Origin: a phage | Sequence record: NC_100372.1 | Length of the DNA stretch: 64,000 bases | Reading direction: 5' to 3' (one strand) | In this document: positions 1 to 64,000 of the stretch, in pieces | Position numbering within the stretch: position 1 is the first letter of the stretch | How the letters are laid out: every line of letters begins with the position of its first letter | Notes under the pieces: model-generated | Seen by the model: the letters and a program-made list of their open reading frames with translations, nothing else | What the model was told of the DNA's origin: nothing | Databases searched by the model: none | Position numbers and translations under genes: made by a program

Positions 1-159
1 GCCAATGAAGGGCCGACACTACCCATAATAAGTAATAAATTTAAAACATGGTACTTAGGATCTAGTATATTCTACATAAGTTAAGTATATGTACTTTAGT
101 ACCATAAGTACTAGATCTTTTATTTTTTATTATTTAGTTATTTTAGTTATATTCTTTAT

Positions 160-243
160 GTGTCCGTATCACGGACAGTTAGTGTCCGTATTACGGGCAA
201 ATGTGTCCGCGTGACGGACAGTAGTGTCCGTATCACGGACAGT
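160..243. repeat. Four tandem ~21 bp repeats, each built on the palindrome GTCCGT-N3-ACGGAC, at about 21-bp spacing (starts 160, 182, 203, 224); copies 1 and 4 identical
   Basis: Read directly: gtgtccgtatcacggacagt at 160 and 224, variants gtccgtattacgggc (184-198) and gtccgcgtgacggac (205-219). AT-rich tract 121-159 immediately upstream. Confidence 0.8.
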
Positions 244-316
244 TACTAACCTCTGTTCCATAGTGAACATAAAACATACAAATCCTTATAGTACAGATGT
301 TTAAGTTTTTACTGGT

Positions 317-667
317 CTAACCAGTTGTTGACATTCGAATAACTTCTTCTGGTGGCAAAACTTTGGAAAATGTGCATCTTTTACCTCTCCCTTGTGTGGA
401 TATTTCAACCACTCCTGCACATTCTAAAGTTTTAACGCACGCTGCTGCTTTTGTTTTCTTTATCCCAACATCTGCTGCAATTTTCCTTGTGCTGGGTGTG
501 AAGCGTAAATTTTCTCCAAGCTTATACCAGTTGTGCAGGTAGCAGTATACGATCTTGTCATATAAGTCAAGAACAACAACCTCCCCAGTTGTGTCATTCA
601 AAACTTTTGACATAGACAGTATTTCAAGGGGGACTTTAAGATATAGCAGCTTATCCCCATCTTTCAT
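317..667 (-). CDS. Small putative winged-helix DNA-binding protein
   Basis: 116-aa ORF; helix-turn-helix-like segment STRKIAADVGIKKTKAAACVKTLE; last gene of the minus-strand operon; true start may be internal. Confidence 0.4.
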   Translation of the reverse strand: MKDGDKLLYLKVPLEILSMSKVLNDTTGEVVVLDLYDKIVYCYLHNWYKLGENLRFTPSTRKIAADVGIKKTKAAACVKTLECAGVVEISTQGRGKRCTFSKVLPPEEVIRMSTTG

Positions 668-714
668 ATCTCCTGATTCTCCTTGTGTGGCAATTTTCTT
701 TAAAATAGCAGGGA

Positions 715-1269
715 TTACTCCCCGCTGTCAATAGCAAGACTCATTGCAATACGGTATGCCTCTTCTAATGGTAAGAGTCTCCCCCACACATCCCAACCGA
801 CATCAAACTGCCTGCCAAACAACTGCTGTGTGGTTCCGTGAGCATGACCGAACAGTTGGACTGATCCGTGAGGCTTTCTGTTCCACTTTGCAAACTGGTA
901 ATGGCTCATACAGATCAAATTCTTGTTGTGGCGAAGCTCGTAATAATCTACAACCTCATGACCGAACTCTTTCATAATTCTGACAGTCGTCCTTGTGTCA
1001 TGGTTACCACGAACAAGAATAATATGTCCGTTCAACATATTTAGAACATCTGGAAGCAATTTGTTGATATTCTTATCATTAGTGCACGCAATATCCCCCA
1101 AGTGAAACACAGTGTCTGCAGGTGACACAACAGAGTTCCACTTGGTGATGATTCCCGCATTCATACTGTCAAGATTGTGATCATACTGAGATCTGTGTTT
1201 TTGACATGAGTCGAACTCCATTACCCGCTGGTGGAGAAAGTGTGTGTCGCTTGTTACAAAGTATTTCAT
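715..1269 (-). CDS. Calcineurin-like metallophosphoesterase
   Basis: Motifs in order DTHF (DxH), GDIACTND (GDxxD), GNHD, GHAH. Start trimmed to the Met of MKYFVTSDTHF because the longest ORF overlaps the upstream gene. Confidence 0.7.
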   Translation of the reverse strand: MKYFVTSDTHFLHQRVMEFDSCQKHRSQYDHNLDSMNAGIITKWNSVVSPADTVFHLGDIACTNDKNINKLLPDVLNMLNGHIILVRGNHDTRTTVRIMKEFGHEVVDYYELRHNKNLICMSHYQFAKWNRKPHGSVQLFGHAHGTTQQLFGRQFDVGWDVWGRLLPLEEAYRIAMSLAIDSGE

Positions 1270-1276
1270 ACATTCC

Positions 1277-1687
1277 TCATTTAAGTTTAATGCAGTTTTT
1301 AAGCTGGCGTTCCATACGATCCACAACCCTGTCTGGAACATCATGAATGCTTTTATTACCATGGCGGTTTTCAACCACGATCACGGTATAACTATATCCA
1401 TGACTGATCGCCATGTCAATATATTCTTGCACATATTTTTCTTTTGTAAACGTATTACTTACCACGATACGGTCGTAGCCCATACGCATCATATCTTCTA
1501 CGTTATCTTTGCACCATTTTGCTGCAAGTGTTACTTTACTTGCATCCCAATTGTAATTGCCGTCATCGTCGTACCAGAACATATCGTTCTCAAAATGTGG
1601 ATACAGACCTTCTAAAGATAGCGCATTTGCCAGTGTTGATTTGCCAGACCCTGGTAGACCACGCACGATATATAGCATTTTAGACAT
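1277..1687 (-). CDS. P-loop kinase, polynucleotide 5'-kinase-like
   Basis: Walker A GLPGSGKST at the N-terminus, plus VVSNTFTKEK and VPDRVVDRM segments resembling the T4 Pnk kinase domain as recalled. Start taken at MSKMLYIVRG with a GGAGAG RBS. Confidence 0.55.
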   Translation of the reverse strand: MSKMLYIVRGLPGSGKSTLANALSLEGLYPHFENDMFWYDDDGNYNWDASKVTLAAKWCKDNVEDMMRMGYDRIVVSNTFTKEKYVQEYIDMAISHGYSYTVIVVENRHGNKSIHDVPDRVVDRMERQLKNCIKLK

Positions 1688-1708
1688 AGTAACTCTCCGT
1701 TTTAATTT

Positions 1709-1777
1709 TAATGATAGTATACCTAACTGTTTTGTTAATTTCAAGTGTTGACACCAAGTTATTTGTGTGGCAGGATA
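1709..1777. promoter_or_regulatory. Divergent promoter region between the minus operon and the plus block
   Basis: Minus strand: TTGAAA, 17-nt spacer, TATACT (plus coordinates 1716-1743). Plus strand: TTGACA at 1748-1753 with a weak -10. Confidence 0.35.
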
Positions 1778-1787
1778 AAGGGACAAA

Positions 1788-2723
1788 ATGACAAATGAGG
1801 AATGTATAATGAAGTATTTTAATGCAGACAACCTAGTTGACAAAGGTCTTGTAACCAGCAGATATTACCCGGATCTTGGGTTAAAGATCTATAAATATGC
1901 CAGAAAAGTATTCTACAACAATTTATGGCATTTGTCTCCTCGTTTGCTGGAGTGCCGAGGCATTGTTGTCGGTAATGAAGGAAATGTTGTGGCATGGCCC
2001 TTCACAAAAGTGTTTAACTTGGGAGAAAATTCCACCAACCTGCCTGACAATAAACTTGTGACGGCGGTAGAGAAAAAGAACGGATTCCTTGGTGTGGTAT
2101 CATCTCATAAAGGTGAACTATTGTTCTCAACAACCGGGTCTCTTGATTCTCCATATTGTAACCTCGCAAAGGAAACAATCCAGGAGCAATGTGGTAATTT
2201 AGATCTTATCAAGAGGGTTATGGGCCATGAAAACATGACATTCATGTTTGAAATTTGTCACCCTTCAGATCCGCATATTGTTCAGGAAGATCATGGCGCA
2301 TATTTGATAGGTTGCAGATATAATGATTCTGGAATAATGCTACCAGAAGCAGCTTTAGATGGGATTGCCAAATACCTTGGTGCAAAACGTCCTCACACTG
2401 TGCGTGAAATTCCGTTCAGCTATGCAAAAGAATTAGCTGCAGAAACAAGAGGTGAAGGGTATATGATTCGTAAGCCTTACTACCCTTATGATCTGCAGCT
2501 GAAGATCAAGTCTCCATACTATTTGGCACGGAAGGCCGTAATGAGGGGTAAAGCTTGGAAGATTTGGGATGATGATATCTTTAAACGTGTTGACGAAGAG
2601 TTTTACGGCATGGTAAACTTCATTCGTAGAAACTACACAGAAGATGTGTGGAATTGCCTCCTGGAGCAGGAACGACGTGAGATACTTGACTGCTATTTCC
2701 ACAACGAGGACTATATGCAATGA
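1788..2723 (+). CDS. ATP-dependent nucleic acid ligase (covalent nucleotidyltransferase), RNA ligase-like
   Basis: Motif I-like EKKNGF (Kx[DN]G), motif IV-like GEGYMIRKP, motif V-like LKIKSPYY; 311 aa; divergent from the kinase/phosphoesterase pair. Confidence 0.5.
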   Translation: MTNEECIMKYFNADNLVDKGLVTSRYYPDLGLKIYKYARKVFYNNLWHLSPRLLECRGIVVGNEGNVVAWPFTKVFNLGENSTNLPDNKLVTAVEKKNGFLGVVSSHKGELLFSTTGSLDSPYCNLAKETIQEQCGNLDLIKRVMGHENMTFMFEICHPSDPHIVQEDHGAYLIGCRYNDSGIMLPEAALDGIAKYLGAKRPHTVREIPFSYAKELAAETRGEGYMIRKPYYPYDLQLKIKSPYYLARKAVMRGKAWKIWDDDIFKRVDEEFYGMVNFIRRNYTEDVWNCLLEQERREILDCYFHNEDYMQ

Positions 2724-3070
2724 AGAAGTTGATTGTGTGGCTGGATGACTTGAGAGATCCGTCAAATTATGGGCTCCCAGATGCTCTTTGGCTAAAGAAT
2801 TCCTCTGAGTTTATGGATTTTATTAACGATAAGGGAAAGCTCTACAGGCGCGTTTCTGAGTGGCACATGGACAACGACCTTGGAGAGGTATTTGAAGGGT
2901 ACGATTGCCTATCTATGCTGGAGGAAAAATTTGTATTTGGTAAGCCTCCTGTAGTTGACAACGTGAAGATTTTCGTGCATACTTCTAACCCATCAGCTGC
3001 TCGTAAATTCATGCTTGCTGCTGACTCGTTTAAAAAGTTTGGAATAGAGATTAAACAAAACATCTACTGA
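2720..3070 (+). CDS. Hypothetical protein
   Basis: 116-aa ORF overlapping the upstream stop (ATGA-type coupling), same strand as neighbours. Confidence 0.4.
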   Translation: MKKLIVWLDDLRDPSNYGLPDALWLKNSSEFMDFINDKGKLYRRVSEWHMDNDLGEVFEGYDCLSMLEEKFVFGKPPVVDNVKIFVHTSNPSAARKFMLAADSFKKFGIEIKQNIY

Positions 3071-3078
3071 GGACACTT

Positions 3079-3840
3079 ATGCGACGACTGATCATTATCT
3101 CCGGTGCTGGTTTGAGCGCTGAATCTGGTATCCCAACTTTCCGATCTGGTGGCACTGCAATGTGGGAGAATTTCAGCATCGATGAGGTGTGTAACATCCA
3201 CACCTTTGCCAAGAACTATTATAAGGTTCATGACTTTTACAATGCACGGCGTGTAGCTCTGGGCAGTGTTGATCCTAACCTTGCACATCTCCGGATCGCT
3301 GAATGGTATTCCCGCTGGTCTGGTCGCGTGATCAACCTGACAACCAATGTAGATGATTTGCTGGAGCGTGCTGGTGTAAAACATGAAGATATTTTACATG
3401 TCCACGGATATTTGCCAGAAATAGTCTACGAGGATGATGAAGGGAGTAACGTCATTAAAGACATTGGATACTCTGAGGTAGATGCAAGCAAGTATACTTG
3501 GGTTAAGCCTAATGTCGTGTTCTTCGGAGAAGTAGCTCCAAAGTATACAGACATGTATGACCTGTTGACTTCTCTGACGAGCAATGATATGGTTATCCTT
3601 GTAGGGTGCTCCAACACAGTTATCAATTTTAACTGGGAGCTATTCCCTGCCTGTAATAAGGGGACCAAACTGCTGATCGTTAACAAATACGACTCACAGC
3701 ATTTAGGGGAGAATGGCATTTCACGTAGTGACATTTACCAGTATGAGGATCGCGGCATCCCAGTTTGGTTTAACGGGGCTGTTGACGCTTTCTCTGATAA
3801 AACATTCATTGACATCGTAGAAAACTTTATGGAACTGTAA
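3079..3840 (+). CDS. Sir2-family NAD-dependent deacylase / ADP-ribosyltransferase-like protein
   Basis: Canonical sirtuin N-terminal motif GAGLSAESGIPTFR; 253 aa. Confidence 0.85.
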   Translation: MRRLIIISGAGLSAESGIPTFRSGGTAMWENFSIDEVCNIHTFAKNYYKVHDFYNARRVALGSVDPNLAHLRIAEWYSRWSGRVINLTTNVDDLLERAGVKHEDILHVHGYLPEIVYEDDEGSNVIKDIGYSEVDASKYTWVKPNVVFFGEVAPKYTDMYDLLTSLTSNDMVILVGCSNTVINFNWELFPACNKGTKLLIVNKYDSQHLGENGISRSDIYQYEDRGIPVWFNGAVDAFSDKTFIDIVENFMEL

Positions 3841-3854
3841 GCGGAGGCCTTTTA

Positions 3855-4568
3855 ATGCTGAATACTAAACTGATTGACAACTTGGAAAAACTGTCTCAGC
3901 CTGAAAACTACCTTTGGTCTGCCAACTGGGTGGAAAATTGGAACCGTGTAGCAGCTAAAGTGAAAAAATCATACACACCATTCGAACTTCAGCTGAGTTT
4001 CATTGAGGAAGAGTTCAATGAAGTTTTGGAAGAGTTGGAGAAAGGTGATGGTGGGGATCATCTCCTAAAAGAGGCCTGCGATCTTCACGTTGTCACAAGT
4101 TATGCCGCTTATCTTGTTAACGATAACCATGAAAAGTGGTCAAACCTGTTTGATAATCCGCGAGGTCTTAAGTTTAAGATCGGTGAATTTTATGATACAC
4201 TGATCGCTGCGAAAAATACCTCTAAGCAAAGAGCGTCTGCTTACCGCTTAGCAGAGTTGTCGACAGCTTTGCTGTTCCAGCTTCGCGGTGATGTGTGCGG
4301 GATGATGCGGAAGGTTCTAAAATCTAATGACAGCAAGTTTGCACGCGTCAACCATCTGCGGTATTCACACGGTGCCAGTGCAGATATGCCTGCTGAACAA
4401 CTTATCGAGTTGGAGATTAAAGATCTTGAGCGACGCTTTGATGGTCGCTATGAAGGTTTTGTTGCTAAAGAAGAATTCTACAACGGAAATAAAGTTATCA
4501 TATTCCTCGACAGTAAAGGTAAGATTATGAAGCCTTCAAGCTTCAAGGATGTAACAGAATATATTTAA
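3855..4568 (+). CDS. Hypothetical protein, possible MazG-like nucleotide pyrophosphohydrolase fold
   Basis: Acidic helical segment IEEEFNEVLEELEKGDGGDHLLKEACDL resembles the MazG/HisE EExxE...D metal-binding pattern; weak. Confidence 0.4.
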   Translation: MLNTKLIDNLEKLSQPENYLWSANWVENWNRVAAKVKKSYTPFELQLSFIEEEFNEVLEELEKGDGGDHLLKEACDLHVVTSYAAYLVNDNHEKWSNLFDNPRGLKFKIGEFYDTLIAAKNTSKQRASAYRLAELSTALLFQLRGDVCGMMRKVLKSNDSKFARVNHLRYSHGASADMPAEQLIELEIKDLERRFDGRYEGFVAKEEFYNGNKVIIFLDSKGKIMKPSSFKDVTEYI

Positions 4569-4574
4569 TAACAT

Positions 4575-4603
4575 AGCCGGGGCGATCCCGGCTTTACTTG
4601 TTT
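4575..4603 (+). terminator. Candidate intrinsic terminator
   Basis: Stem agccggg / cccggct with loop gcgat, followed by ttacttgttt, just after the stop at 4566-4568. Confidence 0.5.
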
Positions 4604-4632
4604 AGGAAAGTATGCAAGTGAGGTAGAAAGTT

Positions 4633-4941
4633 ATGTACAAGCACTCCAGAGATCTTGAAAACGATGCTGTGTTTGGGGATCAGATGAAAGAATTGGTTAA
4701 ACTTATAGGTAGGATAGAGGATAAGTTTGACACTAAGATCTACATCGACAGCAAAGTATTCAACCACAAAATATGGACAAATCTGTGTGTTGGACTGCAT
4801 GGAGATAAAGATGTGGTAAATTTAGTTGTAATTAAGTTCATAGTGTGGCAGAATAAAACTATAAATTATTACGATCCGCACCTGCTTGTTTACCCGATAA
4901 AAGACCTATTAGAGAAGGAGGACTGCAATGCTGTTATTTAA
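4633..4941 (+). CDS. Hypothetical protein
   Basis: 102-aa ORF in the plus-strand block. Confidence 0.35.
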   Translation: MYKHSRDLENDAVFGDQMKELVKLIGRIEDKFDTKIYIDSKVFNHKIWTNLCVGLHGDKDVVNLVVIKFIVWQNKTINYYDPHLLVYPIKDLLEKEDCNAVI

Positions 4942-5197
4942 TCTTGCTAAACCTGTAGAAGCACACCAGTTTGACGGAAGCTCTTCATCAGTATCTGATC
5001 TGCAACGGTGGATTGATACAGGTGTGTTTACACCGTCACCTGTTCGGACCAGAGATATTCTTCGCATGTGTGAGCTTGTCGAGCCGTTTGGTAACCTGGT
5101 CTTGTACCAAGGGGATTGGTTAGTTGACTTTATGGGAGACTGGTTGGTAATGAGCAAAGAAGAGATGTTTAAAATTTTTAAGGAAGAGGCTGAGTAA
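4928..5197 (+). CDS. Hypothetical protein
   Basis: 89-aa ORF, overlaps neighbours by a few nt. Confidence 0.35.
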   Translation: MLLFNLAKPVEAHQFDGSSSSVSDLQRWIDTGVFTPSPVRTRDILRMCELVEPFGNLVLYQGDWLVDFMGDWLVMSKEEMFKIFKEEAE

Positions 5198-6480
5198 TGC
5201 ATCAGATCAAAACAACACTGTACGCACTGAACAAAGATGGCAGCTACCAACAGTGGAAAGTATTCACGGATGGTGATAAGGTTATTGTAGAGTTTGGCAA
5301 GCTTGATGGTAAACTGCAATACAAAGAGACGATCTGCACACCTAAGAACGTGGGTCGTGCCAATGAAACTACAGCTGAGCAACAGGCTGAGCTGGAAGCG
5401 ATCAGTAAGTGGGAAAAACAAGTCCGTCTGGGGTATGTTGAAAATATGGAAGATTGCGAGCAGGGTGTTGACCTTTTACCCATGCTGGTGCATGACTACC
5501 TGAAGCGTGGAAAGGCACTTAAATTACCTTGCTGGATCTTGCGTAAGTTAGATGGCCTTCGTCTACTGGTTGTTTTCCAAAACGGTGAGCCTAAATTTAT
5601 TTCCCGTGGTAATAAGTCCTACCCTATTCAAGGAAAGCTTCTGGAGCAACTTCGTTCTTTCCACTTCACCACCGGGATTAAACAGCTCGACGGAGAGATC
5701 TATATTCATGGTCTGCCTCTGCAGAAAATAGTGTCTCTTGCTAAACGTTGGCGCACACAGGAAGAGATTCAGGCCGAGATCGATAAAGACTACGAGGCAG
5801 ATAAAAAACGCCGTCATGCCGCAATTAAGGCAGGCTTATCAACATACAAAAACTTCAATAAGGTAGATATTCCTGTTGATGTTGAGCCTGTTCGTGATGA
5901 TTTGCGTTACGGAGGGTACTGTAGCTATGACTTAGAGTATCATATTTTCGACATCCCTAGTGACAAGGTATGGTGGGATCCGGAAACAGAATCTGGACGA
6001 TGCAAGGATCTTATGGATGCAGAAGATACCATTACCACTCTGATGCTTGACCATATCAAGGTTGTTGACGCAGAGCTTGCGTACACAGTTGATCATTGCG
6101 AAGAATCTGTTGGTGTATTCATGTCCGAAGGATATGAAGGTACTATCATGCGTAACTTCTGTGGTAAATACGAATACGGTCAGCGAACATCTGAAGCATT
6201 GAAATGGAAAAAGTTCAACGATGCTGAGGTGAAAGTTATTGACGTTGAGAAAGATAAGAATGATGAAGGTGTTCTTATCTGTGTTGACAAGGAAGGTATC
6301 GTTGTTAAAATGAAGATGAAAGGTACGCACGAGGAGCGTAGCTATGACAGGATGCAGGAAATGATCGGCAAGTTTGTCACCTTCAAATATCAAGCAAGGA
6401 CAGAAGACAACAACTACCAATTCCCTGTCGGCATCTGCGTCCGAAATGTTAACCCAGACACTTGGGAGGTTCTGGAATGA
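5197..6480 (+). CDS. ATP-dependent DNA ligase
   Basis: Motif I KLDGLR (KxDGxR) in ILRKLDGLRLLVV; 427 aa. Confidence 0.7.
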   Translation: MHQIKTTLYALNKDGSYQQWKVFTDGDKVIVEFGKLDGKLQYKETICTPKNVGRANETTAEQQAELEAISKWEKQVRLGYVENMEDCEQGVDLLPMLVHDYLKRGKALKLPCWILRKLDGLRLLVVFQNGEPKFISRGNKSYPIQGKLLEQLRSFHFTTGIKQLDGEIYIHGLPLQKIVSLAKRWRTQEEIQAEIDKDYEADKKRRHAAIKAGLSTYKNFNKVDIPVDVEPVRDDLRYGGYCSYDLEYHIFDIPSDKVWWDPETESGRCKDLMDAEDTITTLMLDHIKVVDAELAYTVDHCEESVGVFMSEGYEGTIMRNFCGKYEYGQRTSEALKWKKFNDAEVKVIDVEKDKNDEGVLICVDKEGIVVKMKMKGTHEERSYDRMQEMIGKFVTFKYQARTEDNNYQFPVGICVRNVNPDTWEVLE

Positions 6481-6604
6481 TGTAGGAAGGTTTAGTAGGT
6501 AACGGTAGCCAATTGAATGATGGTTTTTCAATTGGCACCTGCATAACCACATTATGCAGTGTTGTTGATCGGGTTAGTTATGAGTAAATTGGAGAGTATG
6601 AAAA

Positions 6605-7075
6605 ATGAAACTTGATAAAAATGTTCAACGAAAAGCTTTCTTGGATATGATCGCATATTCAGAAGGTACAGATAACGGTAGACAACCTACCAAGGATCGG
6701 GGCTATGATGTCATAGTCGGTGGCAAGCTGTTTAGCGATTACAGCAAGCATCCGGGTGTGTACGTTAAGCTAAATGCTAAACTTACCTCCTCTGCTGCGG
6801 GGCGCTACCAAGTTTTGGAGAAGTTTGCTAAACACTATATGAAACAGTTAGGATTACCAGATTTTGGCCCTGCCAGTCAGGATAAGATCGCACTACAATT
6901 GATCCGTGAGTGCAAGGCGCTCGATGATATTGATGAAGGTCGTATTCATCAGGCCATCCATCTTTGCAGATCCCGATGGGCAAGCCTTCCTGGTGCAGGG
7001 TACGGTCAGCATGAACAGAAGATTGAGAAGTTGATCGAGGTGTTTAAAAAGGCAGGCGGCATTGTCCTAGATTAA
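6605..7075 (+). CDS. Lytic transglycosylase endolysin, phage lambda R-like
   Basis: Strong full-length similarity to lambda R as recalled from memory: QRKAFLDMIAYSEGTDNGRQ, GYDVIVGG, AGRYQ, WASLPGAGYGQHEQK, KAGG. Confidence 0.85.
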   Translation: MKLDKNVQRKAFLDMIAYSEGTDNGRQPTKDRGYDVIVGGKLFSDYSKHPGVYVKLNAKLTSSAAGRYQVLEKFAKHYMKQLGLPDFGPASQDKIALQLIRECKALDDIDEGRIHQAIHLCRSRWASLPGAGYGQHEQKIEKLIEVFKKAGGIVLD

Positions 7076-7138
7076 TCATTGACATGACCACATGGACGTG
7101 GTATTGTTACCTAGTAAAATGTTAAGAAGGGTTTAACC

Positions 7139-7345
7139 ATGAAAGATTTTCTGTTGGCAATTTTGTTCATGGCAGCATGTCTGGCCTGTGGTGTCGTGTT
7201 TGCAGGTGAAACAGCGTATCTTGTCGATGTATATCGGGACAATGGTAAACGTATTTGCCTTTATGAAACAAGCCAAGGTGAGCTCTACGAGCTTGTTAAA
7301 CAAGGCGAGGCTGGATCTTGTCCTCGGACTCACTTCTTCGAATAA
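7139..7345 (+). CDS. Small lipoprotein
   Basis: Hydrophobic N-terminus with lipobox-like LAC/G (MKDFLLAILFMAACLACG); 68 aa; two further Cys (C40, C61) in the mature part. Confidence 0.45.
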   Translation: MKDFLLAILFMAACLACGVVFAGETAYLVDVYRDNGKRICLYETSQGELYELVKQGEAGSCPRTHFFE

Positions 7346-7356
7346 GGTTGGTAGTA

Positions 7357-7574
7357 TGGCTTTAGAAGGCACTGATTATATTCACGATTACCGTGGGAGT
7401 GCAGTGTATGTGGGCGATACTGTTGCAGTATACTACGGTTATGGTTCCCTAGAAACAGCGAAGGTCATACAGATCAAGAATGACCGTGCTAAGCTTGAAG
7501 TTTATTACTCTAATGGTGAAAGATCGATTTCTAAGTGGAAAGATGGTCATTGTATGGTCAAATTGGAGGGCTGA
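7357..7574 (+). CDS. Hypothetical protein
   Basis: Start chosen at MALEGTDY with an upstream AAGG RBS; the longer track ORF 7188-7574 overlaps the lipoprotein gene. Confidence 0.4.
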
Positions 7575-8038
7575 TGGAAGACGGACGTTTAATGAAGTCT
7601 GAACGCAGGCTTATTGTGCAGCTGATCCCAGAAACAGCTTGGTATAATAATCTCCGAAACGCTGTGAAGAAGAGTGAGTGGGATAAGATCCGTAAGAAGT
7701 GCTACAGAGAAGCCAACTATACTTGTGAGGTGTGCGGCGGTAAAGGCAGCAAACATCCGGTGGAGTGTCATGAACTTTACACTTTCGAAGAGGGAGTGAT
7801 CCGGCTTGTCGGACTGATAGCGTTGTGCCCAGATTGTCACACATCGGTGCATCCTGGGTTAGCAAATATCCGTGGAAAGTATGCTCAGGCAGTTAATCAG
7901 TTGGCTAAGGTGAATAAGATCACCAAGGGTATGGCAGAGGCCTATTACCGAGACTGCTTTGCAGAATGGCGGGAGCTTAGCAAAGTTCCTGAATGGAGAA
8001 CTGACTTTTCGTGGATAGAGGGTTACCTTGATGGCTAA
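7574..8038 (+). CDS. Putative HNH-type nuclease
   Basis: Cys/His pattern CEVCGG...ECHELY...LCPDCHTSVH; start at MEDGRLMKS overlapping the upstream stop (tgATGg). Confidence 0.4.
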   Translation: MEDGRLMKSERRLIVQLIPETAWYNNLRNAVKKSEWDKIRKKCYREANYTCEVCGGKGSKHPVECHELYTFEEGVIRLVGLIALCPDCHTSVHPGLANIRGKYAQAVNQLAKVNKITKGMAEAYYRDCFAEWRELSKVPEWRTDFSWIEGYLDG

Positions 8039-8321
8039 GAAACCTGTAAAAGAGAAATTTGATAAGACAGCTTTTGTATTCGATACACCTCTGGACGACA
8101 TTATTAGAGGTATGCAAGCACTGTATCGAAAGGCTGAATCTGAGCAGTTGTCTGAATCAGAACTTTACTGGCTTGGTTGGTGGGAGTTAAACCTGCCTAA
8201 AGCTGAAAGTTCTTGTCTGAGAACTGTTAAAACGTGCGCCCAAGAAAACGCCGCACTTGGAATCTACCACAAAAGGAAAAGATCAACAAAAAGCTCTCCA
8301 AGAAAGACTAAAAAGTCTTGA
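8028..8321 (+). CDS. Hypothetical protein with basic C-terminus
   Basis: 97-aa ORF ending in HKRKRSTKSSPRKTKKS. Confidence 0.35.
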   Translation: MMAKKPVKEKFDKTAFVFDTPLDDIIRGMQALYRKAESEQLSESELYWLGWWELNLPKAESSCLRTVKTCAQENAALGIYHKRKRSTKSSPRKTKKS

Positions 8322-8347
8322 CAAAAGTGCTATTAATCTGATATTAT
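8318..8347 (+). promoter_or_regulatory. Sigma70-like promoter
   Basis: TTGACA at 8318-8323, 17-18 nt spacer, ATATTA/TATTAT at 8341-8347; AGGAG RBS and ATG at 8381 downstream. Confidence 0.6.
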
Positions 8348-8380
8348 CAGTCAGATATTTATAAACTAGGAGAACTAGAC

Positions 8381-8689
8381 ATGCTTAAAATTTTTATTGT
8401 TGAAGATAAAGATATTGTCCAGTTGTATGCAAACGAGAATCATAAAGGTATGATCCTGAAGAAGGCAAGCAACCTTCATGAAAACACCATTCAACCTGGC
8501 GATGTAATTAAGATCTGTGGCTATCTGATACCAGACTCCTTGATGAAAATAACCCACCACTGGGGGTCTAATCCGTTCCTTTTTGAAAAATATTGGGATG
8601 TTGAGTCGCTTATTGCAGAGAGTGATGATGCATTCCATTACAGCATCCAACCATCTTGCAGAGTAACTAACAGGAGGGTCTTTGAGTAG
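8381..8689 (+). CDS. Hypothetical protein
   Basis: 102-aa ORF directly downstream of the promoter and RBS. Confidence 0.45.
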   Translation: MLKIFIVEDKDIVQLYANENHKGMILKKASNLHENTIQPGDVIKICGYLIPDSLMKITHHWGSNPFLFEKYWDVESLIAESDDAFHYSIQPSCRVTNRRVFE

Positions 8690-9821
8690 AGAATATCCGC
8701 TTATTGAGTCCATAGATTGTCTAGCTGATCTTCTTGAACCTGACGCTATAGTTTATTATGACTTCGATCAGGTTGCATACCAAGCTGCAGCAAGCTGTGA
8801 AAAAAGGACAATTGAGGTAACACATAAAGCCTCCGGACGTAAGAAGGTGTTTAAAACACGAACAGAGTTTTGGGGGAGGCAGAAGAACGCAGTTGGCGGC
8901 TGGTTAAAGGCTGAGAACACCAACCGTGAAGCTGCATGTAAAAAAGCTGGCAAGGAGTTTATTCCGTGGACACGAGAAGATTTCGATGTCTTGGATATCC
9001 AAACCCCTGATCCTGTAGAGAACTGCTTGCACACAATTAAGTGTAAAGCTAATGCAGTCCTTAACTATCTCGGTATTCCTGAAGATCGGTGCGTAGGGGT
9101 GCTTGGAGGAACAGGCAATTTCAGACTAGATCTTCCCATGCCGGAACGATATAAAGCCAACCGTAACAATACTCTTCGACCACTGTTGCTTGAAGATGCA
9201 AGACAGTATCTACAAAAGCAATATAACGCTCAAGTGATCAACGGTATTGAAGCTGACGACTGGTTAGCTATCCAGCAATTTGAAGGTTGGAACCACTACC
9301 AGAAAACAGGAAAGTTCAACAAGTTTATTATCTCTATAGATAAGGACCAGCGAACACTTCCTGGGCTTGTATTCGATCCGATGAGGAACGATAAAGGTGA
9401 TTTTGTAAGAGAGACACCTATGCTCATTGATAACGGTATGGGTAACATATTCATGAAACCAAACGGCGATGTTGGTGGGTATGGAATGTTGTTCTTCGGT
9501 TATCAAATGCTGTGTGGTGACTCGGCTGACAATATTAAGCCTTACCAAGGGCTTATTGGTAAAGGAAAGTTTGGAGATGCATCTGCATTCTCCTTACTGT
9601 CTCAGTGCAGCACACCGAAAGAGATGTGGTTAGCAATTATTGATCAGTATAAAAAATGGTTTCCGAAAGGTGCCGTTAAGTATACTGATTTCAATGGTAT
9701 CGACCGTAGGATTTCCGTAGGCCAGTGGATGAGTATAATTTTTGACTGTTTGTATATGAAGCGAACATTCAATGATCAAACAAAACTTGTTAACGTTCTT
9801 AGAAATGTTGGAGCAATTTGA
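8682..9821 (+). CDS. Flap endonuclease / 5'-3' exonuclease (FEN, RNase H-like)
   Basis: FEN signature NGIEADDWLAI and helix-hairpin-helix region CGDSADNIKPYQGLIGKGK; 379 aa. Confidence 0.7.
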   Translation: MSREYPLIESIDCLADLLEPDAIVYYDFDQVAYQAAASCEKRTIEVTHKASGRKKVFKTRTEFWGRQKNAVGGWLKAENTNREAACKKAGKEFIPWTREDFDVLDIQTPDPVENCLHTIKCKANAVLNYLGIPEDRCVGVLGGTGNFRLDLPMPERYKANRNNTLRPLLLEDARQYLQKQYNAQVINGIEADDWLAIQQFEGWNHYQKTGKFNKFIISIDKDQRTLPGLVFDPMRNDKGDFVRETPMLIDNGMGNIFMKPNGDVGGYGMLFFGYQMLCGDSADNIKPYQGLIGKGKFGDASAFSLLSQCSTPKEMWLAIIDQYKKWFPKGAVKYTDFNGIDRRISVGQWMSIIFDCLYMKRTFNDQTKLVNVLRNVGAI

Positions 9822-10144
9822 TGACTAAAAATTCTGTAGATAATGCAATTATGGAAGCTGTTTTTGAGGATGATCATACAACAGGGACCCTTAAAACAAA
9901 AAATACATTTATTGTTGCTACAGGTATGTGGCGGTTGTATGAAGATGACACTATTGCATACATCCTGTATACTGATGATTACGCAGATGATCGTGTATGG
10001 TCTGCTGTTTTAAAAGAAGATTGCGAGCTGATTGAGGGCGAGCGGTTATGCATGTTTACCAGCGTGGAAACAGACGTTAAGCTTTGCTCTCTTGTGCTAT
10101 TCAAAGACAAAGCTTATTCTCCAGATGAAGAGGAAACAGCATGA
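9818..10144 (+). CDS. Hypothetical protein
   Basis: 108-aa acidic ORF, translationally coupled on both sides. Confidence 0.4.
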   Translation: MMTKNSVDNAIMEAVFEDDHTTGTLKTKNTFIVATGMWRLYEDDTIAYILYTDDYADDRVWSAVLKEDCELIEGERLCMFTSVETDVKLCSLVLFKDKAYSPDEEETA

Positions 10145-10770
10145 GAGAAAGACTGCTGTCTATAGACCAGTCTCTTACCCACACAGCCTGTGTTGTATGG
10201 GACGATGGTAAGCCTGTTCATAAGATTGTGTTACGCACACAAAGCTCATCTGCAAAAGAGAAGAAACCAGGGACGGTTTCTTTTGCAACAGCTGCTGAGC
10301 GTATTGACTGGATCTGCAAACAGGTTAGATATTATATCCACACGCACGGAGTCGATACTGTGGTTATGGAAGGGCTTTCCTTTGGATCGCGAGGTGATGC
10401 CACACGTGAGCTGGCTGGGTTGTTTTACGGTCTTGAAGTTATGCTTTGGGATGCTTTAGCAGATTGTGAAAATGACGGCCTGTTTAAGGTTCACACAGTG
10501 ACACCAACAACTGCCAAAAAGTTTGCTCGTAGTCATCTTCCTGAAGAACTTGCTTTTGAGGAGAAGAAAAAGCTTGACAAAAGGACAGGTAAAGAGCATA
10601 CTGTGAAGAAACCTGTTACGATGGATAAAAAGTTGATGGTTAAGGCCTGCGAAGTATCTGAACCCGGGTTCCTGGATGGGATCAACTTGGTACAAGGTAA
10701 GGCCGATCTCGCAGATGCTTATTGGATAGGCAGGGCGCATCTGGAGGGATTATCGCAAAGCGTAAAATAA
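10141..10770 (+). CDS. Putative RNase H-fold nuclease (RuvC/YqgF-like)
   Basis: N-terminal LLSIDQSLTHTACVVW (Asp-containing strand), later VVMEGLSFGS and DLADAYWIGRAH; tentative. Confidence 0.4.
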   Translation: MRERLLSIDQSLTHTACVVWDDGKPVHKIVLRTQSSSAKEKKPGTVSFATAAERIDWICKQVRYYIHTHGVDTVVMEGLSFGSRGDATRELAGLFYGLEVMLWDALADCENDGLFKVHTVTPTTAKKFARSHLPEELAFEEKKKLDKRTGKEHTVKKPVTMDKKLMVKACEVSEPGFLDGINLVQGKADLADAYWIGRAHLEGLSQSVK

Positions 10771-11327
10771 GAAAGAAAGCTGTCAAAGCCCCCGTTCATA
10801 GCGGGTGGCTAAAAGATTCTAAGGACATAGCTAACTTTCGGAAAGAATTGTCAGAAGAGCAGGATGGTCTTGATCCGATCTTGTGCGAACCACTTCGTAA
10901 GCCTTGTTTAGATCATGATCATCTGACTGGTCGTTGCAGGGGTGTTTTGTCCCAATGCACTAATACCTTTGAGGGGTATGTGCTTAAATACTGGATGAAA
11001 TACTGTAACGAGTATACAGATTGCAGTTTATCAGAGGCGTTACGCCGGATGGCTGACTATCTGGAGAAAGACTACAGCGACTTCCCGCTCCACAAAAACT
11101 ACAGAGATGATATGACAAAGTTCTTGAGGAGATGCTCTAAAGCTACGATTATTGCACGTGCAGAATCAGATCTCGGTCTTGTCATTAATTCAGAGTATAC
11201 CAAGCATGAGGCTATTGAGGCCTACATGCAGGAGTTTATAAAGAAAACTGAGGAGAGAGATTTCTATGGGGACGAAAAAGGTATTCAATCCTTGCGATTC
11301 AGTTCTGATCAGGATGAAATACCGTAA
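10722..11327 (+). CDS. Endonuclease VII-like junction-resolving enzyme (T4 gp49-like)
   Basis: CLDHDHLTGRCRGVLSQCTNTFEG and YLEKDYSD match the recalled T4 endo VII segments HLDHDH...GKVRGLLCNLCN...YLKSDY. Confidence 0.7.
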   Translation: MDRQGASGGIIAKRKIRKKAVKAPVHSGWLKDSKDIANFRKELSEEQDGLDPILCEPLRKPCLDHDHLTGRCRGVLSQCTNTFEGYVLKYWMKYCNEYTDCSLSEALRRMADYLEKDYSDFPLHKNYRDDMTKFLRRCSKATIIARAESDLGLVINSEYTKHEAIEAYMQEFIKKTEERDFYGDEKGIQSLRFSSDQDEIP

Positions 11328-11487
11328 CTGGAAAGGTGTTGTTGCAGATCGCTGCGTTACTGAGCCTAATTTATGGTTTGGCTCTACAGAGTATCATAAA
11401 GAAGAGCAGTGGTTGATGCATGCATTTGACGTAGATAAGGGCGAATACCGTGACTTCGCTTTAAAAGACATTCTTCAGTTTTACTAA
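11266..11487 (+). CDS. Hypothetical protein
   Basis: 73-aa ORF; overlaps the end of the endonuclease VII gene in another frame, start uncertain. Confidence 0.3.
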   Translation: MGTKKVFNPCDSVLIRMKYRNWKGVVADRCVTEPNLWFGSTEYHKEEQWLMHAFDVDKGEYRDFALKDILQFY

Positions 11488-11499
11488 GGAATCTTAACG

Positions 11500-12483
11500 A
11501 TGATGACAAAGTTAACTCTTGAGCAAATTTTAACACTAAAGCAACAGGGATACACTAATAGACAAATTGCTCGTGAATTTTTAGGGCGTGAGTCGCGTGA
11601 GAGCTGGATCCGACTACAGCTTAAACGTGCACAAGAGAATATGTCAGAGATTGTAGGAGAGGCAACGGAGCGCTTCCTTGAAGAACACAAAGGCGCTAAA
11701 GTTTGGGTGTATGATACAGAGACATCCCCAACAAACGGCTGGTTCTTTGGGCACTATAAGACCAACATTCAAACCTGCGGTATTGAAATTATGCCTTATA
11801 TGCTAACTTTCGCAGGTAAATGGTTAGACAGCCCTAGTGTGGTCGACTGTGCTCTTCCTGATTACAAAATGTGGGGCGAGGATATCCACAACGATCTTGA
11901 ACTGATTCAAGATTTGTGGTATTATCTGGATAAATGTGATGTTGCAGTAGCGCACAACTCTGGTTTTGACTGTGGATGGGCCAACCAACGATTTGCATTT
12001 CACGGTTTACCACCAACAAGTCCATACAAAGAGGTTGACACCCTCAAGATGATTAAAAAGGCATTCCGTTTGAATGCAAACACGTTAGAGTATGCATGTA
12101 AATACTTCCAACTGGCCCGACAGAAGCTGATTGACCACACATTTGAAATGTGGATCAAGTGTGTTCATGGTGATCTTGAGGCGTTTAAACAGATGCGGGA
12201 GTATAATGTTGGGGACATCTTGTCTCTTGAAGGCCTGTATTTGCTGGCGCGTCCGTTTGCTAAGCAGCACCCTAACATGTCGTTGTACTACCAAGATGAG
12301 GAGTCAAAAGTTCGTTGCCCACGTTGTGGTGGAGAACACCTTCACGAGGAAGAAGCTTTGGCGTATACTCAGCTGAGTGCATTTAAAACATACCGCTGCG
12401 AAGGTTGTGGATCTGTTGTTCGTGATCGTAACAACATCCGTACTAGGGAAGAGATGAAAAACACCCTTATTCAGATAATCTAA
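11500..12483 (+). CDS. DEDD-family 3'-5' exonuclease with N-terminal HTH and C-terminal zinc ribbon
   Basis: Exo motifs VWVYDTETSP (DxE), VAVAHNSGFDCGW, YNVGD; N-terminal QQGYTNRQIAREF; C-terminal CPRCGG...CEGCG. Confidence 0.6.
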   Translation: MMTKLTLEQILTLKQQGYTNRQIAREFLGRESRESWIRLQLKRAQENMSEIVGEATERFLEEHKGAKVWVYDTETSPTNGWFFGHYKTNIQTCGIEIMPYMLTFAGKWLDSPSVVDCALPDYKMWGEDIHNDLELIQDLWYYLDKCDVAVAHNSGFDCGWANQRFAFHGLPPTSPYKEVDTLKMIKKAFRLNANTLEYACKYFQLARQKLIDHTFEMWIKCVHGDLEAFKQMREYNVGDILSLEGLYLLARPFAKQHPNMSLYYQDEESKVRCPRCGGEHLHEEEALAYTQLSAFKTYRCEGCGSVVRDRNNIRTREEMKNTLIQII

Positions 12484-12498
12484 CAAATAGAGGGAGGC

Positions 12499-13335
12499 TT
12501 GCGCCTCCCTTTTCCTTTTGGAGGCACTTTGAGCAAGAAAGAGTCCAACGACAAATATTACACAGACCCCGAGTATGCAGAATATCTTGTTGGTAAAGTA
12601 AAAGGTAAGTATGGGAATTGTGCATACGTTGAGCCTTCTGCTGGAAAGGGTTCTTTTTCAAAACTATTTTCAGAGATACTGTCGTATGATTTGGTACCAG
12701 ATCCTGAATTTGAAGGCCCAACCCCGTGTATTAAGGCAAACTTCTTAGAGGTGTACCCCAAGGCCGATGTATTCATAGGTAATCCTCCATTCGGCAAAAA
12801 TTCGTCTTTAGCTTGCAAGTTCTTTAACCACTGTGCATCATTGCTAGAGCCTGGTGGAGCTATAGCCTTCATCTTGCCACGGACTTTTGAAAAAATATTT
12901 TTTGCAAACAAACTGGACATGTCGATGCACCTTATTTACAGCGAAAGGTGCCCCAAGAACTCGTTTTTACTTAACGGCAAACCTTATGACGTGCCATGTG
13001 TTTTCCAAATTTGGGAGAAAAAGGTGTGCAATAGGGACCCTGTAGAGATCGGGGAGAATAAGTTATTTTCTTTTAGCACACCGGACGATTACGACTTCTG
13101 TATAAGACGTGTTGGGTATAATGCTGGGAAAGTATTGGGAGAGGATGACCCAAAATCTGAAGAATCAACATATTTCATAAAATCTTTAGTTGATGGTGTT
13201 GACAGAGTGTTTGCTGAGTGCTATTCTTCTTTTCAAGAAGAAGCAGGTAAGACTGCTGGAATGAAGAGTATAGGCAAGAAAGAACTACAATACATTTTGG
13301 AGACCAGGTATGATCAAAAGTATAGACTTGACTAA
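12499..13335 (+). CDS. N6-adenine DNA methyltransferase, gamma-class-like, orphan
   Basis: YYTDPEYAEY (YYTP-like), SAM motif VEPSAGKGSF, catalytic motif IV FIGNPPFGK. Confidence 0.7.
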   Translation: MRLPFPFGGTLSKKESNDKYYTDPEYAEYLVGKVKGKYGNCAYVEPSAGKGSFSKLFSEILSYDLVPDPEFEGPTPCIKANFLEVYPKADVFIGNPPFGKNSSLACKFFNHCASLLEPGGAIAFILPRTFEKIFFANKLDMSMHLIYSERCPKNSFLLNGKPYDVPCVFQIWEKKVCNRDPVEIGENKLFSFSTPDDYDFCIRRVGYNAGKVLGEDDPKSEESTYFIKSLVDGVDRVFAECYSSFQEEAGKTAGMKSIGKKELQYILETRYDQKYRLD

Positions 13336-13768
13336 AGAGCTTACTGATGCAAAAGCTTTTGGTGAGACAGCTGTGCAAAGGGGGCAGGCTATGGGGCTGG
13401 CACTACCTTTTGTCTTAAAAGAGCATTTTACAGATTTTCAGCTTATCCGTGGTGAAAAGGGGATGCTTATTCTGGAGCATAAGCTGAGTAAGAAACGTTA
13501 TAAAGTTGTTTTTAATTCTAAAGCTCCAACAAAACTTGGATTCAGAACTTACAATCTCAACCCTTCTTATACTAAGGGTGTTGGAAGAGTGGAACAGCAA
13601 CATCTCAGTGCTAGAGCTTCTTTAGCCCCTTTGATGCTAAATTTCTCAGGTGTTGCTTTGGGATACCTGGATAAGAAAAGAGTTCTTCATGTTCGTTTTA
13701 CAGACTTCGTAACGCTTTTAGCTAACAACGAAGTAGATGAAAAGGGACGTGTAAAAACAAACTTCTAA
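13310..13768 (+). CDS. Hypothetical protein
   Basis: 152-aa ORF. Confidence 0.4.
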   Translation: MIKSIDLTKELTDAKAFGETAVQRGQAMGLALPFVLKEHFTDFQLIRGEKGMLILEHKLSKKRYKVVFNSKAPTKLGFRTYNLNPSYTKGVGRVEQQHLSARASLAPLMLNFSGVALGYLDKKRVLHVRFTDFVTLLANNEVDEKGRVKTNF

Positions 13769-13783
13769 TAACGTGCAGTATGA

Positions 13784-13987
13784 TTGGAGACCGCAATGAC
13801 ACCAGAGTTAACAATTCCAGACAGCTTTTCAGAAAGCTTTATCCCAGAAATGATGAAGAAGATGCAATCACTGCTTGATCAGATTGAGGAGGCTGTTTGG
13901 GAAGACGATGCTGTAGTAGCTAACGAGCTGGTAGATAAGTGTAAAAGTATTATTGATGCAATTGAAGAATACCACGGAGGTTTTTAA
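13784..13987 (+). CDS. Hypothetical small acidic protein
   Basis: 67-aa ORF, coupled to the downstream gene (TAATGG). Confidence 0.35.
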   Translation: METAMTPELTIPDSFSESFIPEMMKKMQSLLDQIEEAVWEDDAVVANELVDKCKSIIDAIEEYHGGF

Positions 13988-14589
13988 TGGATATTATTGT
14001 TCTTAATGCTCCACCAAGTTCTGGAAAAGACCATATCGCAGATCTTTTGTTGGAAGCCATTCCAAACTCGCATCACCGCGAGGTAAAGGAAATGCTATTC
14101 AGTGTGGCAATTAAGGCAGCGGGTATTTCACCACAGTTGTGGAATGCACTCTATGATCGCCGCTACAAAGAAGAACCGTGCCCGTTCTTAATGATAGACG
14201 GCAAGCATGTTTCTCCGCGAGAATGGATGATCCATTGTAGTGAAAATCTGATTAAACCTATCTTTGGTGAAGACGCTTTCGGTAAGGCCGCAGTCGCATC
14301 CTTGAAGAAAGATTTCCCTGAAGGTAAAGGGGTTGTTGTTTACTCCGATGGTGGCTTCAAAGAGGAGCTGGCATGCCTTGGCGAGTACGCATACAGCACA
14401 GGTGGCGATCTTCTACTGTTCCGTATCCACCGTGCAGGATATGATTGGGGAAATGATTCCAGAACTTACCTTAGCCTAGAGAAGAACGGGATAAAAGGTA
14501 TCGAGTTTGATGTTGTTAACCCTGAGGGGTCTCCTTGGGAGTGCGCATCTGAGATTGTGTGCAAGTATATTGATGCTAAAGAGGTCTGA
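13987..14589 (+). CDS. Deoxynucleoside monophosphate kinase-like P-loop protein
   Basis: N-terminal MDIIVLNAPPSSGKD, resembling T4 gp1 dNMP kinase MKLIFLSGVKRSGKD as recalled. Confidence 0.5.
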   Translation: MDIIVLNAPPSSGKDHIADLLLEAIPNSHHREVKEMLFSVAIKAAGISPQLWNALYDRRYKEEPCPFLMIDGKHVSPREWMIHCSENLIKPIFGEDAFGKAAVASLKKDFPEGKGVVVYSDGGFKEELACLGEYAYSTGGDLLLFRIHRAGYDWGNDSRTYLSLEKNGIKGIEFDVVNPEGSPWECASEIVCKYIDAKEV

Positions 14590-14594
14590 GAACA

Positions 14595-15188
14595 ATGCTG
14601 ATCGGAATTGATGTAGATTTAACACTGGTAGACTCAGGAACAGCATGGTGGGAGTGGCTAGAGCGTTTATATGGTCCAGCCAGCAAGACAGTCGCTAAAC
14701 CTTCTAACGGACTGATGTATTACGATCTGTCAAAGTATTGGCCTGATCGCCCCAAAGAAAACATCATAGGGCCTTTTGATTTCTGGAGTGACCCGTTCCT
14801 CTACGACTTTCTTAAGCCTGAAGAGGGGGCTATTGAGGTTATGAAAGATTTGGTGGCTCGTGGTCACAAGCTTGCATTTATCTCTGTATGCAAGAAAGGT
14901 CACCTTGCATCTAAATCAAGGTTCTTAAAGCGTTGGACCAGCGATTTTATGGATCTGGACGATCACACCCAGGGTCACGGCTTCTACGCCACACATTTCA
15001 AAGGTAATGTGGCTGTAGATGTTATAATTGACGACAGACATGAATACCTGAACCAATTCGCTTCACGCCCTGAAGTTATTAAAATCTTAAAAGACACTCC
15101 TTATGAGCAATTCGAGGAGTTGAAGGTCAGTGTTGACTATACCACCAATAGTTGGTATAAAATAGGAAAGTTTTTAGAAGGTATTTGA
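14595..15188 (+). CDS. HAD-superfamily phosphatase, 5'(3')-deoxyribonucleotidase-like
   Basis: HAD motif I IGIDVDLTLVD (DxDxT) at the N-terminus; 197 aa. Confidence 0.5.
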   Translation: MLIGIDVDLTLVDSGTAWWEWLERLYGPASKTVAKPSNGLMYYDLSKYWPDRPKENIIGPFDFWSDPFLYDFLKPEEGAIEVMKDLVARGHKLAFISVCKKGHLASKSRFLKRWTSDFMDLDDHTQGHGFYATHFKGNVAVDVIIDDRHEYLNQFASRPEVIKILKDTPYEQFEELKVSVDYTTNSWYKIGKFLEGI

Positions 15189-15189
15189 A

Positions 15190-15390
15190 ATGGGCAGATG
15201 TTCTAAAGGTGGCGATCCTGTAGTCAGATACGGTGACTGGCTAGAGGTATATGATCTTGGAGGTAAGCTAGTGTATGCCTCCAGGATCACCCAAGACATG
15301 TGCTCTGATATGTTTAACAGATACCTTGCATTTAAGGCCAACATAAACCCAGACGAAATTTCCAAAATTAAAACAAGGAGAGCTAAATAA
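15190..15390 (+). CDS. Hypothetical protein
   Basis: 66-aa ORF with an upstream RBS. Confidence 0.35.
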   Translation: MGRCSKGGDPVVRYGDWLEVYDLGGKLVYASRITQDMCSDMFNRYLAFKANINPDEISKIKTRRAK

Positions 15391-16373
15391 TGCTAAAACT
15401 GTGCACTGCAAAGATTATTGCCGACAGCATTTCCGAGAAAGGTAAGCGTATCACCACTTTTGAGCTAGAGTATCCTCGAATTATTCACTCAGAGCTTATG
15501 ACACATCGAGTGTTCAGCCGAAACGCCATGTCTTCTCGTGCAGTTCCTGTCGGTAAGATGCTACAGCAGATCGTGGAGAATCCGGCAATGCCAGTTCGCT
15601 TCGGTGTAAATAAGCGAGGGATGGAAGATGGTGGGGAACACGATCAAAAGATCCGTGTAGAGTATACCGACATGGAGTTAACTCCTGAAGAGTTTTGGAA
15701 AGAAGCTGCAAAAAACGCCGCGTGGCATGCAGAGAAGTTCGCCCTTGCTGGTTACCATAAGCAAGTATGTAATCGCTTAGTGGAGCCGTTTCAGCGCATG
15801 AAAACAGTTGTAACAAGCACCGAGTGGAATAATTTTTTCCATCTGCGTTGCTGGCACGATGCTGATCCTACGATTCAGATGCTGGCTAATTGTATGTGGG
15901 ATGCTCTTATGAATAGCACTCCTGAAACCCTTAAACCAGGCCAATGGCACACCCCATATGTAGAGCACGTTTATTTGGACGGTGAGTTTAACTATGCCGT
16001 GCGTGACACAGAAGGGAAGCTATGCATTCTCGATACTGGAGAAGCTCTATCTATTAGTGCGAGCTGCTGTGCACAAGTATCTTATCGCAATATTGACAGC
16101 ACGTTTGAAAAAGCAGATAGTGTGGCTAAAAAATTGATTGGTGGGGATCGTATTCATGCAAGCCCTTACGAGCACCAGGCGACACCTATGGATCACGATA
16201 ATGCAATGGAACGTTTAAACTACTACCTGTCTTCATGTGAAATCACACAAGATAGTTGTGTTTGGCAGGAAGGTGTAACCCATCAAGACCGTGATGGTAA
16301 ATTCTGGTCTGCCAACTTTTGTGGGTGGGTTCAGCACAGACAGTTGCTTAATAACCACTTCATGAAAGGGTAA
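15390..16373 (+). CDS. thyX: Flavin-dependent thymidylate synthase ThyX
   Basis: ThyX signature in THRVFSRNAMSSR (xHRxxSxxxxSxR; first Arg replaced by Thr); 327 aa. Confidence 0.7.
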   Translation: MLKLCTAKIIADSISEKGKRITTFELEYPRIIHSELMTHRVFSRNAMSSRAVPVGKMLQQIVENPAMPVRFGVNKRGMEDGGEHDQKIRVEYTDMELTPEEFWKEAAKNAAWHAEKFALAGYHKQVCNRLVEPFQRMKTVVTSTEWNNFFHLRCWHDADPTIQMLANCMWDALMNSTPETLKPGQWHTPYVEHVYLDGEFNYAVRDTEGKLCILDTGEALSISASCCAQVSYRNIDSTFEKADSVAKKLIGGDRIHASPYEHQATPMDHDNAMERLNYYLSSCEITQDSCVWQEGVTHQDRDGKFWSANFCGWVQHRQLLNNHFMKG

Positions 16374-16374
16374 G

Positions 16375-16400
16375 CCTATCACAGCGATAGGTAACTTTTG
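16375..16400 (+). terminator. Hairpin after thyX (weak terminator)
   Basis: cctatc-acagc-gatagg followed by taacttttg. Confidence 0.4.
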
Positions 16401-16402
16401 TG

Positions 16403-16431
16403 TTGACTAATAGCATTAGATAATCTATAAT
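16403..16431 (+). promoter_or_regulatory. Consensus sigma70-like promoter
   Basis: TTGACT 16403-16408, 17-nt spacer, TATAAT 16426-16431. Confidence 0.7.
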
Positions 16432-16471
16432 AGTGGCTCACTTTGTTGGTGAGCCAGAAAGGGAGACAGAT

Positions 16472-16933
16472 ATGAGTGATGTTATGATTCCTAAAAAGAC
16501 ATTTATTTCAGTTACTTTAGATTTCCTATCTACCGTTCCTGGGTTTAACGTTCGCACACGAAACGGTCTTCGAGCTGCACTCTTTGCCGTAGGGTTTGAT
16601 TTAAAAAATATTGATGTTCTTCGTGGAAAAAACGTTAGATGCAAAAATAAACCAACTCATTATCGAAAGGCCGATGTATTTGCTGGTGTCATGCGTGCAG
16701 ACTTTAGATACCCACAAATGTATAATGGTGTAGATATTCTAGATGTAGATAAAGCACCCGGTGAGACAATGCTTGTTCAAGATCTTCCGTATGATATCCC
16801 CGTAGAGGATCGTGTCAATGTAAGAAAGTATACAAAACAATCTGAAAAGGCTGAAGATATTCATATTGTTGATGAACCTTTCAATTTTGAAGATCTGCAT
16901 CGCCTGGAAAAATTATTCGGTATTGAAAGCTAA
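16472..16933 (+). CDS. Hypothetical protein
   Basis: Start at MSDVMIPKK with an AGGGAG RBS; downstream of the consensus promoter. Confidence 0.4.
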   Translation: MSDVMIPKKTFISVTLDFLSTVPGFNVRTRNGLRAALFAVGFDLKNIDVLRGKNVRCKNKPTHYRKADVFAGVMRADFRYPQMYNGVDILDVDKAPGETMLVQDLPYDIPVEDRVNVRKYTKQSEKAEDIHIVDEPFNFEDLHRLEKLFGIES

Positions 16934-16943
16934 GGTGGTGAAG

Positions 16944-17174
16944 ATGAGTCATAACTCCAAGTGGAAGGATCTTGGTTTTGCAAGTCGGGCAGAATATGTT
17001 GGTTGGCTTTGGTTCAATGGCCTGACAAACGATATTAAAATGTATGATGATGTTTATTATGACGAGTATACAGGTAAAATTATAAATATCTCTGTAGAAG
17101 AGGATACCTTTACCCAACAAGATACTGATACCTGCCTTGATAAATACGTTGATGAAGTGGAGGAAGCAAATTGA
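16944..17174 (+). CDS. Hypothetical protein
   Basis: Start at MSHNSKWKD with an AAGGTGG RBS; overlaps the nrdA start. Confidence 0.4.
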   Translation: MSHNSKWKDLGFASRAEYVGWLWFNGLTNDIKMYDDVYYDEYTGKIINISVEEDTFTQQDTDTCLDKYVDEVEEAN

Positions 17175-19486
17175 TCACCAAGGTAATTAAAAGCAACGGA
17201 TGTGAAGTAGCATTCGATCCGGAACGTTTAAATAAGGCAGCTATTTTCGGTGACGACGGTAACGGCAATTGGTCACATATTGCACTTGATGCATACAAAC
17301 GGCTGTATGATGGATGCACAACCAAAGAAGTTAACCAAGCTATTATAGACTCCTGTGTTAGCCGTAAGGACGAAGCACATTCTCGTATGGCTGGTCGTGT
17401 TCTTATCGGTCAGATTTATAAAGAGGCTTTTGGAGGATTCACAAAGATCCCTTCCTTACCATCATTTTACAATACCATGGTTGATAAAGGGTATTGGGAG
17501 GATATGGGCTATAGCTTTACCGAGTTAAACACTTTAGACACTGTTATTGATCACAGTAAAGACCTTGGTTATGGCTATGCAGTCCTTAAACAGTTTCGAG
17601 ACAAATACGGGATCAAGGATACTCTTAAAGACACCCTGTTCGAATCTCCACAGATGATGTTTATGGGGATAGCGATGGCTGTCATGAAAAATATGCCGAA
17701 AGAACGCCGTATTGACGATGTTGTAAAATTATACACTTATCTGTCAGACTTAAAGATCAATGCCCCGACACCGTACTTAAACGGTCTACGCACAGGCAAG
17801 ACAGGGTATGCATCTTGTTGTGTAATAAAAGCTGACGATACAGCAAAATCTATTGGTGTGGCACGTGAAGTTGCATACACAATGACGGTTAACCAAGCAG
17901 GTATTGGCTACTATTTATCATCAAGATCTGCAGGTGATGGTGTTCGTGGTAACACTATTAAACATATGGGCAAGATTCCATATTATCGAGGTATTGATGC
18001 TGGAGTTAAGGAGAACAGACAACAATCACGTGGCGGTTCTGCAACAGTATCATTCCTTGCACTGGACCCGCAGATTGATGAGCTAATCCGTTTGAGAAAC
18101 CCTATGACTGTTGCTTCAAAAAGAATCAACACCATGGACTACTCTATAGGTATTAATAGGTCGTTTATCAACCGTGTGGCTAAGAATTTAGATTGGATGC
18201 TTGTTTCTTATAAGCACGCTCCTCAACTGCATGAGGGTATCTTCACCATGTCTATGGAGGAGTTTGATGCAGAGGTTGATCGTATCGCTAAAGATGACAG
18301 TATTCCTAAAACATGGATCCGAGCTAGAGATCTTGCTGTTGAGCTGATCACTCAGCGTACCGAGGTTGGAAGGCTGTACGTATACTGGACAGATGAGATG
18401 AATAGACATACACCTTTTAAAGATGTAATCTATTCAAGTAACCTGTGTGCAGAAATAGCCCTCCCGACAAAAGGCTATTCAGATATGCGTAATATCTTCA
18501 AGTACGATGTTGATGATGGCGAAGTTGCATTGTGCTTCCTGTCATCTCTTGTAGCCGGAAGGGTTACCCCAGAGGAGTATGAGGATGTTGCATACTACAC
18601 GGTGCTTATGATTGACAATGTTATGGAAATCATGACATATCCGTATGAAAATATGGAGAGCACTGTTAAAAAACGCAGATCCATTGGGGTTGGCCTTACT
18701 AATGTTGCACATTTTATTGCCAGCCACAAGGTTACTTACGGATCTCCTGAAAGTAAACAGCTTGTTCACGATCTTGCAGAACTTCACAGCTACAGCTTGC
18801 ATAAGGCAAGTTTACGATTGGCAAAAGAGCGTGGTGTCTGTGAGTGGATGCATAAAACAAAATACCCGGAGGGTTGGTTACCAATCGACACCTATAACAA
18901 AGAGGTCGATAGTGTGGTGAAAGATCCTTCTCTTAAGCAGGATTGGGAAGGGTTACGTAAAGAAATCATTGAAAATGGTGGGCTACGTAATAGCGTTCTT
19001 GAAGCATATATGCCTAATGAAAGCTCTTCGCTGGCAACAAACACCACTAACGGGGTTTATCCTGTCCGTGAACACATTATCTTTAAAAAGTCACCACAAG
19101 GGCAGGTGCTGTTTATCGTTCCTGAATATGATGAACTGAAAGAGTATTATACCTCGGCTTGGGACGTTGATACTAGCGACATGATTGATATGTATGCTGT
19201 GATTCAAAAATTCACAGGACAGGCAATCAGTGCTGACCTATATATTGATTACACCAAGTTGAAAGATGGTAAAATTTCAATGAAAGAGCAGCTGGGGTAT
19301 CTTATCCGTGCTACTAAATTCGGGATGAAGACATGGTATTACTTAAACTCTCGGGTTGGTGCTGGTGACTCTTTGACAGAGGAGCTTCACGCGAAGAAAC
19401 AGGCTGAAGATGAAACCAGAAAGAACTATCCTTTGATTGCAGATAGTTCAGTTGAAGATCCGTATTGCGAAAGTTGTGCACTGTAA
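17171..19486 (+). CDS. nrdA: Ribonucleotide reductase class Ia large subunit
   Basis: 771 aa, N-terminal ATP-cone (VIKSNGCEVAFDPERLNKA), C-terminal redox Cys pair CESCAL. Confidence 0.9.
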   Translation: MITKVIKSNGCEVAFDPERLNKAAIFGDDGNGNWSHIALDAYKRLYDGCTTKEVNQAIIDSCVSRKDEAHSRMAGRVLIGQIYKEAFGGFTKIPSLPSFYNTMVDKGYWEDMGYSFTELNTLDTVIDHSKDLGYGYAVLKQFRDKYGIKDTLKDTLFESPQMMFMGIAMAVMKNMPKERRIDDVVKLYTYLSDLKINAPTPYLNGLRTGKTGYASCCVIKADDTAKSIGVAREVAYTMTVNQAGIGYYLSSRSAGDGVRGNTIKHMGKIPYYRGIDAGVKENRQQSRGGSATVSFLALDPQIDELIRLRNPMTVASKRINTMDYSIGINRSFINRVAKNLDWMLVSYKHAPQLHEGIFTMSMEEFDAEVDRIAKDDSIPKTWIRARDLAVELITQRTEVGRLYVYWTDEMNRHTPFKDVIYSSNLCAEIALPTKGYSDMRNIFKYDVDDGEVALCFLSSLVAGRVTPEEYEDVAYYTVLMIDNVMEIMTYPYENMESTVKKRRSIGVGLTNVAHFIASHKVTYGSPESKQLVHDLAELHSYSLHKASLRLAKERGVCEWMHKTKYPEGWLPIDTYNKEVDSVVKDPSLKQDWEGLRKEIIENGGLRNSVLEAYMPNESSSLATNTTNGVYPVREHIIFKKSPQGQVLFIVPEYDELKEYYTSAWDVDTSDMIDMYAVIQKFTGQAISADLYIDYTKLKDGKISMKEQLGYLIRATKFGMKTWYYLNSRVGAGDSLTEELHAKKQAEDETRKNYPLIADSSVEDPYCESCAL

Positions 19487-19492
19487 TTTAAA

Positions 19493-19513
19493 AAGGGGCT
19501 TCGGCCCCATTTT
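19493..19513 (+). terminator. Intrinsic terminator between nrdA and nrdB
   Basis: ggggc-ttcg-gcccc followed by atttta; A-run upstream. Confidence 0.55.
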
Positions 19514-19525
19514 AGAGGTAGAATA

Positions 19526-20614
19526 ATGGCTGTATTTAATACTGAGAACACTGCTCATAAAACTGGTGATTATCCGCTGTTTTTAGGACAGCAGATGGGG
19601 ATGTACGACTCTATTAACAAAAAGTACCCACAGCTGTTTGAACTATACAAAAAACAAAAAGAACAAGATTGGGCAGAGGACGAAGTAGATTTGTCACAGT
19701 CTATTTCGGATTTCGTAACATGCTCAAAGTCAACTTACGATGTAATGGTGCAGACACTGATGTGGCAATGGGAGGCAGACAGTGTTGCAGCAAGATCTAT
19801 CATTTGTCTGTTTTCACCATTTATCACTAATAGTGAACTTTTCACCTTGTTGATGAAGCAGTCTGAGATCGAGGTTCTTCATGCACTAACTTACTCAGAG
19901 ATTGTTAGACAATGCCTTCCTAATGCTCGTGAGATTATAGAAGAGATTCAGGAAAACCAGAACGTGCTAAGCAGGTCTGGAGTTATTGTCAAATATATGC
20001 AAGAGCTTGAGGTTATTGGTGCAAAATACCGACTGGATCCTTCCAGTGTTGAAGAAGATGTTGTACGGAAATGTATCCTTAGAGCACTTTTTGCACTTTT
20101 AGCTCTAGAGAGTATTGAGTTTATTGCAAGTTTTGCATGTACGTTCGCAGTAGCTGAGCAAGGTATTTTTGTTCAAGTTGCACAACTCGTTCAAAAAATT
20201 ATGCTTGATGAGATGCTGCATTCGAAAGGTGATTTTGCTATCATCGATATCCTGCTTGATGATCCTACATGGGAGCAAAGCTTTCTTGAGATTAAGGGAG
20301 AGTTAAAAGAGATTCTTGACGAAGTACGGATCAAGGAGTACGGTTGGAGTGACTATATTTTCAGCGAAGGAAGGGCGATTATAGGGCTTAACTCACCATT
20401 ACTTAAAGAATGGGTTGACTATAACTGTTCACCGATTTATGATTACTATAACATCGACAAAGACTTTGTGCCGCCAACAAAAGACCCGTTACCGTTTATG
20501 CAGGTGTGGATGAAACCTTCACTGCAACAGACGGCTAACCAGGAAATGTCTAACACCGACTATCGCGTCAACACAACTGTTAATGACGCTGAAGAAGAAA
20601 TTTGGGAGTTTTAA
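19526..20614 (+). CDS. nrdB: Ribonucleotide reductase class Ia small subunit
   Basis: 362 aa; ferritin-like ExxH segment DEMLHSKG; position after nrdA. Confidence 0.85.
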   Translation: MAVFNTENTAHKTGDYPLFLGQQMGMYDSINKKYPQLFELYKKQKEQDWAEDEVDLSQSISDFVTCSKSTYDVMVQTLMWQWEADSVAARSIICLFSPFITNSELFTLLMKQSEIEVLHALTYSEIVRQCLPNAREIIEEIQENQNVLSRSGVIVKYMQELEVIGAKYRLDPSSVEEDVVRKCILRALFALLALESIEFIASFACTFAVAEQGIFVQVAQLVQKIMLDEMLHSKGDFAIIDILLDDPTWEQSFLEIKGELKEILDEVRIKEYGWSDYIFSEGRAIIGLNSPLLKEWVDYNCSPIYDYYNIDKDFVPPTKDPLPFMQVWMKPSLQQTANQEMSNTDYRVNTTVNDAEEEIWEF

Positions 20615-20617
20615 TAT

Positions 20618-20896
20618 ATGAGCTGTGAAAAATCTTTTTTCATTATCATCTACGGTAAGGATAACTGCCCACATTGTGTAAGAGCAAAAGAATTTGCAGC
20701 AAGCAAAGGTATACCTTTCGTATACAAGACGCTCGGTGAAGGATACACAAAAGAAGAGCTTATTGAGAAGTGTAGTCCATTTGTTCCCAGAACGTTGCCT
20801 CAGATCTTCTTGGAAAGCAACCTTGATAGTGTCCACATAGGTGGTGCTGACGATTTCATCTCTTTTGTTAAGAATGGTTTTGGAGAGAAAAAGTGA
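20618..20896 (+). CDS. Glutaredoxin-like redoxin (RNR hydrogen donor)
   Basis: Active-site CPHC in YGKDNCPHCVRAKEF; 92 aa. Confidence 0.75.
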   Translation: MSCEKSFFIIIYGKDNCPHCVRAKEFAASKGIPFVYKTLGEGYTKEELIEKCSPFVPRTLPQIFLESNLDSVHIGGADDFISFVKNGFGEKK

Positions 20897-23016
20897 AAGT
20901 TGTAAAACGGGACGGTAGAGAAGAGGTCTATAACGGAGTTAAGGTAATCAAGGCGGCAGAGTCCGCCTTACTTGAGTCTGGGCATACTGAAGAAGAAGCT
21001 TACCGGATCGCTTGTGCGATTAATGAAGTTGTTGCCAACAATCTACCAACCGACCAGTGCACGATCTCTGTAAAAAATATCCATATCCTTGTTGAAGATG
21101 CTCTTATGGATATGGGTTTAAAATGTGCAGCCAGAGAATATATCCAGTATAGACAGACAAGAGATAATAACAGAGAGGCAGGTGGAAAACTGCTTGCAGA
21201 TATTAGTGGCTTCTTGGATCGAACTTGTGATGAATTTACAAAAGAAAACGCAAATAAGCCCACTAATCATGTACATACTCATCGTGACCTGCTTGCAGGT
21301 ATCCTTAGCAAACACCTTGCATCAACACAGATACTGCCAGATCGTGTCTCCGAAGAGCACAACAAGGGATTCATCCATGTGCATGATCTTGACTATCTGA
21401 TCAGTCCGTTAACAAACTGCTGTTTGGTGAATTATCCGGATATGCTGGAAAACGGATTCAACATTGGCAACGCCCATGTCAGTAAGCCGAAGTCAATAGG
21501 GGTTGCAACAACAATCCTCAGCCAAATCTCTAGTGCAGTAGCTAGTGCTCAATATGGTGGTCAGACCATGAGCCATATTGATCATTATCTGGCGCAGTAT
21601 GCTGAAGCAACCTATGAGAAGAATCTTAAATTTTGTCAGGAACATTGGTTGCCGGATGCTGAGACTGTTGCAATGCAAATGACGGATAAAGACGTGTTTG
21701 ATAGTATGCAAACTTTGCTATACCAAATCAATACGTTAACTTCTGTCAACGGGCAAACCCCATTCATCACATTAAGTTTAGGACTGGATACCTCAATCTT
21801 TGGTAGAATGATTACCAAAAACTACCTGAAAGTCCACAAAATGGGTCTTGGTGAAGAACGTATCACACCTGTGTTCCCTAAGGTGCTGTTCTTCCTGGAG
21901 GAGGGTATCAACATGAACCCCGGGGATCCTAACTATGATTTGAAACGATTAGCTCTGGAATGCTCTGCAGAGCGGATTTATCCTGACTTCGTATCTGTAC
22001 CACTAAATAGAAAAGTGACAGGTTCAACAGAAGGTAATGTCACAAGCATGGGTTGCCGGAGTTTTCTTAGCAAATACAATGACTTGGAAACAGGAGAGGA
22101 GAAATACCTTGGCAGATTTAACTTAGGTGTTGTTAGCCTTAACCTACCAATGATTGCGGCAAAAGCTAAAACGGAAGGTGTTGATTTCTTTGCAGTTCTT
22201 GACGAGTACTTGGATCTGGCATACGAGGCTCATCTTGTAAGGGTTAACCGTCTAAAAGGAACAAAGGCAGGGCAGAACCCCATCATGTGGTGTGAAGGAG
22301 CTCTTGCTCGCCTGGATCCTGAAGAGAGTATTGATAAACTCTTCTATGACGGGTATGCTTCCATAAGTATTGGATATATTGGTGTGTATGAAACCTGCCA
22401 GATTTTAGGCAGAGAGGGAGACAAGTCCTTAGCTCTTGGGATCCTTCAGCACATGAAAGACGCTTGTGATCGGTACAAAAAAGAAAGTGGTCTGGCATTC
22501 AGCTTGTACGGCACTCCTTCAGAGAGCTTGTGCTATAAGGCTGCAACATGTCTAGATCGTGAATATCCTGAAGTGTTGAAGCACGAGCACGAATACCTTA
22601 CCAACAGTTTCCACCAGCCCGTGTGGATCAATAGCTCACCTTTTGACAAGTGGAAGTATGAGGAAGGTTTTGCTATGATCTCTTCTGGCGGTAACATTGG
22701 ATACATAGAAACACCTAACCTGAAAAACAACCTGGATGCTTTGGAATCCCTTGTCGATTTCGGGTATAAACACATTATGTATTTTGGTATTAACCAACCT
22801 GTGGATAAATGTCTTAAGTGCGGATTCTCTGGTGAGTTCAGTGCAACAGCTAAAGGCTTTGTATGCCCAGAGTGCGGAAACCATGAAGAGGGAACGATCA
22901 GTGTGATTAGACGTGTATCTGGGTATCTGTCCAGTCCAAACTCCCGACCTTACAACAAAGGTAAGCAAGCGGAAGTTATAGAACGGGTTAAGCACTACGG
23001 CAGCTGTGGTTGCTGA
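20893..23016 (+). CDS. nrdD: Anaerobic ribonucleoside-triphosphate reductase (class III)
   Basis: 707 aa; N-terminal ATP-cone; C-terminal zinc site CLKCGF...CPECG; glycyl-radical motif RRVSGYL. Confidence 0.9.
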   Translation: MKVVKRDGREEVYNGVKVIKAAESALLESGHTEEEAYRIACAINEVVANNLPTDQCTISVKNIHILVEDALMDMGLKCAAREYIQYRQTRDNNREAGGKLLADISGFLDRTCDEFTKENANKPTNHVHTHRDLLAGILSKHLASTQILPDRVSEEHNKGFIHVHDLDYLISPLTNCCLVNYPDMLENGFNIGNAHVSKPKSIGVATTILSQISSAVASAQYGGQTMSHIDHYLAQYAEATYEKNLKFCQEHWLPDAETVAMQMTDKDVFDSMQTLLYQINTLTSVNGQTPFITLSLGLDTSIFGRMITKNYLKVHKMGLGEERITPVFPKVLFFLEEGINMNPGDPNYDLKRLALECSAERIYPDFVSVPLNRKVTGSTEGNVTSMGCRSFLSKYNDLETGEEKYLGRFNLGVVSLNLPMIAAKAKTEGVDFFAVLDEYLDLAYEAHLVRVNRLKGTKAGQNPIMWCEGALARLDPEESIDKLFYDGYASISIGYIGVYETCQILGREGDKSLALGILQHMKDACDRYKKESGLAFSLYGTPSESLCYKAATCLDREYPEVLKHEHEYLTNSFHQPVWINSSPFDKWKYEEGFAMISSGGNIGYIETPNLKNNLDALESLVDFGYKHIMYFGINQPVDKCLKCGFSGEFSATAKGFVCPECGNHEEGTISVIRRVSGYLSSPNSRPYNKGKQAEVIERVKHYGSCGC

Positions 23017-23079
23017 TACTTGACAAAAGCCACAAGGATGTGGCATATTGTTGTTACACAGTAAACTAGGAGGTGCAGT

Positions 23080-23196
23080 ATGTCGTCAGGTATTTATAAA
23101 ATTTGCAAGTGTGGTTGTCATTGCAATCTTCGTTGGTGCAAGGCACTGGATGATTTTATTTGGCATTGTCCTAAATGTGATGCGGAGTACTTATGA
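23080..23196 (+). CDS. Cys-rich 38-aa micro-protein (MSSGIYKICKCGCHCNLRWCKALDDFIWHCPKCDAEYL), putative zinc ribbon
   Basis: AGGAGG RBS 7 nt upstream; stop overlaps the nrdG start (ttATGA); not in the ORF track because it is under 60 aa. Confidence 0.35.
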   Translation: MSSGIYKICKCGCHCNLRWCKALDDFIWHCPKCDAEYL

Positions 23197-23666
23197 ATAT
23201 TGTCGGATACACAGAAATATCCTACACCGAAGGGCCAGGTCTCAGGACGGCCTTGTGGGTATCTGGGTGCCCACACGCTTGTCCTGGTTGCTTTAATCAA
23301 GCATTTTGGTCCAAAGATAAGGGAAGAGAATTCACCGAAGAAGATTTGCAGAGAATTTTGTCAGATTTGGACAATGAATCTATATGCGGTATTTCTTTGC
23401 TTGGTGGAGAGCCTTTGGCTACGTATAATGAGCCCGGTATTATTAAACTTATGAGGAGAATTAAGGAAAAGTTTGGTGACAAGAAAACTATTCTTGTGTA
23501 TACTGGGTTCACATTTGAGCATATCTCTAGTGATGTTCTTGAGCTGGCTGATATCATCATTGATGGCAAGTATGTAAAAGATTTACCAACAAAGAAACCA
23601 TTCCGAGGCAGCGATAACCAAAGAATGTTTAAAAAGGTAGCAGGCGGTTGGGTTCAGGTTGACTAA
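23193..23666 (+). CDS. nrdG: Anaerobic RNR activating enzyme (radical SAM)
   Basis: Cluster motif CPHACPGC (CxxxCxxC) near the N-terminus; 157 aa. Confidence 0.85.
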   Translation: MNIVGYTEISYTEGPGLRTALWVSGCPHACPGCFNQAFWSKDKGREFTEEDLQRILSDLDNESICGISLLGGEPLATYNEPGIIKLMRRIKEKFGDKKTILVYTGFTFEHISSDVLELADIIIDGKYVKDLPTKKPFRGSDNQRMFKKVAGGWVQVD

Positions 23667-23669
23667 TCG

Positions 23670-23699
23670 TTGACAAAGCTTTGGTAAGTTGGTTATAAT
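23670..23699 (+). promoter_or_regulatory. Sigma70-like promoter
   Basis: TTGACA 23670-23675, 18-nt spacer, TATAAT 23694-23699. Confidence 0.6.
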
Positions 23700-23728
23700 T
23701 ATCGTAATGAAAGCAGAGGAGGTGCCAA

Positions 23729-23842
23729 ATGGCTAAAAAAGCCTTGAAGAAGGCGTACAAGAAAGAGATTGCGCTTGAGCTTAAGAAAAAACACAAGCGT
23801 GAAAAGAAATATCATGAAGATGAAGAGGGGGTGCAGCAGTGA
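23729..23842 (+). CDS. Lysine-rich 37-aa peptide (MAKKALKKAYKKEIALELKKKHKREKKYHEDEEGVQQ)
   Basis: GAGGAGG RBS upstream; overlaps the GTG start of the next ORF; below the ORF-track threshold. Confidence 0.3.
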   Translation: MAKKALKKAYKKEIALELKKKHKREKKYHEDEEGVQQ

Positions 23843-24189
23843 CACAAGAGCGTATTGATTTAGCCAGTAAGTTTGTAGATCTCATTTTGCCACGGTTGGT
23901 TACTCAACATGCAGACGCTATTTCTACCAATCTTGATGGCTTACGCCTAATGCTGAACCGAACAGATGACCCACGTATTCGGGCCGATTTAGAGGCCTCT
24001 GCCAACAAACTGGAAAAGTTCTTGCAAGTAGACACGCAAGAAGCCTTGCACAAGATTATGGTGGAAGGTTTCTCTAAAGAATTCACCGTTAAAGAGCTTA
24101 AGGAGCTGATCCGCCAAGAAGAGATGAATATCCGAGTTCAGGCTGTTGCAAGCAGCATGGAAGCGGCTATTGAAAAACTGTTGCAGTAA
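23839..24189 (+). CDS. Hypothetical coiled-coil protein
   Basis: 116-aa ORF (track start is a non-ATG codon), helical/charged composition. Confidence 0.4.
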   Translation: MTQERIDLASKFVDLILPRLVTQHADAISTNLDGLRLMLNRTDDPRIRADLEASANKLEKFLQVDTQEALHKIMVEGFSKEFTVKELKELIRQEEMNIRVQAVASSMEAAIEKLLQ

Positions 24190-24227
24190 AAGTCCTTGAC
24201 ACATCTCAATCTGAAAGGAGTCCCAAC

Positions 24228-25016
24228 ATGGGTCGAGCTAAAGAAACAAAACGCATGCGTGATGAAGCCAGAGAGGCTCGCAAATCTGATCGCCTGCGTA
24301 AGGCTGCTGAGAAATTTGCTGACGAACGAGAGCACACAGCTCCAGCTCTCCGACCAATGAACAAAAAGCAGCAAAAGTATCTTGATTATCTAGGATCGCG
24401 TAAGATTATTATTGTAAACGGTGTGTTTGGATCCGGTAAGACATTCATGGCATCCGCATATGCAGGTGATCTTTTGCGTAAGAACGAGATTGATAAGATC
24501 ATTGTTGCACGCCCTTACGTTCAGACAGGAAAGACTTCAGGGTTTAAACCTGGAAACGCAATGCAGAAACTGTGGCCCTATCTCCGAAGCATGATGGACA
24601 CGATTTGTCGTCGTGTTGGCAAAGGTGCTTTTGCCGCAATGCTGGGAGATGGTCAGAACAGTCGTATCGAGATCTGTGAAGTTGAAAGCATTCGTGGTCG
24701 TAGTTTCGATGAGCGATGCTTTGTCCTAATTGACGAGGCACAGCAAACTAACCCTGAAGAGATGTTGTCAATTATCACAAGGATCTCTGATCAGGCCACA
24801 CTTGTAATCATGGGTGATAATAGCCAACGTGACATCCCTGGTAAGTCTGGGCTTGCATGGGTAACGGATTTCTTTACTCGTCATCCAGATCCTGAGGTTG
24901 GGATGATTAGCTTTGATAGCCCAGATGATGTTGTTCGTTCTGGATTGGGCCGTCAGATTGCACTCAATCTTATTAAGGATCGTGCAAATCATATTTGGAC
25001 ACCTGTTTCCGAGTAA
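24228..25016 (+). CDS. phoH: PhoH-like ATPase
   Basis: Walker A NGVFGSGKTF; 262 aa. Confidence 0.8.
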   Translation: MGRAKETKRMRDEAREARKSDRLRKAAEKFADEREHTAPALRPMNKKQQKYLDYLGSRKIIIVNGVFGSGKTFMASAYAGDLLRKNEIDKIIVARPYVQTGKTSGFKPGNAMQKLWPYLRSMMDTICRRVGKGAFAAMLGDGQNSRIEICEVESIRGRSFDERCFVLIDEAQQTNPEEMLSIITRISDQATLVIMGDNSQRDIPGKSGLAWVTDFFTRHPDPEVGMISFDSPDDVVRSGLGRQIALNLIKDRANHIWTPVSE

Positions 25017-25021
25017 TACAA

Positions 25022-25042
25022 AAGGGTGGTTATTCCACCCTT
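25022..25042 (+). terminator. Hairpin after phoH
   Basis: aagggtgg-ttatt-ccaccctt; weak U tract. Confidence 0.4.
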
Positions 25043-25060
25043 AAATATCTAAAACAATTA

Positions 25061-25089
25061 TTGACAAACAGATAAGTTTTAGGTATTAT
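25061..25089 (+). promoter_or_regulatory. Sigma70-like promoter
   Basis: TTGACA 25061-25066, 17-nt spacer, TATTAT 25084-25089. Confidence 0.6.
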
Positions 25090-25114
25090 CGAACAAAACA
25101 AGGAGAATGACAGT

Positions 25115-25426
25115 ATGGCTACAATACAAGAGAGACTGAATAAGATATACTGCCTATTTGTCTATAACGGTGAGACAATTTTGGCAAACAAAGGATACAA
25201 GAATGTGTGGATTAAGGACAGCGGTGGTAACATAATCAACTTGGCGCTACTACGTGAGCGAAGACACCGATTCTTCACTGAGTCCCGTGTTATTGAAAGC
25301 AACACATTTTACAGAACAGGGGATAAAGTAATTGTTGACAATGACACGTGGTATGTGGTAGACTGGCAATCGTTGACCTGTGATGCTTCTGACAATTGTA
25401 AGTATTCCATGGTAATTGCTAAATAA
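25115..25426 (+). CDS. Hypothetical protein
   Basis: 103-aa ORF with an AAGGAG RBS. Confidence 0.4.
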   Translation: MATIQERLNKIYCLFVYNGETILANKGYKNVWIKDSGGNIINLALLRERRHRFFTESRVIESNTFYRTGDKVIVDNDTWYVVDWQSLTCDASDNCKYSMVIAK

Positions 25427-25487
25427 AGGCAAATGAGAATCAGGTTTAAATAGATCGCTTTTAACTTTCCAACATTAAGGACCTCAC

Positions 25488-26537
25488 ATGAATTTAACAC
25501 CTCGCAGCACCATGGTACACGGCATGAAAGAAAAACAGAACGGCTTCGAACCGATGAGTAATAAAATGTTTGGTATGCCTGGTGGTATTATGGAAACATA
25601 CAGCTACCCAACGCCAGTTGTTGACCACGTGCTTTATATTGACGATCTTGATGATTTGCAGGATCATATGTCCCGTTTGCAAACAATTCGTATGGCACGG
25701 CCGGAAGAAAGTATCCGTGTAATTGTTAACAGCCCTGGTGGTTGCGTCCACATTGCTATGGCGTATTTGCAGGCATTCCGCGAGTCTCAGGCAAGCGTTG
25801 TTGTACACGCTGAAGGGATGTGCTGCTCAGCAGGAACAATCTTATGGCTGGGTTGCAAAGAACGAACTGTGGCTCCGGACACAGAGTTTATGTTCCACTA
25901 CTATCAAGGTGGCACCTATGGCAACGGTGTGAACATGAATACTCAGGTCAACTACTGGAAGAAACGTTTTGAACGCCTGATCGAAAAATACTACGGTGGG
26001 GTTCTGACAGAAGATGAGATCGCATCCATCACGGCTGGTGGAGAAGTGTGGTTGGATGGAGAAGAGCTGGCAGCTCGAACTGGTGCTATCATTCTGGACG
26101 ATGAAAACATTCAGCGCATTCAGAATGGGCAGAAACCGAAAAAGCTTTTGGCAAAAAGTGATGAAGAAGGTGTGCTAGGCGAAGCAGGCCTGCCAGAGAT
26201 TCACCAATGCACATCTCTGGACGAGCTGGTCCATGCTGTTGAGTCTGCAAAAGTAAATGGTATGAAAGGTGATGTTCACACTGTGTTCCTGAATCTGCAG
26301 ATGGAGAGTGGTGAGACCGTTAAGATTGCACTGGGTGAGATTACCTCGGAAGATCTGCAGCGATTCTCTGTGGTAGAGCTTCAGGACATTTTGTCCCAAT
26401 TGAAAACCACCCTGAACGGAGGTGAAGAAGTTCAGGTTAAAGATAAGACCCGCAAGCGTCTGGTGGACAATATTATTAAAACAGCAAAAGAGCTCAATGA
26501 AAAAATCCTGGGCGCAGGAATTGTCGAAGAAGCTTAA
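25488..26537 (+). CDS. ClpP-family serine protease-like protein with long C-terminal extension
   Basis: ClpP-like core with the Ser in EGMCCSAGTILWLG; 349 aa versus roughly 200 for ClpP; start may be internal. Confidence 0.6.
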   Translation: MNLTPRSTMVHGMKEKQNGFEPMSNKMFGMPGGIMETYSYPTPVVDHVLYIDDLDDLQDHMSRLQTIRMARPEESIRVIVNSPGGCVHIAMAYLQAFRESQASVVVHAEGMCCSAGTILWLGCKERTVAPDTEFMFHYYQGGTYGNGVNMNTQVNYWKKRFERLIEKYYGGVLTEDEIASITAGGEVWLDGEELAARTGAIILDDENIQRIQNGQKPKKLLAKSDEEGVLGEAGLPEIHQCTSLDELVHAVESAKVNGMKGDVHTVFLNLQMESGETVKIALGEITSEDLQRFSVVELQDILSQLKTTLNGGEEVQVKDKTRKRLVDNIIKTAKELNEKILGAGIVEEA

Positions 26538-26548
26538 ACATTAATCTT

Positions 26549-26574
26549 AAAGCCCTCTTCGGAGGGCTTTTATG
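26549..26574 (+). terminator. Intrinsic terminator
   Basis: aaagccctc-ttcg-gagggcttt followed by tat. Confidence 0.7.
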
Positions 26575-26588
26575 ATCTGGAGATTTGC

Positions 26589-27122
26589 ATGACTTGTGCT
26601 AGAAAACCTGACGAACAACGTAACGCCTATGATGAATATGTGACACCAGAGTGGTGTGCAGAAGGGTTGTATGACCTCATTCCGTTCCCAGAAGATTGGA
26701 CCTATTTGGAGCCTTGCAGGAATAGCGCCTCAGGTGTGTTCTACTCCCGTATGCCGTTAGGATCTGCATGGGGAGAAATCCAAGAAGGTGTTGACTATCT
26801 GAATACGGAATACAACCATGTTGACTGTATTATCACCAACCCGCCGTACAGCCTGGCTCGTGAGTTTGTGGACAAGGCGTTGAAAGATGCCGACGTAGTT
26901 ATTATGCTTTTGCGTCTTAATTTTCTGGAAAGCAAGGCCAGATTTGAATGGTGGCTTGATAATGCCCCTACCACTGTGATCACAATATCTAAGCGTCCAT
27001 CATTCCAATCGAATGGCAGAACTGACGGGCAAGCATATGCATATTTTGTGTGGGACAAGAAGAACCGTTTAGACCTACCACCATTTATGTGGTTGGCACC
27101 TCCGGAGGCAGACTTGAAATGA
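26589..27122 (+). CDS. Small phage Dam-like N6-adenine DNA methyltransferase, orphan
   Basis: Catalytic motif CIITNPPYSL; 177 aa. Confidence 0.65.
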   Translation: MTCARKPDEQRNAYDEYVTPEWCAEGLYDLIPFPEDWTYLEPCRNSASGVFYSRMPLGSAWGEIQEGVDYLNTEYNHVDCIITNPPYSLAREFVDKALKDADVVIMLLRLNFLESKARFEWWLDNAPTTVITISKRPSFQSNGRTDGQAYAYFVWDKKNRLDLPPFMWLAPPEADLK

Positions 27123-27403
27123 AAATGAGTGCTAAGGACAAGTTGCACCAGTTAGCGCTAAAACGTCCTGTAACTCTCCCTGACGAGCTTAACTCCATTT
27201 ATGATGCGATTGTAGGGGAGATACAAAATAAGGCGTTAGCAGGCTTTCTGGGATGCGGATTTTCGATAAATCTTCCATCACACCTCTCAGACTACTTCCC
27301 ACACATCGTTGGGGATTTGAGGGCAGGAGGTCTGCAGGTGGATGTTGTTGGCATCTCCCCGGAGAAAAATAACACAGTTGCCTACTTGACAGTGACCTGG
27401 TAG
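27119..27403 (+). CDS. Hypothetical protein
   Basis: Start at MKMSAKDK overlapping the methyltransferase stop (aATGa). Confidence 0.4.
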   Translation: MKMSAKDKLHQLALKRPVTLPDELNSIYDAIVGEIQNKALAGFLGCGFSINLPSHLSDYFPHIVGDLRAGGLQVDVVGISPEKNNTVAYLTVTW

Positions 27404-27412
27404 TAGTGTATT

Positions 27413-27679
27413 TTGTTTTCAACAAGAGGGGGGTCATCTATGTATAAGTCATTTTCAATTTACTCAAGACAGGCAAAACACTACACAGAGATTCTGATCA
27501 CTCAGAAAAAATCTGTGGAAGGTGAGTGGGAATATCATCATAAAATGTTGCGTCCAGACTGGGTTTTTGATAGGCTTATTGCTATGATCCCTCTTGGAGA
27601 AGTATACCCTCTGACAGGTCATAGGGATGCTTGGGATTTAATTGACTATATAGATTCATTTAAGGAGCCTAGATTATGA
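27413..27679 (+). CDS. Hypothetical protein
   Basis: 88-aa ORF. Confidence 0.35.
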   Translation: MFSTRGGSSMYKSFSIYSRQAKHYTEILITQKKSVEGEWEYHHKMLRPDWVFDRLIAMIPLGEVYPLTGHRDAWDLIDYIDSFKEPRL

Positions 27680-28074
27680 AGATTGAGATTACTGAAGAAG
27701 GTAAGAAAGTCTCTGGTAACTATGCAACAGTTATCCGTGATGTAATGTTCGAAGTCACTAAGATTGGCACATCCAAGGTTGGTCAAACGGTGAGTGTGCA
27801 AGGTAATATCACCGCAGGAGAGAAGATATTCATCGTGATAAAAGGCCAGGATCCTGTAGAAGGGACAGTTGGACGTGGTGGATACTTGTGTATCTCTGAA
27901 GAGCCTCGCATGCTAGTTGCTGATAACTCCACAGGTAAAAAGCGAGTATGTAACACGGACGAGGTGATGATTATCTATCCAGTCAACCCGGATGATCCGG
28001 CAACATGGATTGTGGGAAATGAAATCTTCTCTTTAGAAGAGCTATCCTTCCCAGCTCCGCGATCTGTTCAGTAA
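27676..28074 (+). CDS. Hypothetical protein (MKIEIT... N-terminus)
   Basis: 132-aa ORF; N-terminal MKIEITEEGKK pattern recurs in other genes of this block. Confidence 0.4.
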   Translation: MKIEITEEGKKVSGNYATVIRDVMFEVTKIGTSKVGQTVSVQGNITAGEKIFIVIKGQDPVEGTVGRGGYLCISEEPRMLVADNSTGKKRVCNTDEVMIIYPVNPDDPATWIVGNEIFSLEELSFPAPRSVQ

Positions 28075-28113
28075 TAATTTATCTTGCCAGGGACGGCAAA
28101 AGCAGGAGGTAGC

Positions 28114-28347
28114 ATGAAAGTTAAATTTCTTACAGATTTAGGGTACCCTTCCTTGGTTGACTGCGTTGGTAAAATTGTGGAAGCAAAACGGCTATCTGCA
28201 AACGATAATGTTGTCATGGTTAAGGGAAAAGATTTACTAGCTGCAGGTGCAGAGTCTGGCAGGATCTCTCCTGACTATACGTATTACCTGTCTTTAAGTA
28301 ATCTACCAGAACGAGGCGGCAAAGGCCTTGAAGTTGTGGAGGAGTGA
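28114..28347 (+). CDS. Small acidic protein, paralog family A
   Basis: MKVKFLTDLG...KGKDLLAAGAE...LEVVEE; paralogous to 31772, 31986, 33496 and 34933. Confidence 0.45.
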   Translation: MKVKFLTDLGYPSLVDCVGKIVEAKRLSANDNVVMVKGKDLLAAGAESGRISPDYTYYLSLSNLPERGGKGLEVVEE

Positions 28348-28889
28348 CAGGTATGCTTCTGATTAACTGGGAAGACCTCTATGGGGACAAAGACCCTGTT
28401 GCGTTTGTTGATCGTAGGTGGAGGTACACTGAAGAACAACTGGCTGCAAAAAATTTAACTGCAAAACGCAGAAAGATCATCCAGTGCAAGTACAAATACG
28501 CACAGTTTGCTGCAAAAGTGTCTCCACAAATCGAGAGTTTTGTACTTAAATTGTATGACGAGTACCTCAAATTCAAATTGGATTTTGTACAGGTATACCG
28601 TGCACAGGTACGTCCAGATACCAACATCTGTAGATGGAAGGTTGTTTGTGATGGTAAAGATTTGCCGCTCAGTTTGACAATTGAGTGGCGTTGGGGGTAT
28701 CATGAGTGCGGTTTGTATGATATTTGGGATGTCATTGTAGATCCTGCTAAGTACCTGAACACAGAGGAGCTGGAATATATCAATAAGGTTATTCTAGATA
28801 TGTTTTTCAGCTACACCCATGAAAACTCTGAGAAAGAACGGGATAATTTTCTTGACACCCTCGGCAACCACCTGCAGTGTACAATTTAA
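28344..28889 (+). CDS. Hypothetical protein
   Basis: 181-aa ORF. Confidence 0.4.
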   Translation: MTGMLLINWEDLYGDKDPVAFVDRRWRYTEEQLAAKNLTAKRRKIIQCKYKYAQFAAKVSPQIESFVLKLYDEYLKFKLDFVQVYRAQVRPDTNICRWKVVCDGKDLPLSLTIEWRWGYHECGLYDIWDVIVDPAKYLNTEELEYINKVILDMFFSYTHENSEKERDNFLDTLGNHLQCTI

Positions 28890-28907
28890 CCTACAAAGGA
28901 GGAGCCA

Positions 28908-29144
28908 ATGAGTATAGATGCTGTGCTGATAGGTTACCTGGTAGTAGCTGTTATAACAGCAGTAATCTTGGCAGGTATATGCATCGTGTCTACACGAAGG
29001 GTGAAGTTTGATGATTTTATCACCATCATCACTGCTGCGCCCTTTTGGCCTGTTGTTATCTTCATCGTAATAATGTGCCTAGTTGATTACCACAAGAATA
29101 TCCGTAAGGAGAAAAAGGAGAGTAGGGATGGATACCGCACCTAA
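28908..29144 (+). CDS. Small membrane protein (two predicted TM helices)
   Basis: VLIGYLVVAVITAVILAGICIV and IITAAPFWPVVIFIVIMCLV; GGAG RBS. Confidence 0.4.
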   Translation: MSIDAVLIGYLVVAVITAVILAGICIVSTRRVKFDDFITIITAAPFWPVVIFIVIMCLVDYHKNIRKEKKESRDGYRT

Positions 29145-29280
29145 AACTGTTTATACTGTTCTTAAAGAGATTGCGTTCTACGCAGATCTTAGCCGGGCAC
29201 CTTTATGGGAAAAGAATATGTATTTAAAATGGTGCGTGAAATTAGGGGGGCCTTCTAATGTTTCAAGCCATGTTTATTGA
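29128..29280 (+). CDS. Hypothetical small protein
   Basis: Start at MDTAPKTVY within the longer track ORF 29083-29280. Confidence 0.3.
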   Translation: MDTAPKTVYTVLKEIAFYADLSRAPLWEKNMYLKWCVKLGGPSNVSSHVY

Positions 29281-29546
29281 AATGCTCTCTGGGGTATTAC
29301 TGCTGGTAGCCATTTTGGGTGGCGCGGCACTGATGTATAATTATCTTGAAAAAGGGGACAGTAATGACAAAAAAATAAATCCTTAGAACAGGCTGAAAAC
29401 CTTCTCCACGAGCTGGTAAAGGAGTGGAAAGTTGAATACTCAGATTTTAATGCAAGAGAGGGGGAAGATTATTGGCCTACAGAGCGCTCAGAGGGAGAGT
29501 GGTATCAAGATTTCATAGAATGGCTATATCAGACGTGCGATGAGGG

Positions 29547-30008
29547 GTGACGATGTTTGTTAAATATGTAAAAACGTGCCTCAACAACCTTGGTAGAGAG
29601 CATTGGTACACACTGCTTGAAAAAGGAGAAATTTTAACAAAATCTGGAAAGATAACTTTGATACCTTTGGACGATAAAGACCCGTCACTACTTGTCATAG
29701 ATGATTACGTTACAGGTGTGTCGTACGAGGTATCTGTGGAGAGGTTAATACGCAGATCTGGAGGTCCTTATGACCGAAGAGAGTATGTTTTCGATTCCGT
29801 TACAGAGAAGGAAGATCCGTCCCTAATGTTTAGAATGGTAATCAGGGATATGAAATCATCTATAAATAGGATCGTAAAGGACATTAAGGAGCCTTTTAGG
29901 GTAAAAGTTAATAAGTTTTTTGATTCTAAGATCAACATACTCACCGTTGTGCTAGGCGTAATTCAACTTCTGTTAATTTTGCACTATTTTGAACTGTTGT
30001 TTAAGTAA
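29547..30008 (+). CDS. Hypothetical protein with C-terminal TM helix
   Basis: 153-aa ORF; C-terminal ILTVVLGVIQLLLILHYF. Confidence 0.4.
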   Translation: MTMFVKYVKTCLNNLGREHWYTLLEKGEILTKSGKITLIPLDDKDPSLLVIDDYVTGVSYEVSVERLIRRSGGPYDRREYVFDSVTEKEDPSLMFRMVIRDMKSSINRIVKDIKEPFRVKVNKFFDSKINILTVVLGVIQLLLILHYFELLFK

Positions 30009-30068
30009 TGTGCATTATGGCACAAAGGATGTGCCATAATTAAATAAACTAAGAAAGAGGTAGAGAGA

Positions 30069-30416
30069 ATGTCAAAGATTAAATCGATATTAATGTGGGT
30101 GGCTGTTGTAGCTTTTGTAGGATACTGGACTTGGGAAACTGAATTAAAAGATATTGGGTATACCAGCCTTGAGAGCAAGGCGTGCATTGGCATAACCGAT
30201 GCATTCAGGCAGAATGCTATGGATCACGAATGTGTCGATGCAGATATAGATGAGAAACTGTCTAAGGACAAAGATTTTTACCATGGTCATGCCTTGCTTG
30301 ATAGTGGTGACACTGTGGAATTCTGGTCGTGGTTCCGTGAAGATGGGACAATAAAGACAGCAGTAAAGATTTCCAACAAAGAGTTGATGCTGTTGCAGCA
30401 GAAGGAGGTGCAATGA
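30069..30416 (+). CDS. Hypothetical protein with N-terminal TM/signal anchor
   Basis: N-terminal ILMWVAVVAFVGYWTW; 115 aa. Confidence 0.4.
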   Translation: MSKIKSILMWVAVVAFVGYWTWETELKDIGYTSLESKACIGITDAFRQNAMDHECVDADIDEKLSKDKDFYHGHALLDSGDTVEFWSWFREDGTIKTAVKISNKELMLLQQKEVQ

Positions 30417-30700
30417 TCTGGATATCCTACGCTGATGGCACCATGCTGTATACTGCAGGTACTAGATATGAAGTTAAGGAGGACGATAAAAAATTTATCG
30501 TAAAAACATTTGACAAGGACGACAACCTTTTGCTAGAATTGACTTACAAGGTTGGGGATGTATCTAGCATCCAATTAGATTGCGGTCATAAAGATAACCC
30601 GCTCAAGAAACCTGGGGTAGGTAAAGCTTCAGAAGAACGCCTGTCTCGTATTGCAGAAAGCGTTTCTGCACAAAAATCTAAAAAGGGGACTAGAAAATGA
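30413..30700 (+). CDS. Hypothetical protein
   Basis: 95-aa ORF, coupled. Confidence 0.4.
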   Translation: MIWISYADGTMLYTAGTRYEVKEDDKKFIVKTFDKDDNLLLELTYKVGDVSSIQLDCGHKDNPLKKPGVGKASEERLSRIAESVSAQKSKKGTRK

Positions 30701-30891
30701 AAAACTTACATTTTAACACTTATTACTACAACACTTTGAATGATTTGTATTATATTGTTCGAAGTAAAAATCCTGAAACAGTCCTATTCTGCCGCGAACC
30801 TTTCAAAGGAGAGGAAGTGGAGTCTGAGATGAATGTTAGCCAGATTACCTCTTTGTTGCTCTCAGGTGCAATGGAAGAAGCAATATTCTAA
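30697..30891 (+). CDS. Hypothetical protein
   Basis: 64-aa ORF, coupled. Confidence 0.35.
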   Translation: MKNLHFNTYYYNTLNDLYYIVRSKNPETVLFCREPFKGEEVESEMNVSQITSLLLSGAMEEAIF

Positions 30892-30909
30892 ACCAGGCGG
30901 GAGGGTTTT

Positions 30910-31095
30910 ATGAAGCACTATTGTCTGTCTGGTAGGATGGGGGTGGATTGTGATTGGGTTTTCTTAAAACTTGTCAGCGTTCGAGAGTCCATCCCAGAGG
31001 AAGAGCAAGAAAGTGAGCTGATGTCATGGATCAACTATTACGGCAACACTTTCCGGCATGTCAAAATGGAAGAGCTGCCAAACGAGGCTGATTGA
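30910..31095 (+). CDS. Hypothetical protein
   Basis: 61-aa ORF. Confidence 0.35.
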   Translation: MKHYCLSGRMGVDCDWVFLKLVSVRESIPEEEQESELMSWINYYGNTFRHVKMEELPNEAD

Positions 31096-31190
31096 TTATG
31101 GTCGCATCAATATTAACGTTTATGGGTGGCGTGGCATTCGGATTCATTCTTTGTCTGTTTATAGTTATCATGGCTATGCGAGGCTGAATT

Positions 31191-31475
31191 ATGAAACTGT
31201 TCGAGTGGTTTAAAAAGTTTAAATACCAGGCTGTTGCTGTATCGAAATGGACCGTCCGCTGGGTGGACGATGATGGAACACAAATTCCCGGTGATCAGGA
31301 TACCGGATACTGGGTTATGATGGAGAACGGATTTGGGAAAAGGAAGTTTAAATGTGTTGGTGCTCCTACTCTTTTAAATGTTAGAAGTGTGCCAGGGTAC
31401 AGCACTATGGTTGTTTGGGAGCTATCCGGTGTTCCTCCTGCTAATGTGCAATATCTGCCAAACCCAGAAAAATAA
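31191..31475 (+). CDS. Hypothetical protein
   Basis: 94-aa ORF. Confidence 0.4.
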   Translation: MKLFEWFKKFKYQAVAVSKWTVRWVDDDGTQIPGDQDTGYWVMMENGFGKRKFKCVGAPTLLNVRSVPGYSTMVVWELSGVPPANVQYLPNPEK

Positions 31476-31487
31476 AAGGAGAAGATA

Positions 31488-31772
31488 ATGAGCAATGGTG
31501 TTAGCAATAGTGCTGCAGAGTTTAAAGTGATCTGTAAAGGAACTTATTGGATAGTGAAACAGAAAGTGTACCTATTCGGTTTCATACCGTTTTGGCAGAG
31601 ATTTTGCTGGGGAGCTAACGAGCTTAAGAGATACGCAACCAAGGCTATGGCACTTATTGGTATAGCTGAATACATTGCTGCCAGGGACAGAGAGGGTAAA
31701 ACTTGTTACTACACTGCTGACGAGATTCGTAACAGTGTTTACGTTCCACAACCGCCCGATGGAGACCGCTGA
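31488..31772 (+). CDS. Hypothetical protein
   Basis: 94-aa ORF with an AGGAG RBS. Confidence 0.4.
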   Translation: MSNGVSNSAAEFKVICKGTYWIVKQKVYLFGFIPFWQRFCWGANELKRYATKAMALIGIAEYIAARDREGKTCYYTADEIRNSVYVPQPPDGDR

Positions 31773-31996
31773 TGAAAGTTAAAGTTTTAGATTCAAGCTT
31801 CTATATTGGTCAGGAGCCCTTAGTGGGGAAAGTGTTTACCGCTATCCCTAACGAAGATTATCCTGACCTTCTAAAAATAAAAGGTGCAGATCTTATTGCC
31901 GCTGGTGCATCCCAGGAATGCTTTGACAGTCAGTGGACCTACAACTTTGCCCTAGGAGAGGATGTGGAGATAGTGGAGGACGATCATGAAGGTTAA
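31772..31996 (+). CDS. Small acidic protein, paralog family A
   Basis: MKVKVLDSSFYIGQEPLVGKV...IKGADLIAAGAS...EIVEDDHEG. Confidence 0.45.
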   Translation: MKVKVLDSSFYIGQEPLVGKVFTAIPNEDYPDLLKIKGADLIAAGASQECFDSQWTYNFALGEDVEIVEDDHEG

Positions 31997-32240
31997 AATT
32001 CTTGACTCTAACGTCTACTTGGGACAATCCTTCCTGAAAGGAAAGGTAGTACCTGCTGTATACTTCGAAGGGTTGCCGTGGGACGATCCTGTGCGGCAAA
32101 ATCACAGCCATGTAGGCCACAATGTGGTGTTCATCTTGGGATCAGACCTGATCGCGGCTGGTGCCCCGGAATATTATTTCGGAGAGGACTCGTATTATGC
32201 CTTTGGGGCAGGGTCAGATGCAGATATTTTAGAGCTGTGA
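31986..32240 (+). CDS. Small acidic protein, paralog family A
   Basis: MKVKILDSNVYLGQSFLKGKV...GSDLIAAGAP...ADILEL; adjacent tandem copy. Confidence 0.45.
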   Translation: MKVKILDSNVYLGQSFLKGKVVPAVYFEGLPWDDPVRQNHSHVGHNVVFILGSDLIAAGAPEYYFGEDSYYAFGAGSDADILEL

Positions 32241-32252
32241 TGGGGAACTGTT

Positions 32253-32651
32253 GTGAAAAATAAACTGTTCAAAGTTACAATGAAAATTCGCGGAGCTTGG
32301 AGCGTAAAGCAAGGGCGTATCCCCGAATTTGAGAAAGACTTCTACGTAGTCTCCACCTCGGAGGAGGCTGCATGCTGGCAGGCTGGCTATGCCTATGCAA
32401 GAACCTGGTACGAAGGATACCAGACTGGAGGCTATGACGGAGAAATTGTCAGTAAGGGTGTGGAAGAAATTAATGTGTTGACAAGTGAAAAAGTTTTTGT
32501 TATAGTGCATCCAGATTCCAGAGTGAAGCATTACTGGAATGCCAGAACAAAAACCTGGACACCGTTTGCAGATTCTGCTACACCACTTTTAAACCAGAAA
32601 GCTCTTGACTCTGCCCCAAGCTATGGGGTTGTTGAAGAAAAGATAAGCTGA
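32253..32651 (+). CDS. Hypothetical protein, paralog family B
   Basis: Paralogous to 34458-34853 (VHPDSRVKHYWNARTKTWTP versus MRHPHSNIAYYWDVLNNEWTP). Confidence 0.45.
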   Translation: MKNKLFKVTMKIRGAWSVKQGRIPEFEKDFYVVSTSEEAACWQAGYAYARTWYEGYQTGGYDGEIVSKGVEEINVLTSEKVFVIVHPDSRVKHYWNARTKTWTPFADSATPLLNQKALDSAPSYGVVEEKIS

Positions 32652-32668
32652 AATAGTGGGGTGCTTAC

Positions 32669-32959
32669 ATGATGGATTTAGTTTTGGACGCTGATAACAC
32701 CGGATCGTTTAAAAAAGATGGTGTAATAAGCATGGACCAATCCTGCGATGTCAAGATTGACTCAAAATGGACCTACAAGTTTGACGGTGAGATCTTCGCA
32801 AATGATGAGAAGGTCGTGGATGCTGTAGCCATTTTAAACGCTTTAGGGTATGACCCTGTGAACTCATTGATCAAGGATCCTGTTGAGTTTGCAGAGTATG
32901 TTCGTAAAATGGCAGATCTTGCAGTAGATATTTTAAAAACTATCGACAACAAGTTGTAA
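32669..32959 (+). CDS. Hypothetical protein
   Basis: 96-aa ORF. Confidence 0.4.
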   Translation: MMDLVLDADNTGSFKKDGVISMDQSCDVKIDSKWTYKFDGEIFANDEKVVDAVAILNALGYDPVNSLIKDPVEFAEYVRKMADLAVDILKTIDNKL

Positions 32960-33040
32960 AAACTGTTGACACAACGCTTCAGATTTAGTATCATTGTTTT
33001 CAAAGAGGGGTTGGTCCCTCTTCTTTAAAAGGAACACATT

Positions 33041-33358
33041 ATGCAAATTGAAATCACTGGCAACGTAGAGATCACTGAAGGTATGGTGTCTTTCATTTCC
33101 AACAAAATGTCCAAGCTGGAGCGTTTGCACCCCTCTGCCAACTATGCACGTGTGAGTGTAAAAGTTGAAAATGATCACCAGGAAGTTATGGCTTTCATTT
33201 TTGACACTTCTGGAAAAGAAGTTATCGCCAAAGCTAAAGGTAGTGATGCTTACGAGGCAACTGACCGTATGGTAGATGTTGCAGCACGCCAGTTGGCTAA
33301 GTGTGGTGGAAAGAAAGGTAAGGGAAAAGGCAAAGTAAAGATTGACTTTTTAGATTAA
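33041..33358 (+). CDS. hpf: Ribosome hibernation promoting factor / RaiA-family homolog
   Basis: MQIEITGNVEITEG...KLE...VSVKVE...AKGSDAYEATDRMVDVAARQLAK aligns with recalled E. coli HPF (MQLNITGNNVEITEA...KLEQ...KVE...AEGQDMYAAIDGLIDKLARQLTK); Lys/Gly-rich C-terminal tail. Confidence 0.7.
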   Translation: MQIEITGNVEITEGMVSFISNKMSKLERLHPSANYARVSVKVENDHQEVMAFIFDTSGKEVIAKAKGSDAYEATDRMVDVAARQLAKCGGKKGKGKGKVKIDFLD

Positions 33359-33495
33359 GGTGCTACAATGGGCACGATTAAGAAATTAATCCCAAATGTA
33401 GAGATTGCATGCTTTGAAATTATGTTTGCAATCGCAGTTGTAGTTAATGTGTTAGGTTACGGCTATTAATATCAAATAATTGAGGAGACCTCTAA

Positions 33496-33765
33496 ATGAA
33501 AATTAAATTATTCCAAACTGAGCTGGCAGACAAAAACTGTGGACTGGTTGAAGGCATGATCGTTGAAGCACAACCAGTTGACTACATGAAGGTGGTTCGT
33601 GATGCCCTGGGTGAAGGTTTTGATCTGATGGAGCCAGCTCTGCGAGAAGATGTCATCGAAATGGCTAAAAAGCACACACCGGAAGGTTTGGTAGTGTTTG
33701 TTGCTCCAGGTAATGGAGAGGAGTTGATTGTAACTCCGGATGTGTATGAGGTTGTAGAAGAGTAA
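33496..33765 (+). CDS. Small acidic protein, paralog family A
   Basis: MKIKLFQTEL...YEVVEE. Confidence 0.45.
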   Translation: MKIKLFQTELADKNCGLVEGMIVEAQPVDYMKVVRDALGEGFDLMEPALREDVIEMAKKHTPEGLVVFVAPGNGEELIVTPDVYEVVEE

Positions 33766-33857
33766 TCCTGCTTGGGTTGGAATACTTTCCTCGACAAGAA
33801 AGGTTTATAATTATTTGTGGGAAAGGAATCCCCATCTCTTACCAGAGGTGATACTAT

Positions 33858-34121
33858 ATGATTGTTTATTTTAAAACTTCAGGTGGATACCCTGATTCTC
33901 AAAGCTTGATTGGAAAAACGTGCACAGCATACTCACCTCTTGATGAGGAGGTAAGTGGTATCCTACGAGATATGTATCGGATTGATCCACAAGAAGCTTT
34001 TGATCAAAACCTTGTATTTGTCAAGGGATCAGACATAAAGTCTTTGGGGGCATTCCCTGAAGCAGATGATGATGCTGTTTATTCGTTTATGACACCTTTT
34101 GAAGCTATGGTTGTGGGGTAA
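33858..34121 (+). CDS. Hypothetical small acidic protein
   Basis: 87-aa ORF. Confidence 0.4.
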   Translation: MIVYFKTSGGYPDSQSLIGKTCTAYSPLDEEVSGILRDMYRIDPQEAFDQNLVFVKGSDIKSLGAFPEADDDAVYSFMTPFEAMVVG

Positions 34122-34125
34122 GAAT

Positions 34126-34458
34126 ATGAAAGTACGCTTTATTGGTGAAACAATTCCTGTGCATCTCCGGTCTCCTGAAGACTCTGCAGATCTTGCATCT
34201 CAAAAGGCGAGAGGGTATGATAAGAAAGTGATCTCAAGCAATGTAGAGCTTGAGGCCACCAGTCTGCCTGACCCAGCTGCATTCTTCAATCATTATGGCT
34301 ACTATTTTAGCAATCTGATGAATATTGGTGAGCTTGTGTTTATTAGTGGTGGAGAGATAGTTAGCAAGCTTGGTGGAGATCCGGATATCTTTCATGAAAC
34401 CTGTCCTTTTGCATTTGTGGTGGGTTCAGATGTGGAAGTTATTGAGGAGGTTCGGTAA
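34126..34458 (+). CDS. Hypothetical small acidic protein
   Basis: Start at MKVRFIGETIP; C-terminus EVIEEVR resembles family A. Confidence 0.4.
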   Translation: MKVRFIGETIPVHLRSPEDSADLASQKARGYDKKVISSNVELEATSLPDPAAFFNHYGYYFSNLMNIGELVFISGGEIVSKLGGDPDIFHETCPFAFVVGSDVEVIEEVR

Positions 34459-34853
34459 TGGTAAGTCTATACCGTGTTGAGTATAGCTCGGATACTGTAT
34501 ACAACGTAAGAAGCAAAGATCGCAGTGATAGAGTGCAAGAAATGTATGTTCTTGCAGATAGTCCGTTATCTGCAGCGTTCAAGGCAGGAGCTCTTGCATC
34601 TCGTTGGAAATTTGAGGGTGGATCTTTCTATGAAGAAACCCTCGAAGATTCTGTTGTTATTTCTTCTGTAGAGGTTTCAACCGACTACGAAGGGAAAAAG
34701 TTCGTAATGCGGCACCCACACAGCAACATTGCGTACTACTGGGATGTTCTGAACAATGAGTGGACCCCTGATCTTCAGAAGGCCACTGTTCTAACCCCAT
34801 TCCTGGCAGATAAGTTCCCACCAGAAGGTAATTTATCTGCACTGTTTCAGTAA
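34458..34853 (+). CDS. Hypothetical protein, paralog family B
   Basis: Paralogous to 32253-32651. Confidence 0.45.
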   Translation: MVSLYRVEYSSDTVYNVRSKDRSDRVQEMYVLADSPLSAAFKAGALASRWKFEGGSFYEETLEDSVVISSVEVSTDYEGKKFVMRHPHSNIAYYWDVLNNEWTPDLQKATVLTPFLADKFPPEGNLSALFQ

Positions 34854-34862
34854 TTTTATGCC

Positions 34863-34900
34863 ACACAGGTGTTGACAACACCAACCCTGTGTGCAATAAT
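34863..34900 (+). promoter_or_regulatory. Promoter with embedded inverted repeat (operator-like)
   Basis: TTGACA 34872-34877, 17-nt spacer, AATAAT 34895-34900; inverted repeat cacacagg (34863-34870) / cctgtgtg (34886-34893) brackets the -35. Confidence 0.45.
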
Positions 34901-34932
34901 ACCTTCATCTTAACAAGATAGGAGACCGACTG

Positions 34933-35190
34933 ATGAAGATTAAATTGAAAAACCTTGAAACGGCAGAGATTCAGGAAGGTGTTGATTTCCGTTCTAAAGA
35001 TGGAGACATCCTAGAGGCGAATGTCCCGACATATAAGTTGATTAAAGGTTTTGGCAACGTTCCGGAGGAGGATATTACAGACATTCTTATGATGTTGATC
35101 CTTGACGGGACTGTGTTTGTAGGTGAAGGTGAGAACGCTATTGCAATCCCGAGCCATTTTTATGAAGTAGTTGACGAAGAGGTGCTGTAA
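34933..35190 (+). CDS. Small acidic protein, paralog family A
   Basis: MKIKLKNLET...YEVVDEEVL. Confidence 0.45.
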   Translation: MKIKLKNLETAEIQEGVDFRSKDGDILEANVPTYKLIKGFGNVPEEDITDILMMLILDGTVFVGEGENAIAIPSHFYEVVDEEVL

Positions 35191-35541
35191 ATGAAAGTAG
35201 AGATCACAGGTTTTGATATGAATGCGGTTCCGGAAGATATTTTAGCTAAACTCCCGGAAGGTTTTAGTAACGGTGTTGTGGTGGATGCTGTCCCTCCTAC
35301 CAAAGACATTCTGCTGCAGTATGGTGTAGCAGAGGAGGATGTCGATAAAGTTCTTACAATGATGGCAATCGACCGTGTTGTCGTTGTTAAAGGTCTTGAA
35401 GGTTTTGATGACGATCCTCTGATTATTCGTGGTGATGACTATCGCATCATCGACAACGAAGGCCAAGAGTTCTACGAACCTTCTGCTGAAGATGTTCTTA
35501 ACTTACTACTGGAAGCAGGCACCGAAGAGGAGGAAGAATAA
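35191..35541 (+). CDS. Hypothetical small acidic protein
   Basis: MKVEITGFDM...; 116 aa. Confidence 0.4.
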   Translation: MKVEITGFDMNAVPEDILAKLPEGFSNGVVVDAVPPTKDILLQYGVAEEDVDKVLTMMAIDRVVVVKGLEGFDDDPLIIRGDDYRIIDNEGQEFYEPSAEDVLNLLLEAGTEEEEE

Positions 35542-35870
35542 TGAAAATTGATCCGTTACTGAAGGCTCGTGCAGAAAAAGCATACACTATCAAGCTGACC
35601 TCTCTGGTCCCTACTTGTCATCCGGATGTAGGTTGGCCTGAAGGCCTGGTAGAGGGGACTGTAACAGCTGCATACCTTCCTAACATCAAATACCTCATGG
35701 AGATCTTGGAGATGGATGAGGAAACTGCAGAACAGTTCCAGTTAGACATGAAACAAAGTGGGACTCTGGTTATTCACGGGTGGTATAATACTAAAGATGC
35801 AGAAGATCCTCTGGTAACTTCTAATCTGGCATATGAAATCTTAGGACCTTTGAACTTGGGGGAAGATTAA
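35541..35870 (+). CDS. Hypothetical protein
   Basis: 109-aa ORF, coupled. Confidence 0.4.
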   Translation: MKIDPLLKARAEKAYTIKLTSLVPTCHPDVGWPEGLVEGTVTAAYLPNIKYLMEILEMDEETAEQFQLDMKQSGTLVIHGWYNTKDAEDPLVTSNLAYEILGPLNLGED

Positions 35871-36157
35871 TGAAAGATTTGGTCAAGATCAAGATTAAAG
35901 ATACCAATGGAGAACTCAGCCATTTTGGAATTAACGATGGTGACGAGCTGGTCGCCCACCTGCCTACCAAGGAAGTTGTAAGCAAGGCTGTTGCCGGAGA
36001 AGAAGATGCAATGCAGGCTGCTGGTGTGGATGAAAACTATGTAGCCATGTGCATGTGCCGAGATCAGGTTGTTCTGTATAAAGCGTATCGACCAAATGGA
36101 GCACCTGAGTGGCTTGTTTTCCGACCCGAAGGGTATGAAATTTTAGAGACACTATGA
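35870..36157 (+). CDS. Hypothetical small acidic protein
   Basis: 95-aa ORF, coupled. Confidence 0.4.
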   Translation: MKDLVKIKIKDTNGELSHFGINDGDELVAHLPTKEVVSKAVAGEEDAMQAAGVDENYVAMCMCRDQVVLYKAYRPNGAPEWLVFRPEGYEILETL

Positions 36158-36246
36158 TAAATCTTGCCAAGGTTGCAATGGCACTGCTAATTATTTGCTG
36201 GATAGTGACCTTGGCACTATGTCTTGTATTTCATTAAGGGGGCTGT

Positions 36247-36510
36247 ATGAACATCTTGGTGTGGGTTGTGGCAGTGGCGTTTGTTGCGTGCCTCTCTTGT
36301 TGGGTTGCTGTGAGGATTTCTATAGCCACTCTTCGGAAATTAGGGTTCTCAGAGTGGGATATTAATATCCTTTCTTTTCGCAATGAGACAATCTCAGCCG
36401 CCCTGCTGTGCAAGAGGTTTAAGTGGGAACCTTGTGAGGTCATGAACTATCTAAGAACAGGGGATATTCCTGAGAGATTTAAAAAAGTTCTTGACGGCAA
36501 AGACAAATGA
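36247..36510 (+). CDS. Hypothetical protein with N-terminal TM helix
   Basis: MNILVWVVAVAFVACLSCWVAV; 87 aa. Confidence 0.35.
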   Translation: MNILVWVVAVAFVACLSCWVAVRISIATLRKLGFSEWDINILSFRNETISAALLCKRFKWEPCEVMNYLRTGDIPERFKKVLDGKDK

Positions 36511-36665
36511 TAGTATAGTGACTAACAAGAGGTGAGGAATGACTGATTTTACTGAAGCTTTAATGATGGCCTTATCTGTTTTAGCGCTATCGGTGTGTTT
36601 TGGAGCGTTATTCACATCTCTGGTTAGAGTTTTACATACCATATTATCACCCAAGGAGCACAGTA

Positions 36666-36916
36666 ATGACGAAGATTGACTTAAATGCTGGCGACCATTT
36701 GTTGTCAAATGCATCGGGGATTATCTTGGATTCACAATCGGCAACACTTACGAGGCGGTAGTGGCGAAGGTTTATCATGATAAAGTCCTCAGCCTTGTGT
36801 TTGACTGTGATGATGACGGAGATGACCGTTACGTCTGTGAGGTGCTGGCACGTGACGATAGTGAAGACCAGAAATTCCTGGTTATTGAACTGAACGGTAT
36901 TTTTGTAGAACGTTAA
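36666..36916 (+). pseudogene. Possible frameshifted or non-ATG-initiated member of the small acidic protein family
   Basis: ATG at 36666 opens a 31-codon frame (MTKIDLNAGD...); a family-like sequence (...VYHDKVLSLVFDCDDDGDDRYVCEVLARDDSEDQKFLVIELNGIFVER) continues in a different frame to the stop at 36914-36916 with no in-frame ATG. Confidence 0.25.
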
Positions 36917-36944
36917 TTTAAAACAATATAAGGAGACTCTTACT

Positions 36945-37250
36945 ATGGCTAAATCTAAAGTTGAACTGTTCACCTCTCTGCCTTCTGACACTGCAGAGCG
37001 TGATCGCCTCCGTAAAACAATTGAAGAGCTGGTGGAACTTCAGCTTCAGATTAAAGATCTGAAAGACGCTATCAAGGATATTATTCTTGTCGAGAAACAG
37101 GATCATCTGTATTCTCCTAAGTTTATCAAGTCATTGGTGGCTACCGAATTCGATATCCGCTACGAAGCTGAAAAACGTCGAGCTAAAATCGAAGAAGAGG
37201 TTGAGCACATGTCTGAAGCAGACATTCTGTTCAAACGCTCTGCAGAATAA
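36945..37250 (+). CDS. Hypothetical protein
   Basis: 101-aa ORF with an AAGGAG RBS. Confidence 0.45.
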   Translation: MAKSKVELFTSLPSDTAERDRLRKTIEELVELQLQIKDLKDAIKDIILVEKQDHLYSPKFIKSLVATEFDIRYEAEKRRAKIEEEVEHMSEADILFKRSAE

Positions 37251-37267
37251 CAACGAGGAGGGGTCTT

Positions 37268-37289
37268 GGCCCCTATTTTTACTATCTAT
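37268..37289 (+). terminator. Intrinsic terminator
   Basis: aggggt-cttg-gcccct followed by attttta. Confidence 0.7.
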
Positions 37290-37303
37290 GGAGAAGATCA
37301 GAA

Positions 37304-37630
37304 ATGCTAATGCCGATTACTGTAAAAGAGCTAAATGAACGTGATGCAGGGGGCCTGTGGCCTGCACGGAAAATACGCTGCGTTTATATGAAAGAGAATC
37401 TTGAGCACCTTGATCAGCAGATTGCGGTTGGTGATATTTTCGAAGTTCTCTATTCTAATCGTCGCAACTGGGAAACCATTCAACCTTCCGGTTTTGTTCT
37501 TGCCAGACTTGATACTGGAGAAGTGATTATCCCCGGGCTGGATATTGTCTTCGAAATTATCCAGGAGTGGGATCCTGATAAGATTAAATATGAAGAGTTA
37601 TTCGGTGAAGGTATTATCAAGCCTGTGTGA
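37304..37630 (+). CDS. Hypothetical protein
   Basis: 108-aa ORF. Confidence 0.4.
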   Translation: MLMPITVKELNERDAGGLWPARKIRCVYMKENLEHLDQQIAVGDIFEVLYSNRRNWETIQPSGFVLARLDTGEVIIPGLDIVFEIIQEWDPDKIKYEELFGEGIIKPV

Positions 37631-37638
37631 GGTGGATT

Positions 37639-37938
37639 ATGTCTACAACGACAGCTAAATACTCCTATATGCCAGCAACCTCAGCAGAAATAGACTTCAG
37701 TTTCGATGTGTTTCCATTGTTTGAGATAGTCCTGGCATACCCAACAATTCTATCTACTCCTGAATCACTTGTACCTGTTAAGTTGCAGAACGCTATGCAT
37801 TCCATGCACTACAACAATAAATGTAGGCACAGATGGTGTCAAGACGAGGAAAAAGATCTGGAGAGTTTGAAAGATTTTGACAGTCACCTTTTGACACCTT
37901 TTAGTTACTCAAACCTAGACAAACCCTCATGGGTATAG
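37639..37938 (+). CDS. Hypothetical protein
   Basis: Start at MSTTTAKYS with a GAGGTGG RBS. Confidence 0.4.
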   Translation: MSTTTAKYSYMPATSAEIDFSFDVFPLFEIVLAYPTILSTPESLVPVKLQNAMHSMHYNNKCRHRWCQDEEKDLESLKDFDSHLLTPFSYSNLDKPSWV

Positions 37939-37962
37939 CAAAATATCAAATTTAAGGCACCT

Positions 37963-37990
37963 AGGACGCTCTGTGGCGTCCTTTTCTTTA
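37963..37990 (+). terminator. Intrinsic terminator
   Basis: aggacgc-tctgtg-gcgtcct followed by tttcttta. Confidence 0.7.
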
Positions 37991-38151
37991 TCTGGTGCAC
38001 GATTCCATACCTTAGACAATTAATCTCCTTACAGAGCGTTTAAAGGCATCCTACAAACAACTCTCTATTTCGAGCGTAGCGAGAACGCACGCCCGTTTTG
38101 ACCCAAATCACCATACGCTCGGATTTTAACCAAACCCTCGCGGTGTTTCTG

Positions 38152-38180
38152 TTGACACATTACCGCTCCTGTGATAATAT
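38152..38180 (+). promoter_or_regulatory. Sigma70-like promoter
   Basis: TTGACA 38152-38157; -10 candidates GATAAT 38173-38178 or TAATAT 38175-38180. Confidence 0.45.
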
Positions 38181-38200
38181 CCACACATCGTTTGAAGAAT

Positions 38201-38293
38201 ATGGGATACACAATGAAAACATTGTCAGAGGTTTTAGTGGTGATCCTGATGATCATTGCGTCCATAGCGGCTGTTGCCGGAATATGCTTATAG
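38201..38293 (+). CDS. Hydrophobic 30-aa micro-protein (MGYTMKTLSEVLVVILMIIASIAAVAGICL)
   Basis: Single predicted TM helix; downstream of the 38152 promoter; below the ORF-track threshold; speculative. Confidence 0.3.
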   Translation: MGYTMKTLSEVLVVILMIIASIAAVAGICL

Positions 38294-38368
38294 CATCGAC
38301 ACGTTCCAGCCATATGTCGATAAAGTCTTATTTTTTAAACATGTTGCCGGAATACTCACGGGTGGAAC

Positions 38369-38554
38369 ATGACCAACACACATGCATCTACAGAAACATC
38401 TGAAGGAGTGACAGAGGAAAACTTCAATTCTGAGGATTCTCTATCTCCGTCCCAGGTGGACCCTGAGGCTGATGACCTAACGTGGGAGGATATCATAGCC
38501 ATCTGGTTCTCTATTATGCCTGAGCACGAAGAGTTCAGAGGTGGGAGACTATGA
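38369..38554 (+). CDS. Hypothetical small acidic protein
   Basis: 61-aa ORF. Confidence 0.35.
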   Translation: MTNTHASTETSEGVTEENFNSEDSLSPSQVDPEADDLTWEDIIAIWFSIMPEHEEFRGGRL

Positions 38555-38674
38555 AGCACCGAGCCCACATAAGTTTATCATGCTAAAGCATGGCCTGAAG
38601 GGGCAAACGTGCATAATTCCATCGTATTGGAACGTATAAACCCCGTTCACACTCTCATTTCCAGAGGAGATTTC

Positions 38675-38890
38675 ATGAAAATAGAAATATTTGGTGGGGC
38701 TGACAACACTCGTGGCCTGATTTACCTTGAATTCGATGAATCTTACCTGCCAGAGGTGTTAAATATAGATGCTGTTGCGGAAGCCCTTGATGTAGACCCT
38801 AAAGATCTCTACTCCCGTGCTGAGATTGATGGTTGGGAAGAGACTCTGAACATTGATTTCAGTGAAGTAGTAGATGAACCTTTGGACTGA
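38675..38890 (+). CDS. Hypothetical small acidic protein (MKIEIFGG... N-terminus)
   Basis: Start at MKIEIFGGADNTRGL with a GAGGAG RBS; last gene of the plus-strand block. Confidence 0.45.
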   Translation: MKIEIFGGADNTRGLIYLEFDESYLPEVLNIDAVAEALDVDPKDLYSRAEIDGWEETLNIDFSEVVDEPLD

Positions 38891-40355
38891 CACACAAGTC
38901 TGCTTTGCAGGTTTAGCTGCTCAGCTAAGGTTCTGGAGTCACCTATAACATCTTCCAACTAAATTTCCTACCAACACAGTTACTTACCCACCACACATGA
39001 CTGTTTGCTTGTTTAGTGAGCAGTCATCCCTTGACATTCTTGCCTATCTTGATAAAATTAAGTTCTTCTCTTTTCTTTTACCGAGTAATTCGGGTTTTCT
39101 GTTCTCTTCGGTTTGAAGGGGTATGGAGATACACCTGAGTGAACAGGGTGAACAACCGAACCTTTAGCTATGGCATTAGCATGGCGAAGCGGACGGGTGA
39201 CGAAAGAGGGGCCGGAGGACACCAGTCACTGCCATATAGTATATGGGTGATAACCTGAAGAGTCTGAATAAGTGTTTAAGTACCAGTCAGAGGAAAAGGT
39301 GAATGGTAGCCGAAGGGGGAGGGGGGTTTCTTATATCTTTAATTTGTATACTTTATATACACTTGTAAACCAATTCAATTAGGATCTGTTTACCACACAA
39401 AGTGGATGGAGACAAATATCACCTATTAAACTTGAATTATTTATAGAAAATACCACAACACCGCTTAAGTCTTTGATTTTACACACAAATCTTACAAATA
39501 TCCTACCTCCATATTTAACATACTTGTAACATATTCCATATCCTACCTGCCTGATCAATTTACTCCCACCACATTCCCACATTTTCCCTGTCTGTACTAC
39601 CCCACCCCCGCCGGGAGTCCCGTCATATCTGGCTTTCCAGCAAATATCACACCCACAAATATCATCACCTGAAGAGGGTTTCATCCCATAATACCTGCCT
39701 TACCTGAAGAGCGCTTCATACACCACCTAAATTTTTTAATTGACCCCTCCCCGCCGCCGGAGAGGTTGGCTTTTCCCACACAGGCCTGAAGAGTCAGCCA
39801 GAAATATCTGAACAGGTCCAGTTATGCCCCGATTTTGTGCTTGTCCTACAGGAGTGCTGCCCTGTCAGGAGCCGGTAGCGACTGGAGTGCTGCCAGGCGG
39901 ACGGAATGGGAATACTTCTCATTTTTATAATAATTCTCAAATATCGAGGCAGTGAGGCAAATTAATAGGCCAGGCCGTTCACACAGTGGCACAACATTTG
40001 CAATCTATCTTGTGGGAGTGAATGAGAATACCTATCATTGTGAGAATGGTTATCATTACGGGCAATTTAACATAATACCTATTATGCGCACCACTGGCGA
40101 TACATACAGGGATTGATAACATGGGTTACTGTTTACGCACATAACAATTATATTTATTACTATTTGTGTGGGATATAGTTAGCAACCAATAGATTAGATA
40201 TTGACCTGCAGACTTCTGACCGTCCAGACGTCTAAACGCCCACACAACAAGGATTATACATACATTCCTGAATGTAAACAGGGCCGCAAAAAATGCTACC
40301 ATACCAGTTTGTAAATTTTTCATGCAGCACTTGACAAAGAGGAGAAAAACTTGTC

Positions 40356-40417
40356 TGACACAATGTGACAAAATTGCCACTTTTGACACTTTTACCTTTG
40401 ACACAATATGACACAAT
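40356..40417. repeat. Cluster of five TGACA(C/A)(A/T)(A/T)T repeats
   Basis: tgacacaat 40356, tgacaaaat 40366, tgacacttt 40384, tgacacaat 40399 and 40409; inside the ORF-free region. Confidence 0.6.
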
Positions 40418-40443
40418 AACGGCTGTTACTATTCCATATCTCA

Positions 40444-40503
40444 CTGTTTACGTATAGACTGTTTACGCCTGAATAGTTTACGCCCAAACTGTTTACACAG
40501 AGA
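40444..40503. repeat. Four tandem 15-bp repeats with core TGTTTACRC
   Basis: ctgtttacg 40444, ctgtttacg 40459, tagtttacg 40474, ctgtttaca 40489 (exact 15-bp period); extra copies at 40129, 40900 and 40943. Confidence 0.8.
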
Positions 40504-40510
40504 TGATAAG

Positions 40511-40750
40511 CCATGACATTCGTTTGCATGAAAACAATTAACAAGTTAATAATATATGACATAATATAAAAGCAGGGCAACTATTAGAAGATCTATAGTT
40601 GCCTTGCTTGTTATGTCATGATTAACTAAATACAAGGCAACTATGATCTGAATAATAGATTGCAGAAAAACTATCACGGGGGTGATTGTTACTGCTTTTA
40701 TATTATGTCGCGACTCCGTCGCGCCATGCCATTCGTTTGCATAGTTGCCT
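40511..40750. repeat. Nested dyad-symmetric element
   Basis: Perfect 18-bp inverted repeat gacataatataaaagcag (40558-40575) / ctgcttttatattatgtc (40692-40709); inner palindrome ggcaactat-N10-atagttgcc (40576-40603); GGCAACTAT again at 40636 and inverted at 40741; flanking direct repeat cattcgtttgcat (40517 and 40731); palindrome cgcgac-tcc-gtcgcg (40709-40723). Confidence 0.8.
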
Positions 40751-41357
40751 TATTGTTACAGGTAAAACAATTACATTATTAATTATTTCTTATCTTTCTC
40801 TTAGTCATCTAATGATTCCAGTCAGTATAGTAATGTACAGTAAACATTAGACGACTAAAGATTTCTCTGTGTATAATAACTTATCGTGACAATTTCGAAC
40901 TGTTTACGAAAAATGTTGACACCTGAGCTGATTTATGTTATGCAGTTTACACGAATAATTATTTTATGCAGGTATTGACTATTCCGTTATTCTGTGGTTG
41001 GAATAAATACTTTGCAGACTATAGAATGGCGTGCGTACGTGAATTCTGAGATCTGGCGGCTATAGTTATACTCGATTTTTCGCGTAGAACACGCTTTCGA
41101 TGCTGTGTAAGTGTATGACTTATAAAGATTTTTAGTTGTTGACAAGATATTGGAGATGTGCATCAGGTTAAAATTTGTGCAATAGCGGCATTACGTGCAC
41201 TTTTGGGAGAGAAAACGGGTAAAAATGGCCCTGCTACCACACAATGAAAGATTATGCAATGGTTATTTTCCATGTATATTTGTACAGTATGTGGGATTGA
41301 TGGCTAGTCAATTATTCCACTTGCCAGGTAGGGCCGTTTATGGTAGGAGAAGAGCAG

Positions 41358-41386
41358 ACAAAAAGAAAGGGGCCTTTAAGCCCCTT
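41358..41386 (-). terminator. Intrinsic terminator for the minus-strand block
   Basis: Plus-strand aaggggc-ctttaa-gcccctt; on the minus strand it is followed by tctttttgtc; sits just past the stop of 41405-41824. Confidence 0.65.
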
Positions 41387-41404
41387 GATAATTCAGTTAA
41401 GAAA

Positions 41405-41824
41405 TTATAATGATTCGTATATTTCAAAAATCCGATTTGCCAGGTCGTTACGGTAGCGGAATTTTTCATCGCGCTTGATCATTAAATCCTTATAGCCGTA
41501 CTCTTTAAGCACTTCATTAACTTTATAGCGGCATACCTGCATATTATCTTGAGCGTCACCAATAAACTTGTTGCTGTGGTGCATTGCTTTAATTTCTTCT
41601 TCCAGGACCAGGGCAACTACCCGGACCGGATCAAGCTGGTAGGCGGTAACATCTATGCGGCATTGTAGACGGCTTTTAACGTCTGCCACCGGATATACTG
41701 CAACCTCTTCCCCGTCAACATTGACAATAATTAGTTTACCATCGATTTCGAATCCTTTCGCCGCCGGACCGTGACAAAAAGCGTTATCAAAGCTATATGC
41801 CGGATTATCAGATTTAATGTTCAT
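41405..41824 (-). CDS. Hypothetical protein
   Basis: 139-aa ORF, last gene of the minus block. Confidence 0.45.
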   Translation of the reverse strand: MNIKSDNPAYSFDNAFCHGPAAKGFEIDGKLIIVNVDGEEVAVYPVADVKSRLQCRIDVTAYQLDPVRVVALVLEEEIKAMHHSNKFIGDAQDNMQVCRYKVNEVLKEYGYKDLMIKRDEKFRYRNDLANRIFEIYESL

Positions 41825-41968
41825 GGTGTTTTTACCTCTTAGTTAATTTTCTTACAACTTCCCTTCAAAAAAGAATATAGCAAAACTGCCGATCCCTGTC
41901 AACAAGGGATAGCATAATTTTTATGTGATCAAGGGGCTTTATCGCCCCTGACCATGCAACCTGTTGTA

Positions 41969-42232
41969 TTATTTGTTGCTCATCCAGTTTTCCCAAGCTG
42001 CCTGATAATCTGCCTCACTACGGCGGATCTCTTCTTGTTCTTCAAGCCGGATCTCTTCTTCCAGGTACCCCAAGATATCGGCTTTTTTGGTCTGGCGTAA
42101 CATCCAATCGTCTTTTTTGCGAGTAAAGATCTTGTACGCTTTCTCGCAAACTTCTTTTTTGCTACCTTTTTGGACTTCAAGAATTCTGTAAGCCATGTAC
42201 TGAACTAGTTTGAGCTGGTCAAGACGTTTCAT
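41969..42232 (-). CDS. Hypothetical protein
   Basis: 87-aa ORF. Confidence 0.4.
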   Translation of the reverse strand: MKRLDQLKLVQYMAYRILEVQKGSKKEVCEKAYKIFTRKKDDWMLRQTKKADILGYLEEEIRLEEQEEIRRSEADYQAAWENWMSNK

Positions 42233-42288
42233 GATGTTTTCCTCTTTATGTGGTTCGTTTCGATTAGTTGATAATATAGCATGAATTG

Positions 42289-42507
42289 CTATTTACTCAC
42301 AACAATATCGAAAACAAATTTTTCTTTGTTGTCAAAACTCACGTATCCGATTCGACCACGCAATCCCCGAGTAGTGCCGTATTCGTAACCATCAAGGCCT
42401 TTAACCTTCCAATCCGTACCCATTAAAACCGCATTATATTTCTGACCAACTACAAAAGCGCTACCAGTTGATTCAATGCAAACAACTTTAATTTTACGGG
42501 TTGCCAT
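42289..42507 (-). CDS. Hypothetical protein
   Basis: 72-aa ORF. Confidence 0.4.
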   Translation of the reverse strand: MATRKIKVVCIESTGSAFVVGQKYNAVLMGTDWKVKGLDGYEYGTTRGLRGRIGYVSFDNKEKFVFDIVVSK

Positions 42508-42569
42508 TTTCTTTCTCTCTTTTTGTGCGGTTCTGATTAGTGGGCCTTTTGGCCCGTGTCATTATCTTA

Positions 42570-42842
42570 TTACTTACGGCGGCAGAATTCAAGCGTTTTT
42601 AATTGATAATCTTCCTCAGCCTGAAGTACAACCGCCTCGATCATTTCGTTGGCATTGTTGAAGCCATACCCTTTAGCGAACTCGTCCGCACCACCTTCGT
42701 GATCATGTTCTGCGTTCATCGCTTCCACGAAATGGAATTCAAGATTATTGAGATAAGGGCTTGATGTTCCGTCCTCTTTTTCGATGAGATCCCAAATAGT
42801 ATTAAAACGTGATTCGACTTCTTGGTTAATCCAGCTTAACAT
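42570..42842 (-). CDS. Hypothetical acidic protein
   Basis: 90-aa ORF. Confidence 0.4.
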   Translation of the reverse strand: MLSWINQEVESRFNTIWDLIEKEDGTSSPYLNNLEFHFVEAMNAEHDHEGGADEFAKGYGFNNANEMIEAVVLQAEEDYQLKTLEFCRRK

Positions 42843-43054
42843 GGCGTTTTCCTCTCTTCTGGTTGTTGTGTGGGCACTTTTGCCCCTTCAAGATAAATGT
42901 TACCCCACCGCCTGGCAGGTGTCAACGGTTTTTATAGTTTTTTATATGACAGGCACCCCCGGTGATTGTCTCCCCCCGTCGCCAGGTGCCTGCCGTGAAA
43001 CAAGTATAACAAAAAACAGGACCATTACAAGCCCTGTTTTATGGTTTATAAAGA

Positions 43055-43246
43055 TTATATTTTTTCGCCTATATAGTCCGGTCGGTTTTTCTCTGTCATA
43101 CGCTTAAGCAATTCTTGCATGTTGCTTATGGCTTGCAGTGTATCCTCTTCAAGGGATGAATCGAGATAATCAGGATCATTCTTCACCTTGCAATGGTTAT
43201 GGTAACGTAGTACTGCCAGTACTTTTTTAACTTCTTCTGCTGTCAT
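43055..43246 (-). CDS. Hypothetical protein
   Basis: 63-aa ORF. Confidence 0.35.
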   Translation of the reverse strand: MTAEEVKKVLAVLRYHNHCKVKNDPDYLDSSLEEDTLQAISNMQELLKRMTEKNRPDYIGEKI

Positions 43247-43391
43247 TATTCCACCTAAAACAATGAGTTAATATATAACATTAGATCGCTGACTACCAGG
43301 ACAACACTGATCAGCACATACCTAACCATAAGGGGAAAGATCGCCAACATTGCCACCACGATCCCCATGGTAATAATTATCTTTCTCATGG

Positions 43392-43676
43392 TTAACGGTT
43401 CACGTAAGTTTTCCCGTTTACGGTTATCGGCAGATCCTCCAGGTCTGGATCTTCTTTAAGGTCGCGAGCAAGTTCACCGCACCGGACGCCCTCGAATCCG
43501 TAGTACTCTGTAGTGCCGTCCTTAAAAGTTTTTGCGGCAAGGCATAGGCGATAAGTAACCCCGATTTGATTGACGGCATGGATATCAGTTAGATCTACCT
43601 CTTTTGCCAACTCTTTAGCCATTACAGGCGCATTAAGTCCAACAACCAGGGCAACCACTGCGATCATCTTTTTCAT
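43392..43676 (-). CDS. Small secreted/periplasmic protein
   Basis: Signal-peptide-like N-terminus MKKMIAVVALVVGLNAPVMA followed by KE; two Cys in the mature part; 94 aa. Confidence 0.45.
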   Translation of the reverse strand: MKKMIAVVALVVGLNAPVMAKELAKEVDLTDIHAVNQIGVTYRLCLAAKTFKDGTTEYYGFEGVRCGELARDLKEDPDLEDLPITVNGKTYVNR

Positions 43677-43767
43677 TGTGTCTATCCTCTTTCTGCTACG
43701 TTTAAGGCGGCAGTAACCGCCTGTTTATGCTTTGTTGGTTAATTTTCGGGTATCTGTATAAATTAAA

Positions 43768-43983
43768 CTATGCTGTACGCTCAACTATAACAACGGCTTG
43801 AGGGATCTCACCTTCAACCACTATCAAGGCTTTTTTCTGCGTGATAGATATCTTTACCCGCTTCAGCGTGGCGGTAAAATCTTTCATTTCGTCACGTGGT
43901 GTTTTAGTGCAATACCAGATCTCAGGCTTGCCGATCTGCAAGTTGCGTAAAAATTCTGTTTTGCCTGTTTTGTTGGTGATCAT
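43768..43983 (-). CDS. Hypothetical protein
   Basis: 71-aa ORF. Confidence 0.35.
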   Translation of the reverse strand: MITNKTGKTEFLRNLQIGKPEIWYCTKTPRDEMKDFTATLKRVKISITQKKALIVVEGEIPQAVVIVERTA

Positions 43984-44039
43984 TTGCCCCTCTTTATTTT
44001 TTCATAATTTCAGGAGGGGCCTTTTCGGCCCCGCCAGGC

Positions 44040-44324
44040 TTATTTATTGATGGCGTGCAACGGGAAAGGTACGCCAGGTTGATAGATAACTTTTACAACC
44101 TCATCAGGGCAAAAGAAGTTGCAAAATTCACCGCAATAGGCTTCGTCTTCTTTTAGCTCTTCATCAACATACTCAAAAAAGTAGTCGATGCTTGGATAAT
44201 CCTGGCCGGGATTATAGTCGACCATTGTCAGGACTAGCTCAAGATCGTTGCGTAGGATATGCATACCAGCTTTTAAGTATTTGGCTTCCATTTCTACTAC
44301 ATCGCCAACGGTAACAATAGCCAT
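44040..44324 (-). CDS. Hypothetical protein
   Basis: 94-aa ORF. Confidence 0.4.
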   Translation of the reverse strand: MAIVTVGDVVEMEAKYLKAGMHILRNDLELVLTMVDYNPGQDYPSIDYFFEYVDEELKEDEAYCGEFCNFFCPDEVVKVIYQPGVPFPLHAINK

Positions 44325-44532
44325 GGTTTTAACTCCTATCTATCCGGTTAATGATTGGAGGCCTCACCGCCCCCCCCGACACCCTTTATTATCCATATTG
44401 TAGGACTTGATGCAAGTACTTCTTTAAAAAATTTTTAAGCGCCTTGGGGCCGCTGTAACGCCAAAATAATAAAGGCCATGCGGGTTGCATAGCCTTTAGA
44501 TGATTATATCGCTGTAGGCCCTGCTGGGGGCC

Positions 44533-44883
44533 TTATTTTGCATTATTTCCTATATTGCCGCTACGGTACCAGCGTTTACGGTGAAAATGGTAATAATCGC
44601 CATCGGCATTGAACATCAGATGGTTTTCAATAACCAGCTTACGAAGGTGGGCCGGATCTTGTTCCATTCTTGCCAGACTCTGGCGGCTGTTACGTAAGCG
44701 GATAAATTCCATATTCAGGCCGTTGATTGCAGCATGGATGTCAAAGTAACCACCTTTGAGACGTTCACGCATGGCGTTAATCTCAACACAATATACAGAT
44801 TTCTCACAAATCAAGGTATTAGCCAGGGCGCGGACCTGGGCAAGGGGGTTAAGCTCATTAAGGTAATATAGTTTTACTTTCAT
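44533..44883 (-). CDS. Hypothetical protein
   Basis: 116-aa ORF. Confidence 0.4.
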   Translation of the reverse strand: MKVKLYYLNELNPLAQVRALANTLICEKSVYCVEINAMRERLKGGYFDIHAAINGLNMEFIRLRNSRQSLARMEQDPAHLRKLVIENHLMFNADGDYYHFHRKRWYRSGNIGNNAK

Positions 44884-44900
44884 AAAATAACCTGCTGAAA

Positions 44901-45221
44901 CTAGTTTGAGAAAACATCGTTCACAATAGCGATCACAATGCCGTTCACCTTGTCACGGTCAACAATGCACAAATCGCCATAGATCATGTGGTAGTCTGGA
45001 TGATCTTTCACGGAATAATCAATGAGTGTTTTCTTATCGTCCAGCTTACTAACTTCCATTCTCATAACGATATGAGAATCATCAAAGGCATTATTCCGAA
45101 AAGTCATAACCTGACCGCCAGGGCACCCGGTGATCTCTACTTCCACGCCGTCTACGATCTGACCATCAAAGAAATAAAGATTATTAGCCTGGATAAACAT
45201 GATCATTACTCCTTTTTGCAC
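44901..45221 (-). CDS. Hypothetical protein
   Basis: 106-aa ORF; preceded on the minus strand by the 45-bp repeat element. Confidence 0.4.
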   Translation of the reverse strand: MQKGVMIMFIQANNLYFFDGQIVDGVEVEITGCPGGQVMTFRNNAFDDSHIVMRMEVSKLDDKKTLIDYSVKDHPDYHMIYGDLCIVDRDKVNGIVIAIVNDVFSN

Positions 45222-45244
45222 TGATTATTTTAACAGGGTTTAAA

Positions 45245-45289
45245 TTTACTTTATTGATGGCCCTGGAGTCAAGGCCATCTAAAAATAAA
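45245..45289. repeat. 45-bp direct repeat copy 1 with internal palindrome
   Basis: tttactttattgatggccctggagtcaaggccatctaaaaataaa; identical to 48988-49032; palindrome gatggcc-N10-ggccatc; the minus strand reads TTGACT inside the loop. Confidence 0.85.
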
Positions 45290-45291
45290 TT

Positions 45292-45492
45292 TTACAGGCC
45301 TACAATCTCTTTAATTCGTTTTACTGCTGCCTCAGCGCCTTGAGGGTAAAAATTATGGTAACCAATCACGCGGGTAATACTGATCGCCACTTGATGATCT
45401 TCATAATCGCCTTTGAAGATTTCTTGACCGTCAATCAGCACGGCAATTTTTTCTTCTTTTTTGAAGTTAATAACGCGGATATTGTTGCTCAT
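45292..45492 (-). CDS. Hypothetical protein
   Basis: Start at MSNNIRVINFKK within the longer track ORF 45292-45579. Confidence 0.4.
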   Translation of the reverse strand: MSNNIRVINFKKEEKIAVLIDGQEIFKGDYEDHQVAISITRVIGYHNFYPQGAEAAVKRIKEIVGL

Positions 45493-45971
45493 TTTGTTTC
45501 TCCTTTCTGGTCTTTGTGTTGGTGGGGATTGCTCCCCGTTGATTGTTATTATCCATATTTCCGGACCGGATTGCAACACCCTAGAAGAAAAATTTTTGAA
45601 AAAGTTAAGCCCCCAGGGATTGGGGGCCGTTATCAGTTACTTACAGCGATAAAGTACATCCCTACGCCTAACAATATTTCAAGGGCGATGATCTCAAGCC
45701 ATACCGTAACACGGCGCACCTTATCGGTGCGGGGCTTATCCTTGGGTGTCATCGTCTCCCCCTTTCCTCCTGTTAGCAGTGACGTGGTTTGCAATGGCCC
45801 CCAGGAGTATTATCACCACGCACATTACAAGAAAAATTATCTCTGTCGTTGTTCGATCCATTGTTATAAAATTCCTTAAGATCAGGCCTGAAAATAAAGC
45901 TTTCGTTATTGAATCCATCCCGCCAGGCGGCTGGCTTCAAATCTTCACTAAATGGATTAATTAACGTGGTA

Positions 45972-46343
45972 TTATTTAAACGGCTGGCCCACATATTTTC
46001 TATTCCTCTCAAATAAGCGATCCGCCTCAGTTAAACAAATCTCATGGGCGTGATCTCTGGTTTTAGCTTCATCGAAAACCTGTTGTGCAAGGCTGCAACG
46101 TAGGGAGACTGGAAGATCACTATAATAGGCGTTGACAAACGTTTGAGCGTCGTACAGGTCTGAAAATACTTTACCCTTTCTATTATTCCCCTTGTCAACA
46201 ATTGCAAGGATAACCAATACAATAGTTGCAACCACTCCCAGGAAGATAGATATAATAAACCATAAAAAGGCGGATCTACCCATCTTGCCAGCGATCCAGG
46301 CGTTAAACAAGGCAACTAATATAGCCAAAATAATAAATTCCAT
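45972..46343 (-). CDS. Membrane protein (two predicted TM helices)
   Basis: MEFIILAILVALFNAWIAG and FLWFIISIFLGVVATIVLVILAIV; start trimmed to MEFIIL. Confidence 0.4.
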   Translation of the reverse strand: MEFIILAILVALFNAWIAGKMGRSAFLWFIISIFLGVVATIVLVILAIVDKGNNRKGKVFSDLYDAQTFVNAYYSDLPVSLRCSLAQQVFDEAKTRDHAHEICLTEADRLFERNRKYVGQPFK

Positions 46344-46410
46344 TCTATGTACCTCTTTTACAGTTCTGATTAACAATAAGGCGGCAAATATGCCGCCGCC
46401 TGTTACCTGA

Positions 46411-46827
46411 TTAAAAATTATCGCCGTAAATCTTTCCGCTTTCTACCCATACCACCACGCGGGGCATACTATCCCACACATCTTGTTTTAGATTGAGCGA
46501 GTGCAGTTCTTCGGTGGTGCTCATACCGGGCACGGGCTGATTGTATACTGCAAAACGACCGCCTGCATAATCATAGGCCAGGGTTAAATCACACTGGATC
46601 ATCTTTTTGATCATGGCATTAAGCATAGCGTTAGCCGCGTACTGATCTCGTTTTAATGGCAACTCTTTAATCAGTTTGCGATAGTTTTCGATATGGTCGC
46701 ACACTGTTTCACGCGGAAGATCTTTCATATCTTCACGGAATGTAACCAGGTTAAACATAACGGTGTCAATAGCTTTAGTAGTGTTTTTCATGATGTTTTC
46801 CTCTTTGTTTTGTGGGAGGCAAGTCAT
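46411..46827 (-). CDS. Hypothetical protein
   Basis: 138-aa ORF. Confidence 0.4.
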   Translation of the reverse strand: MTCLPQNKEENIMKNTTKAIDTVMFNLVTFREDMKDLPRETVCDHIENYRKLIKELPLKRDQYAANAMLNAMIKKMIQCDLTLAYDYAGGRFAVYNQPVPGMSTTEELHSLNLKQDVWDSMPRVVVWVESGKIYGDNF

Positions 46828-46882
46828 CTCGCCCCCTTGAGTTTTAAATATAGCAGGTTTTTAGATTATTGCAACACTTTAT

Positions 46883-47506
46883 TTATGAAAAACTCATCTC
46901 ACCATATTCATCCACATCAAACCGCCAATCATTGGCTTCAATAAGGCCGATCAGGTTTTCGGTAGTAAACTGTTCAAGATAGGCCTCCTCCAGGTCTACA
47001 TAAACCTTGCGGGATAGCTCCCGTACCGTCTCGGTGATCAGCTCTTCCAGGTCTTCCACTTTGTTTTCTTGTTTGGCGGTCAGATCTAGCCAGGTGGTAT
47101 CAATGTATCCGCTTACAGTGTTTTCATGGCTGTAATGGCTGTACTTGTCGCGTTCAACACTGGCTGATAACTCGCCATCGTGCATTGTGCCGAACAAGTG
47201 ACGAATTGATCGGAACTTGGTCAGGGCCTTTACTTTACGCAAGAATTTTTCTAAATCCACGTTTTCAGCACTGATTGACGCGCCGTCACCCTGGCACCAA
47301 AAGCCGGACCAATGTACTTCGGTATCTTCAAGGCCGTACTCTGGAAAAACTTGTTCTTTATAATATTCAATTACACTTTCTGCGAAAAAATCCTCTCCGC
47401 TGTGTTCTTCTCTTTCGCGGACCATTTCAATAGCTTTTTCTTTTTGTTCGTCGGTCAGCACGTCGAAAGATAAATTGCAACCTGTGGTAATGTTAACGGT
47501 GGTCAT
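46883..47506 (-). CDS. Hypothetical acidic protein
   Basis: 207-aa ORF with an AGGAGA RBS. Confidence 0.45.
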   Translation of the reverse strand: MTTVNITTGCNLSFDVLTDEQKEKAIEMVREREEHSGEDFFAESVIEYYKEQVFPEYGLEDTEVHWSGFWCQGDGASISAENVDLEKFLRKVKALTKFRSIRHLFGTMHDGELSASVERDKYSHYSHENTVSGYIDTTWLDLTAKQENKVEDLEELITETVRELSRKVYVDLEEAYLEQFTTENLIGLIEANDWRFDVDEYGEMSFS

Positions 47507-47534
47507 GATATTTTCTCCTGTTTTCTTTATTAGT

Positions 47535-47591
47535 GGCGGGAAGTTTTCCCGCCTGTGTGTTTAATTATACTTATTGAGATTTACTTGTCAA
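47535..47591 (-). promoter_or_regulatory. Promoter-plus-leader-hairpin module (minus strand)
   Basis: Minus strand reads TTGACA (plus 47586-47591), 15-nt spacer, TATAAT (plus 47565-47570), then hairpin GGCGGGAA/TTCCCGCC (47535-47553), then RBS and the ATG at 47506. Confidence 0.45.
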
Positions 47592-47841
47592 CACTATTTT
47601 TTAAATTATTGTGGCGTAAAATGTTCAAGATCTCTTCAACGTCATCAACACGGCGGTAATTTTTAAACGCTACCAATTGCCCCATGATTTTAATCACTGG
47701 GCGGCCTTGCCAGTGCCCCTGGAGAAAGCGCGCCTTGACTTTATCGGTGGAGCTATCACGCCACCAAATGGCCTTGTTGTTGCAGTAGTAAAAATTATTC
47801 AGGACAACATCAACCTTATCAAAATTTTTTAATTTACGCAT
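47581..47841 (-). CDS. Hypothetical protein
   Basis: 86-aa ORF. Confidence 0.4.
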   Translation of the reverse strand: MRKLKNFDKVDVVLNNFYYCNNKAIWWRDSSTDKVKARFLQGHWQGRPVIKIMGQLVAFKNYRRVDDVEEILNILRHNNLKNSVDK

Positions 47842-48082
47842 GGCGTTTACTCCTTTCTCTCTTTGATGTGGTTAGTATAGCTAACCTGTTTAAGATGTCA
47901 AGCTTTAAATAAAATCACTGTCAATAATATTTTTAACGCCATAAAACGGCCCTGGGCGATGTTTTCAGGTTAAGAAAGGCGATTGCATAGGTGGGGGCCT
48001 TTTCGGCGCTTACAGGGCCAACCAGGGGCGCTATTCGTAGGATAGAAATAAAAAGCCCCGCACAATGGCGGGGCGTTGGTTG

Positions 48083-48304
48083 TTATTTGTCTTTATGGCG
48101 GTATCGTTCTGCCTGTCGTTCACGTTCCAAAAGTAGGCCAGGCAATTTACGATCATAATGATTTCGCCAGATCTTTCCAAATCTTTTTGGCTTATTTAGT
48201 TTATTGTTACGCTGGCGGCGTTCCGGCAGCTCTTCGGAATCATGAGATCGCTTTACAATCTTCTCAAAATTAATCTTCATATATTCCCCCCTTGCTAACT
48301 TCAA
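48083..48304 (-). CDS. Hypothetical basic protein
   Basis: 73-aa Arg/Lys-rich ORF. Confidence 0.35.
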   Translation of the reverse strand: MKLARGEYMKINFEKIVKRSHDSEELPERRQRNNKLNKPKRFGKIWRNHYDRKLPGLLLERERQAERYRHKDK

Positions 48305-48641
48305 TATTTGCCTGAATAGCCCGGATACGGCGCTTTATAACTTCCTGGTCTGTGTGATCGTATCCCCAAAAGTCTACAATTTTTGCGCCCCCCGCCTCCA
48401 GGCGGTATAGTGTTTCCTGCATCTTGTAAGCCGGGACCGGTCGCGGTGTTACTTGGTCACCTTCTTTATTTTTATACTTTATAATATAATCTTCGTTATC
48501 GTTGAATGCCCAAAATGGATATTTTGCAAGGGCGTTGCTTTCTTTTTCGTTCTTAGATTGGATCTTGTTTACAATTAAAGCCGTAGCAATAGCGCCGATA
48601 ATAAAACTTGCACCGCTGATCATGTTACTTTCTCCTTTCAT
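48270..48641 (-). CDS. Hypothetical protein with N-terminal TM helix
   Basis: MISGASFIIGAIATALIVNKI; 123 aa. Confidence 0.4.
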   Translation of the reverse strand: MKGESNMISGASFIIGAIATALIVNKIQSKNEKESNALAKYPFWAFNDNEDYIIKYKNKEGDQVTPRPVPAYKMQETLYRLEAGGAKIVDFWGYDHTDQEVIKRRIRAIQANIEVSKGGIYED

Positions 48642-48698
48642 GGTGTTAATAAATTATCTTTATAGATGGCCCTGCAGCCAGGACCACCGAAAAAATAA

Positions 48699-48944
48699 CT
48701 ATTTCACAATGCCCACAAAACAGATCCCGCCTTCCCCGACGTAGGCAATATCGGTCACTTTGTAGTCGGTTAAGATCTGTTTATTCAGATCATTAATAAA
48801 ATCGGTCATTGCGTTGGTGTAGTTGTCTTCCATGTCTAGGGAATAATCCCAGGTGTAAACCTTTTTACGTCCGAAGCCTTTAACAACAACACGGGCACCT
48901 TTGGTGTTGGTTGGTGCATAGTATTTAGTGATTAGTGCTGCCAT
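48699..48944 (-). CDS. Hypothetical protein
   Basis: 81-aa ORF; preceded on the minus strand by copy 2 of the 45-bp repeat. Confidence 0.4.
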   Translation of the reverse strand: MAALITKYYAPTNTKGARVVVKGFGRKKVYTWDYSLDMEDNYTNAMTDFINDLNKQILTDYKVTDIAYVGEGGICFVGIVK

Positions 48945-48987
48945 GGTTTTAACTCCTCTGTATTAGTTCAGTGTTAACAGTGTAAAG

Positions 48988-49032
48988 TTTACTTTATTGA
49001 TGGCCCTGGAGTCAAGGCCATCTAAAAATAAA
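48988..49032. repeat. 45-bp direct repeat copy 2 with internal palindrome
   Basis: Identical to 45245-45289; flanks also similar (taaa(t/g)tttact). Confidence 0.85.
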
Positions 49033-49033
49033 C

Positions 49034-49438
49034 TTAGTAAGTTTTCAGTACTTTACCGTCCAACCTGTCAAGCTGGATCTCGATAGCTGCAGAAAACCTA
49101 TTGTACACCACGTCGCCCATGGAATCCAACCAGTCTATGACGTTATACACCTGCTCTTTGTTCTTGCAGGTCCGGATCCGTTTCATGATGTAAGCCGGAT
49201 CAATATTGGTACTTTCGTTGGTGTTCCCCTGTACCTGATTTGCCGTATTAGTTACATCTTTAATGGCCTTTACCACCACCTGGAAGGGCTTTAAGGTGCC
49301 TTTTGCGTTCATCTCACGCGCTTTTGCGGCGCGGTTGTTATATGTTACACAACGGCGGCAAATGTTCACCAAATGCATGTCAATAATTTTTTCATCGTTT
49401 GCCAGTTCGTTCATGATGCGGCGTACGTTCTTATTCAT
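49034..49438 (-). CDS. Hypothetical protein
   Basis: 134-aa ORF. Confidence 0.4.
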   Translation of the reverse strand: MNKNVRRIMNELANDEKIIDMHLVNICRRCVTYNNRAAKAREMNAKGTLKPFQVVVKAIKDVTNTANQVQGNTNESTNIDPAYIMKRIRTCKNKEQVYNVIDWLDSMGDVVYNRFSAAIEIQLDRLDGKVLKTY

Positions 49439-49457
49439 GATCTTTTTCCTTTGTGTT

Positions 49458-49514
49458 GGCGGGAAACATTCCCGCCTTTTGTGACTAGTTTACTTGAATT
49501 TTGCAGCGTGTCAA
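49458..49514 (-). promoter_or_regulatory. Promoter-plus-leader-hairpin module (minus strand), second copy
   Basis: Hairpin GGCGGGA-aacat-TCCCGCC (49458-49476); minus strand TTGACA at plus 49509-49514; same architecture as 47535-47591. Confidence 0.4.
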
Positions 49515-49520
49515 CAATTT

Positions 49521-49919
49521 TTATTCGTGGGCGCATGTTACAATGTGCTTTTTATAGCCCAGGTGGTTAGCAAGTGCCGACAAAAACTCTTCTTCATAGA
49601 TCCAGCCGTTGGCAGTGATCCCCATAGCATTTAATGCGCTCTCAAGTGCTGCATTAGCTTTATCGTAACCGTGACCGCTCGCCTTCCCGCCAGTATAACC
49701 GTACTTATTGTTCTTGTTGTCGTGAATCCAAAAAACGCAGTATTGAGTGTTCCCGCTGGCGGCGGCATAATACCGGATCTCAGCTACTTCGTGCAAATTA
49801 TTGTCATCGTCCAGGCCCACCAGATTATAAGCCTTGTAAAATCCACGATCACGGCGGCAGTTCTTGACATCAGAAAAAGAAAAGTCCGCATTATCAAAAT
49901 TAAAGGTAGTGGTTTTCAT
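49521..49919 (-). CDS. Hypothetical protein
   Basis: 132-aa ORF. Confidence 0.4.
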   Translation of the reverse strand: MKTTTFNFDNADFSFSDVKNCRRDRGFYKAYNLVGLDDDNNLHEVAEIRYYAAASGNTQYCVFWIHDNKNNKYGYTGGKASGHGYDKANAALESALNAMGITANGWIYEEEFLSALANHLGYKKHIVTCAHE

Positions 49920-49983
49920 GATTTTATCCTCTTAGTGTCTTTTGTGCTTTTAGTGTATTTGGTGTCGGACTGTATGTCAATAC

Positions 49984-50181
49984 TTATTTTTTATTAAACC
50001 AGTGGTTGATCTGGCCTTTTGTCAGGGCGCAACGATTAAGCTGTTGCCGGGTATAGCTCTGACCGCGACGGAATTTATAAAGGCCTTGCCCGTTGTTGAT
50101 GGTTACGTCCACCTGGCAAATCATTTGATCGGTGACGGCCTGGCGAGTGTTGCGACGTACTTTAATTCCGTAGGCGTTCAT
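49984..50181 (-). CDS. Hypothetical protein
   Basis: 65-aa ORF. Confidence 0.35.
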   Translation of the reverse strand: MNAYGIKVRRNTRQAVTDQMICQVDVTINNGQGLYKFRRGQSYTRQQLNRCALTKGQINHWFNKK

Positions 50182-50264
50182 GATTTTTATCCTCTCTGTT
50201 AATTAGTGTGGTGTTGTTCACCTTGCGAGGATAAGAATAACAGAACTATCCGAGCTGTCAACCA

Positions 50265-50438
50265 TTAGTTAGAATTATTTTTTGGGCAGAATTCTCCAGC
50301 CGCCGCCCCTGCCAGGTTAACCATCATTTTTTCGTACTCTTCTTTATGTTCCAACGCTCCCGCCATAGCCTTTTCAACCAGGGCGATAGCCTCAGCGTCA
50401 TTAATCGCTACATTTCCAGGGATCCTATTACCTTTCAT
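50265..50438 (-). CDS. Hypothetical 57-aa protein (MKGNRIPGNVAINDAEAIALVEKAMAGALEHKEEYEKMMVNLAGAAAGEFCPKNNSN)
   Basis: AGGAGG RBS 7 nt upstream of the ATG (minus strand); first gene downstream of the 50.4-51.5 kb ORF-free region; below the ORF-track threshold. Confidence 0.4.
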   Translation of the reverse strand: MKGNRIPGNVAINDAEAIALVEKAMAGALEHKEEYEKMMVNLAGAAAGEFCPKNNSN

Positions 50439-50652
50439 TTTTGTACCTCCTCTTCAATTGTTACCTGCCCTGTAGCATAGGCCTACCAGGTTTGCAAGCT
50501 TTCACTCTCTCCTACCTGGTCAGTCAGGTCCTGCCAGGCTGGCCCCGCCAGGTTGCAGCGGTTGGTGTATTATGTTAGAAAAAATTTTTGAAGAAGTGTT
50601 GACAGCGGCCCCGCCAGGTGGCACAATATACCTATCGAAAGGACGGCAGGCA

Positions 50653-50845
50653 CCGGTGACGGGGGAGACAACCACCGGGGATGGGCGCTGCATAAAATGA
50701 GAACGGTTATCATTATCATTTAAAAATTTATGCAAAAAATCCTTGCTTTCTTTGTCCTGTGTGATACTATAATAACAAGCCGGGGCAACAGGGGCCGGGA
50801 GACAATCACCGGGGGTGCCCGTTATTCTGCAAACGAGAATGATTA
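50653..50845. repeat. Two copies of a roughly 60-bp composite element: GGGAGACAAYCACCGGGGRTG, about 15 nt, GAGAAYGRTTATCATT, then an A/T-rich tail
   Basis: Copy 1 at 50653-50710 (gggagacaaccaccggggatgg ... gagaacggttatcatt), copy 2 at 50787-50845 (gggagacaatcaccgggggtgc ... gagaatgattatcatt). Confidence 0.75.
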
Positions 50846-50980
50846 TCATTCAAAATTCTAAATGAGAACTTTTCGCATTTCATAAATTTAGTTAGCATGC
50901 TAATTACCTACCGTGACAATTCTATATAAAATAATACCTCCTTAAATATTTCCATATACAAATTTTAAAAATCCATTTCC

Positions 50981-51150
50981 GAAAACGAAAAATCGATTTC
51001 GTCCCCAAAAATTTCAGGTCGAGCTCCGGAACGATTTCCAGAAAATCTGATTCAGAAAACGAAAAACAGATCGAGTACTAAGAAATTTATCGAGAAAAAT
51101 TTTCAGAAAATTCAATCTTTGAAACGAAAAACAGATCGAGTACTGAGAGA
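50981..51150. repeat. Imperfect tandem direct repeats, about 66-74 bp period, core GAAAACGAAAAA(C/T)(A/C)GAT(C/T)
   Basis: gaaaacgaaaaatcgatttcg 50981, gaaaacgaaaaacagatcgagtact 51055, gaaacgaaaaacagatcgagtact 51121; ATCCATTT(T/C) also recurs at 50971, 51324, 51341 and 51396. Confidence 0.75.
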
Positions 51151-51386
51151 GATGTATCAAAACCTGCTGAGAATAATGGGTTTATTGTTATAAAGGGTCA
51201 AAGGTAAGCTGGGAAAGTTCCGGTAGAAGGGTGAGAGTATGTGCGGAAAATCTGGAATAGTAACTTAAAGTACGGTGCGAACGATAGAATGAGCAGCACA
51301 TCTTATCGCGCCTGTCTTGAAAAATCCATTTTAGTTTTCGATCCATTTTCTGATTTTCTAAGAATTTTAAAATATCCGGCTAGGTA

Positions 51387-51417
51387 AAATATCAAAAGGA
51401 GGAAATCCATTTTAGAA
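51387..51417 (-). terminator. Candidate terminator for minus-strand transcription entering the ORF-free region
   Basis: aaggagga-N15-tcctcctt; on the minus strand followed by ttgatatttta; large loop lowers confidence. Confidence 0.4.
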
Positions 51418-51455
51418 ATCCTCCTTATACTTGATGTGCCAGGGATTTTCAAGTA

Positions 51456-51785
51456 TCAACTGTCTTTGTTTTTAGGCTTGTGCATACGTAGAGGTATGGT
51501 CTTTATAACATTCCATCTGCCCAACCCCTCCCAGTTCCAATTGTGAGCGTGATACCCAGTTATGCATGCACTGCTGGCGTGATCATAAGCATAAGAGAAC
51601 GCTATGCGAACCAGGTGGGGCCAGTCCCTCCACGGCTGTGGACCGTAAGCCTTTCTCCAACACCGACACAAACTAATTGTCTCAAGAATAGGTAGAATAA
51701 CAAATCCATATACCGCCACCAAAATGGTAAGAGCAATGATTGTCAGGAATACATACCCTGCAGTTGAAATAATGATCTCTGTCAT
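51456..51785 (-). CDS. Membrane protein
   Basis: Hydrophobic N-terminal half (IISTAGYVFLTIIALTILVAVYGFVILPIL); 109 aa. Confidence 0.4.
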   Translation of the reverse strand: MTEIIISTAGYVFLTIIALTILVAVYGFVILPILETISLCRCWRKAYGPQPWRDWPHLVRIAFSYAYDHASSACITGYHAHNWNWEGLGRWNVIKTIPLRMHKPKNKDS

Positions 51786-51985
51786 TTGTCATCCCCTTTC
51801 TTACGGATATAGATGTGAGAGCCTGCTTGTACATAAATTTCCCGACCATCTTCTGCAAAGATGTGGAATACACGGTCGCCTTCGTATTCAATACGGGATA
51901 TCTTCATAACGGTCTTCCCACCCGGAATGCGGATCTCATCACCCACAGCAATGTTCCATGCAGATTTAAGCTTAAACATCTGCAC
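51782..51985 (-). CDS. Hypothetical protein
   Basis: 67-aa ORF, coupled. Confidence 0.4.
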   Translation of the reverse strand: MQMFKLKSAWNIAVGDEIRIPGGKTVMKISRIEYEGDRVFHIFAEDGREIYVQAGSHIYIRKKGDDK

Positions 51986-52217
51986 CCCCCTTTGGGAGCT
52001 CTAACTCTGGCATAGCCATATACGCCACGACAGGGTTGTAATCAAAGTAGAAATGACCGTTAATTATCCCAGTTTTGTGGGCATAGTCACCAGATCCTGC
52101 AAGAACAATCTCGCAAACTCCGAAATCCACCTCGCCATTCTCATCTGCCATGGCTACAATATACTTTCCTAGAGGCATGTTTTTAACGCCGTCTACAAAT
52201 GTCCACCCTTTGTTCAT
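51972..52217 (-). CDS. Hypothetical protein
   Basis: 81-aa ORF. Confidence 0.4.
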   Translation of the reverse strand: MNKGWTFVDGVKNMPLGKYIVAMADENGEVDFGVCEIVLAGSGDYAHKTGIINGHFYFDYNPVVAYMAMPELELPKGGADV

Positions 52218-52237
52218 ACTTTATCTCCTGCACTTTC

Positions 52238-52570
52238 TTAAGGTAACCAGTAAACAATTTCGCCTTTCAGTTCCATGTCGTTACCGACATAGATTTTCCA
52301 GCCATCCATTTTAGCCACTGCAGGAGTGAAGCCCGTAGAACCACTAACCTCTTTCCAAGTCCCGTAGTCAGGTTGCCAGATATAGAATCCACCTCCCTTG
52401 TCCCATGCTCCATATACCACATCGAGCAGGTTGCCCATTGCAACAATAGTAGGCCGTGGGAATAATACATCTACAGATGCGCCACAATTTCGGGTAGATT
52501 TTAAATTACAATCCCAAAAGATGTCTGCCAGTGTGGCGGCGATAGCTTTACGTCTTTCTAATGTTACCAT
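52238..52570 (-). CDS. Hypothetical protein
   Basis: 110-aa ORF. Confidence 0.4.
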   Translation of the reverse strand: MVTLERRKAIAATLADIFWDCNLKSTRNCGASVDVLFPRPTIVAMGNLLDVVYGAWDKGGGFYIWQPDYGTWKEVSGSTGFTPAVAKMDGWKIYVGNDMELKGEIVYWLP

Positions 52571-52580
52571 GGCACGATAC

Positions 52581-52772
52581 TCACTTGTTGTTAAGAAGTT
52601 CTAAAACTTTCTGTTTTACTTTATCAAGGTCTGTTGATTCAAAAATTGTGCGATATCCCCAACTTTGCCCATAGGAATAACTGCAATCCCCGTAACACCA
52701 TTGCTCAACTTGATAGTATTCAAGGAATGGGTGCTGTCTGACTATGATACCGTCTCGATTAAAAATTACCAT
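52581..52772 (-). CDS. Hypothetical protein
   Basis: 63-aa ORF. Confidence 0.35.
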   Translation of the reverse strand: MVIFNRDGIIVRQHPFLEYYQVEQWCYGDCSYSYGQSWGYRTIFESTDLDKVKQKVLELLNNK

Positions 52773-52835
52773 AATTTATCCCTCTCTGCTAGTCTATGTT
52801 TGTATTATATACTGCAGTTTTCAGATGTCAACCTT

Positions 52836-53030
52836 TTACAGGTTACTCCAGTATAATCGGCATTTACACTTCGGGCAATGAGGTTCTTTTATGTAATAAC
52901 CATCAGTCTTTGGAACACTTTTTGGTGCAGTTTTAAGATTGTACCGAGTAAAGCACCGGAAGCAGGTTACCTCTCCTACCTGTTGATCGTTTATCCACTC
53001 ACCAGAGTAAAGCTCTTTCTTGTTTCTCAT
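52836..53030 (-). CDS. Small zinc-ribbon protein
   Basis: CFRC...CPKCKC pattern; start at MRNKKELY with a GGGGAGAG RBS. Confidence 0.4.
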   Translation of the reverse strand: MRNKKELYSGEWINDQQVGEVTCFRCFTRYNLKTAPKSVPKTDGYYIKEPHCPKCKCRLYWSNL

Positions 53031-53281
53031 AATTCTCTCCCCAATCCTCTGCAATCTTATACCAGAATCTCCAGCCAGAAAGCACACGGGAACACTTTGA
53101 GGATTGAATCTTTACTAGGCTCGGAAGTTCTTTTTCCGTAGGGCAGGTAGAAATACCCTCCTGCAGATTCAAACATGGCTCCTTCTGTTGTATCTATCAC
53201 AGCTAGAATTAAGATTTTAGTCTCCATAGTGCTCCCCTGTCTTAATCGTTGTGGTGACTATACCACCTTAAAATATAGCTG

Positions 53282-53821
53282 TCAACACTCTTTGTACTCC
53301 ACCACGATAATATCTATATCAAAAGTGGCAAGGTTAATAATGTCCTCTACATGTTCCCACTTCAAACCGCCTATGCCGCACCCGATCTTAGGGATGTAGA
53401 ATGGTAAAATCGACCCCTCAAATACTTCATTGACTCGCTCAAAGCCTTTCAGTATTGAGAAATATTCAGCATTAGGCCCTGGGTAGAACTGAGTATACAG
53501 ATTTATTCCGTAGACAATACCTCTCGGAGATAAGTGCTCCCAGCGGGAGAACGCGCCCAGTTTACTTAGGCAACCGTGCATAGTCATTTTATCAGCTTCC
53601 AATGCTTGAGGGAACTCACGGGCAATCTGTTTTGCTACACCCTTACCCATTGTGTGGAAGCAGTTACAACCGTGGATCAGGTGACCATCACCGCTCTTAA
53701 AAAGGGAGATTAAATCTCCCTCTACAGTATCAATAATCACGATATTCCAGCTCCTCTTCCACAATTTCAAAAAACTCAGTCCAGCACTGTGGCATATTGG
53801 AGTTACCGAAGTGGCTTTCAT
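53282..53821 (-). CDS. Putative macro-domain (ADP-ribose binding/processing) protein
   Basis: VIIDTVEGDLISL, IHGCNCFHTMGKGVAKQIAREF and PKIGCGIGGL resemble the macro-domain GDIT...NAAN...GGGV...G-rich loop pattern; start uncertain (overlaps the upstream ORF). Confidence 0.45.
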   Translation of the reverse strand: MKATSVTPICHSAGLSFLKLWKRSWNIVIIDTVEGDLISLFKSGDGHLIHGCNCFHTMGKGVAKQIAREFPQALEADKMTMHGCLSKLGAFSRWEHLSPRGIVYGINLYTQFYPGPNAEYFSILKGFERVNEVFEGSILPFYIPKIGCGIGGLKWEHVEDIINLATFDIDIIVVEYKEC

Positions 53822-54155
53822 AGTAAAGGTTTTTACCGCTCGGAAGATAGAAATCTGTTACCTCATAAAATCCACAATCGTCGCACTCTCCCTCTTCAAA
53901 CTTGGCCTTAACCTTAATGCCGAGGAAGGTGAAAAGTTTATGGATATCTTCGGTCTCGAACTCCCAATTAATGTTGTTTTCCGCATCGGTGTAAAACTGG
54001 ATCAGTAGGCCATCATCCATTTTTCCAAAATATTCTGTGAAGTAGCTTCCTTCCCAGAAGTCTTTGTGACAAATAATATCCATGCGCTTGCCCATAATAA
54101 AGGTGTGGGCGTTTCGTGCATCGTCACGAATCAGTTTTGGCATTTCATAAATCAT
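53730..54155 (-). CDS. Hypothetical protein
   Basis: 141-aa ORF. Confidence 0.4.
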   Translation of the reverse strand: MIYEMPKLIRDDARNAHTFIMGKRMDIICHKDFWEGSYFTEYFGKMDDGLLIQFYTDAENNINWEFETEDIHKLFTFLGIKVKAKFEEGECDDCGFYEVTDFYLPSGKNLYYESHFGNSNMPQCWTEFFEIVEEELEYRDY

Positions 54156-54220
54156 CGTAGTTCTCCAGGATCAATAGGTGGTGCTACAGGAAGATCATAA
54201 AACATGGCGATCACATTCTC

Positions 54221-54418
54221 TTACGCAGGAATTGCTTCAAACAGGCCGTTATCGATACCATCCTTCAAGTAAAGATTATACTCTATGTCAGTATCTGTGT
54301 AAAGGGCAGCATCTAGCATTCTATCTGTGAGTCCATCCATTGGGTGGAGAAACCACCACCCACGCCAGTCAAAGTAACAACCTGGTGCATCTTCTCTCAC
54401 ACGGATTCGATAAATCAT
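54221..54418 (-). CDS. Hypothetical protein
   Basis: 65-aa ORF. Confidence 0.35.
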   Translation of the reverse strand: MIYRIRVREDAPGCYFDWRGWWFLHPMDGLTDRMLDAALYTDTDIEYNLYLKDGIDNGLFEAIPA

Positions 54419-54514
54419 GGGCAGTGGCCTCCTGTTAGTTACACATCCCAGTTTTCTTCGTTCATCACATCCTCCAGCTCAACAAGGTTATAATTGCACA
54501 CCTTACAACCCGTG

Positions 54515-54931
54515 TCAACAGAAAACTTCAACAAATTCTTCCACAGTTTTAATGTCATGGGAAAAAGGTTTGCGGCTATAACGGGCAATAGCACTGTCAA
54601 CCACCGCCCGGTACTCCAAATCTTCAGAATATTTCATGAAGCATTGCAACGTCTCTGGACAGATAGCCAGATAGCTCCACCACCCCTCTTCAGATTGGTA
54701 GTCAAATCCCATACTCTCTAGCCACGAAGCGTATACACCTGCACCTTCCAGCCAGTGAGTATTTTCATCAAGAAACTTGTTCACAGTCATGTGAGCTTCT
54801 AAGCATTTATCCAGCTCTTTTCCGTTAACCAGCCACGCACTGACAGTGGCGCATCCAAGATCCACAGATTGAGCTGATAGATTGTATTGGTCATAGTTCT
54901 CAGGTTTAACAATGATATCTTCTAATGTCAT
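54515..54931 (-). CDS. Hypothetical protein
   Basis: 138-aa ORF. Confidence 0.4.
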   Translation of the reverse strand: MTLEDIIVKPENYDQYNLSAQSVDLGCATVSAWLVNGKELDKCLEAHMTVNKFLDENTHWLEGAGVYASWLESMGFDYQSEEGWWSYLAICPETLQCFMKYSEDLEYRAVVDSAIARYSRKPFSHDIKTVEEFVEVFC

Positions 54932-54993
54932 TTTTCAGTCCTCTATATACAAAAATGCCCCACCCTTTCGGGTAGGGCTATGTTAACTAGATG

Positions 54994-56220
54994 TTAAAAA
55001 GGTATGTCATCATCAAAGGCGTACTGTGCCGGATTCTGATCCATCGGGTCGTCTTCCGCATCATCTACAGGAGGAGCGTCTACAGTGTTTTGCTGTGGGG
55101 CGGCTTCCTGTTTGGCAGCTTGAGGCTCTTGATGGTCAGTGGCTCCAGCACCGTTCTTGATCCAATCATACAACGGTTCAGCAAGATTAGTCAAGACATC
55201 TTTTGCCTCTGCAGTAATTGCTACTGCAAAATCATCAACTTTCGTTTTCTTGTCAATACGGCGACAAGCGTTCAATACCGCATTACCAACACTGGCACCT
55301 ACTTCATCTTCAGTTCGGTTAGTGGCTTGAGCGTACTCTTTCTTAAGCTCGATGGTGACCACGTGCAGTGTTTTAGCCACATCTAAAGGGCTGTCAATCT
55401 TAAACCCGCGATCCAGGATGATCTGCAATGCATTGATACTGTGCCCTGTCTCTACACCGATGGGGTCGTAAGAGGATTTACGCTTACCACCAGAACCTTG
55501 TGTACCGTTCTCTGCTTTAGGCGGGTAGGCCTTGAAGCCGCTGATAATATTCCCGGTGTCTTTGTCAACAATAGCTGCAACACGACCACCTACCACCAGG
55601 TCTTTAAGCTGCTCATCAGAGACAACCATAGCACCTTCACCAATCTTGTGATCATTGACAGTAACCACGTTGCCAACAATCTGAGTCACATCGCCATAGA
55701 TGCGTAAAACGTCCTGATTGGCATTCTGCTGAGGTTTCTGCTTCTGGCCTTGTGATTGTGCACCTTGTTGCTGTTTTTGCTGCTGAGTCGCTGCTGGAGC
55801 CTCTCCTGCACCCAGCTTGACCATCTTAGCCAGGGAGCCTTTGTAATAGGTCTTACCGTTATGCTCGTTTGCCTTCAAAGGGATATTTACGATCCATCCT
55901 GGCGTTACAGTTTCCCACTTGTCATCAATTTTAACAGAGACAGAGTCTTGATGACCCGGTTTAAGCAGCTTATCACCCATACTGATCCAAACTTCTTCAC
56001 CACCTTGAAGCAGGTTATCAGAGGAATCCAGTTCAGAAATCAGTAAAGAGATGGTGTGGCTGGATTCAATTTTCTTACCTTGCCACACAGTGGTTTTAAT
56101 ACCTGTTGTAGGATCAGCACCTTTGATAGGCTTGATGCTGACACGTTTAATCATGCCGTGAGCCAGTAAAACAGTTTCACGCGGATTCATCGGGTTAGCG
56201 AATTGTTGAATAACGCTCAT
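54994..56220 (-). CDS. SSB-like protein with bacterial SSB C-terminal tip
   Basis: C-terminus ...DDPMDQNPAQYAFDDDIPF matches the E. coli SSB tail (...MDFDDDIPF); Gln/Gly-rich linker; 408 aa; the N-terminal region is not obviously a canonical SSB OB fold. Confidence 0.55.
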   Translation of the reverse strand: MSVIQQFANPMNPRETVLLAHGMIKRVSIKPIKGADPTTGIKTTVWQGKKIESSHTISLLISELDSSDNLLQGGEEVWISMGDKLLKPGHQDSVSVKIDDKWETVTPGWIVNIPLKANEHNGKTYYKGSLAKMVKLGAGEAPAATQQQKQQQGAQSQGQKQKPQQNANQDVLRIYGDVTQIVGNVVTVNDHKIGEGAMVVSDEQLKDLVVGGRVAAIVDKDTGNIISGFKAYPPKAENGTQGSGGKRKSSYDPIGVETGHSINALQIILDRGFKIDSPLDVAKTLHVVTIELKKEYAQATNRTEDEVGASVGNAVLNACRRIDKKTKVDDFAVAITAEAKDVLTNLAEPLYDWIKNGAGATDHQEPQAAKQEAAPQQNTVDAPPVDDAEDDPMDQNPAQYAFDDDIPF

Positions 56221-56585
56221 TATTTATCTCCTTGTTCTTCGTTAGTGTTTGCCGTGTGTGCAAACCCTGCTTGAATTAATTTGTCCTGAACTTGAGCCAA
56301 CAGGCCCATTGCAAAACTTGTGGTCCCAGAGAGGGCCATCAGCATATCTCGTTGTTGAGCTACCCAACCTAAGGCATAGTCCAAACGACGATATTTTTCT
56401 TCTTCACGCAGAGCCTGGAATAATTGTTCAGCCTCTGGCTGTTGTGTAAGCTCCTGAAGTCTTCCCATGAAAGAAGAAAGCACTAGCAGAAGAGACACTT
56501 GATCTTTACTTAACCCTAAGAAAAATTCTTGAGGTTGTTCTTGCTCGTTCATCGCAACCGACGCTTGATCGTTCATTTGTTCCAT
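56220..56585 (-). CDS. Hypothetical protein
   Basis: Start trimmed to MEQMNDQAS with a GGAGA RBS; stop overlaps the SSB-like start. Confidence 0.4.
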   Translation of the reverse strand: MEQMNDQASVAMNEQEQPQEFFLGLSKDQVSLLLVLSSFMGRLQELTQQPEAEQLFQALREEEKYRRLDYALGWVAQQRDMLMALSGTTSFAMGLLAQVQDKLIQAGFAHTANTNEEQGDK

Positions 56586-56668
56586 TATGGAATCTCCGAT
56601 TTTATTTGAACAACATAGAAGGAGACACCATTTTAGCATCTCCTTCTGCAAATTACAACAGGTATTTG

Positions 56669-56914
56669 TTAGCCAATTACTTCGAAAGTACCCCAACTCC
56701 CGTTCAGCAGGCAGGTGATCGGATCACCATCATCGTCAATTATTTCAAAGTTTTCAACATCCAGAATATGGTCATCGAACACAATGCTCTTATCGCCACC
56801 ACCAGAAATAACAGCGTATTCCTTACCTTGTGTTAGGTTCTGGCAACCTTTGCCGCCGAAACCAACTTCAACACAACGTACTTTCTGTCCTGCGCGAGCA
56901 ACTACTCCAGCCAT
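56669..56914 (-). CDS. Hypothetical protein
   Basis: 81-aa ORF. Confidence 0.4.
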   Translation of the reverse strand: MAGVVARAGQKVRCVEVGFGGKGCQNLTQGKEYAVISGGGDKSIVFDDHILDVENFEIIDDDGDPITCLLNGSWGTFEVIG

Positions 56915-56931
56915 CTTAAGGTCTCCTGATA

Positions 56932-57252
56932 TTAATCGTCAAGTTCAAAATAGATTTTAACAGCTTCATCAAAGATTGGAATCCCGATGTTGTTGATAAG
57001 CTGCCAAACTACCATATCTTTTCCTGGATCTGGGAGAATGTCAACCTTTCTCCATGCGCTGTATATCCAGTTCGGACCGCCTTCTGCACTAACTGGTAGA
57101 TTTTCACCAGCTTCTTGTAAATACTTATACAGCAAAAGGTATTCTGGGTACTCTAGAACACTGTCCTCTGTAGTATATAGCAGTTCACGGTATACTTTCA
57201 AGAATCCTGTTGGGTTGATGTTTTCAGTCTTCATTTGCTGCTTCTCCTGCAT
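56932..57252 (-). CDS. Hypothetical protein
   Basis: 106-aa ORF. Confidence 0.4.
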   Translation of the reverse strand: MQEKQQMKTENINPTGFLKVYRELLYTTEDSVLEYPEYLLLYKYLQEAGENLPVSAEGGPNWIYSAWRKVDILPDPGKDMVVWQLINNIGIPIFDEAVKIYFELDD

Positions 57253-57628
57253 TCATCAGATCTGCCATAGCGTCACCAACGAAGAGGACAACCACGTCGT
57301 TGACAGCGTCAGCATCATCTTTATTGATGTTGCTGAATTTGGGGCACACTGCAATGACCATATAGACCCCGTTGCCCAACTGAACAGTGCGTGTAGTGCA
57401 CATTAGTGTGGTGCTTGTGCCTTCTTTAAAGGCAAATCCTTGCAGACGTTCTTCCAGAGAGTCACCTGTGGATTTCAACAAGGCAAGATCGCCCAATGCG
57501 TAGGTAGTGTCCTCATAGGTCAGTCCAGAGGTCAATGTTGCCTTTCCATCAGAAACTATAATAACCCCATCGGCACCGTCAAGCTCAGAGGCTTCAAAGA
57601 TATTAATATCCCAAATGTTTTTCATCAC
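57224..57628 (-). CDS. Hypothetical protein
   Basis: 134-aa ORF. Confidence 0.4.
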   Translation of the reverse strand: MMKNIWDINIFEASELDGADGVIIVSDGKATLTSGLTYEDTTYALGDLALLKSTGDSLEERLQGFAFKEGTSTTLMCTTRTVQLGNGVYMVIAVCPKFSNINKDDADAVNDVVVLFVGDAMADLMNAGEAANED

Positions 57629-57945
57629 GCTTCCTCGTCATCTAATGAGTTGAAGATTTCACCGAAGTATTCTAAGACTTCCAGCTCACGGGTGGTGCAG
57701 AAAACACAGTCCCCGTTGTCATCTTCGATAACGGCCTCTTTACCAAGAACATCCACTTCAAATTCGTCGTTTAACAGAACGGAACCTGTGTAAACTTTAT
57801 CTGCCGTGCAGTCCCGAAAAGCAGAGTCCTTCTCCAAGTAGTCTGGCTTAACCTTGGCTTTAATTCGTTGATATTGTTTGGTCATTGCTGTGGTCCCCTT
57901 TCGTTTTGATAGGGCCATTATATTAGGCCCTATCGCTATTGTCAA
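57625..57945 (-). CDS. Hypothetical protein, paralog family C
   Basis: AFRDCTADKVYTGS...DDNGDCVFCTTRELEV; paralogous to 57949-58203. Confidence 0.4.
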   Translation of the reverse strand: MTIAIGPNIMALSKRKGTTAMTKQYQRIKAKVKPDYLEKDSAFRDCTADKVYTGSVLLNDEFEVDVLGKEAVIEDDNGDCVFCTTRELEVLEYFGEIFNSLDDEEA

Positions 57946-57948
57946 GTA

Positions 57949-58203
57949 TTAATGCTCAGGTTTTACAAAAACTACTTCGTTAACAGTGCACCAGACAGAA
58001 TCTCCTTCATCATCTTTAAAGGTAAGACACTGGGCTGAGTTTTCCAACTCATCGAGCTCTTCTTGTGATAAATAGGTCCCTTCTTCCAGAAGAGCTTTTA
58101 CCAGAGGGTTCTCACAAAACTCTGCTTCATAAACTGTACCGATTGTGCAATCTTTAAAAGCTCGGTCATTTGCAACGCACTCTGGCTTCAAAGTGATTTT
58201 CAT
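57949..58203 (-). CDS. Hypothetical protein, paralog family C
   Basis: AFKDCTIGTVYEAE...DDEGDSVWCTVNEVVFV. Confidence 0.4.
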   Translation of the reverse strand: MKITLKPECVANDRAFKDCTIGTVYEAEFCENPLVKALLEEGTYLSQEELDELENSAQCLTFKDDEGDSVWCTVNEVVFVKPEH

Positions 58204-58279
58204 TTTAGCAGTCTCCTCAATTATTTAAAAATCAACTCTCTGTTTGTGTGGAGCATCTTATATCCAATCTTACTTCTTG

Positions 58280-58678
58280 TCAATGACTATTTTCAATCAT
58301 CCACACAGGGTCGAGGTAAATTTGTTGGCGTTTTGCCCAATGACAAACTTCATTGTACATCTGAATCTCTTTGTCTGTCAATTCACGAATAGGCTCATCT
58401 ATACCCTCATTTTTGTGGTAATCCCAGTCGGCATCGATTTCCCACAACCATGACTTACGATCTTCACGCTTACGCACACAAAAGTCCCCAGGACGGCCTG
58501 CCAGTGCATTTAAGAACTCGTTCTCCGCTCGCTCCTGAAGAATACTAAGGAGCAAAACGTTGGAGCATGACCGTAAAATATGCTTCAGCTCACAATCATC
58601 AATCTCAACTTCAATACGTTGCTTGACTGTGTGGGTACCTTTTACTAACATTCTACCTCCTCTATACAAACTCTGCAA
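58280..58678 (-). CDS. Hypothetical protein
   Basis: 132-aa ORF. Confidence 0.4.
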   Translation of the reverse strand: MQSLYRGGRMLVKGTHTVKQRIEVEIDDCELKHILRSCSNVLLLSILQERAENEFLNALAGRPGDFCVRKREDRKSWLWEIDADWDYHKNEGIDEPIRELTDKEIQMYNEVCHWAKRQQIYLDPVWMIENSH

Positions 58679-58856
58679 GGGTTGTGTTGTTCACCGCACC
58701 ACAGTAGATGGAATATCCCAACCCATTATGGTGCAGAAACCACGGCACACCTTGGTCATCCTTCACGTATACATCTCCATTTTCCGTGAAGGGCCAATAC
58801 TCTTCCCCAAGGGTAAAATACCTACTCATACCTTCAGCCAGATACTTTACTTTCAT
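58662..58856 (-). CDS. Hypothetical protein, paralog family D
   Basis: FTLGEEYWPF...DDQGVPWFLHHNGLGYSIY. Confidence 0.4.
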   Translation of the reverse strand: MKVKYLAEGMSRYFTLGEEYWPFTENGDVYVKDDQGVPWFLHHNGLGYSIYCGAVNNTTLAEFV

Positions 58857-59080
58857 AGATCCTCTTCAACAACTACAAACTTGGCAAGTAGGGTGGTCCC
58901 ATAGATATGATACTCACCATTTGCCAGATGGGAGATATACCAGGAGATACCGTCCTCGTCTTCGATCATATTGTTCCTGCGATCCTTATCGTAATAAACC
59001 TTGTAGACCTTACCTTCTTCAAAGAATGACAGGTCTGTCATCTTTTCTTCTACAAATGTAGCTTTAACCAAAGTTGTCAT
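58853..59080 (-). CDS. Hypothetical protein, paralog family D
   Basis: FFEEGKVYKVYY...EDEDGISWYISHLANGEYHIY. Confidence 0.4.
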   Translation of the reverse strand: MTTLVKATFVEEKMTDLSFFEEGKVYKVYYDKDRRNNMIEDEDGISWYISHLANGEYHIYGTTLLAKFVVVEEDL

Positions 59081-59451
59081 TGATCTGTCTCCTTCTTGTT
59101 GAGCCGGAACACTGCAATAATAGCATTTCCAAGATGCAGTGTCAAATCATTCCCCAGATACCATAACATTCCACGGTCATCTTTGATGAAAGGATAACAA
59201 TCCGGTGCTTTCCAGACATTATACACTTTGCCGACCTGAAAGAAATCAGGCCCTGTTGGAATTTTAGTACCGGGCCACACTTGAGACACCTGAACGCACT
59301 CTACCTGCATAATGACAGGGATAGTCATAGAAGTAAATGTTTTTGTTGGTTCTACTACCATAAAAGTCTCCTCTCTGTCTAACAACACTTCCGTGTGTTG
59401 ATAGTTTACATTAGTGACAATCGCCCCAGTTACGACCGCACAAGTATTCAC
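59077..59451 (-). CDS. Hypothetical protein, paralog family D with N-terminal extension
   Basis: FFQVGKVYNVW...DDRGMLWYLGNDLTLHLGN; the longest ORF overlaps the polymerase 3' end by 41 nt, so the true start may be internal (for example MVVEPTKTF). Confidence 0.35.
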   Translation of the reverse strand: MNTCAVVTGAIVTNVNYQHTEVLLDREETFMVVEPTKTFTSMTIPVIMQVECVQVSQVWPGTKIPTGPDFFQVGKVYNVWKAPDCYPFIKDDRGMLWYLGNDLTLHLGNAIIAVFRLNKKETDQ

Positions 59452-62188
59452 CTGTGATCTGGAACGGAACGCCCATCATTTTAGAAGCCTGCCAGAAGCA
59501 ATGCACCACCATTTCGCCCACAGGGCTCCAGATAAGTTCAAGCTTTCCGTCATCGTTCAAGATAGGATCGTATACCGTATTTCCGTCCTTGTCAACCACT
59601 TCGTTTCCGTCCTCATTTTTGCGTGCCTTTTTGTACTTATGACCGTCGAACACATGAAGTTTAGCCTCTTGTTGGGCTTTAAATGTTTCCAGCTCTTCAA
59701 TTGTGTCGAAGGTGTATACAGTTTTATACTTAGGGGTGTCAGGCACTTGAAGCTGATATTCGTCATGGTAATAAATAATACGACGAACACCTTCATCATA
59801 CCATCCACGCTTCACCATTTGGTGGTGCATGAGGATTCCGACCAAGTCGCACAACGATGCACCGCCATTTTGCTGATATGCATTAAGCAAAGAGTGTTTA
59901 GAGCGGGTCCAAATGGCATGCCCGTCAAAAGAGTAGATAAATTTCTTACCTGTTGCTTCCCAGAATTTCTCCAGATCCTCTTTGCGCCCCTTAAGACCTG
60001 GGTTGGCATCCCAGAGAGCATCAATTACTCTCTGCCCCAGTTCTGGAGAGATATCCAGCATATCTGCAACTTTATCTTTTTGTGCCCCATACATAACCCC
60101 ATACGTGATAGGTTTACCATCGTTACGAGACACCTCTCTACCTGCTACTTTTGTATATGCCTCAGCATTGTTTTGGTGCGCGTCCCCGTTACTTACAACA
60201 TCATAATACAGACCGTTGTCAAACTCAAAGGCACCCCAGGCCCCGATGAGCTGCTCTAAGTTGGACCCGTCAATACCGATCTCAAAGTATCCAGGAGGAA
60301 CACCCCACAGACTACGCATCTCTTTACCCATAACCACTTTAGGAGATGGTTTAGGCATGTTTGCACAAATACTATGTTTCTGTCTGGAAGTGTTTGTTAA
60401 TCCAGAACTTTTAGCAGGAAGCTTGTGGTCAATCTTCAAACGTGGATGATTAAGAAGACCAGTATCTACCTTATCTTCCTTGATTGGATCAAGGACCGAT
60501 CTGCGGTTTCGCAATGATAACCACAAAACGATATCTTTAGCCATCTCTCCGTTCAATTTTTCAAGATTCGGGCACAGGTGTCCAAACGTATCTTTCAGTT
60601 GCGGAGAAGTAATAAGCGCTCTGGCTTTTCTACGTATCTTCCCAAACACTTCCTTTTTAATCCTTTCTGAGTTAGGGAAGCTTCGGAACTTGTGCACGGT
60701 TGTCTGGAACTTAGCATCGGTTTTGTTCCAGAAGTTGATAATCAGGTCACAATACTCTGACTCTAAAAGCTCGTCCATATATGCATATACTCGTGCATCA
60801 ACATCTGCATCAGGTAGAGCTTTCTTCTTGCTGTCTTTAGTTACATCCTTAGTTCTCCACATTGTCGGAAGCCAACCAGCACTGATCAGGTATCGCTTAA
60901 TGTCGTCCTGGTTGCTGATTTTCATAGGTATCTTGCAGTCCGGCATTCGCTTCTGCTGTAGATCACTTATTGCCTGATCCATTAGCTCTTTAGGTAAAGG
61001 TTGTGGTGTGGAGGTGCCCTTAATATAGCCTCTCAAGAAATCAGCCATCTTATCGGGGTCTTTGCAGCCCATCTCTTCACACCATTTTATCCCCATCTTG
61101 CTGACATCTCCTGTGGAGGTAAATGCTCGCTTAGGCGGGGCTTTGAACTCTAAAGCGCTCATGTCCACAGGATAGCCAAGCTTATCTTTTAACCATTTCC
61201 AACCATTATTGGAGATTGTCCCATCTTGGTTAAACGGCTTTTCAGGGAACTTGGGCCGCTGAGACATTGACAACTCTTTTAAAGGAAGTTGAGGTTCAAC
61301 ACGATCAGCGATCTCTTTCATCCACGCATCGCAACGGTCCCGTAAAGCAATAGCCCCATCTATGTCGAAATACACCCCCTGTCGAGCCTGCAGCTCCATC
61401 AGAAAGTGCTGTAACATGCCTCGGCGTAATGCGTTCTTCCAGGTGATTTTCTTGAAGCCTTTCGGCTTCTCTTTGGCAGGATCGTACATAAAGTTCTGCA
61501 TGTCAGATTTGCCGTAGAATACACCTTTTGATTCCGCTACCAACTCCTTCCAGAGCAACTCCTGGATGATAACGTCCTCGAACACACGATCCACATACTT
61601 CCACAGAGGAAGCTCACGCCAGTCATCGATTTGAACTTTCTGGTTACCAAGGGCATAGCCCCATGCCATAAGGCCATGAGGTCCAACAGGTTGCATTTTC
61701 TTGGTAACTGGATTAAATACTGCGTCCGGACAACCTTTTGGCAAAGGGCGGTCAGGCCACAAGATTCGACTCATTGCTAACGTATCGAACAGATTAACCT
61801 GGTGGTCGTTGATAGTCCCCATGCATTTAGGATCACGGAACATATCAAAATGAATACCGGATAATCTCTCCATCAGCATAAAGTCGTAGCTGTAGCAGTT
61901 ATGACAGTTCAAAGCTGTAGGTGACCAGTCTGAGTTGCCTGTAAGCCAGCCTTCCAACTCTGAAAAATCTGCTATGCGAGCCTCAAAATCTGTATAAAGG
62001 GTCTTCTTTGCCAGAATGAAGTTCTTAGCTTTCTCCACATCCTCTTCAGAGTAGTGTGTGCGGTCATTTAGAGGAAGGAACAGCATAAAACGGTTCTTAT
62101 TCAGCTCTTTAAACAAACCGCAGTGATAATAAAGATCTGGGTCTTCCAGCAGGCCAGAGGCCTCAAAATCGAACGACCACATGCTCAT
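59411..62188 (-). CDS. Family A DNA polymerase with 3'-5' exonuclease domain
   Basis: Exo I FDFEASGL, Exo II HNCYSYDFMLM, motif B-like KPITYGVMYGAQ, motif C IIYYHDEYQL; 925 aa. Confidence 0.9.
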   Translation of the reverse strand: MSMWSFDFEASGLLEDPDLYYHCGLFKELNKNRFMLFLPLNDRTHYSEEDVEKAKNFILAKKTLYTDFEARIADFSELEGWLTGNSDWSPTALNCHNCYSYDFMLMERLSGIHFDMFRDPKCMGTINDHQVNLFDTLAMSRILWPDRPLPKGCPDAVFNPVTKKMQPVGPHGLMAWGYALGNQKVQIDDWRELPLWKYVDRVFEDVIIQELLWKELVAESKGVFYGKSDMQNFMYDPAKEKPKGFKKITWKNALRRGMLQHFLMELQARQGVYFDIDGAIALRDRCDAWMKEIADRVEPQLPLKELSMSQRPKFPEKPFNQDGTISNNGWKWLKDKLGYPVDMSALEFKAPPKRAFTSTGDVSKMGIKWCEEMGCKDPDKMADFLRGYIKGTSTPQPLPKELMDQAISDLQQKRMPDCKIPMKISNQDDIKRYLISAGWLPTMWRTKDVTKDSKKKALPDADVDARVYAYMDELLESEYCDLIINFWNKTDAKFQTTVHKFRSFPNSERIKKEVFGKIRRKARALITSPQLKDTFGHLCPNLEKLNGEMAKDIVLWLSLRNRRSVLDPIKEDKVDTGLLNHPRLKIDHKLPAKSSGLTNTSRQKHSICANMPKPSPKVVMGKEMRSLWGVPPGYFEIGIDGSNLEQLIGAWGAFEFDNGLYYDVVSNGDAHQNNAEAYTKVAGREVSRNDGKPITYGVMYGAQKDKVADMLDISPELGQRVIDALWDANPGLKGRKEDLEKFWEATGKKFIYSFDGHAIWTRSKHSLLNAYQQNGGASLCDLVGILMHHQMVKRGWYDEGVRRIIYYHDEYQLQVPDTPKYKTVYTFDTIEELETFKAQQEAKLHVFDGHKYKKARKNEDGNEVVDKDGNTVYDPILNDDGKLELIWSPVGEMVVHCFWQASKMMGVPFQITGEYLCGRNWGDCH

Positions 62189-62246
62189 ATACAGTTCTCC
62201 TTAAAGGGGAGGCGGTTGTACTACCCCTCCCACTCTTGGTTAAACA

Positions 62247-64000
62247 TTAAAAAGGTGTTTCGTCGTCTTCAAAACCAGGAACGTGGTTAGAGGACGGATC
62301 ATCATACTGAAGATCTTCCTGTGTGTCAACAGGGTTAACAGCAGGGGTTATAACCTTATCAGCCACAACCTTGCCCACAGGTGTTTCTACAACTGCATGC
62401 TCCTGATCCTCAAACATAGCCTGAGGTCTCCAAACAACCTCCCCACCTTCCCCATCTGTAAACATCTGCATTTCTTTGTCCCAGTACCAGTTGCTGGCAT
62501 CATGGAACTTGCCTGTGTGGGGATCCATAACTAGAGTGTCTGCAATACCTAAGGTTTTTGCTGGGCGGTTTTTAAGACCTACCAGTCGGACACGTCCACG
62601 GGAACGATCCACCATCTCCTCTGCCTCTACCCCGACAACCACCCAGCTAAGTTGCTCCAATCCGGCACTACCGCGAAGGTTCTCTTTTCGTACAGGGTAC
62701 CAGAAAGGTAACGGATTTCCATCCTTATCCTTCGGAGGTACAATCTCTGTGCGCTTCAGGTGAGCAATCACCAAGATAAACACATTAAACTGCTTACAGA
62801 ACGCGGCTAGTTGAGTCATAGCCATGTCAAGTTCTTTGCGCTCATCCTTAACATTAAGCCCTGAAATCACCATAGACAAGTGATCCAGCACAATGTAACG
62901 GCAGTGATACAGGCACACCATTTGTTTAAGCTTAGTGATCAGCTCATCTACAGGAATGGAGCCGAAATGCTTGAACACTTTGATTTTTCCGGCCTTGGCC
63001 CAAGATTGATGAATCTCAGCGTGCTCCTGATCGGTCAGGAACTGACTGGGGTCTTCAACAAACTCTTTAACATCAAACCCCAGCTGGTTAGCGTACAGAG
63101 AGTTGATTGCTTCCTCAGGATCCTCTTCAAGGTGAATCAGGCACAGGCGATCATCCTCTTCATAATCATCAGCTTTAGGGCATGTTGGATCCATCAAGTA
63201 TCTTGCAATGCAATGTTCCAGCTTCTTGGCTACAGTTGTTTTACCACCGCCAGACGGGCCTGTCAGCATCATCAAGGTGCCTTTGTGGAGTCCTTTCAGC
63301 ATCTTCTGCAGTTTAGGGAACTCTGCACTAATATCCACGCCATTGGAAGTCTTCTTACGAAGAGATTCAATGGAGAAGTCTTCTAAATCAGATACAGCAT
63401 CAGGCACATATTTGACTGGGTGACGGAACATGTTGACAATATCTTCCAGCTTTTTAGCCTTCAGCATGTCACGAATATCTTTTACACCATCAGGGTCGTT
63501 TACCTCACCTGGGTATTCCACGTGGTAAACGTTGTCAGCCATCAAAAATGCTGCGATATTATGCGTAGCTTCAACACCTTTGATAACGTGTTTTTGCTTC
63601 TCTACCTCGTTAGCTGCATCGTTGTCCATTGCAAGGACTACTGTTCCGTAGCTACGGATAAATTTCTCATTGTTCGCAAAAGTGTCTACGGCGTTTGCAC
63701 ACCCGCAGTTAATTCCGACAAAAGGCAGGCATGGTTTTCCTGCCAGATCACCGCCGTTGATAACTGCATCAATCCCATCCTGGACTTCTTTAGCCCACTG
63801 CTTCACCTTCGCCGGGGCTTTAGCATTGGTGAGAATTCCTTTTACTTGTACCTGATATGCAGCCTGCCACGCTGCAATAACATCTCCTTCCCCCTCACAA
63901 ACGTTAATCTGCTTGCGGTTGTTGGAGGATGCACACAGCTTTTGACCAAACATCTGGGAGTTGGCCTTTACTATGCCGACAACCGAGAAATGGCCCCTTT
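62247..64000 (-). CDS. Primase-helicase (TOPRIM plus DnaB/RecA-like helicase), probably 5'-partial at the window edge
   Basis: TOPRIM-like VCEGEGD and VVLAMDNDAAN; Walker A MLTGPSGGGKTTVAKK. First in-frame ATG at 63953, but the frame stays open (no stop) up to position 64000, so the N-terminus may lie outside the window. Confidence 0.75.
   Translation of the reverse strand, partial: RGHFSVVGIVKANSQMFGQKLCASSNNRKQINVCEGEGDVIAAWQAAYQVQVKGILTNAKAPAKVKQWAKEVQDGIDAVINGGDLAGKPCLPFVGINCGCANAVDTFANNEKFIRSYGTVVLAMDNDAANEVEKQKHVIKGVEATHNIAAFLMADNVYHVEYPGEVNDPDGVKDIRDMLKAKKLEDIVNMFRHPVKYVPDAVSDLEDFSIESLRKKTSNGVDISAEFPKLQKMLKGLHKGTLMMLTGPSGGGKTTVAKKLEHCIARYLMDPTCPKADDYEEDDRLCLIHLEEDPEEAINSLYANQLGFDVKEFVEDPSQFLTDQEHAEIHQSWAKAGKIKVFKHFGSIPVDELITKLKQMVCLYHCRYIVLDHLSMVISGLNVKDERKELDMAMTQLAAFCKQFNVFILVIAHLKRTEIVPPKDKDGNPLPFWYPVRKENLRGSAGLEQLSWVVVGVEAEEMVDRSRGRVRLVGLKNRPAKTLGIADTLVMDPHTGKFHDASNWYWDKEMQMFTDGEGGEVVWRPQAMFEDQEHAVVETPVGKVVADKVITPAVNPVDTQEDLQYDDPSSNHVPGFEDDETPF

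Follow-up and report, generated by a model that had tools for sequence, protein, structure and literature searches.

The 64,000-nucleotide stretch of NC_100372.1 analysed here (the window) is DNA of a Vequintavirus, an rV5-like myophage, and the accessory block of this E. coli phage holds genuine, diverged families of tiny acidic proteins that look like small beta-barrels. Published Tn-seq data show that one set of three adjacent genes from this block, cassette 2, is conditionally required on the uropathogenic E. coli strain CFE311. The barrel array may therefore consist of strain-specific counter-defence or host-adaptation binders, with cassette 2 acting as a unit, a reading for which we judge the chances to be about even.

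The block lies at the distal end of a long replication and nucleotide-metabolism unit (rV5 genes 82–163, PMC3606486), which within the block also carries an hpf/RaiA ribosome-hibernation homolog (33041–33358) and a putative regulator (36945–37250). It contains several strong σ70-like promoter matches (11/12); its description as an early region is unproven. All ORFs listed by the first-pass annotation are present with the starts it gave, the one discrepancy being the end of the micro-ORF at 29258 (29386 instead of 29388, 2 nt off). That annotation had proposed arrays of paralogous, acidic and rapidly diverging small proteins. Paralogous families are indeed found, although not as the single family A proposed; acidity holds for both barrel groups (pI 4.1–5.4, net charge -1 to -22, with most members at pI 4.1–4.7 and -6 to -22) but not for the family B protein 32253 (pI 7.8); and rapid divergence is contradicted by strong purifying selection on the orthologs, with pN/pS of 0.02–0.23.

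Two groups of predicted small barrels

Comparisons within the window (phmmer and HMM searches against its 681 ORFs) split the supposed family A into two groups, A1 and A2-type. A1 has five members: the genes starting at 28114, 31772, 31986 and 34126, which are mutually similar (phmmer E 4e-11 to 5e-3), and 33858, previously overlooked, which is recruited by profile (E 5e-6). A deep A1 profile (86+4 sequences) matches 28114, 31772, 31986 and 33858 over their full length (E 2e-30 to 5e-17; 5.5e-17 for 33858) and 34126 over its C-terminal half (E 2e-7). The A1 motifs are an MK[VI]K start, a G-K turn, G-x-[DE]-L-I-x-x-G-A, Y-x-F and an acidic E-V-V-E end, and Tyr11, Leu41, Gly45 and Phe59 are at least 90% conserved in an alignment of 64 diverse A1 sequences. 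The A2-type group also has five members (33496, 34933, 35191, 35541 and 35870), and is found in this genus only. Genes of both groups, other than the A1 genes of the cassettes described below, and two unlinked genes are as follows.

28114–28347, plus strand: A1, solitary copy, 77 aa (deep profile E 2e-25; phrog_5009; pN/pS 0.11)
33496–33765, plus strand: A2-type, 89 aa (leave-one-out HMM; pN/pS 0.03)
34933–36157, plus strand: A2-type run of four genes, each start within 1 nt of the preceding stop
34933–35190 and 35191–35541, plus strand: A2-type, 85 and 116 aa (leave-one-out HMM group)
35541–35870 and 35870–36157, plus strand: A2-type, 109 and 95 aa (leave-one-out HMM group)
27676–28074, plus strand: acidic protein of 132 aa with an MKIEI start, unlinked to A1, A2-type or B (phrog_5748; hhalign below 3%)
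38675–38890, plus strand: very acidic protein of 71 aa (net -16), membership not demonstrable (phrog_12108)

A1 is part of PHROG 5009, a broader phage family that is uncharacterised; 28114, 31772 and 31986 align to it over their whole length (E 1e-31 to 2e-38), and it is also matched by all 64 wider A1 relatives. The proteins 33858 and 34126 have PHROGs of their own (13920 and 13661) and are tied to A1 only through the profiles built here. None of the 64 relatives matches Pfam, and no solved structure in the PDB was matched by sequence. Single A1 homologs occupy the moron slot between the Q antiterminator and holin genes of lambdoid E. coli prophages, and Proteus, SU10-like and Krischvirus phages carry further homologs, frequently in tandem, among clusters of small genes. 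Natural chimeras of 31772 and 31986 were also found (P0015 and P0017).

The sequence support for the A2-type grouping is modest rather than strong. Its members are joined only by leave-one-out profiles, in which the omitted protein is always the top non-member match (E 1e-4 to 2e-2; 1.3e-4 for 35870, 2.2e-3 over the full length for 33496, and 3.5e-3 to 1.8e-2 for 35541), with the next unrelated ORF at E ≥0.39; in a direct phmmer comparison 34933 and 35191 match at E 5e-4. The four-gene run is preceded by a σ70-like promoter match (34872–34900, 11/12 plus TG).

The first-pass annotation had placed 33496 and 34933 in the core of its family, yet the deep A1 profile gave E 16 or no match against both, as it did against 35191, 35541, 35870, 38675 and 27676. 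By hhalign, A1 and A2-type are weakly similar (14.5% probability, E 0.002), colinear over β1–β2 and the C-terminal strand. AlphaFold models of both groups are confident (pLDDT of 89.5 for the AF2 model of 34933) and predict five antiparallel strands in a small barrel matching SH3, KOW or PsaE domains, and the AF2 models of the two groups recover identical SH3 domains in structure searches. On these models both groups look like SH3-like small beta-barrels, the A2-type being probably a related barrel with a helical insert, and a distant common origin is for that reason plausible but unproven. The proteins 27676 and 38675, also thought to be related, share nothing with these families beyond the MK[VI]x start, a motif for which 10 of the 11 carriers in the window (ORFs of at least 60 aa) lie inside the block; 38675 gave E >0.2 against the family HMMs and 5.6% by hhalign, over 10 N-terminal columns.

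A repeated three-gene cassette

The second family proposed earlier, B, was borne out: 32253 and 34458 are true paralogs (phmmer E 3e-10, hhalign 93.9%) which share phrog_7379 (E 2e-73 and 4e-66). Family B is confined to Vequintavirus, with six clusters among 5.8 billion proteins. We also found that each B gene follows two A1 genes, the order A1-A1-B thus occurring twice (chance P=5.5e-5).

31772–32651, plus strand: cassette 1, with A1 31772–31996 (74 aa), A1 31986–32240 (84 aa) and B 32253–32651
33858–34853, plus strand: cassette 2, with A1 33858–34121 (87 aa), A1 34126–34458 (110 aa) and B 34458–34853 (131 aa)

The genes of cassette 2 are tightly packed, with a 4-nt gap followed by a 1-nt overlap. 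For 32253, the annotated ATG of the relatives lies at about 32280.

Hydrophobic micro-ORFs

As previously described, the families are interleaved with six short ORFs, each of which contains one hydrophobic stretch (Kyte-Doolittle 19-residue maximum 2.2–3.0).

29258–29386, plus strand: 42 aa, intact in 7/7 relatives with the locus, GTG start in 6/7; ortholog bas54_0162 non-essential
31098–31187, plus strand: 29 aa, spacers of 2–3 nt to its neighbours, intact in 6/6 having it; pN/pS 0.21
33368–33469, plus strand: 33 aa, directly after hpf, intact in 8/8 and nearly invariant
36154–36237, plus strand: 27 aa, intact in 8/8; pN/pS 0.38; Kyte-Doolittle maximum 2.94
36539–36679, plus strand: 46 aa, strong Shine-Dalgarno AGAGGTGAGGA, intact in 8/8; pN/pS 0.33
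38201–38293, plus strand: 30 aa, weak Shine-Dalgarno; 33 aa with another C-terminus in relatives, missing in one

Judging from hydropathy and ORF conservation, these are putative one-helix membrane peptides. That they are instead chance hydrophobic frames in intergenic spacers appears quite unlikely. Their very short length, the lack of a Tn-seq phenotype and the near-exact deletion of 31098 from phage Aya (which lacks window positions 31101–31179) would fit chance frames, and the RBS-like sequences attributed to all six proved weak at 36154 and 38201. However, the other four have a good Shine-Dalgarno or overlap the preceding stop codon, all six are intact wherever the locus is retained among eight related genomes of ~90% nucleotide identity, their substitutions are mainly conservative hydrophobic ones (pN/pS 0.21–0.38 for three), and they fit the gaps between genes almost exactly, the start of 36154 overlapping the stop of the 35870 gene by 4 nt. 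In the Bas54 Tn-seq preprint (bioRxiv 10.1101/2025.11.20.689424), bas54_0154, the ortholog of 33368, is non-essential with no effect on CFE311, and bas54_0144, the ortholog of 36539, is "intermediate" on K-12.

Dispensable on K-12, conditionally required on CFE311

The block is accessory, with natural deletions in Bas59 (which lacks cassette 1) and Bas54, and Tn-seq of Bas54 on K-12 classed all its family genes as non-essential or intermediate (bioRxiv 10.1101/2025.11.20.689424); its genes are thus dispensable on this host.

The result on CFE311 is different for cassette 2, whose Bas54 orthologs bas54_0152, bas54_0151 and bas54_0150 are 96–98% identical. No transposon reads were recovered in any of the three (log2FC -7.16, -6.17 and -6.77, q=0), in one pooled screen without clean knockouts of the cassette genes (bioRxiv 10.1101/2025.11.20.689424, Extended Data Table 8). 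In the same data bas54_0157, the ortholog of the cassette 1 B gene 32253, is depleted 4-fold (log2FC -2.14, q=0), both A1 genes in cassette 1 are unaffected (+0.98 and -0.30), and bas54_0153, the ortholog of 33496, has a log2FC of -2.78 that is not significant. Seven of the ten barrel genes have no CFE311 phenotype: 28114 (bas54_0166), 31772, 31986, 34933, 35191, 35541 and 35870. The authors of the screen did not comment on the loss of cassette 2 insertions or on the depletion of the 32253 ortholog. A non-family neighbour in the block (37639–37938, plus strand) is the ortholog, at 92% amino acid identity, of bas54_0140, validated by knockout as an anti-DS-28 gene (Tn-seq log2FC -5.48; bioRxiv 10.1101/2025.11.20.689424).

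With the orthologs of one cassette needed only on one clinical strain, the small proteins probably serve in counter-defence or in adaptation to particular hosts. The anti-defence role first suggested for these families, or one in host adaptation, thus gains indirect experimental support for some members (33858, 34126, 34458 and, less strongly, 32253) and from the neighbouring anti-DS-28 gene, but not for most of them.

Proposed role of the array and alternatives

We propose that this dispensable region of the Vequintavirus genome encodes stand-alone, mostly acidic, SH3-like barrels of ~70–115 residues (A1 and probably A2-type), together with the genus-specific 131-aa B protein and several putative one-helix membrane peptides. 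The array would have arisen by tandem and segmental duplication, including that of the A1-A1-B cassette. Its barrel proteins may be stoichiometric binders of host proteins whose paralogs diverged toward different targets, and the lack of any enzyme-like family match in Pfam or the PDB is consistent with binding. The three proteins of cassette 2 (33858, 34126 and 34458) may jointly neutralise a strain-specific barrier present in CFE311 and absent in K-12, most likely an immunity system. Several points weigh against this proposal: the CFE311 result comes from a single pooled screen in a preprint, polarity on 34458 or transposon read-through could produce the hits in the A1 genes of cassette 2, the requirement on CFE311 could stem from host physiology instead of immunity, and most barrel genes have no phenotype there.

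If physiology is the cause, the barrels could be general host-takeover modulators which bind conserved host machinery (RNA polymerase, the ribosome, nucleoid proteins) and tune infection. The hpf/RaiA homolog and putative regulator in the same unit, promoter matches that fit transcription by the host polymerase, and a predicted fold common to KOW and ribosomal L24-type domains would suit such a role. We consider it unlikely, since K-12 and CFE311 would share such targets and yet the requirement is strain-specific, and strong acidity speaks against direct RNA or DNA binding.

If polarity is the cause, only the B protein 34458 (and weakly 32253) would be needed on CFE311, the upstream A1 hits being artefacts and the A1 and A2-type roles unrelated or redundant. 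The translational packing of cassette 2 would allow this, depletion in cassette 1 is limited to the B gene, and B is the only family with a signal from both paralogs. This explanation also seems improbable to us: the B phenotype is not reproduced, even partially, by insertions in the A1 genes that precede the B gene in cassette 1, and the Tn-seq authors argue that polarity is rarely seen and report that essential genes usually tolerate insertions upstream of them (bioRxiv 10.1101/2025.11.20.689424).

Acidic DNA mimics that counter restriction in the manner of Ocr, ArdA or Arn, suggested by the high negative charge, are disfavoured as highly improbable, because the barrels are predicted to be compact rather than elongated helical DNA-like charge arrays, match no solved structure by sequence and belong to a group, the Vequintavirinae, which is reported from BASEL phenotyping to be exceptionally sensitive to restriction-modification (PMC8594841), a sensitivity which also argues against the array being a general anti-restriction arsenal.

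A more specific form of the counter-defence reading, possible although we remain doubtful of it, is that A1-A1-B is a three-protein module acting against an immunity system of CFE311, the A1 barrel being a widespread, repeatedly duplicated adaptor by which coliphages and prophages target host immunity. If so, an unannotated family of at least 83 sequence clusters would gain a function. Much of the content of large lytic phage genomes consists of small uncharacterised genes. For one such family (absent from Pfam, "unknown" in PHROG) there is now a fold prediction, a delimited distribution and a three-gene arrangement that occurs twice, and the family can be tied to a published Tn-seq phenotype, seen with a clinical E. 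coli host, that had drawn no comment. What were "hypothetical proteins" thereby become a candidate module for host range or counter-defence that can be tested directly, of relevance to rV5-like phages, a group under wide consideration for use in therapy and food safety.

Comparison with known systems

[quoted passage not shown] These too are AlphaFold-predicted five-stranded small beta-barrels, uncharacterised and non-essential in the laboratory, with several paralogs in one lytic coliphage genome that are invisible to each other by BLAST. They differ in having extra C-terminal domains and genes scattered over the genome, whereas the barrels described here are single-domain, strongly acidic and clustered, partly in A-A-B repeats. 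Homology to the N-terminal domains of GoF or MotB.1 was not found (HMM E >0.4, hhalign below 2%). The morons of lambdoid prophages carry a 75-aa A1 homolog (P0030) in the Q-lysis slot; there the phage is temperate and has one copy, unlike the five A1 and five A2-type genes of this virulent myophage. PHROGs 5009 and 13367 are uncharacterised clusters without annotation, fold or context description. Finally, the block resembles phage anti-defence islands (T4 accessory genes; bas54_0140 and bas54_0063 against DS-28, found by HIDEN-SEQ), as both are accessory clusters of small, non-essential, uncharacterised genes needed conditionally on particular hosts, and the block itself includes a validated anti-defence gene; those islands include validated cases such as bas54_0140, whereas the A1 and B genes are candidates for the same kind of role.

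Genomic setting of the small-protein block

The phage is a Vequintavirus, i.e. an rV5-like E. coli myophage. Its accessory region rich in small-protein genes (27000-39000, hereafter the block) is 98.9% identical to that of vB_EcoM-ECP26 and is covered by 115 phage records at 80-99% identity; outside the genus, DNA comparison recognises only one block gene, a putative regulator. The block is encoded on the plus strand, downstream of genes for a ClpP-like protease and a DNA methyltransferase, and almost all of its genes are labelled "hypothetical" in GenBank.

25488-26537, ClpP-like protease, upstream of the block
26589-27122, DNA methyltransferase, upstream of the block
36945-37250, putative regulator, within the block

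In rV5 the block forms the distal end of a unit, "genes 82-163", which it shares with replication and nucleotide-metabolism genes (PMC3606486); no data on transcription timing in Vequintavirus were found in the literature. At its end, ~2.5 kb poor in ORFs (about 38900-41400) separate two convergent transcription units; Rfam gave no match for this stretch. In HIDEN-SEQ, a preprint describing transposon sequencing of the related phage Bas54 (MaxBurger), the equivalent stretch received zero insertions (bioRxiv 10.1101/2025.11.20.689424), which suggests an essential non-coding function. Separately, the gene at 36666-36916 carries a 1-nt deletion at about 36698 relative to all relatives, causing a frameshift in an 83-aa gene that is otherwise highly conserved (pN/pS of the C-terminal part 0.02); either the gene has truly been inactivated or the deletion stems from a sequencing error.

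Two groups of predicted barrel paralogs

The first-pass annotation had proposed one expanded family of small acidic proteins, with five core genes (28114, 31772, 31986, 33496 and 34933, named by their start positions) and several looser members. All the ORFs it named are present, with plausible starts, and the start motif that it noticed, MK[VI]x, is real and local, as 10 of the 11 ORFs of at least 60 aa carrying it in the whole window fall in the block. The paralogy is also real, so that the observation was largely right, but the family boundaries had to be corrected.

When all 681 window ORFs of at least 30 aa were searched with phmmer, 28114, 31772, 31986 and 34126 matched one another (E 4e-11 to 5e-3), 34933 matched 35191 (E 5e-4), and no other pair was significant except 32253 and 34458, discussed below. 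A profile of the first four genes recruited 33858 (E 5e-6), which had not been listed. This group, A1, was widened with homologs from two sources: 39 hits among 5.8 billion proteins, and 83 clusters with E ≤ 1e-3 from HMMER run over the full set of 1.84 billion cluster representatives. The resulting deep profile recovers exactly five window genes, 28114, 31772, 31986, 33858 and 34126 (E 2e-30 to 2e-7), and none of 33496, 34933, 35191, 35541, 35870, 38675 and 27676. Since it misses 33496 and 34933, the proposed core is a mixture of two groups, A1 and a second one, which we call A2-type (33496, 34933, 35191, 35541 and 35870). Leave-one-out profiles of the latter retrieved 35870 (E 1.3e-4), 33496 (E 2.2e-3) and 35541 (E 3.5e-3 to 1.8e-2), each as a full-length match and the top hit among non-members, the next ORF having an E of at least 0.39. 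Neither leave-one-out profiles nor profile-profile comparison linked 27676 or 38675 to A1 or A2-type, and these two genes, which had been considered related, were removed.

The AlphaFold2 model of 31772, built from a 36-sequence A1 alignment, has five strands and one short helix (pLDDT 91.6, pTM 0.79). That of 34933, from the A2-type alignment (pLDDT 89.5), has the same strand order, but strands 2 and 3 are separated by an insert of two helices. The combined A2-type profile aligned colinearly but weakly with the A1 profile (14.5%, E 0.002). Our reading is that both groups share a predicted small-barrel fold, and a distant common origin is plausible. Pfam searches with 20 block proteins and with 64 A1 relatives gave no match, a PDB sequence search with the A1, A2-type and B profiles gave no meaningful match and no solved relative, and the neighbours in a BFVD fold search were uncharacterised phage proteins only.

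A2-type homologs are confined to Vequintavirus. A1-like genes occur as a single copy between the Q antiterminator and holin genes of E. coli lambdoid prophages, whereas a SU10-like contig, a Proteus phage and the T4-like Krischvirus KFS-EC have them in tandem pairs or clusters:

L018 (Krischvirus KFS-EC), 1400-4830, adjacent or clustered A1-like copies
L006 (SU10-like), 3945-4515, adjacent or clustered A1-like copies
L017 (Proteus phage), 4989-6655, adjacent or clustered A1-like copies

Because multiple copies are found in such unrelated phages, tandem expansion of the domain is recurrent. A1-like genes are accessory outside Vequintavirus as well. Among other genera of the Vequintavirinae, no homologs were found in the Mydovirus and Henunavirus stretches compared, 40-60 kb per genome. 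One fusion of an A1 domain, to DUF3310, was found; a further A1 match, in a repeat protein of 4527 aa, is likely to be spurious.

Cassette repetition, recombination and deletion

The paralogy of 32253 and 34458, the second family (B) proposed initially, was confirmed (phmmer E 3e-10, hhalign 94%, both in PHROG 7379); B is confined to Vequintavirus. A third B-like candidate, 28353, was rejected, as its hhalign probability of 99.9% was an artefact of a deletion-fusion in the Bas59 ortholog and fell to 0.1% without that sequence.

The order A1-A1-B is seen twice, each time tightly packed, in cassette 1 (31772/31986/32253) and cassette 2 (33858/34126/34458). Under random order of five A1 and two B genes among 40 genes this has P = 5.5e-5, an indication that a cassette of three genes was duplicated. 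At 34933-36157, four A2-type genes directly adjoin one another, preceded by a sigma70-like promoter match (11/12) at 34872-34900. Between the cassettes lies a homolog of the ribosome hibernation factor hpf/RaiA (33041-33358, plus strand), itself preceded by a sigma70-like match (11/12, 32966-32994); its Bas54 ortholog is non-essential on K-12 and on CFE311, a uropathogenic E. coli strain.

Two 70-aa proteins from metagenomic Vequintavirus contigs (P0015 and P0017) are chimeras of the N-terminal half of 31772 and the C-terminal half of 31986, joined at the conserved GADLIAAGA motif, which indicates unequal recombination between tandem paralogs. Related phages also carry natural deletions, which mark parts of the block as dispensable:

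28750-32565, absent from Bas59 (L011), cassette 1 included
29583-31500, absent from Bas54 (L021)
31101-31179, absent from Aya (L012), almost exactly one micro-ORF (31098)

In Bas59 the deletion has fused gene 28353 with the 3' portion of 32253; at the junction, ~15 nt can be aligned to either side. The families had been described as rapidly diverging, but their orthologs are not fast-evolving: across eight genomes, pooled pN/pS was 0.02-0.23 for every A1, A2-type and B gene save 32253, whose raw 0.37 is affected by the fusion artefact from Bas59.

The six micro-ORFs (29258, 31098, 33368, 36154, 36539 and 38201) are probably genes, judging from their sequence features: each encodes one strongly hydrophobic stretch, they occupy inter-gene gaps almost exactly, and in every compared genome retaining the locus they are intact, with mostly conservative changes. 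No transposon phenotype was seen for them in Bas54 on K-12 or CFE311. Four larger block proteins also have strongly hydrophobic segments, and the block is thus unusually rich in predicted small membrane proteins:

28908-29144, plus strand
29547-30008, plus strand
30069-30416, plus strand
36247-36510, plus strand

Host-specific requirement for cassette 2

Bas54 genes were mapped to window genes at 80-100% amino-acid identity. On K-12 all classified block genes were "non-essential" or "intermediate" (bioRxiv 10.1101/2025.11.20.689424). In the resampling table comparing K-12 with CFE311 (HIDEN-SEQ Extended Data Table 8), all three cassette-2 orthologs had zero reads in CFE311.

Change of Bas54 orthologs in CFE311 relative to K-12
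33858 (bas54_0152), log2FC -7.16, q=0
34126 (bas54_0151), log2FC -6.17, q=0
34458 (bas54_0150), log2FC -6.77, q=0
32253, the other B gene (bas54_0157), log2FC -2.14, q=0
33496, log2FC -2.78, not significant

The remaining barrel genes and the micro-ORFs showed no change in that table. In the same file (sheets Data S6/S7), the sheet labelled "K-12_vs_CFE303" repeats the TRANSIT command and the numbers of the CFE311 sheet; as this is the same run, the data are for CFE311, and the file contains no CFE303 resampling values for Bas54. The main text of the preprint mentions neither the cassette-2 genes nor bas54_0157 (bioRxiv 10.1101/2025.11.20.689424).

A neighbouring non-family gene (37639-37938, plus strand, 99 aa) is the ortholog, at 92% amino-acid identity, of bas54_0140, which was validated by knockout as needed against DS-28, a predicted defence system of CFE311 (bioRxiv 10.1101/2025.11.20.689424). 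This gene is misnamed 'portal vertex protein' in several GenBank records. Past the non-coding stretch, a run of small genes corresponding to bas54_0123-0134 (minus strand, beyond about 41.4 kb) is likewise depleted in CFE311 (log2FC -2 to -5) and may be a second host-specific accessory cluster.

Possible role of the barrel proteins

We propose that these proteins are compact, acidic, non-enzymatic barrels which bind host factors, that the specificity of the paralogs has diverged, and that the genes of cassette 2 work as one unit to overcome a barrier specific to CFE311. For the cassette-2 depletion, polar effects of insertions are a real caveat, although in cassette 1 disruption of the upstream A1 genes does not copy the phenotype of the downstream B gene. 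A role as RNA chaperones, as suggested for the T4 GoF family (PMC12152347), would agree with the predicted fold, but fits the charge of the barrel proteins poorly, and that family has no sequence relation to them. A general anti-restriction role is unlikely, given that this phage group is reported to be exceptionally sensitive to restriction-modification systems (PMC8594841) and that the predicted fold is not DNA-like.

The idea of a host-takeover or anti-defence arsenal, put forward in the first-pass annotation, is partly supported, by the loss of cassette-2 transposon reads on CFE311 and the need for the neighbouring bas54_0140 against DS-28, whereas the rapid divergence invoked for it is not. 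No sequence homology was found between the A1/A2-type proteins and GoF or MotB.1 of T4. The barrel families are uncharacterised and of a kind already known, the small accessory proteins that lytic phages carry as sets of paralogs, and together with B they come with an unusually clear experimental handle.

Follow-up and report, generated by a model that had tools for sequence, protein, structure and literature searches.

What might a phage want with a ribosome hibernation factor? The question is raised by a small gene in a 64,000-nucleotide stretch of phage DNA (sequence record NC_100372.1), which we refer to in its entirety as the window. The window comes from a Vequintavirus, an rV5-like myovirus of Escherichia coli, and is 99.9% identical to vB_EcoM-ECP26. 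A first-pass annotation, made from the letters alone, had proposed that the gene encodes a phage-borne protein of the HPF/RaiA family with a Lys/Gly-rich tail, that it is preceded by a promoter and a leader hairpin, and that its product could shut down or protect host ribosomes during takeover.

A predicted hibernation-factor fold in a phage protein

The gene, which we call hpf, and the two parts of its product lie on the window as follows.

33041..33358, + strand: hpf-like gene (ATG at 33041, TAA at 33356-33358; 105 amino acids plus stop)
33041..33304, + strand: S30AE/HPF core domain (residues 1-88, from the predicted model and structure matches)
33305..33355, + strand: Lys/Gly-rich C-terminal tail GGKKGKGKGKVKIDFLD (residues 89-105; net charge +4; residues 91-105 predicted disordered)

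The coordinates and the 105-residue protein sequence given by the annotation were reproduced, and the product corresponds to rV5 ORF144 (ABI79209) and to QDB73578 of ECP26. Its membership of the HPF/YfiA (S30AE) family, the central claim of the annotation, is as good as certain. The Pfam profile PF02482 (Ribosomal_S30AE) matches over positions 1-83 of 88 at 48.8 bits, where the gathering cutoff is 23.7 (E 1.2e-12), the superfamily model TIGR00741 (HPF/YfiA family) scores 47 bits, above its cutoff of 40.9, and the best sequence match in the PDB is to E. coli HPF chains (E ~1e-11, residues 1-89). Likeness to HPF, well beyond what chance would give, extends from residue 1 to around residue 90. 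The annotation had the alignment running along the whole protein, which holds for that span; the last 15 or so residues have no HPF counterpart.

An AlphaFold2 model built from an alignment of 29 sequences (mean pLDDT 84) gives the topology beta-alpha-beta-beta-beta-alpha (strands 2-7, 33-43, 46-55 and 60-67; helices 13-29 and 70-92). Confidence is high up to residue 80 (pLDDT 88-96), slips to 81 for residues 81-90 and falls below 50 for residues 91-105. The second helix, running from residue 70 to 92 in the model, extends beyond the core segment (1-88). The top 37 Foldseek matches of the model in the PDB are all HPF, YfiA, pY or RafH chains, and superposition on Vibrio cholerae HPF and ribosome-bound E. 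coli HPF (6h4n_x) gives target-normalised TM-scores of 0.90-0.93 with an rmsd of 1.0-1.1 Å.

Which branch of the family does it belong to? The phage protein is 40% identical to E. coli HPF and 22% identical to E. coli RaiA. Neither equivalog model reaches its cutoff: NF007780 (short HPF/YhbH) scores 55.4 bits against 125, while remaining the top NCBIfam model, and NF007654 (RaiA) scores 19.3 bits against 158. Because the first outscores the second by 55 bits to 19, we read the protein as HPF-like rather than RaiA-like; the RefSeq name for the phage gene, ribosome-associated translation inhibitor RaiA, is a family-level name and not a statement of orthology. Pfam finds no second domain in the 105 residues, and there is nothing that corresponds to the dimerisation domain of long HPFs (about 60 or more residues).

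Like E. coli HPF (YhbH; PDB 2rql, 4v8h, 6h4n), then, this is a short, single-domain protein, although it ends in KCGGKKGKGKGKVKIDFLD where the E. coli protein has KHKDKLKQH. It also differs in that the phage carries no RMF partner of its own, and in that its rV5 counterpart had no effect on 100S ribosomes in a published test. With E. coli RaiA (YfiA, protein Y) it shares the fold, the ribosomal site (for the phage protein by homology) and a C-terminal extension past the HPF core, whereas the RaiA tail is acidic (-4) and unrelated in sequence to the basic phage tail (+4).

What was already known

The same gene is present in 117 phage records, with 95-100% protein identity, under a variety of labels: sigma 54 modulation factor, RaiA, hpf and ribosome hibernation factor. 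In the rV5 record ORF144 is described as 'similar to Klebsiella oxytoca probable sigma(54) modulation protein'. Several public records label hpf 'ATP-dependent protease La type I'. The rV5 gene is the same gene as ours, its product 96% identical and equal in length, with the same tail, the same neighbours and an annotated promoter, P144; the two products are set apart by four residues, N21 in place of H, T56 in place of N and, at the C-terminus, LD in place of GE.

Mizuno et al. 2019 listed the HPF homologs of rV5, FV3 and their relatives, placed them among gammaproteobacterial sequences, and, using pBAD24, produced the rV5 protein in E. coli cells that were harvested at an OD600 of 1, the end of exponential growth (PMC6375957). 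By mass spectrometry, peptides of the rV5 protein were present in the crude extract and absent from 70S and 100S fractions purified at high-stringency salt; levels of 100S were unaltered by its expression (PMC6375957). The authors offered salt-induced dissociation and growth phase as possible causes of the negative result (PMC6375957). Mathieu et al. 2020 reported hpf in five further rV5-like phages, 'as already described' (PMC6969025). Our literature search for newer functional work on a phage HPF found none beyond these two papers, and a search for transcript, timing or phenotype data found none for any Vequintavirus.

How much weight should the negative carry? The annotation had suggested expression in E. 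coli followed by a look at ribosome association, with a lack of association counting against it; for a 96%-identical protein that experiment is in print, and taken literally its outcome goes against the annotation. The salt wash keeps it from being decisive. Washing at high salt is a standard way of stripping bound factors before HPF assays (PMC4889938), and a ribosome wash in 1 M ammonium acetate has been used elsewhere (PMC13152769). Since such washes routinely strip factors of this kind from ribosomes, the published negative lowers confidence in stable ribosome binding and does not exclude binding. The missing 100S effect is a separate matter. RMF is scarce at the end of exponential growth and a short HPF requires RMF, its partner in converting 90S particles to 100S dimers, to build 100S ribosomes, so unchanged 100S levels at an OD600 of 1 are uninformative about a short HPF.

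Gene, annotation, promoter and first functional test are thus all public, and the finding itself is already known. What we add are the lost contact residues, the invariant disordered tail, purifying selection, the want of a phage RMF, and a sister lineage.

Other large phages carry translation-machinery genes of cellular origin, among them bS21, bL12, bL9 and the HPF of Cronobacter phage GAP32, and in this the rV5-like gene resembles them (PMC6375957). Entry into ribosomes was demonstrated for phage bS21 and bL12 but not for rV5 HPF (PMC6375957).

A probably old acquisition

A phmmer search run exhaustively over 1.84 billion representative proteins (E up to 1e-3) returned 31 matches; a word-indexed search gave five close relatives. 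The second phmmer match, P0006, is a 1160-residue repeat protein matched in nine stretches, and we discarded it as spurious and unrelated to HPF. With just 31 matches, and the nearest non-phage relatives only 30-44% identical, we think on the strength of the sequences that the acquisition is old and the protein diverged, unlike the 'relatively recent' transfer suggested in 2019 (PMC6375957).

A sister lineage, found in metagenomes and read archives only (contigs of 124-137 kb; L002-L005, from Logan and ENA, measure 15-126 kb), encodes a 64%-identical HPF at the same position in the gene order. The phage genome collection holds no genome of this lineage, the best match there being 64%. Since the gene recurs across 117 records and at the same position in so distant a sister, it appears to be both old and maintained. 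Scanning IMG/VR with an alignment of the phage sequences alone yielded two further Vequintavirus contigs. The sole non-Vequintavirus match to hpf in the phage collection, a 'Salmonella' entry that might have been a third phage lineage, proved to be a 691-kb chromosomal contig of Salmonella houtenae (AGRM01000002.1) carrying the host's own hpf, 39.8% identical.

In PHROGs the Vequintavirus HPF clade forms its own family, phrog_12469, with the label 'unknown function'; a second phage S30AE family, phrog_8990, matches the window protein weakly (E 1e-6). No homolog of RMF was found in 50,697 phage records (tblastn, E up to 1). Eighteen records named 'Campylobacter phage' (MG065646-MG065690, L008 for example) are in fact Vequintaviruses about 94% identical to this phage; the record of one such 'Campylobacter phage', A135, is marked UNVERIFIED and is unannotated.

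Ribosome contacts lost and kept

To read the phage protein against the ribosome we mapped its residues onto the HPF contacts of Gram-negative hibernating ribosomes (bioRxiv 10.1101/2025.10.07.680626). Contacts kept from E. coli HPF are K25 (E. coli K26), R83, K87 and K91, which in the family touch 16S rRNA from helices 1 and 2, and E60, which pairs with H55 in the contact to uS9; the basic residues retained on the helices and surface are K22, K25, R28, R83, K87 and K91. Near-invariant residues of the family are likewise in place (G7, T12, K22, G58, D69, Y71 and D75). Set against these are the replacements K80V, K89G, R17V, H55F (a contact with uS9) and T53F, and three large-to-small changes on helix 2 (M70A, I74T and L81A). 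The slur16 hpf (L009:401-721) has a 3-nucleotide insertion that makes G7-N8-N9, a loop equal in length to that of E. coli HPF; a single N stands there in the window and in most other relatives.

The same contacts are replaced in both phage lineages: K80 by V or T, K89 by G or S, R17 by V, H55 by F and T53 by F. Shared departures from the consensus of the family lie at four contact positions (16, 54, 80 and 89) and four on helix 2 (70, 72, 74 and 81). Among aligned non-phage members, position 80 is K or R in 19 of 21 and position 89 in 17 of 21. Across six Vequintaviruses dN/dS for hpf is 0.02-0.14, which is strong purifying selection. Because the departures are common to both lineages, and because selection within Vequintavirus is of this strength, we take them as a selected, phage-specific signature and not as decay.

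Losing these contacts need not abolish binding to the ribosome. In Staphylococcus aureus HPF, binding was lost only when four basic residues on both helices were mutated jointly, and not at single sites (PMC4889938), and valine occurs naturally at position 80 in three of 26 aligned non-phage family members.

The tail is the other half of the signature. The annotation was right about its composition, and across six Vequintaviruses (dS up to 0.5) GGKKGKGKGKVKIDFLD is identical except for its last two residues. No tail like it occurs in the other 26 non-phage family representatives aligned. The sister lineage ends in KYSKSKGIDKRTAKWDY, different in sequence, likewise basic and of similar length. 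The phage tail exceeds the E. coli HPF C-terminus by 10 residues. RaiA has a longer tail than HPF; it extends in the direction of the RMF site, with which it overlaps (bioRxiv 10.1101/2025.10.07.680626), and RaiA blocks the formation of 100S dimers. By analogy, it is plausible that a Lys-rich tail emerging from helix 2 at that end touches rRNA near the RMF site.

Promoter, leader and transcript

The gap between the stop codon of the upstream gene (32959) and hpf is 81 nucleotides long and holds both a promoter and a hairpin.

32966..32994, + strand: sigma70-type promoter (TTGACA 32966-32971, 17-nucleotide spacer, TATCAT 32989-32994; 11 of 12 consensus matches)
33003..33022, + strand: leader hairpin (7-bp stem AAGAGGG 33003-33009 / CCCTCTT 33016-33022, loop GTTGGT; -10.4 kcal/mol)
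33029..33033, + strand: Shine-Dalgarno sequence AAGGA, 7 nucleotides upstream of the ATG, read from the sequence

The promoter is where the annotation had put its TTGACA, and the rV5 GenBank record marks a 'Sigma70-type promoter; P144' at the homologous position. Sites with 11 or more of 12 matches number 11 on the + strand and 12 on the - strand of the 64,000-nucleotide window, against about 0.9 per strand in shuffled sequence, an enrichment of some 12-fold. These near-consensus sites (23 versus about 1.8 in shuffles) agree in strand with the genes. It is because of this enrichment and strand coherence that we find the hpf promoter credible, and the pattern suggests that much of the small-ORF region is transcribed by unmodified host RNA polymerase. 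In the six phages compared, the -35 hexamer is unchanged and the -10 is TATCAT or TATTAT; the spacer is variable, with five changes in FV3. The sister lineage, as we read the alignment, retains TTGACA and its flanks, with a TGn-extended AATTAT 17 nucleotides downstream. Judged by these comparisons the promoter is conserved.

The hairpin is a different story. Placed by the annotation at about 33005-33025, and so approximately right, it begins 1-2 nucleotides past the inferred transcription start (~33001-33002) and lies within the top 3% of random 35-nucleotide windows for stability; the whole 65-nucleotide leader folds no better than shuffles (z = -0.23). In A135 and slur16 one pair is broken by a G-to-A change that nothing compensates. 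The sister lineage has no hairpin: a 25-nucleotide segment is missing, and the GAGGG found there is the Shine-Dalgarno sequence. On present alignments, then, the hairpin is not conserved. We considered and set aside two roles for it. As an intrinsic terminator it has a weak T-run (TCTTTAAAA), goes unreported by a terminator scan and sits downstream of the -10 hexamer. As a translational switch it fares no better: it excludes the Shine-Dalgarno sequence (33029-33033), shows no compensatory changes and is gone from the sister lineage. Hairpins at 5' ends may be a general feature of this phage's early transcripts, for which the evidence is marginal (Mann-Whitney p = 0.047, 23 promoters against background), and one might speculate that a 5'-end hairpin stabilises the mRNA.

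The terminator scan found no terminator-like site on the + strand from 32128 to 36276. On that account hpf is probably the first gene of a multi-gene early transcript and is itself also reached by read-through from upstream. The annotation had ventured that the gene may be separately regulated. What stands of this is a conserved promoter of its own; the unterminated stretch, and a hairpin that is clear of the Shine-Dalgarno sequence and weakened or absent in relatives, leave the idea weakly supported.

The surrounding genes

Immediately downstream lies a second small gene.

33368..33469, + strand: 33-amino acid hydrophobic small ORF MGTIKKLIPNVEIACFEIMFAIAVVVNVLGYGY (rV5 ORF145; phrog_15151, E 3.7e-25; conserved)

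It starts 10 nucleotides after hpf, has its own Shine-Dalgarno sequence (AAGGTG) and is probably co-transcribed with hpf. A second promoter-like site, at 33342-33369, overlaps its start codon. The next gene, 33496..33765, carries the label 'sigma 54 modulation factor' in ECP26-type records. We reject that label as an annotation error: the product has no Pfam match, is unlike the hpf product and belongs to a separate PHROG of unknown function. The same mislabelling of the gene after hpf occurs in MK883717, MN850627 and others.

The small ORFs around hpf, from 31772 to 36157, look like paralogous families. Those at 32253..32651 and 34458..34853 have the motif HP.S..(K/A).YW......WTP in common, 31772..31996 resembles 31986..32240, and the ORFs at 33496, 34933, 35191, 35541 and 35870 have acidic C-termini of the YEVVEE or YEIL type. 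None of the ten small ORFs tested around hpf has a Pfam match.

Further along, at 38900-41450, are some 2.5 kb with no ORF longer than 101 amino acids, where GC content drops to 0.35 and the cumulative GC skew turns nearby. The rV5 authors described the corresponding region as having 'no observable ORFs' (PMC3606486). Short repeats, direct and inverted, crowd this stretch (TGACACAATGTGACA, for one, occurs at both 40356 and 40399), which also has a palindrome at 40570-40609 and a perfect 18-nucleotide inverted repeat (40558 and 40692). Up to 39031 the near-consensus promoters are directed rightward; from 41902 they are directed leftward. We regard the region as a candidate replication origin or divergent control region. 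Within it, at 39031-39102, a strong promoter-like site (TTGACA-16-TAAAAT, with TG upstream) has a terminator-like hairpin (CCGAGTAATTCGG and TTTTCTGTT) no more than about 25 nucleotides further on, and no ORF; its product might be a very short transcript, or the element might work as an attenuator. Scans of the window for tRNAs and, at gathering threshold, for Rfam families found nothing, and that includes any Rfam family at 39031-39102.

What the protein may do

Family membership, the predicted fold, promoter conservation and purifying selection were computed here; function is where we must argue. Our best explanation, which we put forward tentatively as quite possible, is that this diverged short HPF has been adapted to the phage, is produced early and attaches to vacant 70S ribosomes at the decoding channel without building 100S ribosomes, sparing idle ribosomes. 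Host RNA polymerase would probably transcribe hpf early from the promoter at 32966..32994. Its core domain, by homology to E. coli HPF, would occupy the channel that separates the head of a vacant ribosome's 30S subunit from its body, covering the A and P sites. We infer that it would act on 70S monomers and not through 100S dimers, because the phage has no RMF, contact residues have been lost and an invariant, Lys-rich disordered tail has been added. HPF is able to occupy 70S ribosomes without RMF (bioRxiv 10.1101/2025.10.07.680626); host RMF could still serve the phage protein. The tail may add contacts to rRNA. The benefit would most likely be that idle host ribosomes are kept intact and reusable, shielded from RNases for instance, in slow-growing or starved gut E. 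coli. That E. coli hibernation factors block RNases on ribosomes offers an analogy for such a protective role (PMC7913689). Against this explanation stand the absence of the rV5 protein from 70S and 100S fractions, the replacement of contacts in both lineages, and the shortfall of 55 bits against 125 in the short-HPF equivalog model.

The site itself invites a more aggressive reading. Because the site of HPF/YfiA overlaps the binding sites of tRNA and mRNA, the protein might serve host shut-off as an early, general inhibitor of translation, blocking the A and P sites of free ribosomes and damping host synthesis or delaying initiation during takeover. The strong sigma70 promoter is of the early type, and a basic tail taking the direction of the RaiA tail could reach the mRNA channel or the anti-Shine-Dalgarno region. 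However, phage mRNAs share those ribosomes and have ordinary Shine-Dalgarno sequences (PMC3606486), with no sign of how phage messages would be spared, and Mizuno et al. found normal ribosome profiles in expressing cells and described no toxicity (PMC6375957); we consider shut-off unlikely. The tail can also be turned to the opposite end. Being 10 residues longer than that of E. coli HPF, it might hinder RMF while the core takes the HPF/RaiA site, so that infected stationary-phase cells would be left without 100S ribosomes and with a weakly bound factor that is easily displaced. The longer RaiA tail does overlap the RMF site and RaiA does block dimers; the phage encodes no RMF, and both the loss of K80 and K89 and the failure to survive a salt wash fit weak, reversible binding. 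Yet the phage tail bears no sequence likeness to the RaiA tail and differs from it in the sign of its charge (+4 against -4), similarity to RaiA stands at only 22% overall, and the published cells, harvested at an OD600 of 1, say little about antagonism of 100S formation (PMC6375957). Such anti-hibernation competition strikes us as improbable.

Or has the protein left the ribosome altogether, keeping the HPF fold for some other RNA or protein target? The rV5 protein was expressed and still absent from ribosome fractions (PMC6375957), the nearest cellular relatives are 30-44% identical, and the lineages share conserved departures at positions 16, 54, 80 and 89 and at 70, 72, 74 and 81. But most of the basic surface is retained (K22, K25, R28, R83, K87 and K91), and the added Lys-rich tail is the type of peptide that binds rRNA. 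Nor are the replacements a strong argument when S. aureus HPF gave up binding only with four basic residues mutated together (PMC4889938) and V80 is natural in three of 26 non-phage members, and the salt wash would explain the negative ribosome result. We think repurposing quite doubtful.

The sparing of idle ribosomes by a diverged short HPF can be taken a step further, into territory where we would wager little. The protein may have become a viral specialist, as opposed to a copy borrowed from a host, its tail replacing RMF or the lost helix 2 lysines so that it acts alone on 70S ribosomes, either as a reversible parking factor, against host nucleases or ribosome-targeting defence toxins, or as a decoy that keeps starved hosts from forming 100S dimers.

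Dormant ribosomes and the Vequintaviruses

What remains of value in this gene is its function during infection and its phage-specific sequence signature. The lost contact lysines, the invariant Lys/Gly tail and the missing RMF partner together suggest mutants to make and assays to run. Little is understood of how phages handle dormant ribosomes when the host is starved, and E. coli in the gut is for much of the time slow-growing or non-growing. A hibernation-factor homolog found in nearly every Vequintavirus, and held there by strong purifying selection, is a handle on that question. If the protein does prove to be a parking factor or a decoy, it would be the first demonstrated case of a virus manipulating bacterial ribosome hibernation.

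Follow-up and report, generated by a model that had tools for sequence, protein, structure and literature searches.

A non-coding stretch of an rV5-like phage genome as the probable terminal region of its chromosome

Packaging in phage T7 begins when its RNA polymerase pauses at the junction of the concatemer, and the recognition sequences are located at most 5% from the termini (PMC3276506). Klebsiella phage KPP-1 has a direct terminal repeat (DTR) of 514 bp with two-fold coverage, called T7-type by PhageTerm, and both KPP-1 and Phapecoctavirus (328-bp DTR) have an ORF-free terminal gap of a kind like the one treated here. For rV5-like phages, the rV5 genome paper (Kropinski et al. 2013) boxes a stretch as "non-coding", with 'no observable ORFs from 104013-106618'; a terminal redundancy of 458 bp is given for EdH4 and HdK5 by Korf et al. 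(2019). Neither paper connects the non-coding box with the terminal redundancy, and the arrays, palindromes, promoter and conserved block presented below are described in neither of them.

We analysed a stretch of 64,000 nucleotides (hereafter the window) of record NC_100372.1, with attention to its positions 38891-41404. The source is an rV5-like Escherichia myophage (Vequintavirus) with a 137-kb myovirus genome. The region 38891-41404 matches 121 Vequintavirus records at 86-98% identity, and rV5 104013-106618 aligns with it and is the same locus. Phages of the rV5 type rank among the coliphages isolated most often, and cocktails for therapy and biocontrol contain them. In GenBank, most of their records have an arbitrary start point, with this region left blank or populated with spurious small ORFs. 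The original prediction took the region for a candidate replication origin and/or a non-coding RNA locus. We propose that this ORF-free stretch is probably the terminal region of the phage chromosome, carrying the cis-signals of a short-DTR (T7-type) phage. That the physical chromosome ends lie here would be the key fact absent from that prediction, and, from the analogy with T7, it appears to account for most of the anatomy.

An ORF-free locus at the probable chromosome ends

The absence of any credible ORF from 38891-41404 was borne out by ORF conservation and by a codon-position test among 12 aligned relatives. The region is overlapped by 28 mechanical ORFs of at least 30 aa; outside the near-invariant positions 38997-39258, none of them is intact in all 12 relatives, the ORF at 39979-40122 (minus strand) being intact in 11 and that at 40886-40978 (plus strand) in 9. 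An excess of substitutions at third codon positions was absent from every mechanical ORF of the region in the aligned relatives, and the same codon-position test gave 13/10/33 for the real flanking gene 38609-38890. As predicted, the gap extends from the end of a plus-strand gene block (38890) to the terminator of a minus-strand block. This intrinsic terminator (41386-41357, minus strand; 8-bp stem with 5 GC pairs and a T run) is t164 in Table S4 of the rV5 paper, and the right neighbour of the gap is the minus-strand gene 41405-41824. No tRNA or tmRNA was detected across the 64-kb window, Rfam 15 scans of the region and of the whole window returned nothing meaningful, and nothing relevant was found in the literature among Vequintavirus transcriptomics or ncRNA reports. 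A search of IMG/VR for divergent copies gave only 2 contigs, both ordinary vequintaviruses. The repeat systems of the original prediction are all present in 38891-41404, and the strand-asymmetric composition was recovered as well, with a GC skew of +0.30 at 39100-39299 and of -0.53 to -0.57 at 39400-39699. That prediction was right in taking the stretch for functional, non-coding DNA with a high density of cis-elements, and conservation in parts of it exceeds that of the flanking genes.

From the record ends of relatives, we infer the left chromosome end to be at 39896 and the right end at 40355, which would give the virion DNA of the present phage a DTR of 460 bp (39896-40355). In EdH4 the first 459 nt are identical to the last 459 nt, and the record ends of EdH4, like those of HdK5, map to 39896 and 40355. 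The repeat is found at both record ends in five relatives (EdH4, Gotham, HdK5, ECP2309 and YN3), and the Gotham record annotates it as repeat_region 1-459. The records of ECP2303, Pr121LW, bov11CS3/bov25_3 and OX460980 break at a DTR boundary, and at least 10 of about 120 relatives' records start or end exactly at 39896 or 40355. Such identical boundaries in at least 10 deposited sequences argue for fixed ends, with the reservation that depositors copying a convention could partly cause common record starts. In CM1, a perfect tandem duplication starts exactly at the left DTR boundary; this duplication has a 523-bp unit rather than one of 459 bp, and it ends just past the TGACAH array described below. 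An internal duplication in I29 was rejected as evidence for the ends, its inverted junction lying in the middle of the DTR and looking like an assembly artefact. For the bov phages and BpE1AUH, two reports give PhageTerm calls of circularly permuted or headful. A DTR terminus should show a repeat at both virion ends, which is seen in the relatives' records, and an ORF-free junction with short-repeat arrays abutting its boundaries, which is seen in the present phage. Judged from mapping to rV5 coordinates, the terminase gene apparently lies outside the 64-kb window.

In a replicating concatemer, the stretch would be the junction between two genomes. Virion DNA would begin at 39896 and finish at 40355, which places 39896-40355 at both ends as a DTR of about 460 bp. 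Transcription of the two flanking gene blocks would head for the ends without reaching them, and terminators, intrinsic ones and probably also Rho-dependent ones, would shield the ends from operon transcription. A C/A-rich, G-poor tract at 39480-39800 (plus strand; GC skew -0.53 to -0.57) may be a Rho-utilisation-like zone that halts rightward transcripts short of the chromosome end. It carries three copies of ACCTGAAGAG (39668, 39703 and 39785), which are invariant among relatives. The four copies of CCTGAAGAG that had been predicted were found at 39254, 39668, 39703 and 39785. The 64-kb window holds 8 copies of CCTGAAGAG against 0.54 expected, and the other four lie in ORF-dense sequence, where they may be read as Pro-Glu-Glu codons. 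On one side of the C/A-rich tract is an AT-rich variable spacer (39333-39479; GC about 0.33) with one IHF-consensus site (39466-39478), and on the other an indel hot spot (39846-39895) that touches the left DTR boundary. The hot spot contains two copies of ACWGGAGTGCTGCC (repeat family D17), has 20- and 24-bp indels between relatives and an identity of 0.59.

Reading the locus as the chromosome ends would allow the genome start, end and length to be given correctly, with the extra DTR copy counted, and would explain the long-noted 'non-coding' box. For engineers, it would designate 2.5 kb to be kept intact for packaging.

The promoter and the near-invariant block

A near-consensus sigma-70 promoter, absent from the original prediction, is located at 39031-39058 (plus strand). 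It consists of TTGACA, a 16-nt spacer and TAAAAT with an extended -10 TG, matches the consensus at 11 of 12 positions, and faces the left DTR boundary about 830 bp downstream. In a divergent contig (L017) the hexamers and the TG are kept, and the spacer differs in sequence and in length (16 to 18 nt). The -10 element TGATAAAAT is that of rV5 promoter P074; the promoter table of the rV5 paper has no entry inside the region, and the 39031 promoter is unlisted there. Directly upstream stands a hairpin with a 13-bp stem (38997-39027, plus strand; fold -16 kcal/mol, z = -4.5). It is invariant in all 12 aligned relatives, holds two TGTTT(G/A) half-motifs, and could serve as an operator or close the plus-strand operon as its 3' stem-loop.

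Downstream of the promoter, a near-invariant purine-rich block of about 270 nt (39066-39332, plus strand) ends with GGGGGAGGGGGG-TTTCTT and is a candidate for an ncRNA or for a primer or packaging transcript. Column identity is 94-100% in the block versus 73-90% in the flanking genes, and the edges of conservation are sharp, approximately at the transcription start and at 39332. A small protein encoded by the block was rejected, since most substitutions in it are non-synonymous, with third positions not favoured. With Rfam 15, the block gave no hit at the gathering score or at E <= 1 (best weak values E = 4.8 and 7.5), and no homolog of it was found in E. coli genomes. Its fold has z = -1.3 versus shuffles; with the block near-invariant, covariation is uncountable, and in the MFE fold the handful of variable positions show no compensatory changes. 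At its 3' end no terminator hairpin was detected (z = +0.5), only a G-run plus a U-run. Of the non-coding RNA that had been predicted, a transcript over 39066-39332 is plausible, but a long structured RNA across the G-rich and C-rich halves is unsupported: long-range pairing of the two within a single 767-nt transcript was rejected as no better than shuffles (z = +1.1).

In our model for the chromosome ends, a transcript of about 270 nt would be driven toward the junction by this strong host-type promoter, which is about 830 bp upstream of the DTR at the right end. The promoter would be the positional equivalent of T7 phiOR, with packaging initiation or priming as possible outcomes. Since transcription in rV5-like phages depends on host RNA polymerase, the polymerase-pause mechanism of T7 is not literally transferable.

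Alternatively, positions 39066-39332 might encode a free-standing regulatory or anti-host ncRNA (about 270 nt) that has no part in end processing and is merely housed there, a reading that we consider possible but somewhat unlikely. An ncRNA gene would have a promoter of its own with promoter-type conservation, as is seen at 39031-39058, and the sharp edges and the absence of a coding signature complete a gene-like anatomy; the purine-rich body contains several GGA/GGAG motifs and could sponge a protein or the ribosome. However, the fold is no better than shuffles, neither a 3' terminator hairpin nor an Rfam family comes with it, and the block is missing from Phapecoctavirus despite the common terminal architecture. 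More tentatively still, the block would be a new phage RNA element tied to the chromosome ends. As a primer or R-loop transcript, a G-rich RNA with its G5AG6-U3 end would set a replication start beside the right terminus. As a licensing transcript, it would reflect host RNA polymerase transcribing into the concatemer junction and thereby licensing terminase cutting, like the T7 phiOR/junction pause. The conserved, promoter-driven block is a well-defined and testable candidate for a new phage RNA.

A transcription-primed (R-loop-type) origin near the right end appears unlikely to us. Here the G-rich RNA from the 39031 promoter would prime DNA synthesis, ending with GGGGGAGGGGGG-UUU directly before an AT-rich segment and staying hybridised. 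RNA-primed parallels are the promoter-dependent origins of T7 or T4 and ColE1 RNA II, and phiOL and phiOR of T7 are 'replication promoters'. The 3' end of the block resembles mitochondrial CSB II (G5AG7-UUU), but the resemblance involves low-complexity sequence. The promoter is conserved and its spacer free, the near-invariant block ends exactly at the G-run and T-run, where conservation falls, and a GC skew of +0.30 is followed by a segment of 32-34% GC. T7 phiOR lies at a comparable distance (549 bp) from the right DTR, and the rV5 paper attributes to the phage a T7 gp4-like primase-helicase, which also counts for such an origin. Against it, there is no G-rich elongation zone downstream of the G-run, and strict conservation over 270 nt exceeds the need of a primer.

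Arrays and palindromes at the right boundary

At the right boundary of the DTR, the TGACAH array (40356-40417, plus strand) has its first unit beginning at the first base past the repeat. The five TGACACAAT-like units that had been predicted are indeed found there, at 40356, 40366, 40384, 40399 and 40409. Over 17 genomes the array has 2-6 units, with low conservation and unit-sized indels, and the first unit is flush with the boundary (+1) in all. On inspection of the sequence, the idea that TGACAC units serve as -35 boxes in genuine promoters was rejected, no usable -10 being present at 16-18 nt. The (N)GTTYAC array follows at 40443-40503 (plus strand), with a period of 15 bp in TRF (3.6 copies with 74% matches on 40443-40496). 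Here the predicted four tandem TGTTTACRC units stood as an array, but only two are exact and the other two are one base off. The three dispersed copies announced with them were located at 40130, 40901 and 40944; there is another at 39387, and two further copies are on the opposite strand. We suggest that these boundary arrays (TGACAH and GTTYAC on the right, ACWGGAGTGCTGCC on the left) are putative binding or positioning sites for terminase or accessory factors.

Next to the arrays, a nested palindrome block (40510-40760) is highly conserved (identity 0.93-1.0) and, like the promoter block, is conserved above the flanking genes. The predicted perfect 18-nt inverted repeat was confirmed, with arms at 40558-40575 and 40692-40709, 116 nt between arms and 134 nt from start to start. 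GGCAACTAT occurs in 4 copies, in both orientations and all within 40576-40749, where 0.5 would be expected for the whole 64-kb window. The block also contains a small hairpin, GCGAC-tcc-GTCGC, and its self-complementarity is strong on the two strands (z = -8.9 and -8.1). Situated 155-400 bp inside the left end, it could form a hairpin or cruciform for end processing or DTR duplication. A direct repeat of GCCATGNCATTCGTTTGCAT, at 40510 and 40723, was absent from the original prediction. The remaining flank (40761-41356) consists of conserved AT-rich DNA free of ORFs, in which TGTTTAC copies are dispersed at 40901, 40944 and 40846 (reverse strand); in the sense of a leftward transcript, it is C-rich and G-poor.

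The iteron origin that the original prediction placed at 40356-40750 is not supported, and we regard it as quite improbable. According to this reading, the GTTYAC and TGACAH arrays would bind an initiator, with AT-rich DNA and palindromes as the unwinding element. Tandem repeats in the same orientation do adjoin AT-rich DNA and dyads, additional TGTTTAC copies are concentrated in the region (8 of the 18 in the 64-kb window), and the array is retained as a feature in all relatives. The results are also compatible with an origin of some kind at or close to the chromosome ends. An iteron origin would however be recognised by conserved, phased repeats, an adjacent initiator and clustered DnaA/IHF sites, and we found none of the three. 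No part of the region is less conserved than the arrays (identity 0.56-0.69), the GTTYAC array varies from 1 to 7 units between relatives, and the 15-16 bp spacing is not helical phasing. The region contains two relaxed DnaA boxes and one IHF consensus, with no enrichment or clustering. The six flanking proteins have no Pfam match and only function-unknown PHROGs, and no Rep/O-like gene is adjacent, although a distant initiator is possible. In addition, the arrays start flush with the DTR, T7 has a like array beside its DTR and its annotated replication promoters elsewhere, and the skew analysis of rV5 followed transcription direction only.

Inside the DTR, two adjacent Fur-box-like motifs of the form GAGAAT-N3/4-TATCATT (40024-40057, plus strand) match at 13 and 15 of 19 positions. 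Relatives preserve their outer bases and half-sites but differ at the centre. For the 16-mer pattern, the 64-kb window has 4 occurrences versus 0.09 expected, the other two being at 50699 and 50835. That these motifs and the other arrays recruit or sequester host proteins is very unlikely in our view: this abundance, matches to the Fur box consensus at 13-16 of 19 positions, six DTR matches of at least 13/19 (versus 0.22 in shuffles) and a like motif in the otherwise non-homologous Phapecoctavirus DTR speak for it, but AT-rich near-palindromes match easily, 2-3 sites are too few for Fur titration and a phage protein might just as well bind the motif.

Comparison with known systems

Iteron origins (lambda ori, plasmid RepA-type) share with the present locus the tandem direct repeats beside AT-rich DNA and the dyad symmetry. 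They differ in that the repeats here have a period of 15-16 bp, are strongly variable in copy number and sequence, lie flush with the presumed packaging cut site, and come without an adjacent or overlapping initiator gene or a DnaA-box cluster.

The likeness to Phapecoctavirus is closer in layout. In Mt1B1_P17 the first 328 nt are identical to the last 328 nt and are inside a 1.5-kb ORF-free gap. In phAPEC8 and Mt1B1_P17 this gap adjoins a homolog (89% aa) of the gene 41405-41824. The order is the same (gene, terminator, C/A-rich tract, palindromes and DTR), and Fur-box-like motifs occur in the DTR. Nucleotide homology of our region to the Phapecoctavirus gap was not found beyond chance, and nothing corresponding to the 39031 promoter block turned up there. 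The genes past the gap are co-directional in Phapecoctavirus, not converging, and its repeat motif is of the GTCGCTAC type.

For T7, the features were checked on record NC_001604. There is no sequence homology, and the parallel is architectural only. The promoter of the present phage is of sigma-70 type, for host RNA polymerase, and not a phage-RNAP promoter; its DTR is three times longer; its genes converge on the ends, whereas T7 is transcribed one way, away from the left end; and it has two distinct array motifs and a large conserved palindrome block. We know of nothing comparable in T7 that comes near the conservation of the transcribed block of about 270 nt. The two phages nevertheless resemble each other in several respects. 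T7 has a short exact DTR (160 bp) in about 1.2 kb of ORF-poor DNA across the junction, and at least 12 units of the 7-nt motif C[CAT]TAAAG at 175-355, an array starting within about 15 bp of the DTR boundary. Its phiOR is at 39229 and the DTR at 39778 (549 bp), so that the promoter reads into the junction, as the 39031 promoter would do here. The boundary arrays, the palindromes and the promoter block offer handles on T7-style terminal repeats in a large myovirus that relies on host polymerase.

Probable chromosome ends within the ORF-free region

The region 38891–41404 matches 121 phage records at 86–98% identity, all of them Vequintavirus (rV5-like E. coli myophages); they include some mislabelled 'Campylobacter phage' entries marked UNVERIFIED, and about 19 GenBank entries under that name are ordinary vequintaviruses. 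An ORF-free stretch has been in the literature since the rV5 paper (2013), without explanation. Most matching records carry no annotation under the match, and a few pipelines place 'hypothetical proteins' of 30–60 aa there (16 within the region in NHEP1); in APCEc02 a 44-aa ORF is named 'structural protein'. An 87-aa neighbour is annotated 'DNA translocase FtsK' in GenBank and has no Pfam match.

The original prediction took this region to be ORF-free and repeat-dense, possibly an iteron origin. The observation was confirmed and the interpretation only partly supported. In the 13-genome alignment, no ORF outside the near-invariant 38997–39258 is intact in all relatives, and an excess of third-position substitutions was found in no ORF of the region, compared to 13/10/33 substitutions by codon position in a neighbouring real gene. 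All repeat systems were recovered, at coordinates that differ from the predicted ones by no more than one or two bases. CCTGAAGAG occurs above chance (eight copies in the window, four of them in the region, versus 0.54 expected). TGACACAAT is clustered, with three exact copies and one single-mismatch copy inside 62 bp; with one mismatch allowed, it is not enriched across the window.

Relatives' GenBank records that begin or end inside the region do so at two positions only, query positions 1006 and 1465, corresponding to 39896 and 40355. In EdH4, the first 459 nt are identical to the last 459 nt, the first base being 39896 and the last 40355. Korf et al. (2019) give a terminal redundancy of 458 bp. 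The same sequence is found at both record ends of Gotham, HdK5, ECP2309 and YN3 (annotated in Gotham as repeat_region 1–459), and a break at one boundary or the other is seen in the records of ECP2303, Pr121LW, bov11CS3, bov25_3 and OX460980. Shigella phage CM1 carries a perfect 523-bp tandem duplication (1425–2470) starting exactly at the left boundary and ending just past the TGACAH array. Because of these record ends, the identical ends of EdH4 and the CM1 duplication at the boundary, 39896–40355 is, as predicted from relatives, the direct terminal repeat (DTR) of virion DNA. The 'ORF-free region' would then be the place where both chromosome ends meet, the state found in concatemers and in assemblies that have been circularised.

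The CM1 unit exceeds the EdH4 repeat by 64 bp, which may reflect a strain-dependent right cut site or an assembly error in CM1. Phage I29 has a 546-bp duplication (827–1966) joined via a 120-nt palindrome in mid-DTR. Both duplications look like traces of physical ends or mis-assembly there, not real internal duplications.

PhageTerm calls of permuted or headful DNA can arise with transposase libraries. Two papers report such calls for vequintaviruses, in conflict with a fixed-end DTR. Database records and two papers already imply a terminal region at this place; we found no description of its anatomy in the searchable literature.

A predicted promoter, a conserved block and C-rich tracts

A sigma-70 promoter is predicted on the + strand at 39031–39058 (TTGACA-16 nt-TAAAAT, extended −10; 11/12 consensus positions). 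It shares its −10 region, TGATAAAAT, with rV5 promoter P074, and the rV5 paper lists no promoter within the non-coding box. The most divergent contig found (L017, IMG/VR) keeps both hexamers and the TG, with a spacer differing in sequence and length, as a functional promoter should.

Between the approximate predicted start and 39332, identity is 94–100% in all genomes, above any neighbouring gene, and drops sharply right after GGGGGAGGGGGG-TTTCTT. No coding signature was found in this block in the 13-genome alignment, no family match in Rfam and no homolog in E. coli genomes; its fold is no better than shuffles (z = −1.3), and its 3′ end lacks a terminator hairpin. GGGTGA/AGGTGA recurs (39116–39327) at 39147, 39196, 39245 and 39299, with spacings of 49, 49 and 54 nt and no repetition of the intervening sequence; the RNA, or a DNA surface bound by protein, may therefore be organised periodically. 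Candidate roles of the putative RNA are a part in packaging, the priming of replication (G-rich RNA succeeded by AT-rich DNA, as at promoter-dependent origins) and independent regulation. This promoter-driven block of ~270 nt is the one part that could prove new.

Downstream of the block come a variable AT-rich spacer and a tract rich in C/A and poor in G (39480–39800), in which three ACCTGAAGAG copies are invariant. The predicted asymmetry of composition is real (GC skew +0.30, then −0.55). The sense strand of 41350–40990 is C-rich, a mirror image of this tract, and the minus-strand terminator, predicted at 41386–41357, equals t164 of the rV5 paper. Both C-rich tracts are likely candidates for Rho-dependent backstops, which would hold transcription off the chromosome ends.

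Arrays and palindromes beside the repeat

Along the 13-genome alignment identity to the window is very uneven, at 73–90% in flanking genes and 89–98% in the DTR. The most variable segments lie directly outside both DTR boundaries (0.59 at 39851–39900; 0.56–0.69 at 40351–40500) and show unit-sized indels. Among 17 genomes, the right boundary is separated from the next conserved anchor by 114–219 bp, holding two to six TGACAH units, the first always at DTR-adjacent base 1, and one to seven GTTYAC units spaced 15–16 bp.

Beyond the arrays stands a 250-bp palindrome block (40510–40760; 93–100% conserved) made of nested symmetries: a direct repeat of 20 nt, an inverted repeat of 18 nt without mismatch, and GGCAACTAT in both orientations, its four copies all inside 174 bp and above chance (0.5 expected). 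Compared with shuffled sequence, the block is very strongly self-complementary (z = −8.9 and −8.1). A ~45-bp segment of most relatives is missing here at 40554 (compared: L001, L002, L008–L014); in many of them this segment forms a GC-rich hairpin, GGTGACC-ttt-GGTCACC, then CCTTCGGG, which the Murica and Alma records label a terminator. Another 33 bp are inserted at 40610 in rV5, A147 and C9. Putative roles of arrays, palindromes and C-rich tracts are assigned by analogy.

An iteron origin is a rival reading of low probability, although replication may begin near the ends: the arrays sit exactly at a predicted packaging cut site, their conservation is the lowest of all elements and their spacing does not follow the helical repeat, there is no enrichment of DnaA boxes or IHF sites, no initiator-like protein is encoded nearby, and in T7 such arrays are the normal companion of short terminal repeats.

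The 16-mer GAGAAYRNYTATCATT has four copies in the window versus 0.09 expected, two inside the DTR (40024–40057) and two at 50699–50714 and 50835–50850. It agrees with the Fur box consensus of E. coli at 13–16/19 positions, and either Fur or a phage protein could bind it; similar motifs occur in the unrelated Phapecoctavirus DTR of Mt1B1_P17. The latter two copies belong to a second ORF-poor, repeat-dense stretch (50440–51190) within the minus-strand small-gene block. Each of its two units has a sigma-70-like promoter (e.g. TTGACA-17-TGgCACAAT at ~50599–50627), a ~60-nt GC-rich element with common GGGAGACAAYCACCGGGG and the motif GAGAAYGRTTATCATT; GAAAACGAAAAACAGATCGAGTACT repeats follow at 51000–51150. 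This stretch has no Rfam match and no significant folds. A 21 bp x 4 tandem repeat with a palindromic consensus, GTGTCCGTATCACGGACAGTA, lies at 158–243, close to the beginning of the window; a score was also obtained for 43 bp x 1.9.

Comparison with other terminal-repeat phages

The terminal arrangement reaches beyond the genus. In the Vequintavirinae member Klebsiella phage KPP-1 the DTR is 514 bp long, shows two-fold coverage and is classed as T7-type by PhageTerm. The gene at 41405–41824 has 89%-identical homologs in Phapecoctavirus; in phAPEC8 a 1.5-kb ORF-free gap follows the homolog, and the identical 328-nt ends of the Mt1B1_P17 record are located in this gap. Both genera share the order gene, terminator, C/A-rich tract, palindromes, DTR, whereas the nucleotide sequences are unrelated.

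The region appears to be the terminal-repeat/concatemer junction of a genome with T7-style DTRs, and elements of this kind are known. In the T7 record the DTR measures 160 bp, at least 12 C[CAT]TAAAG units come directly after the left repeat (175–355), and the first gene stands only at 925. Chung, Nardone & Hinkle (1990) reportedly proposed a hairpin intermediate at the T7 junction for repeat duplication, and the palindrome block could plausibly correspond to it. In position and orientation relative to the right-end DTR, the predicted promoter at 39031–39058 parallels T7 phiOR, which precedes the right-end repeat of T7 by 549 bp. T7 packaging specificity resides within 5% of the ends, and at the junction an RNA polymerase pause recruits terminase (PMC3276506).
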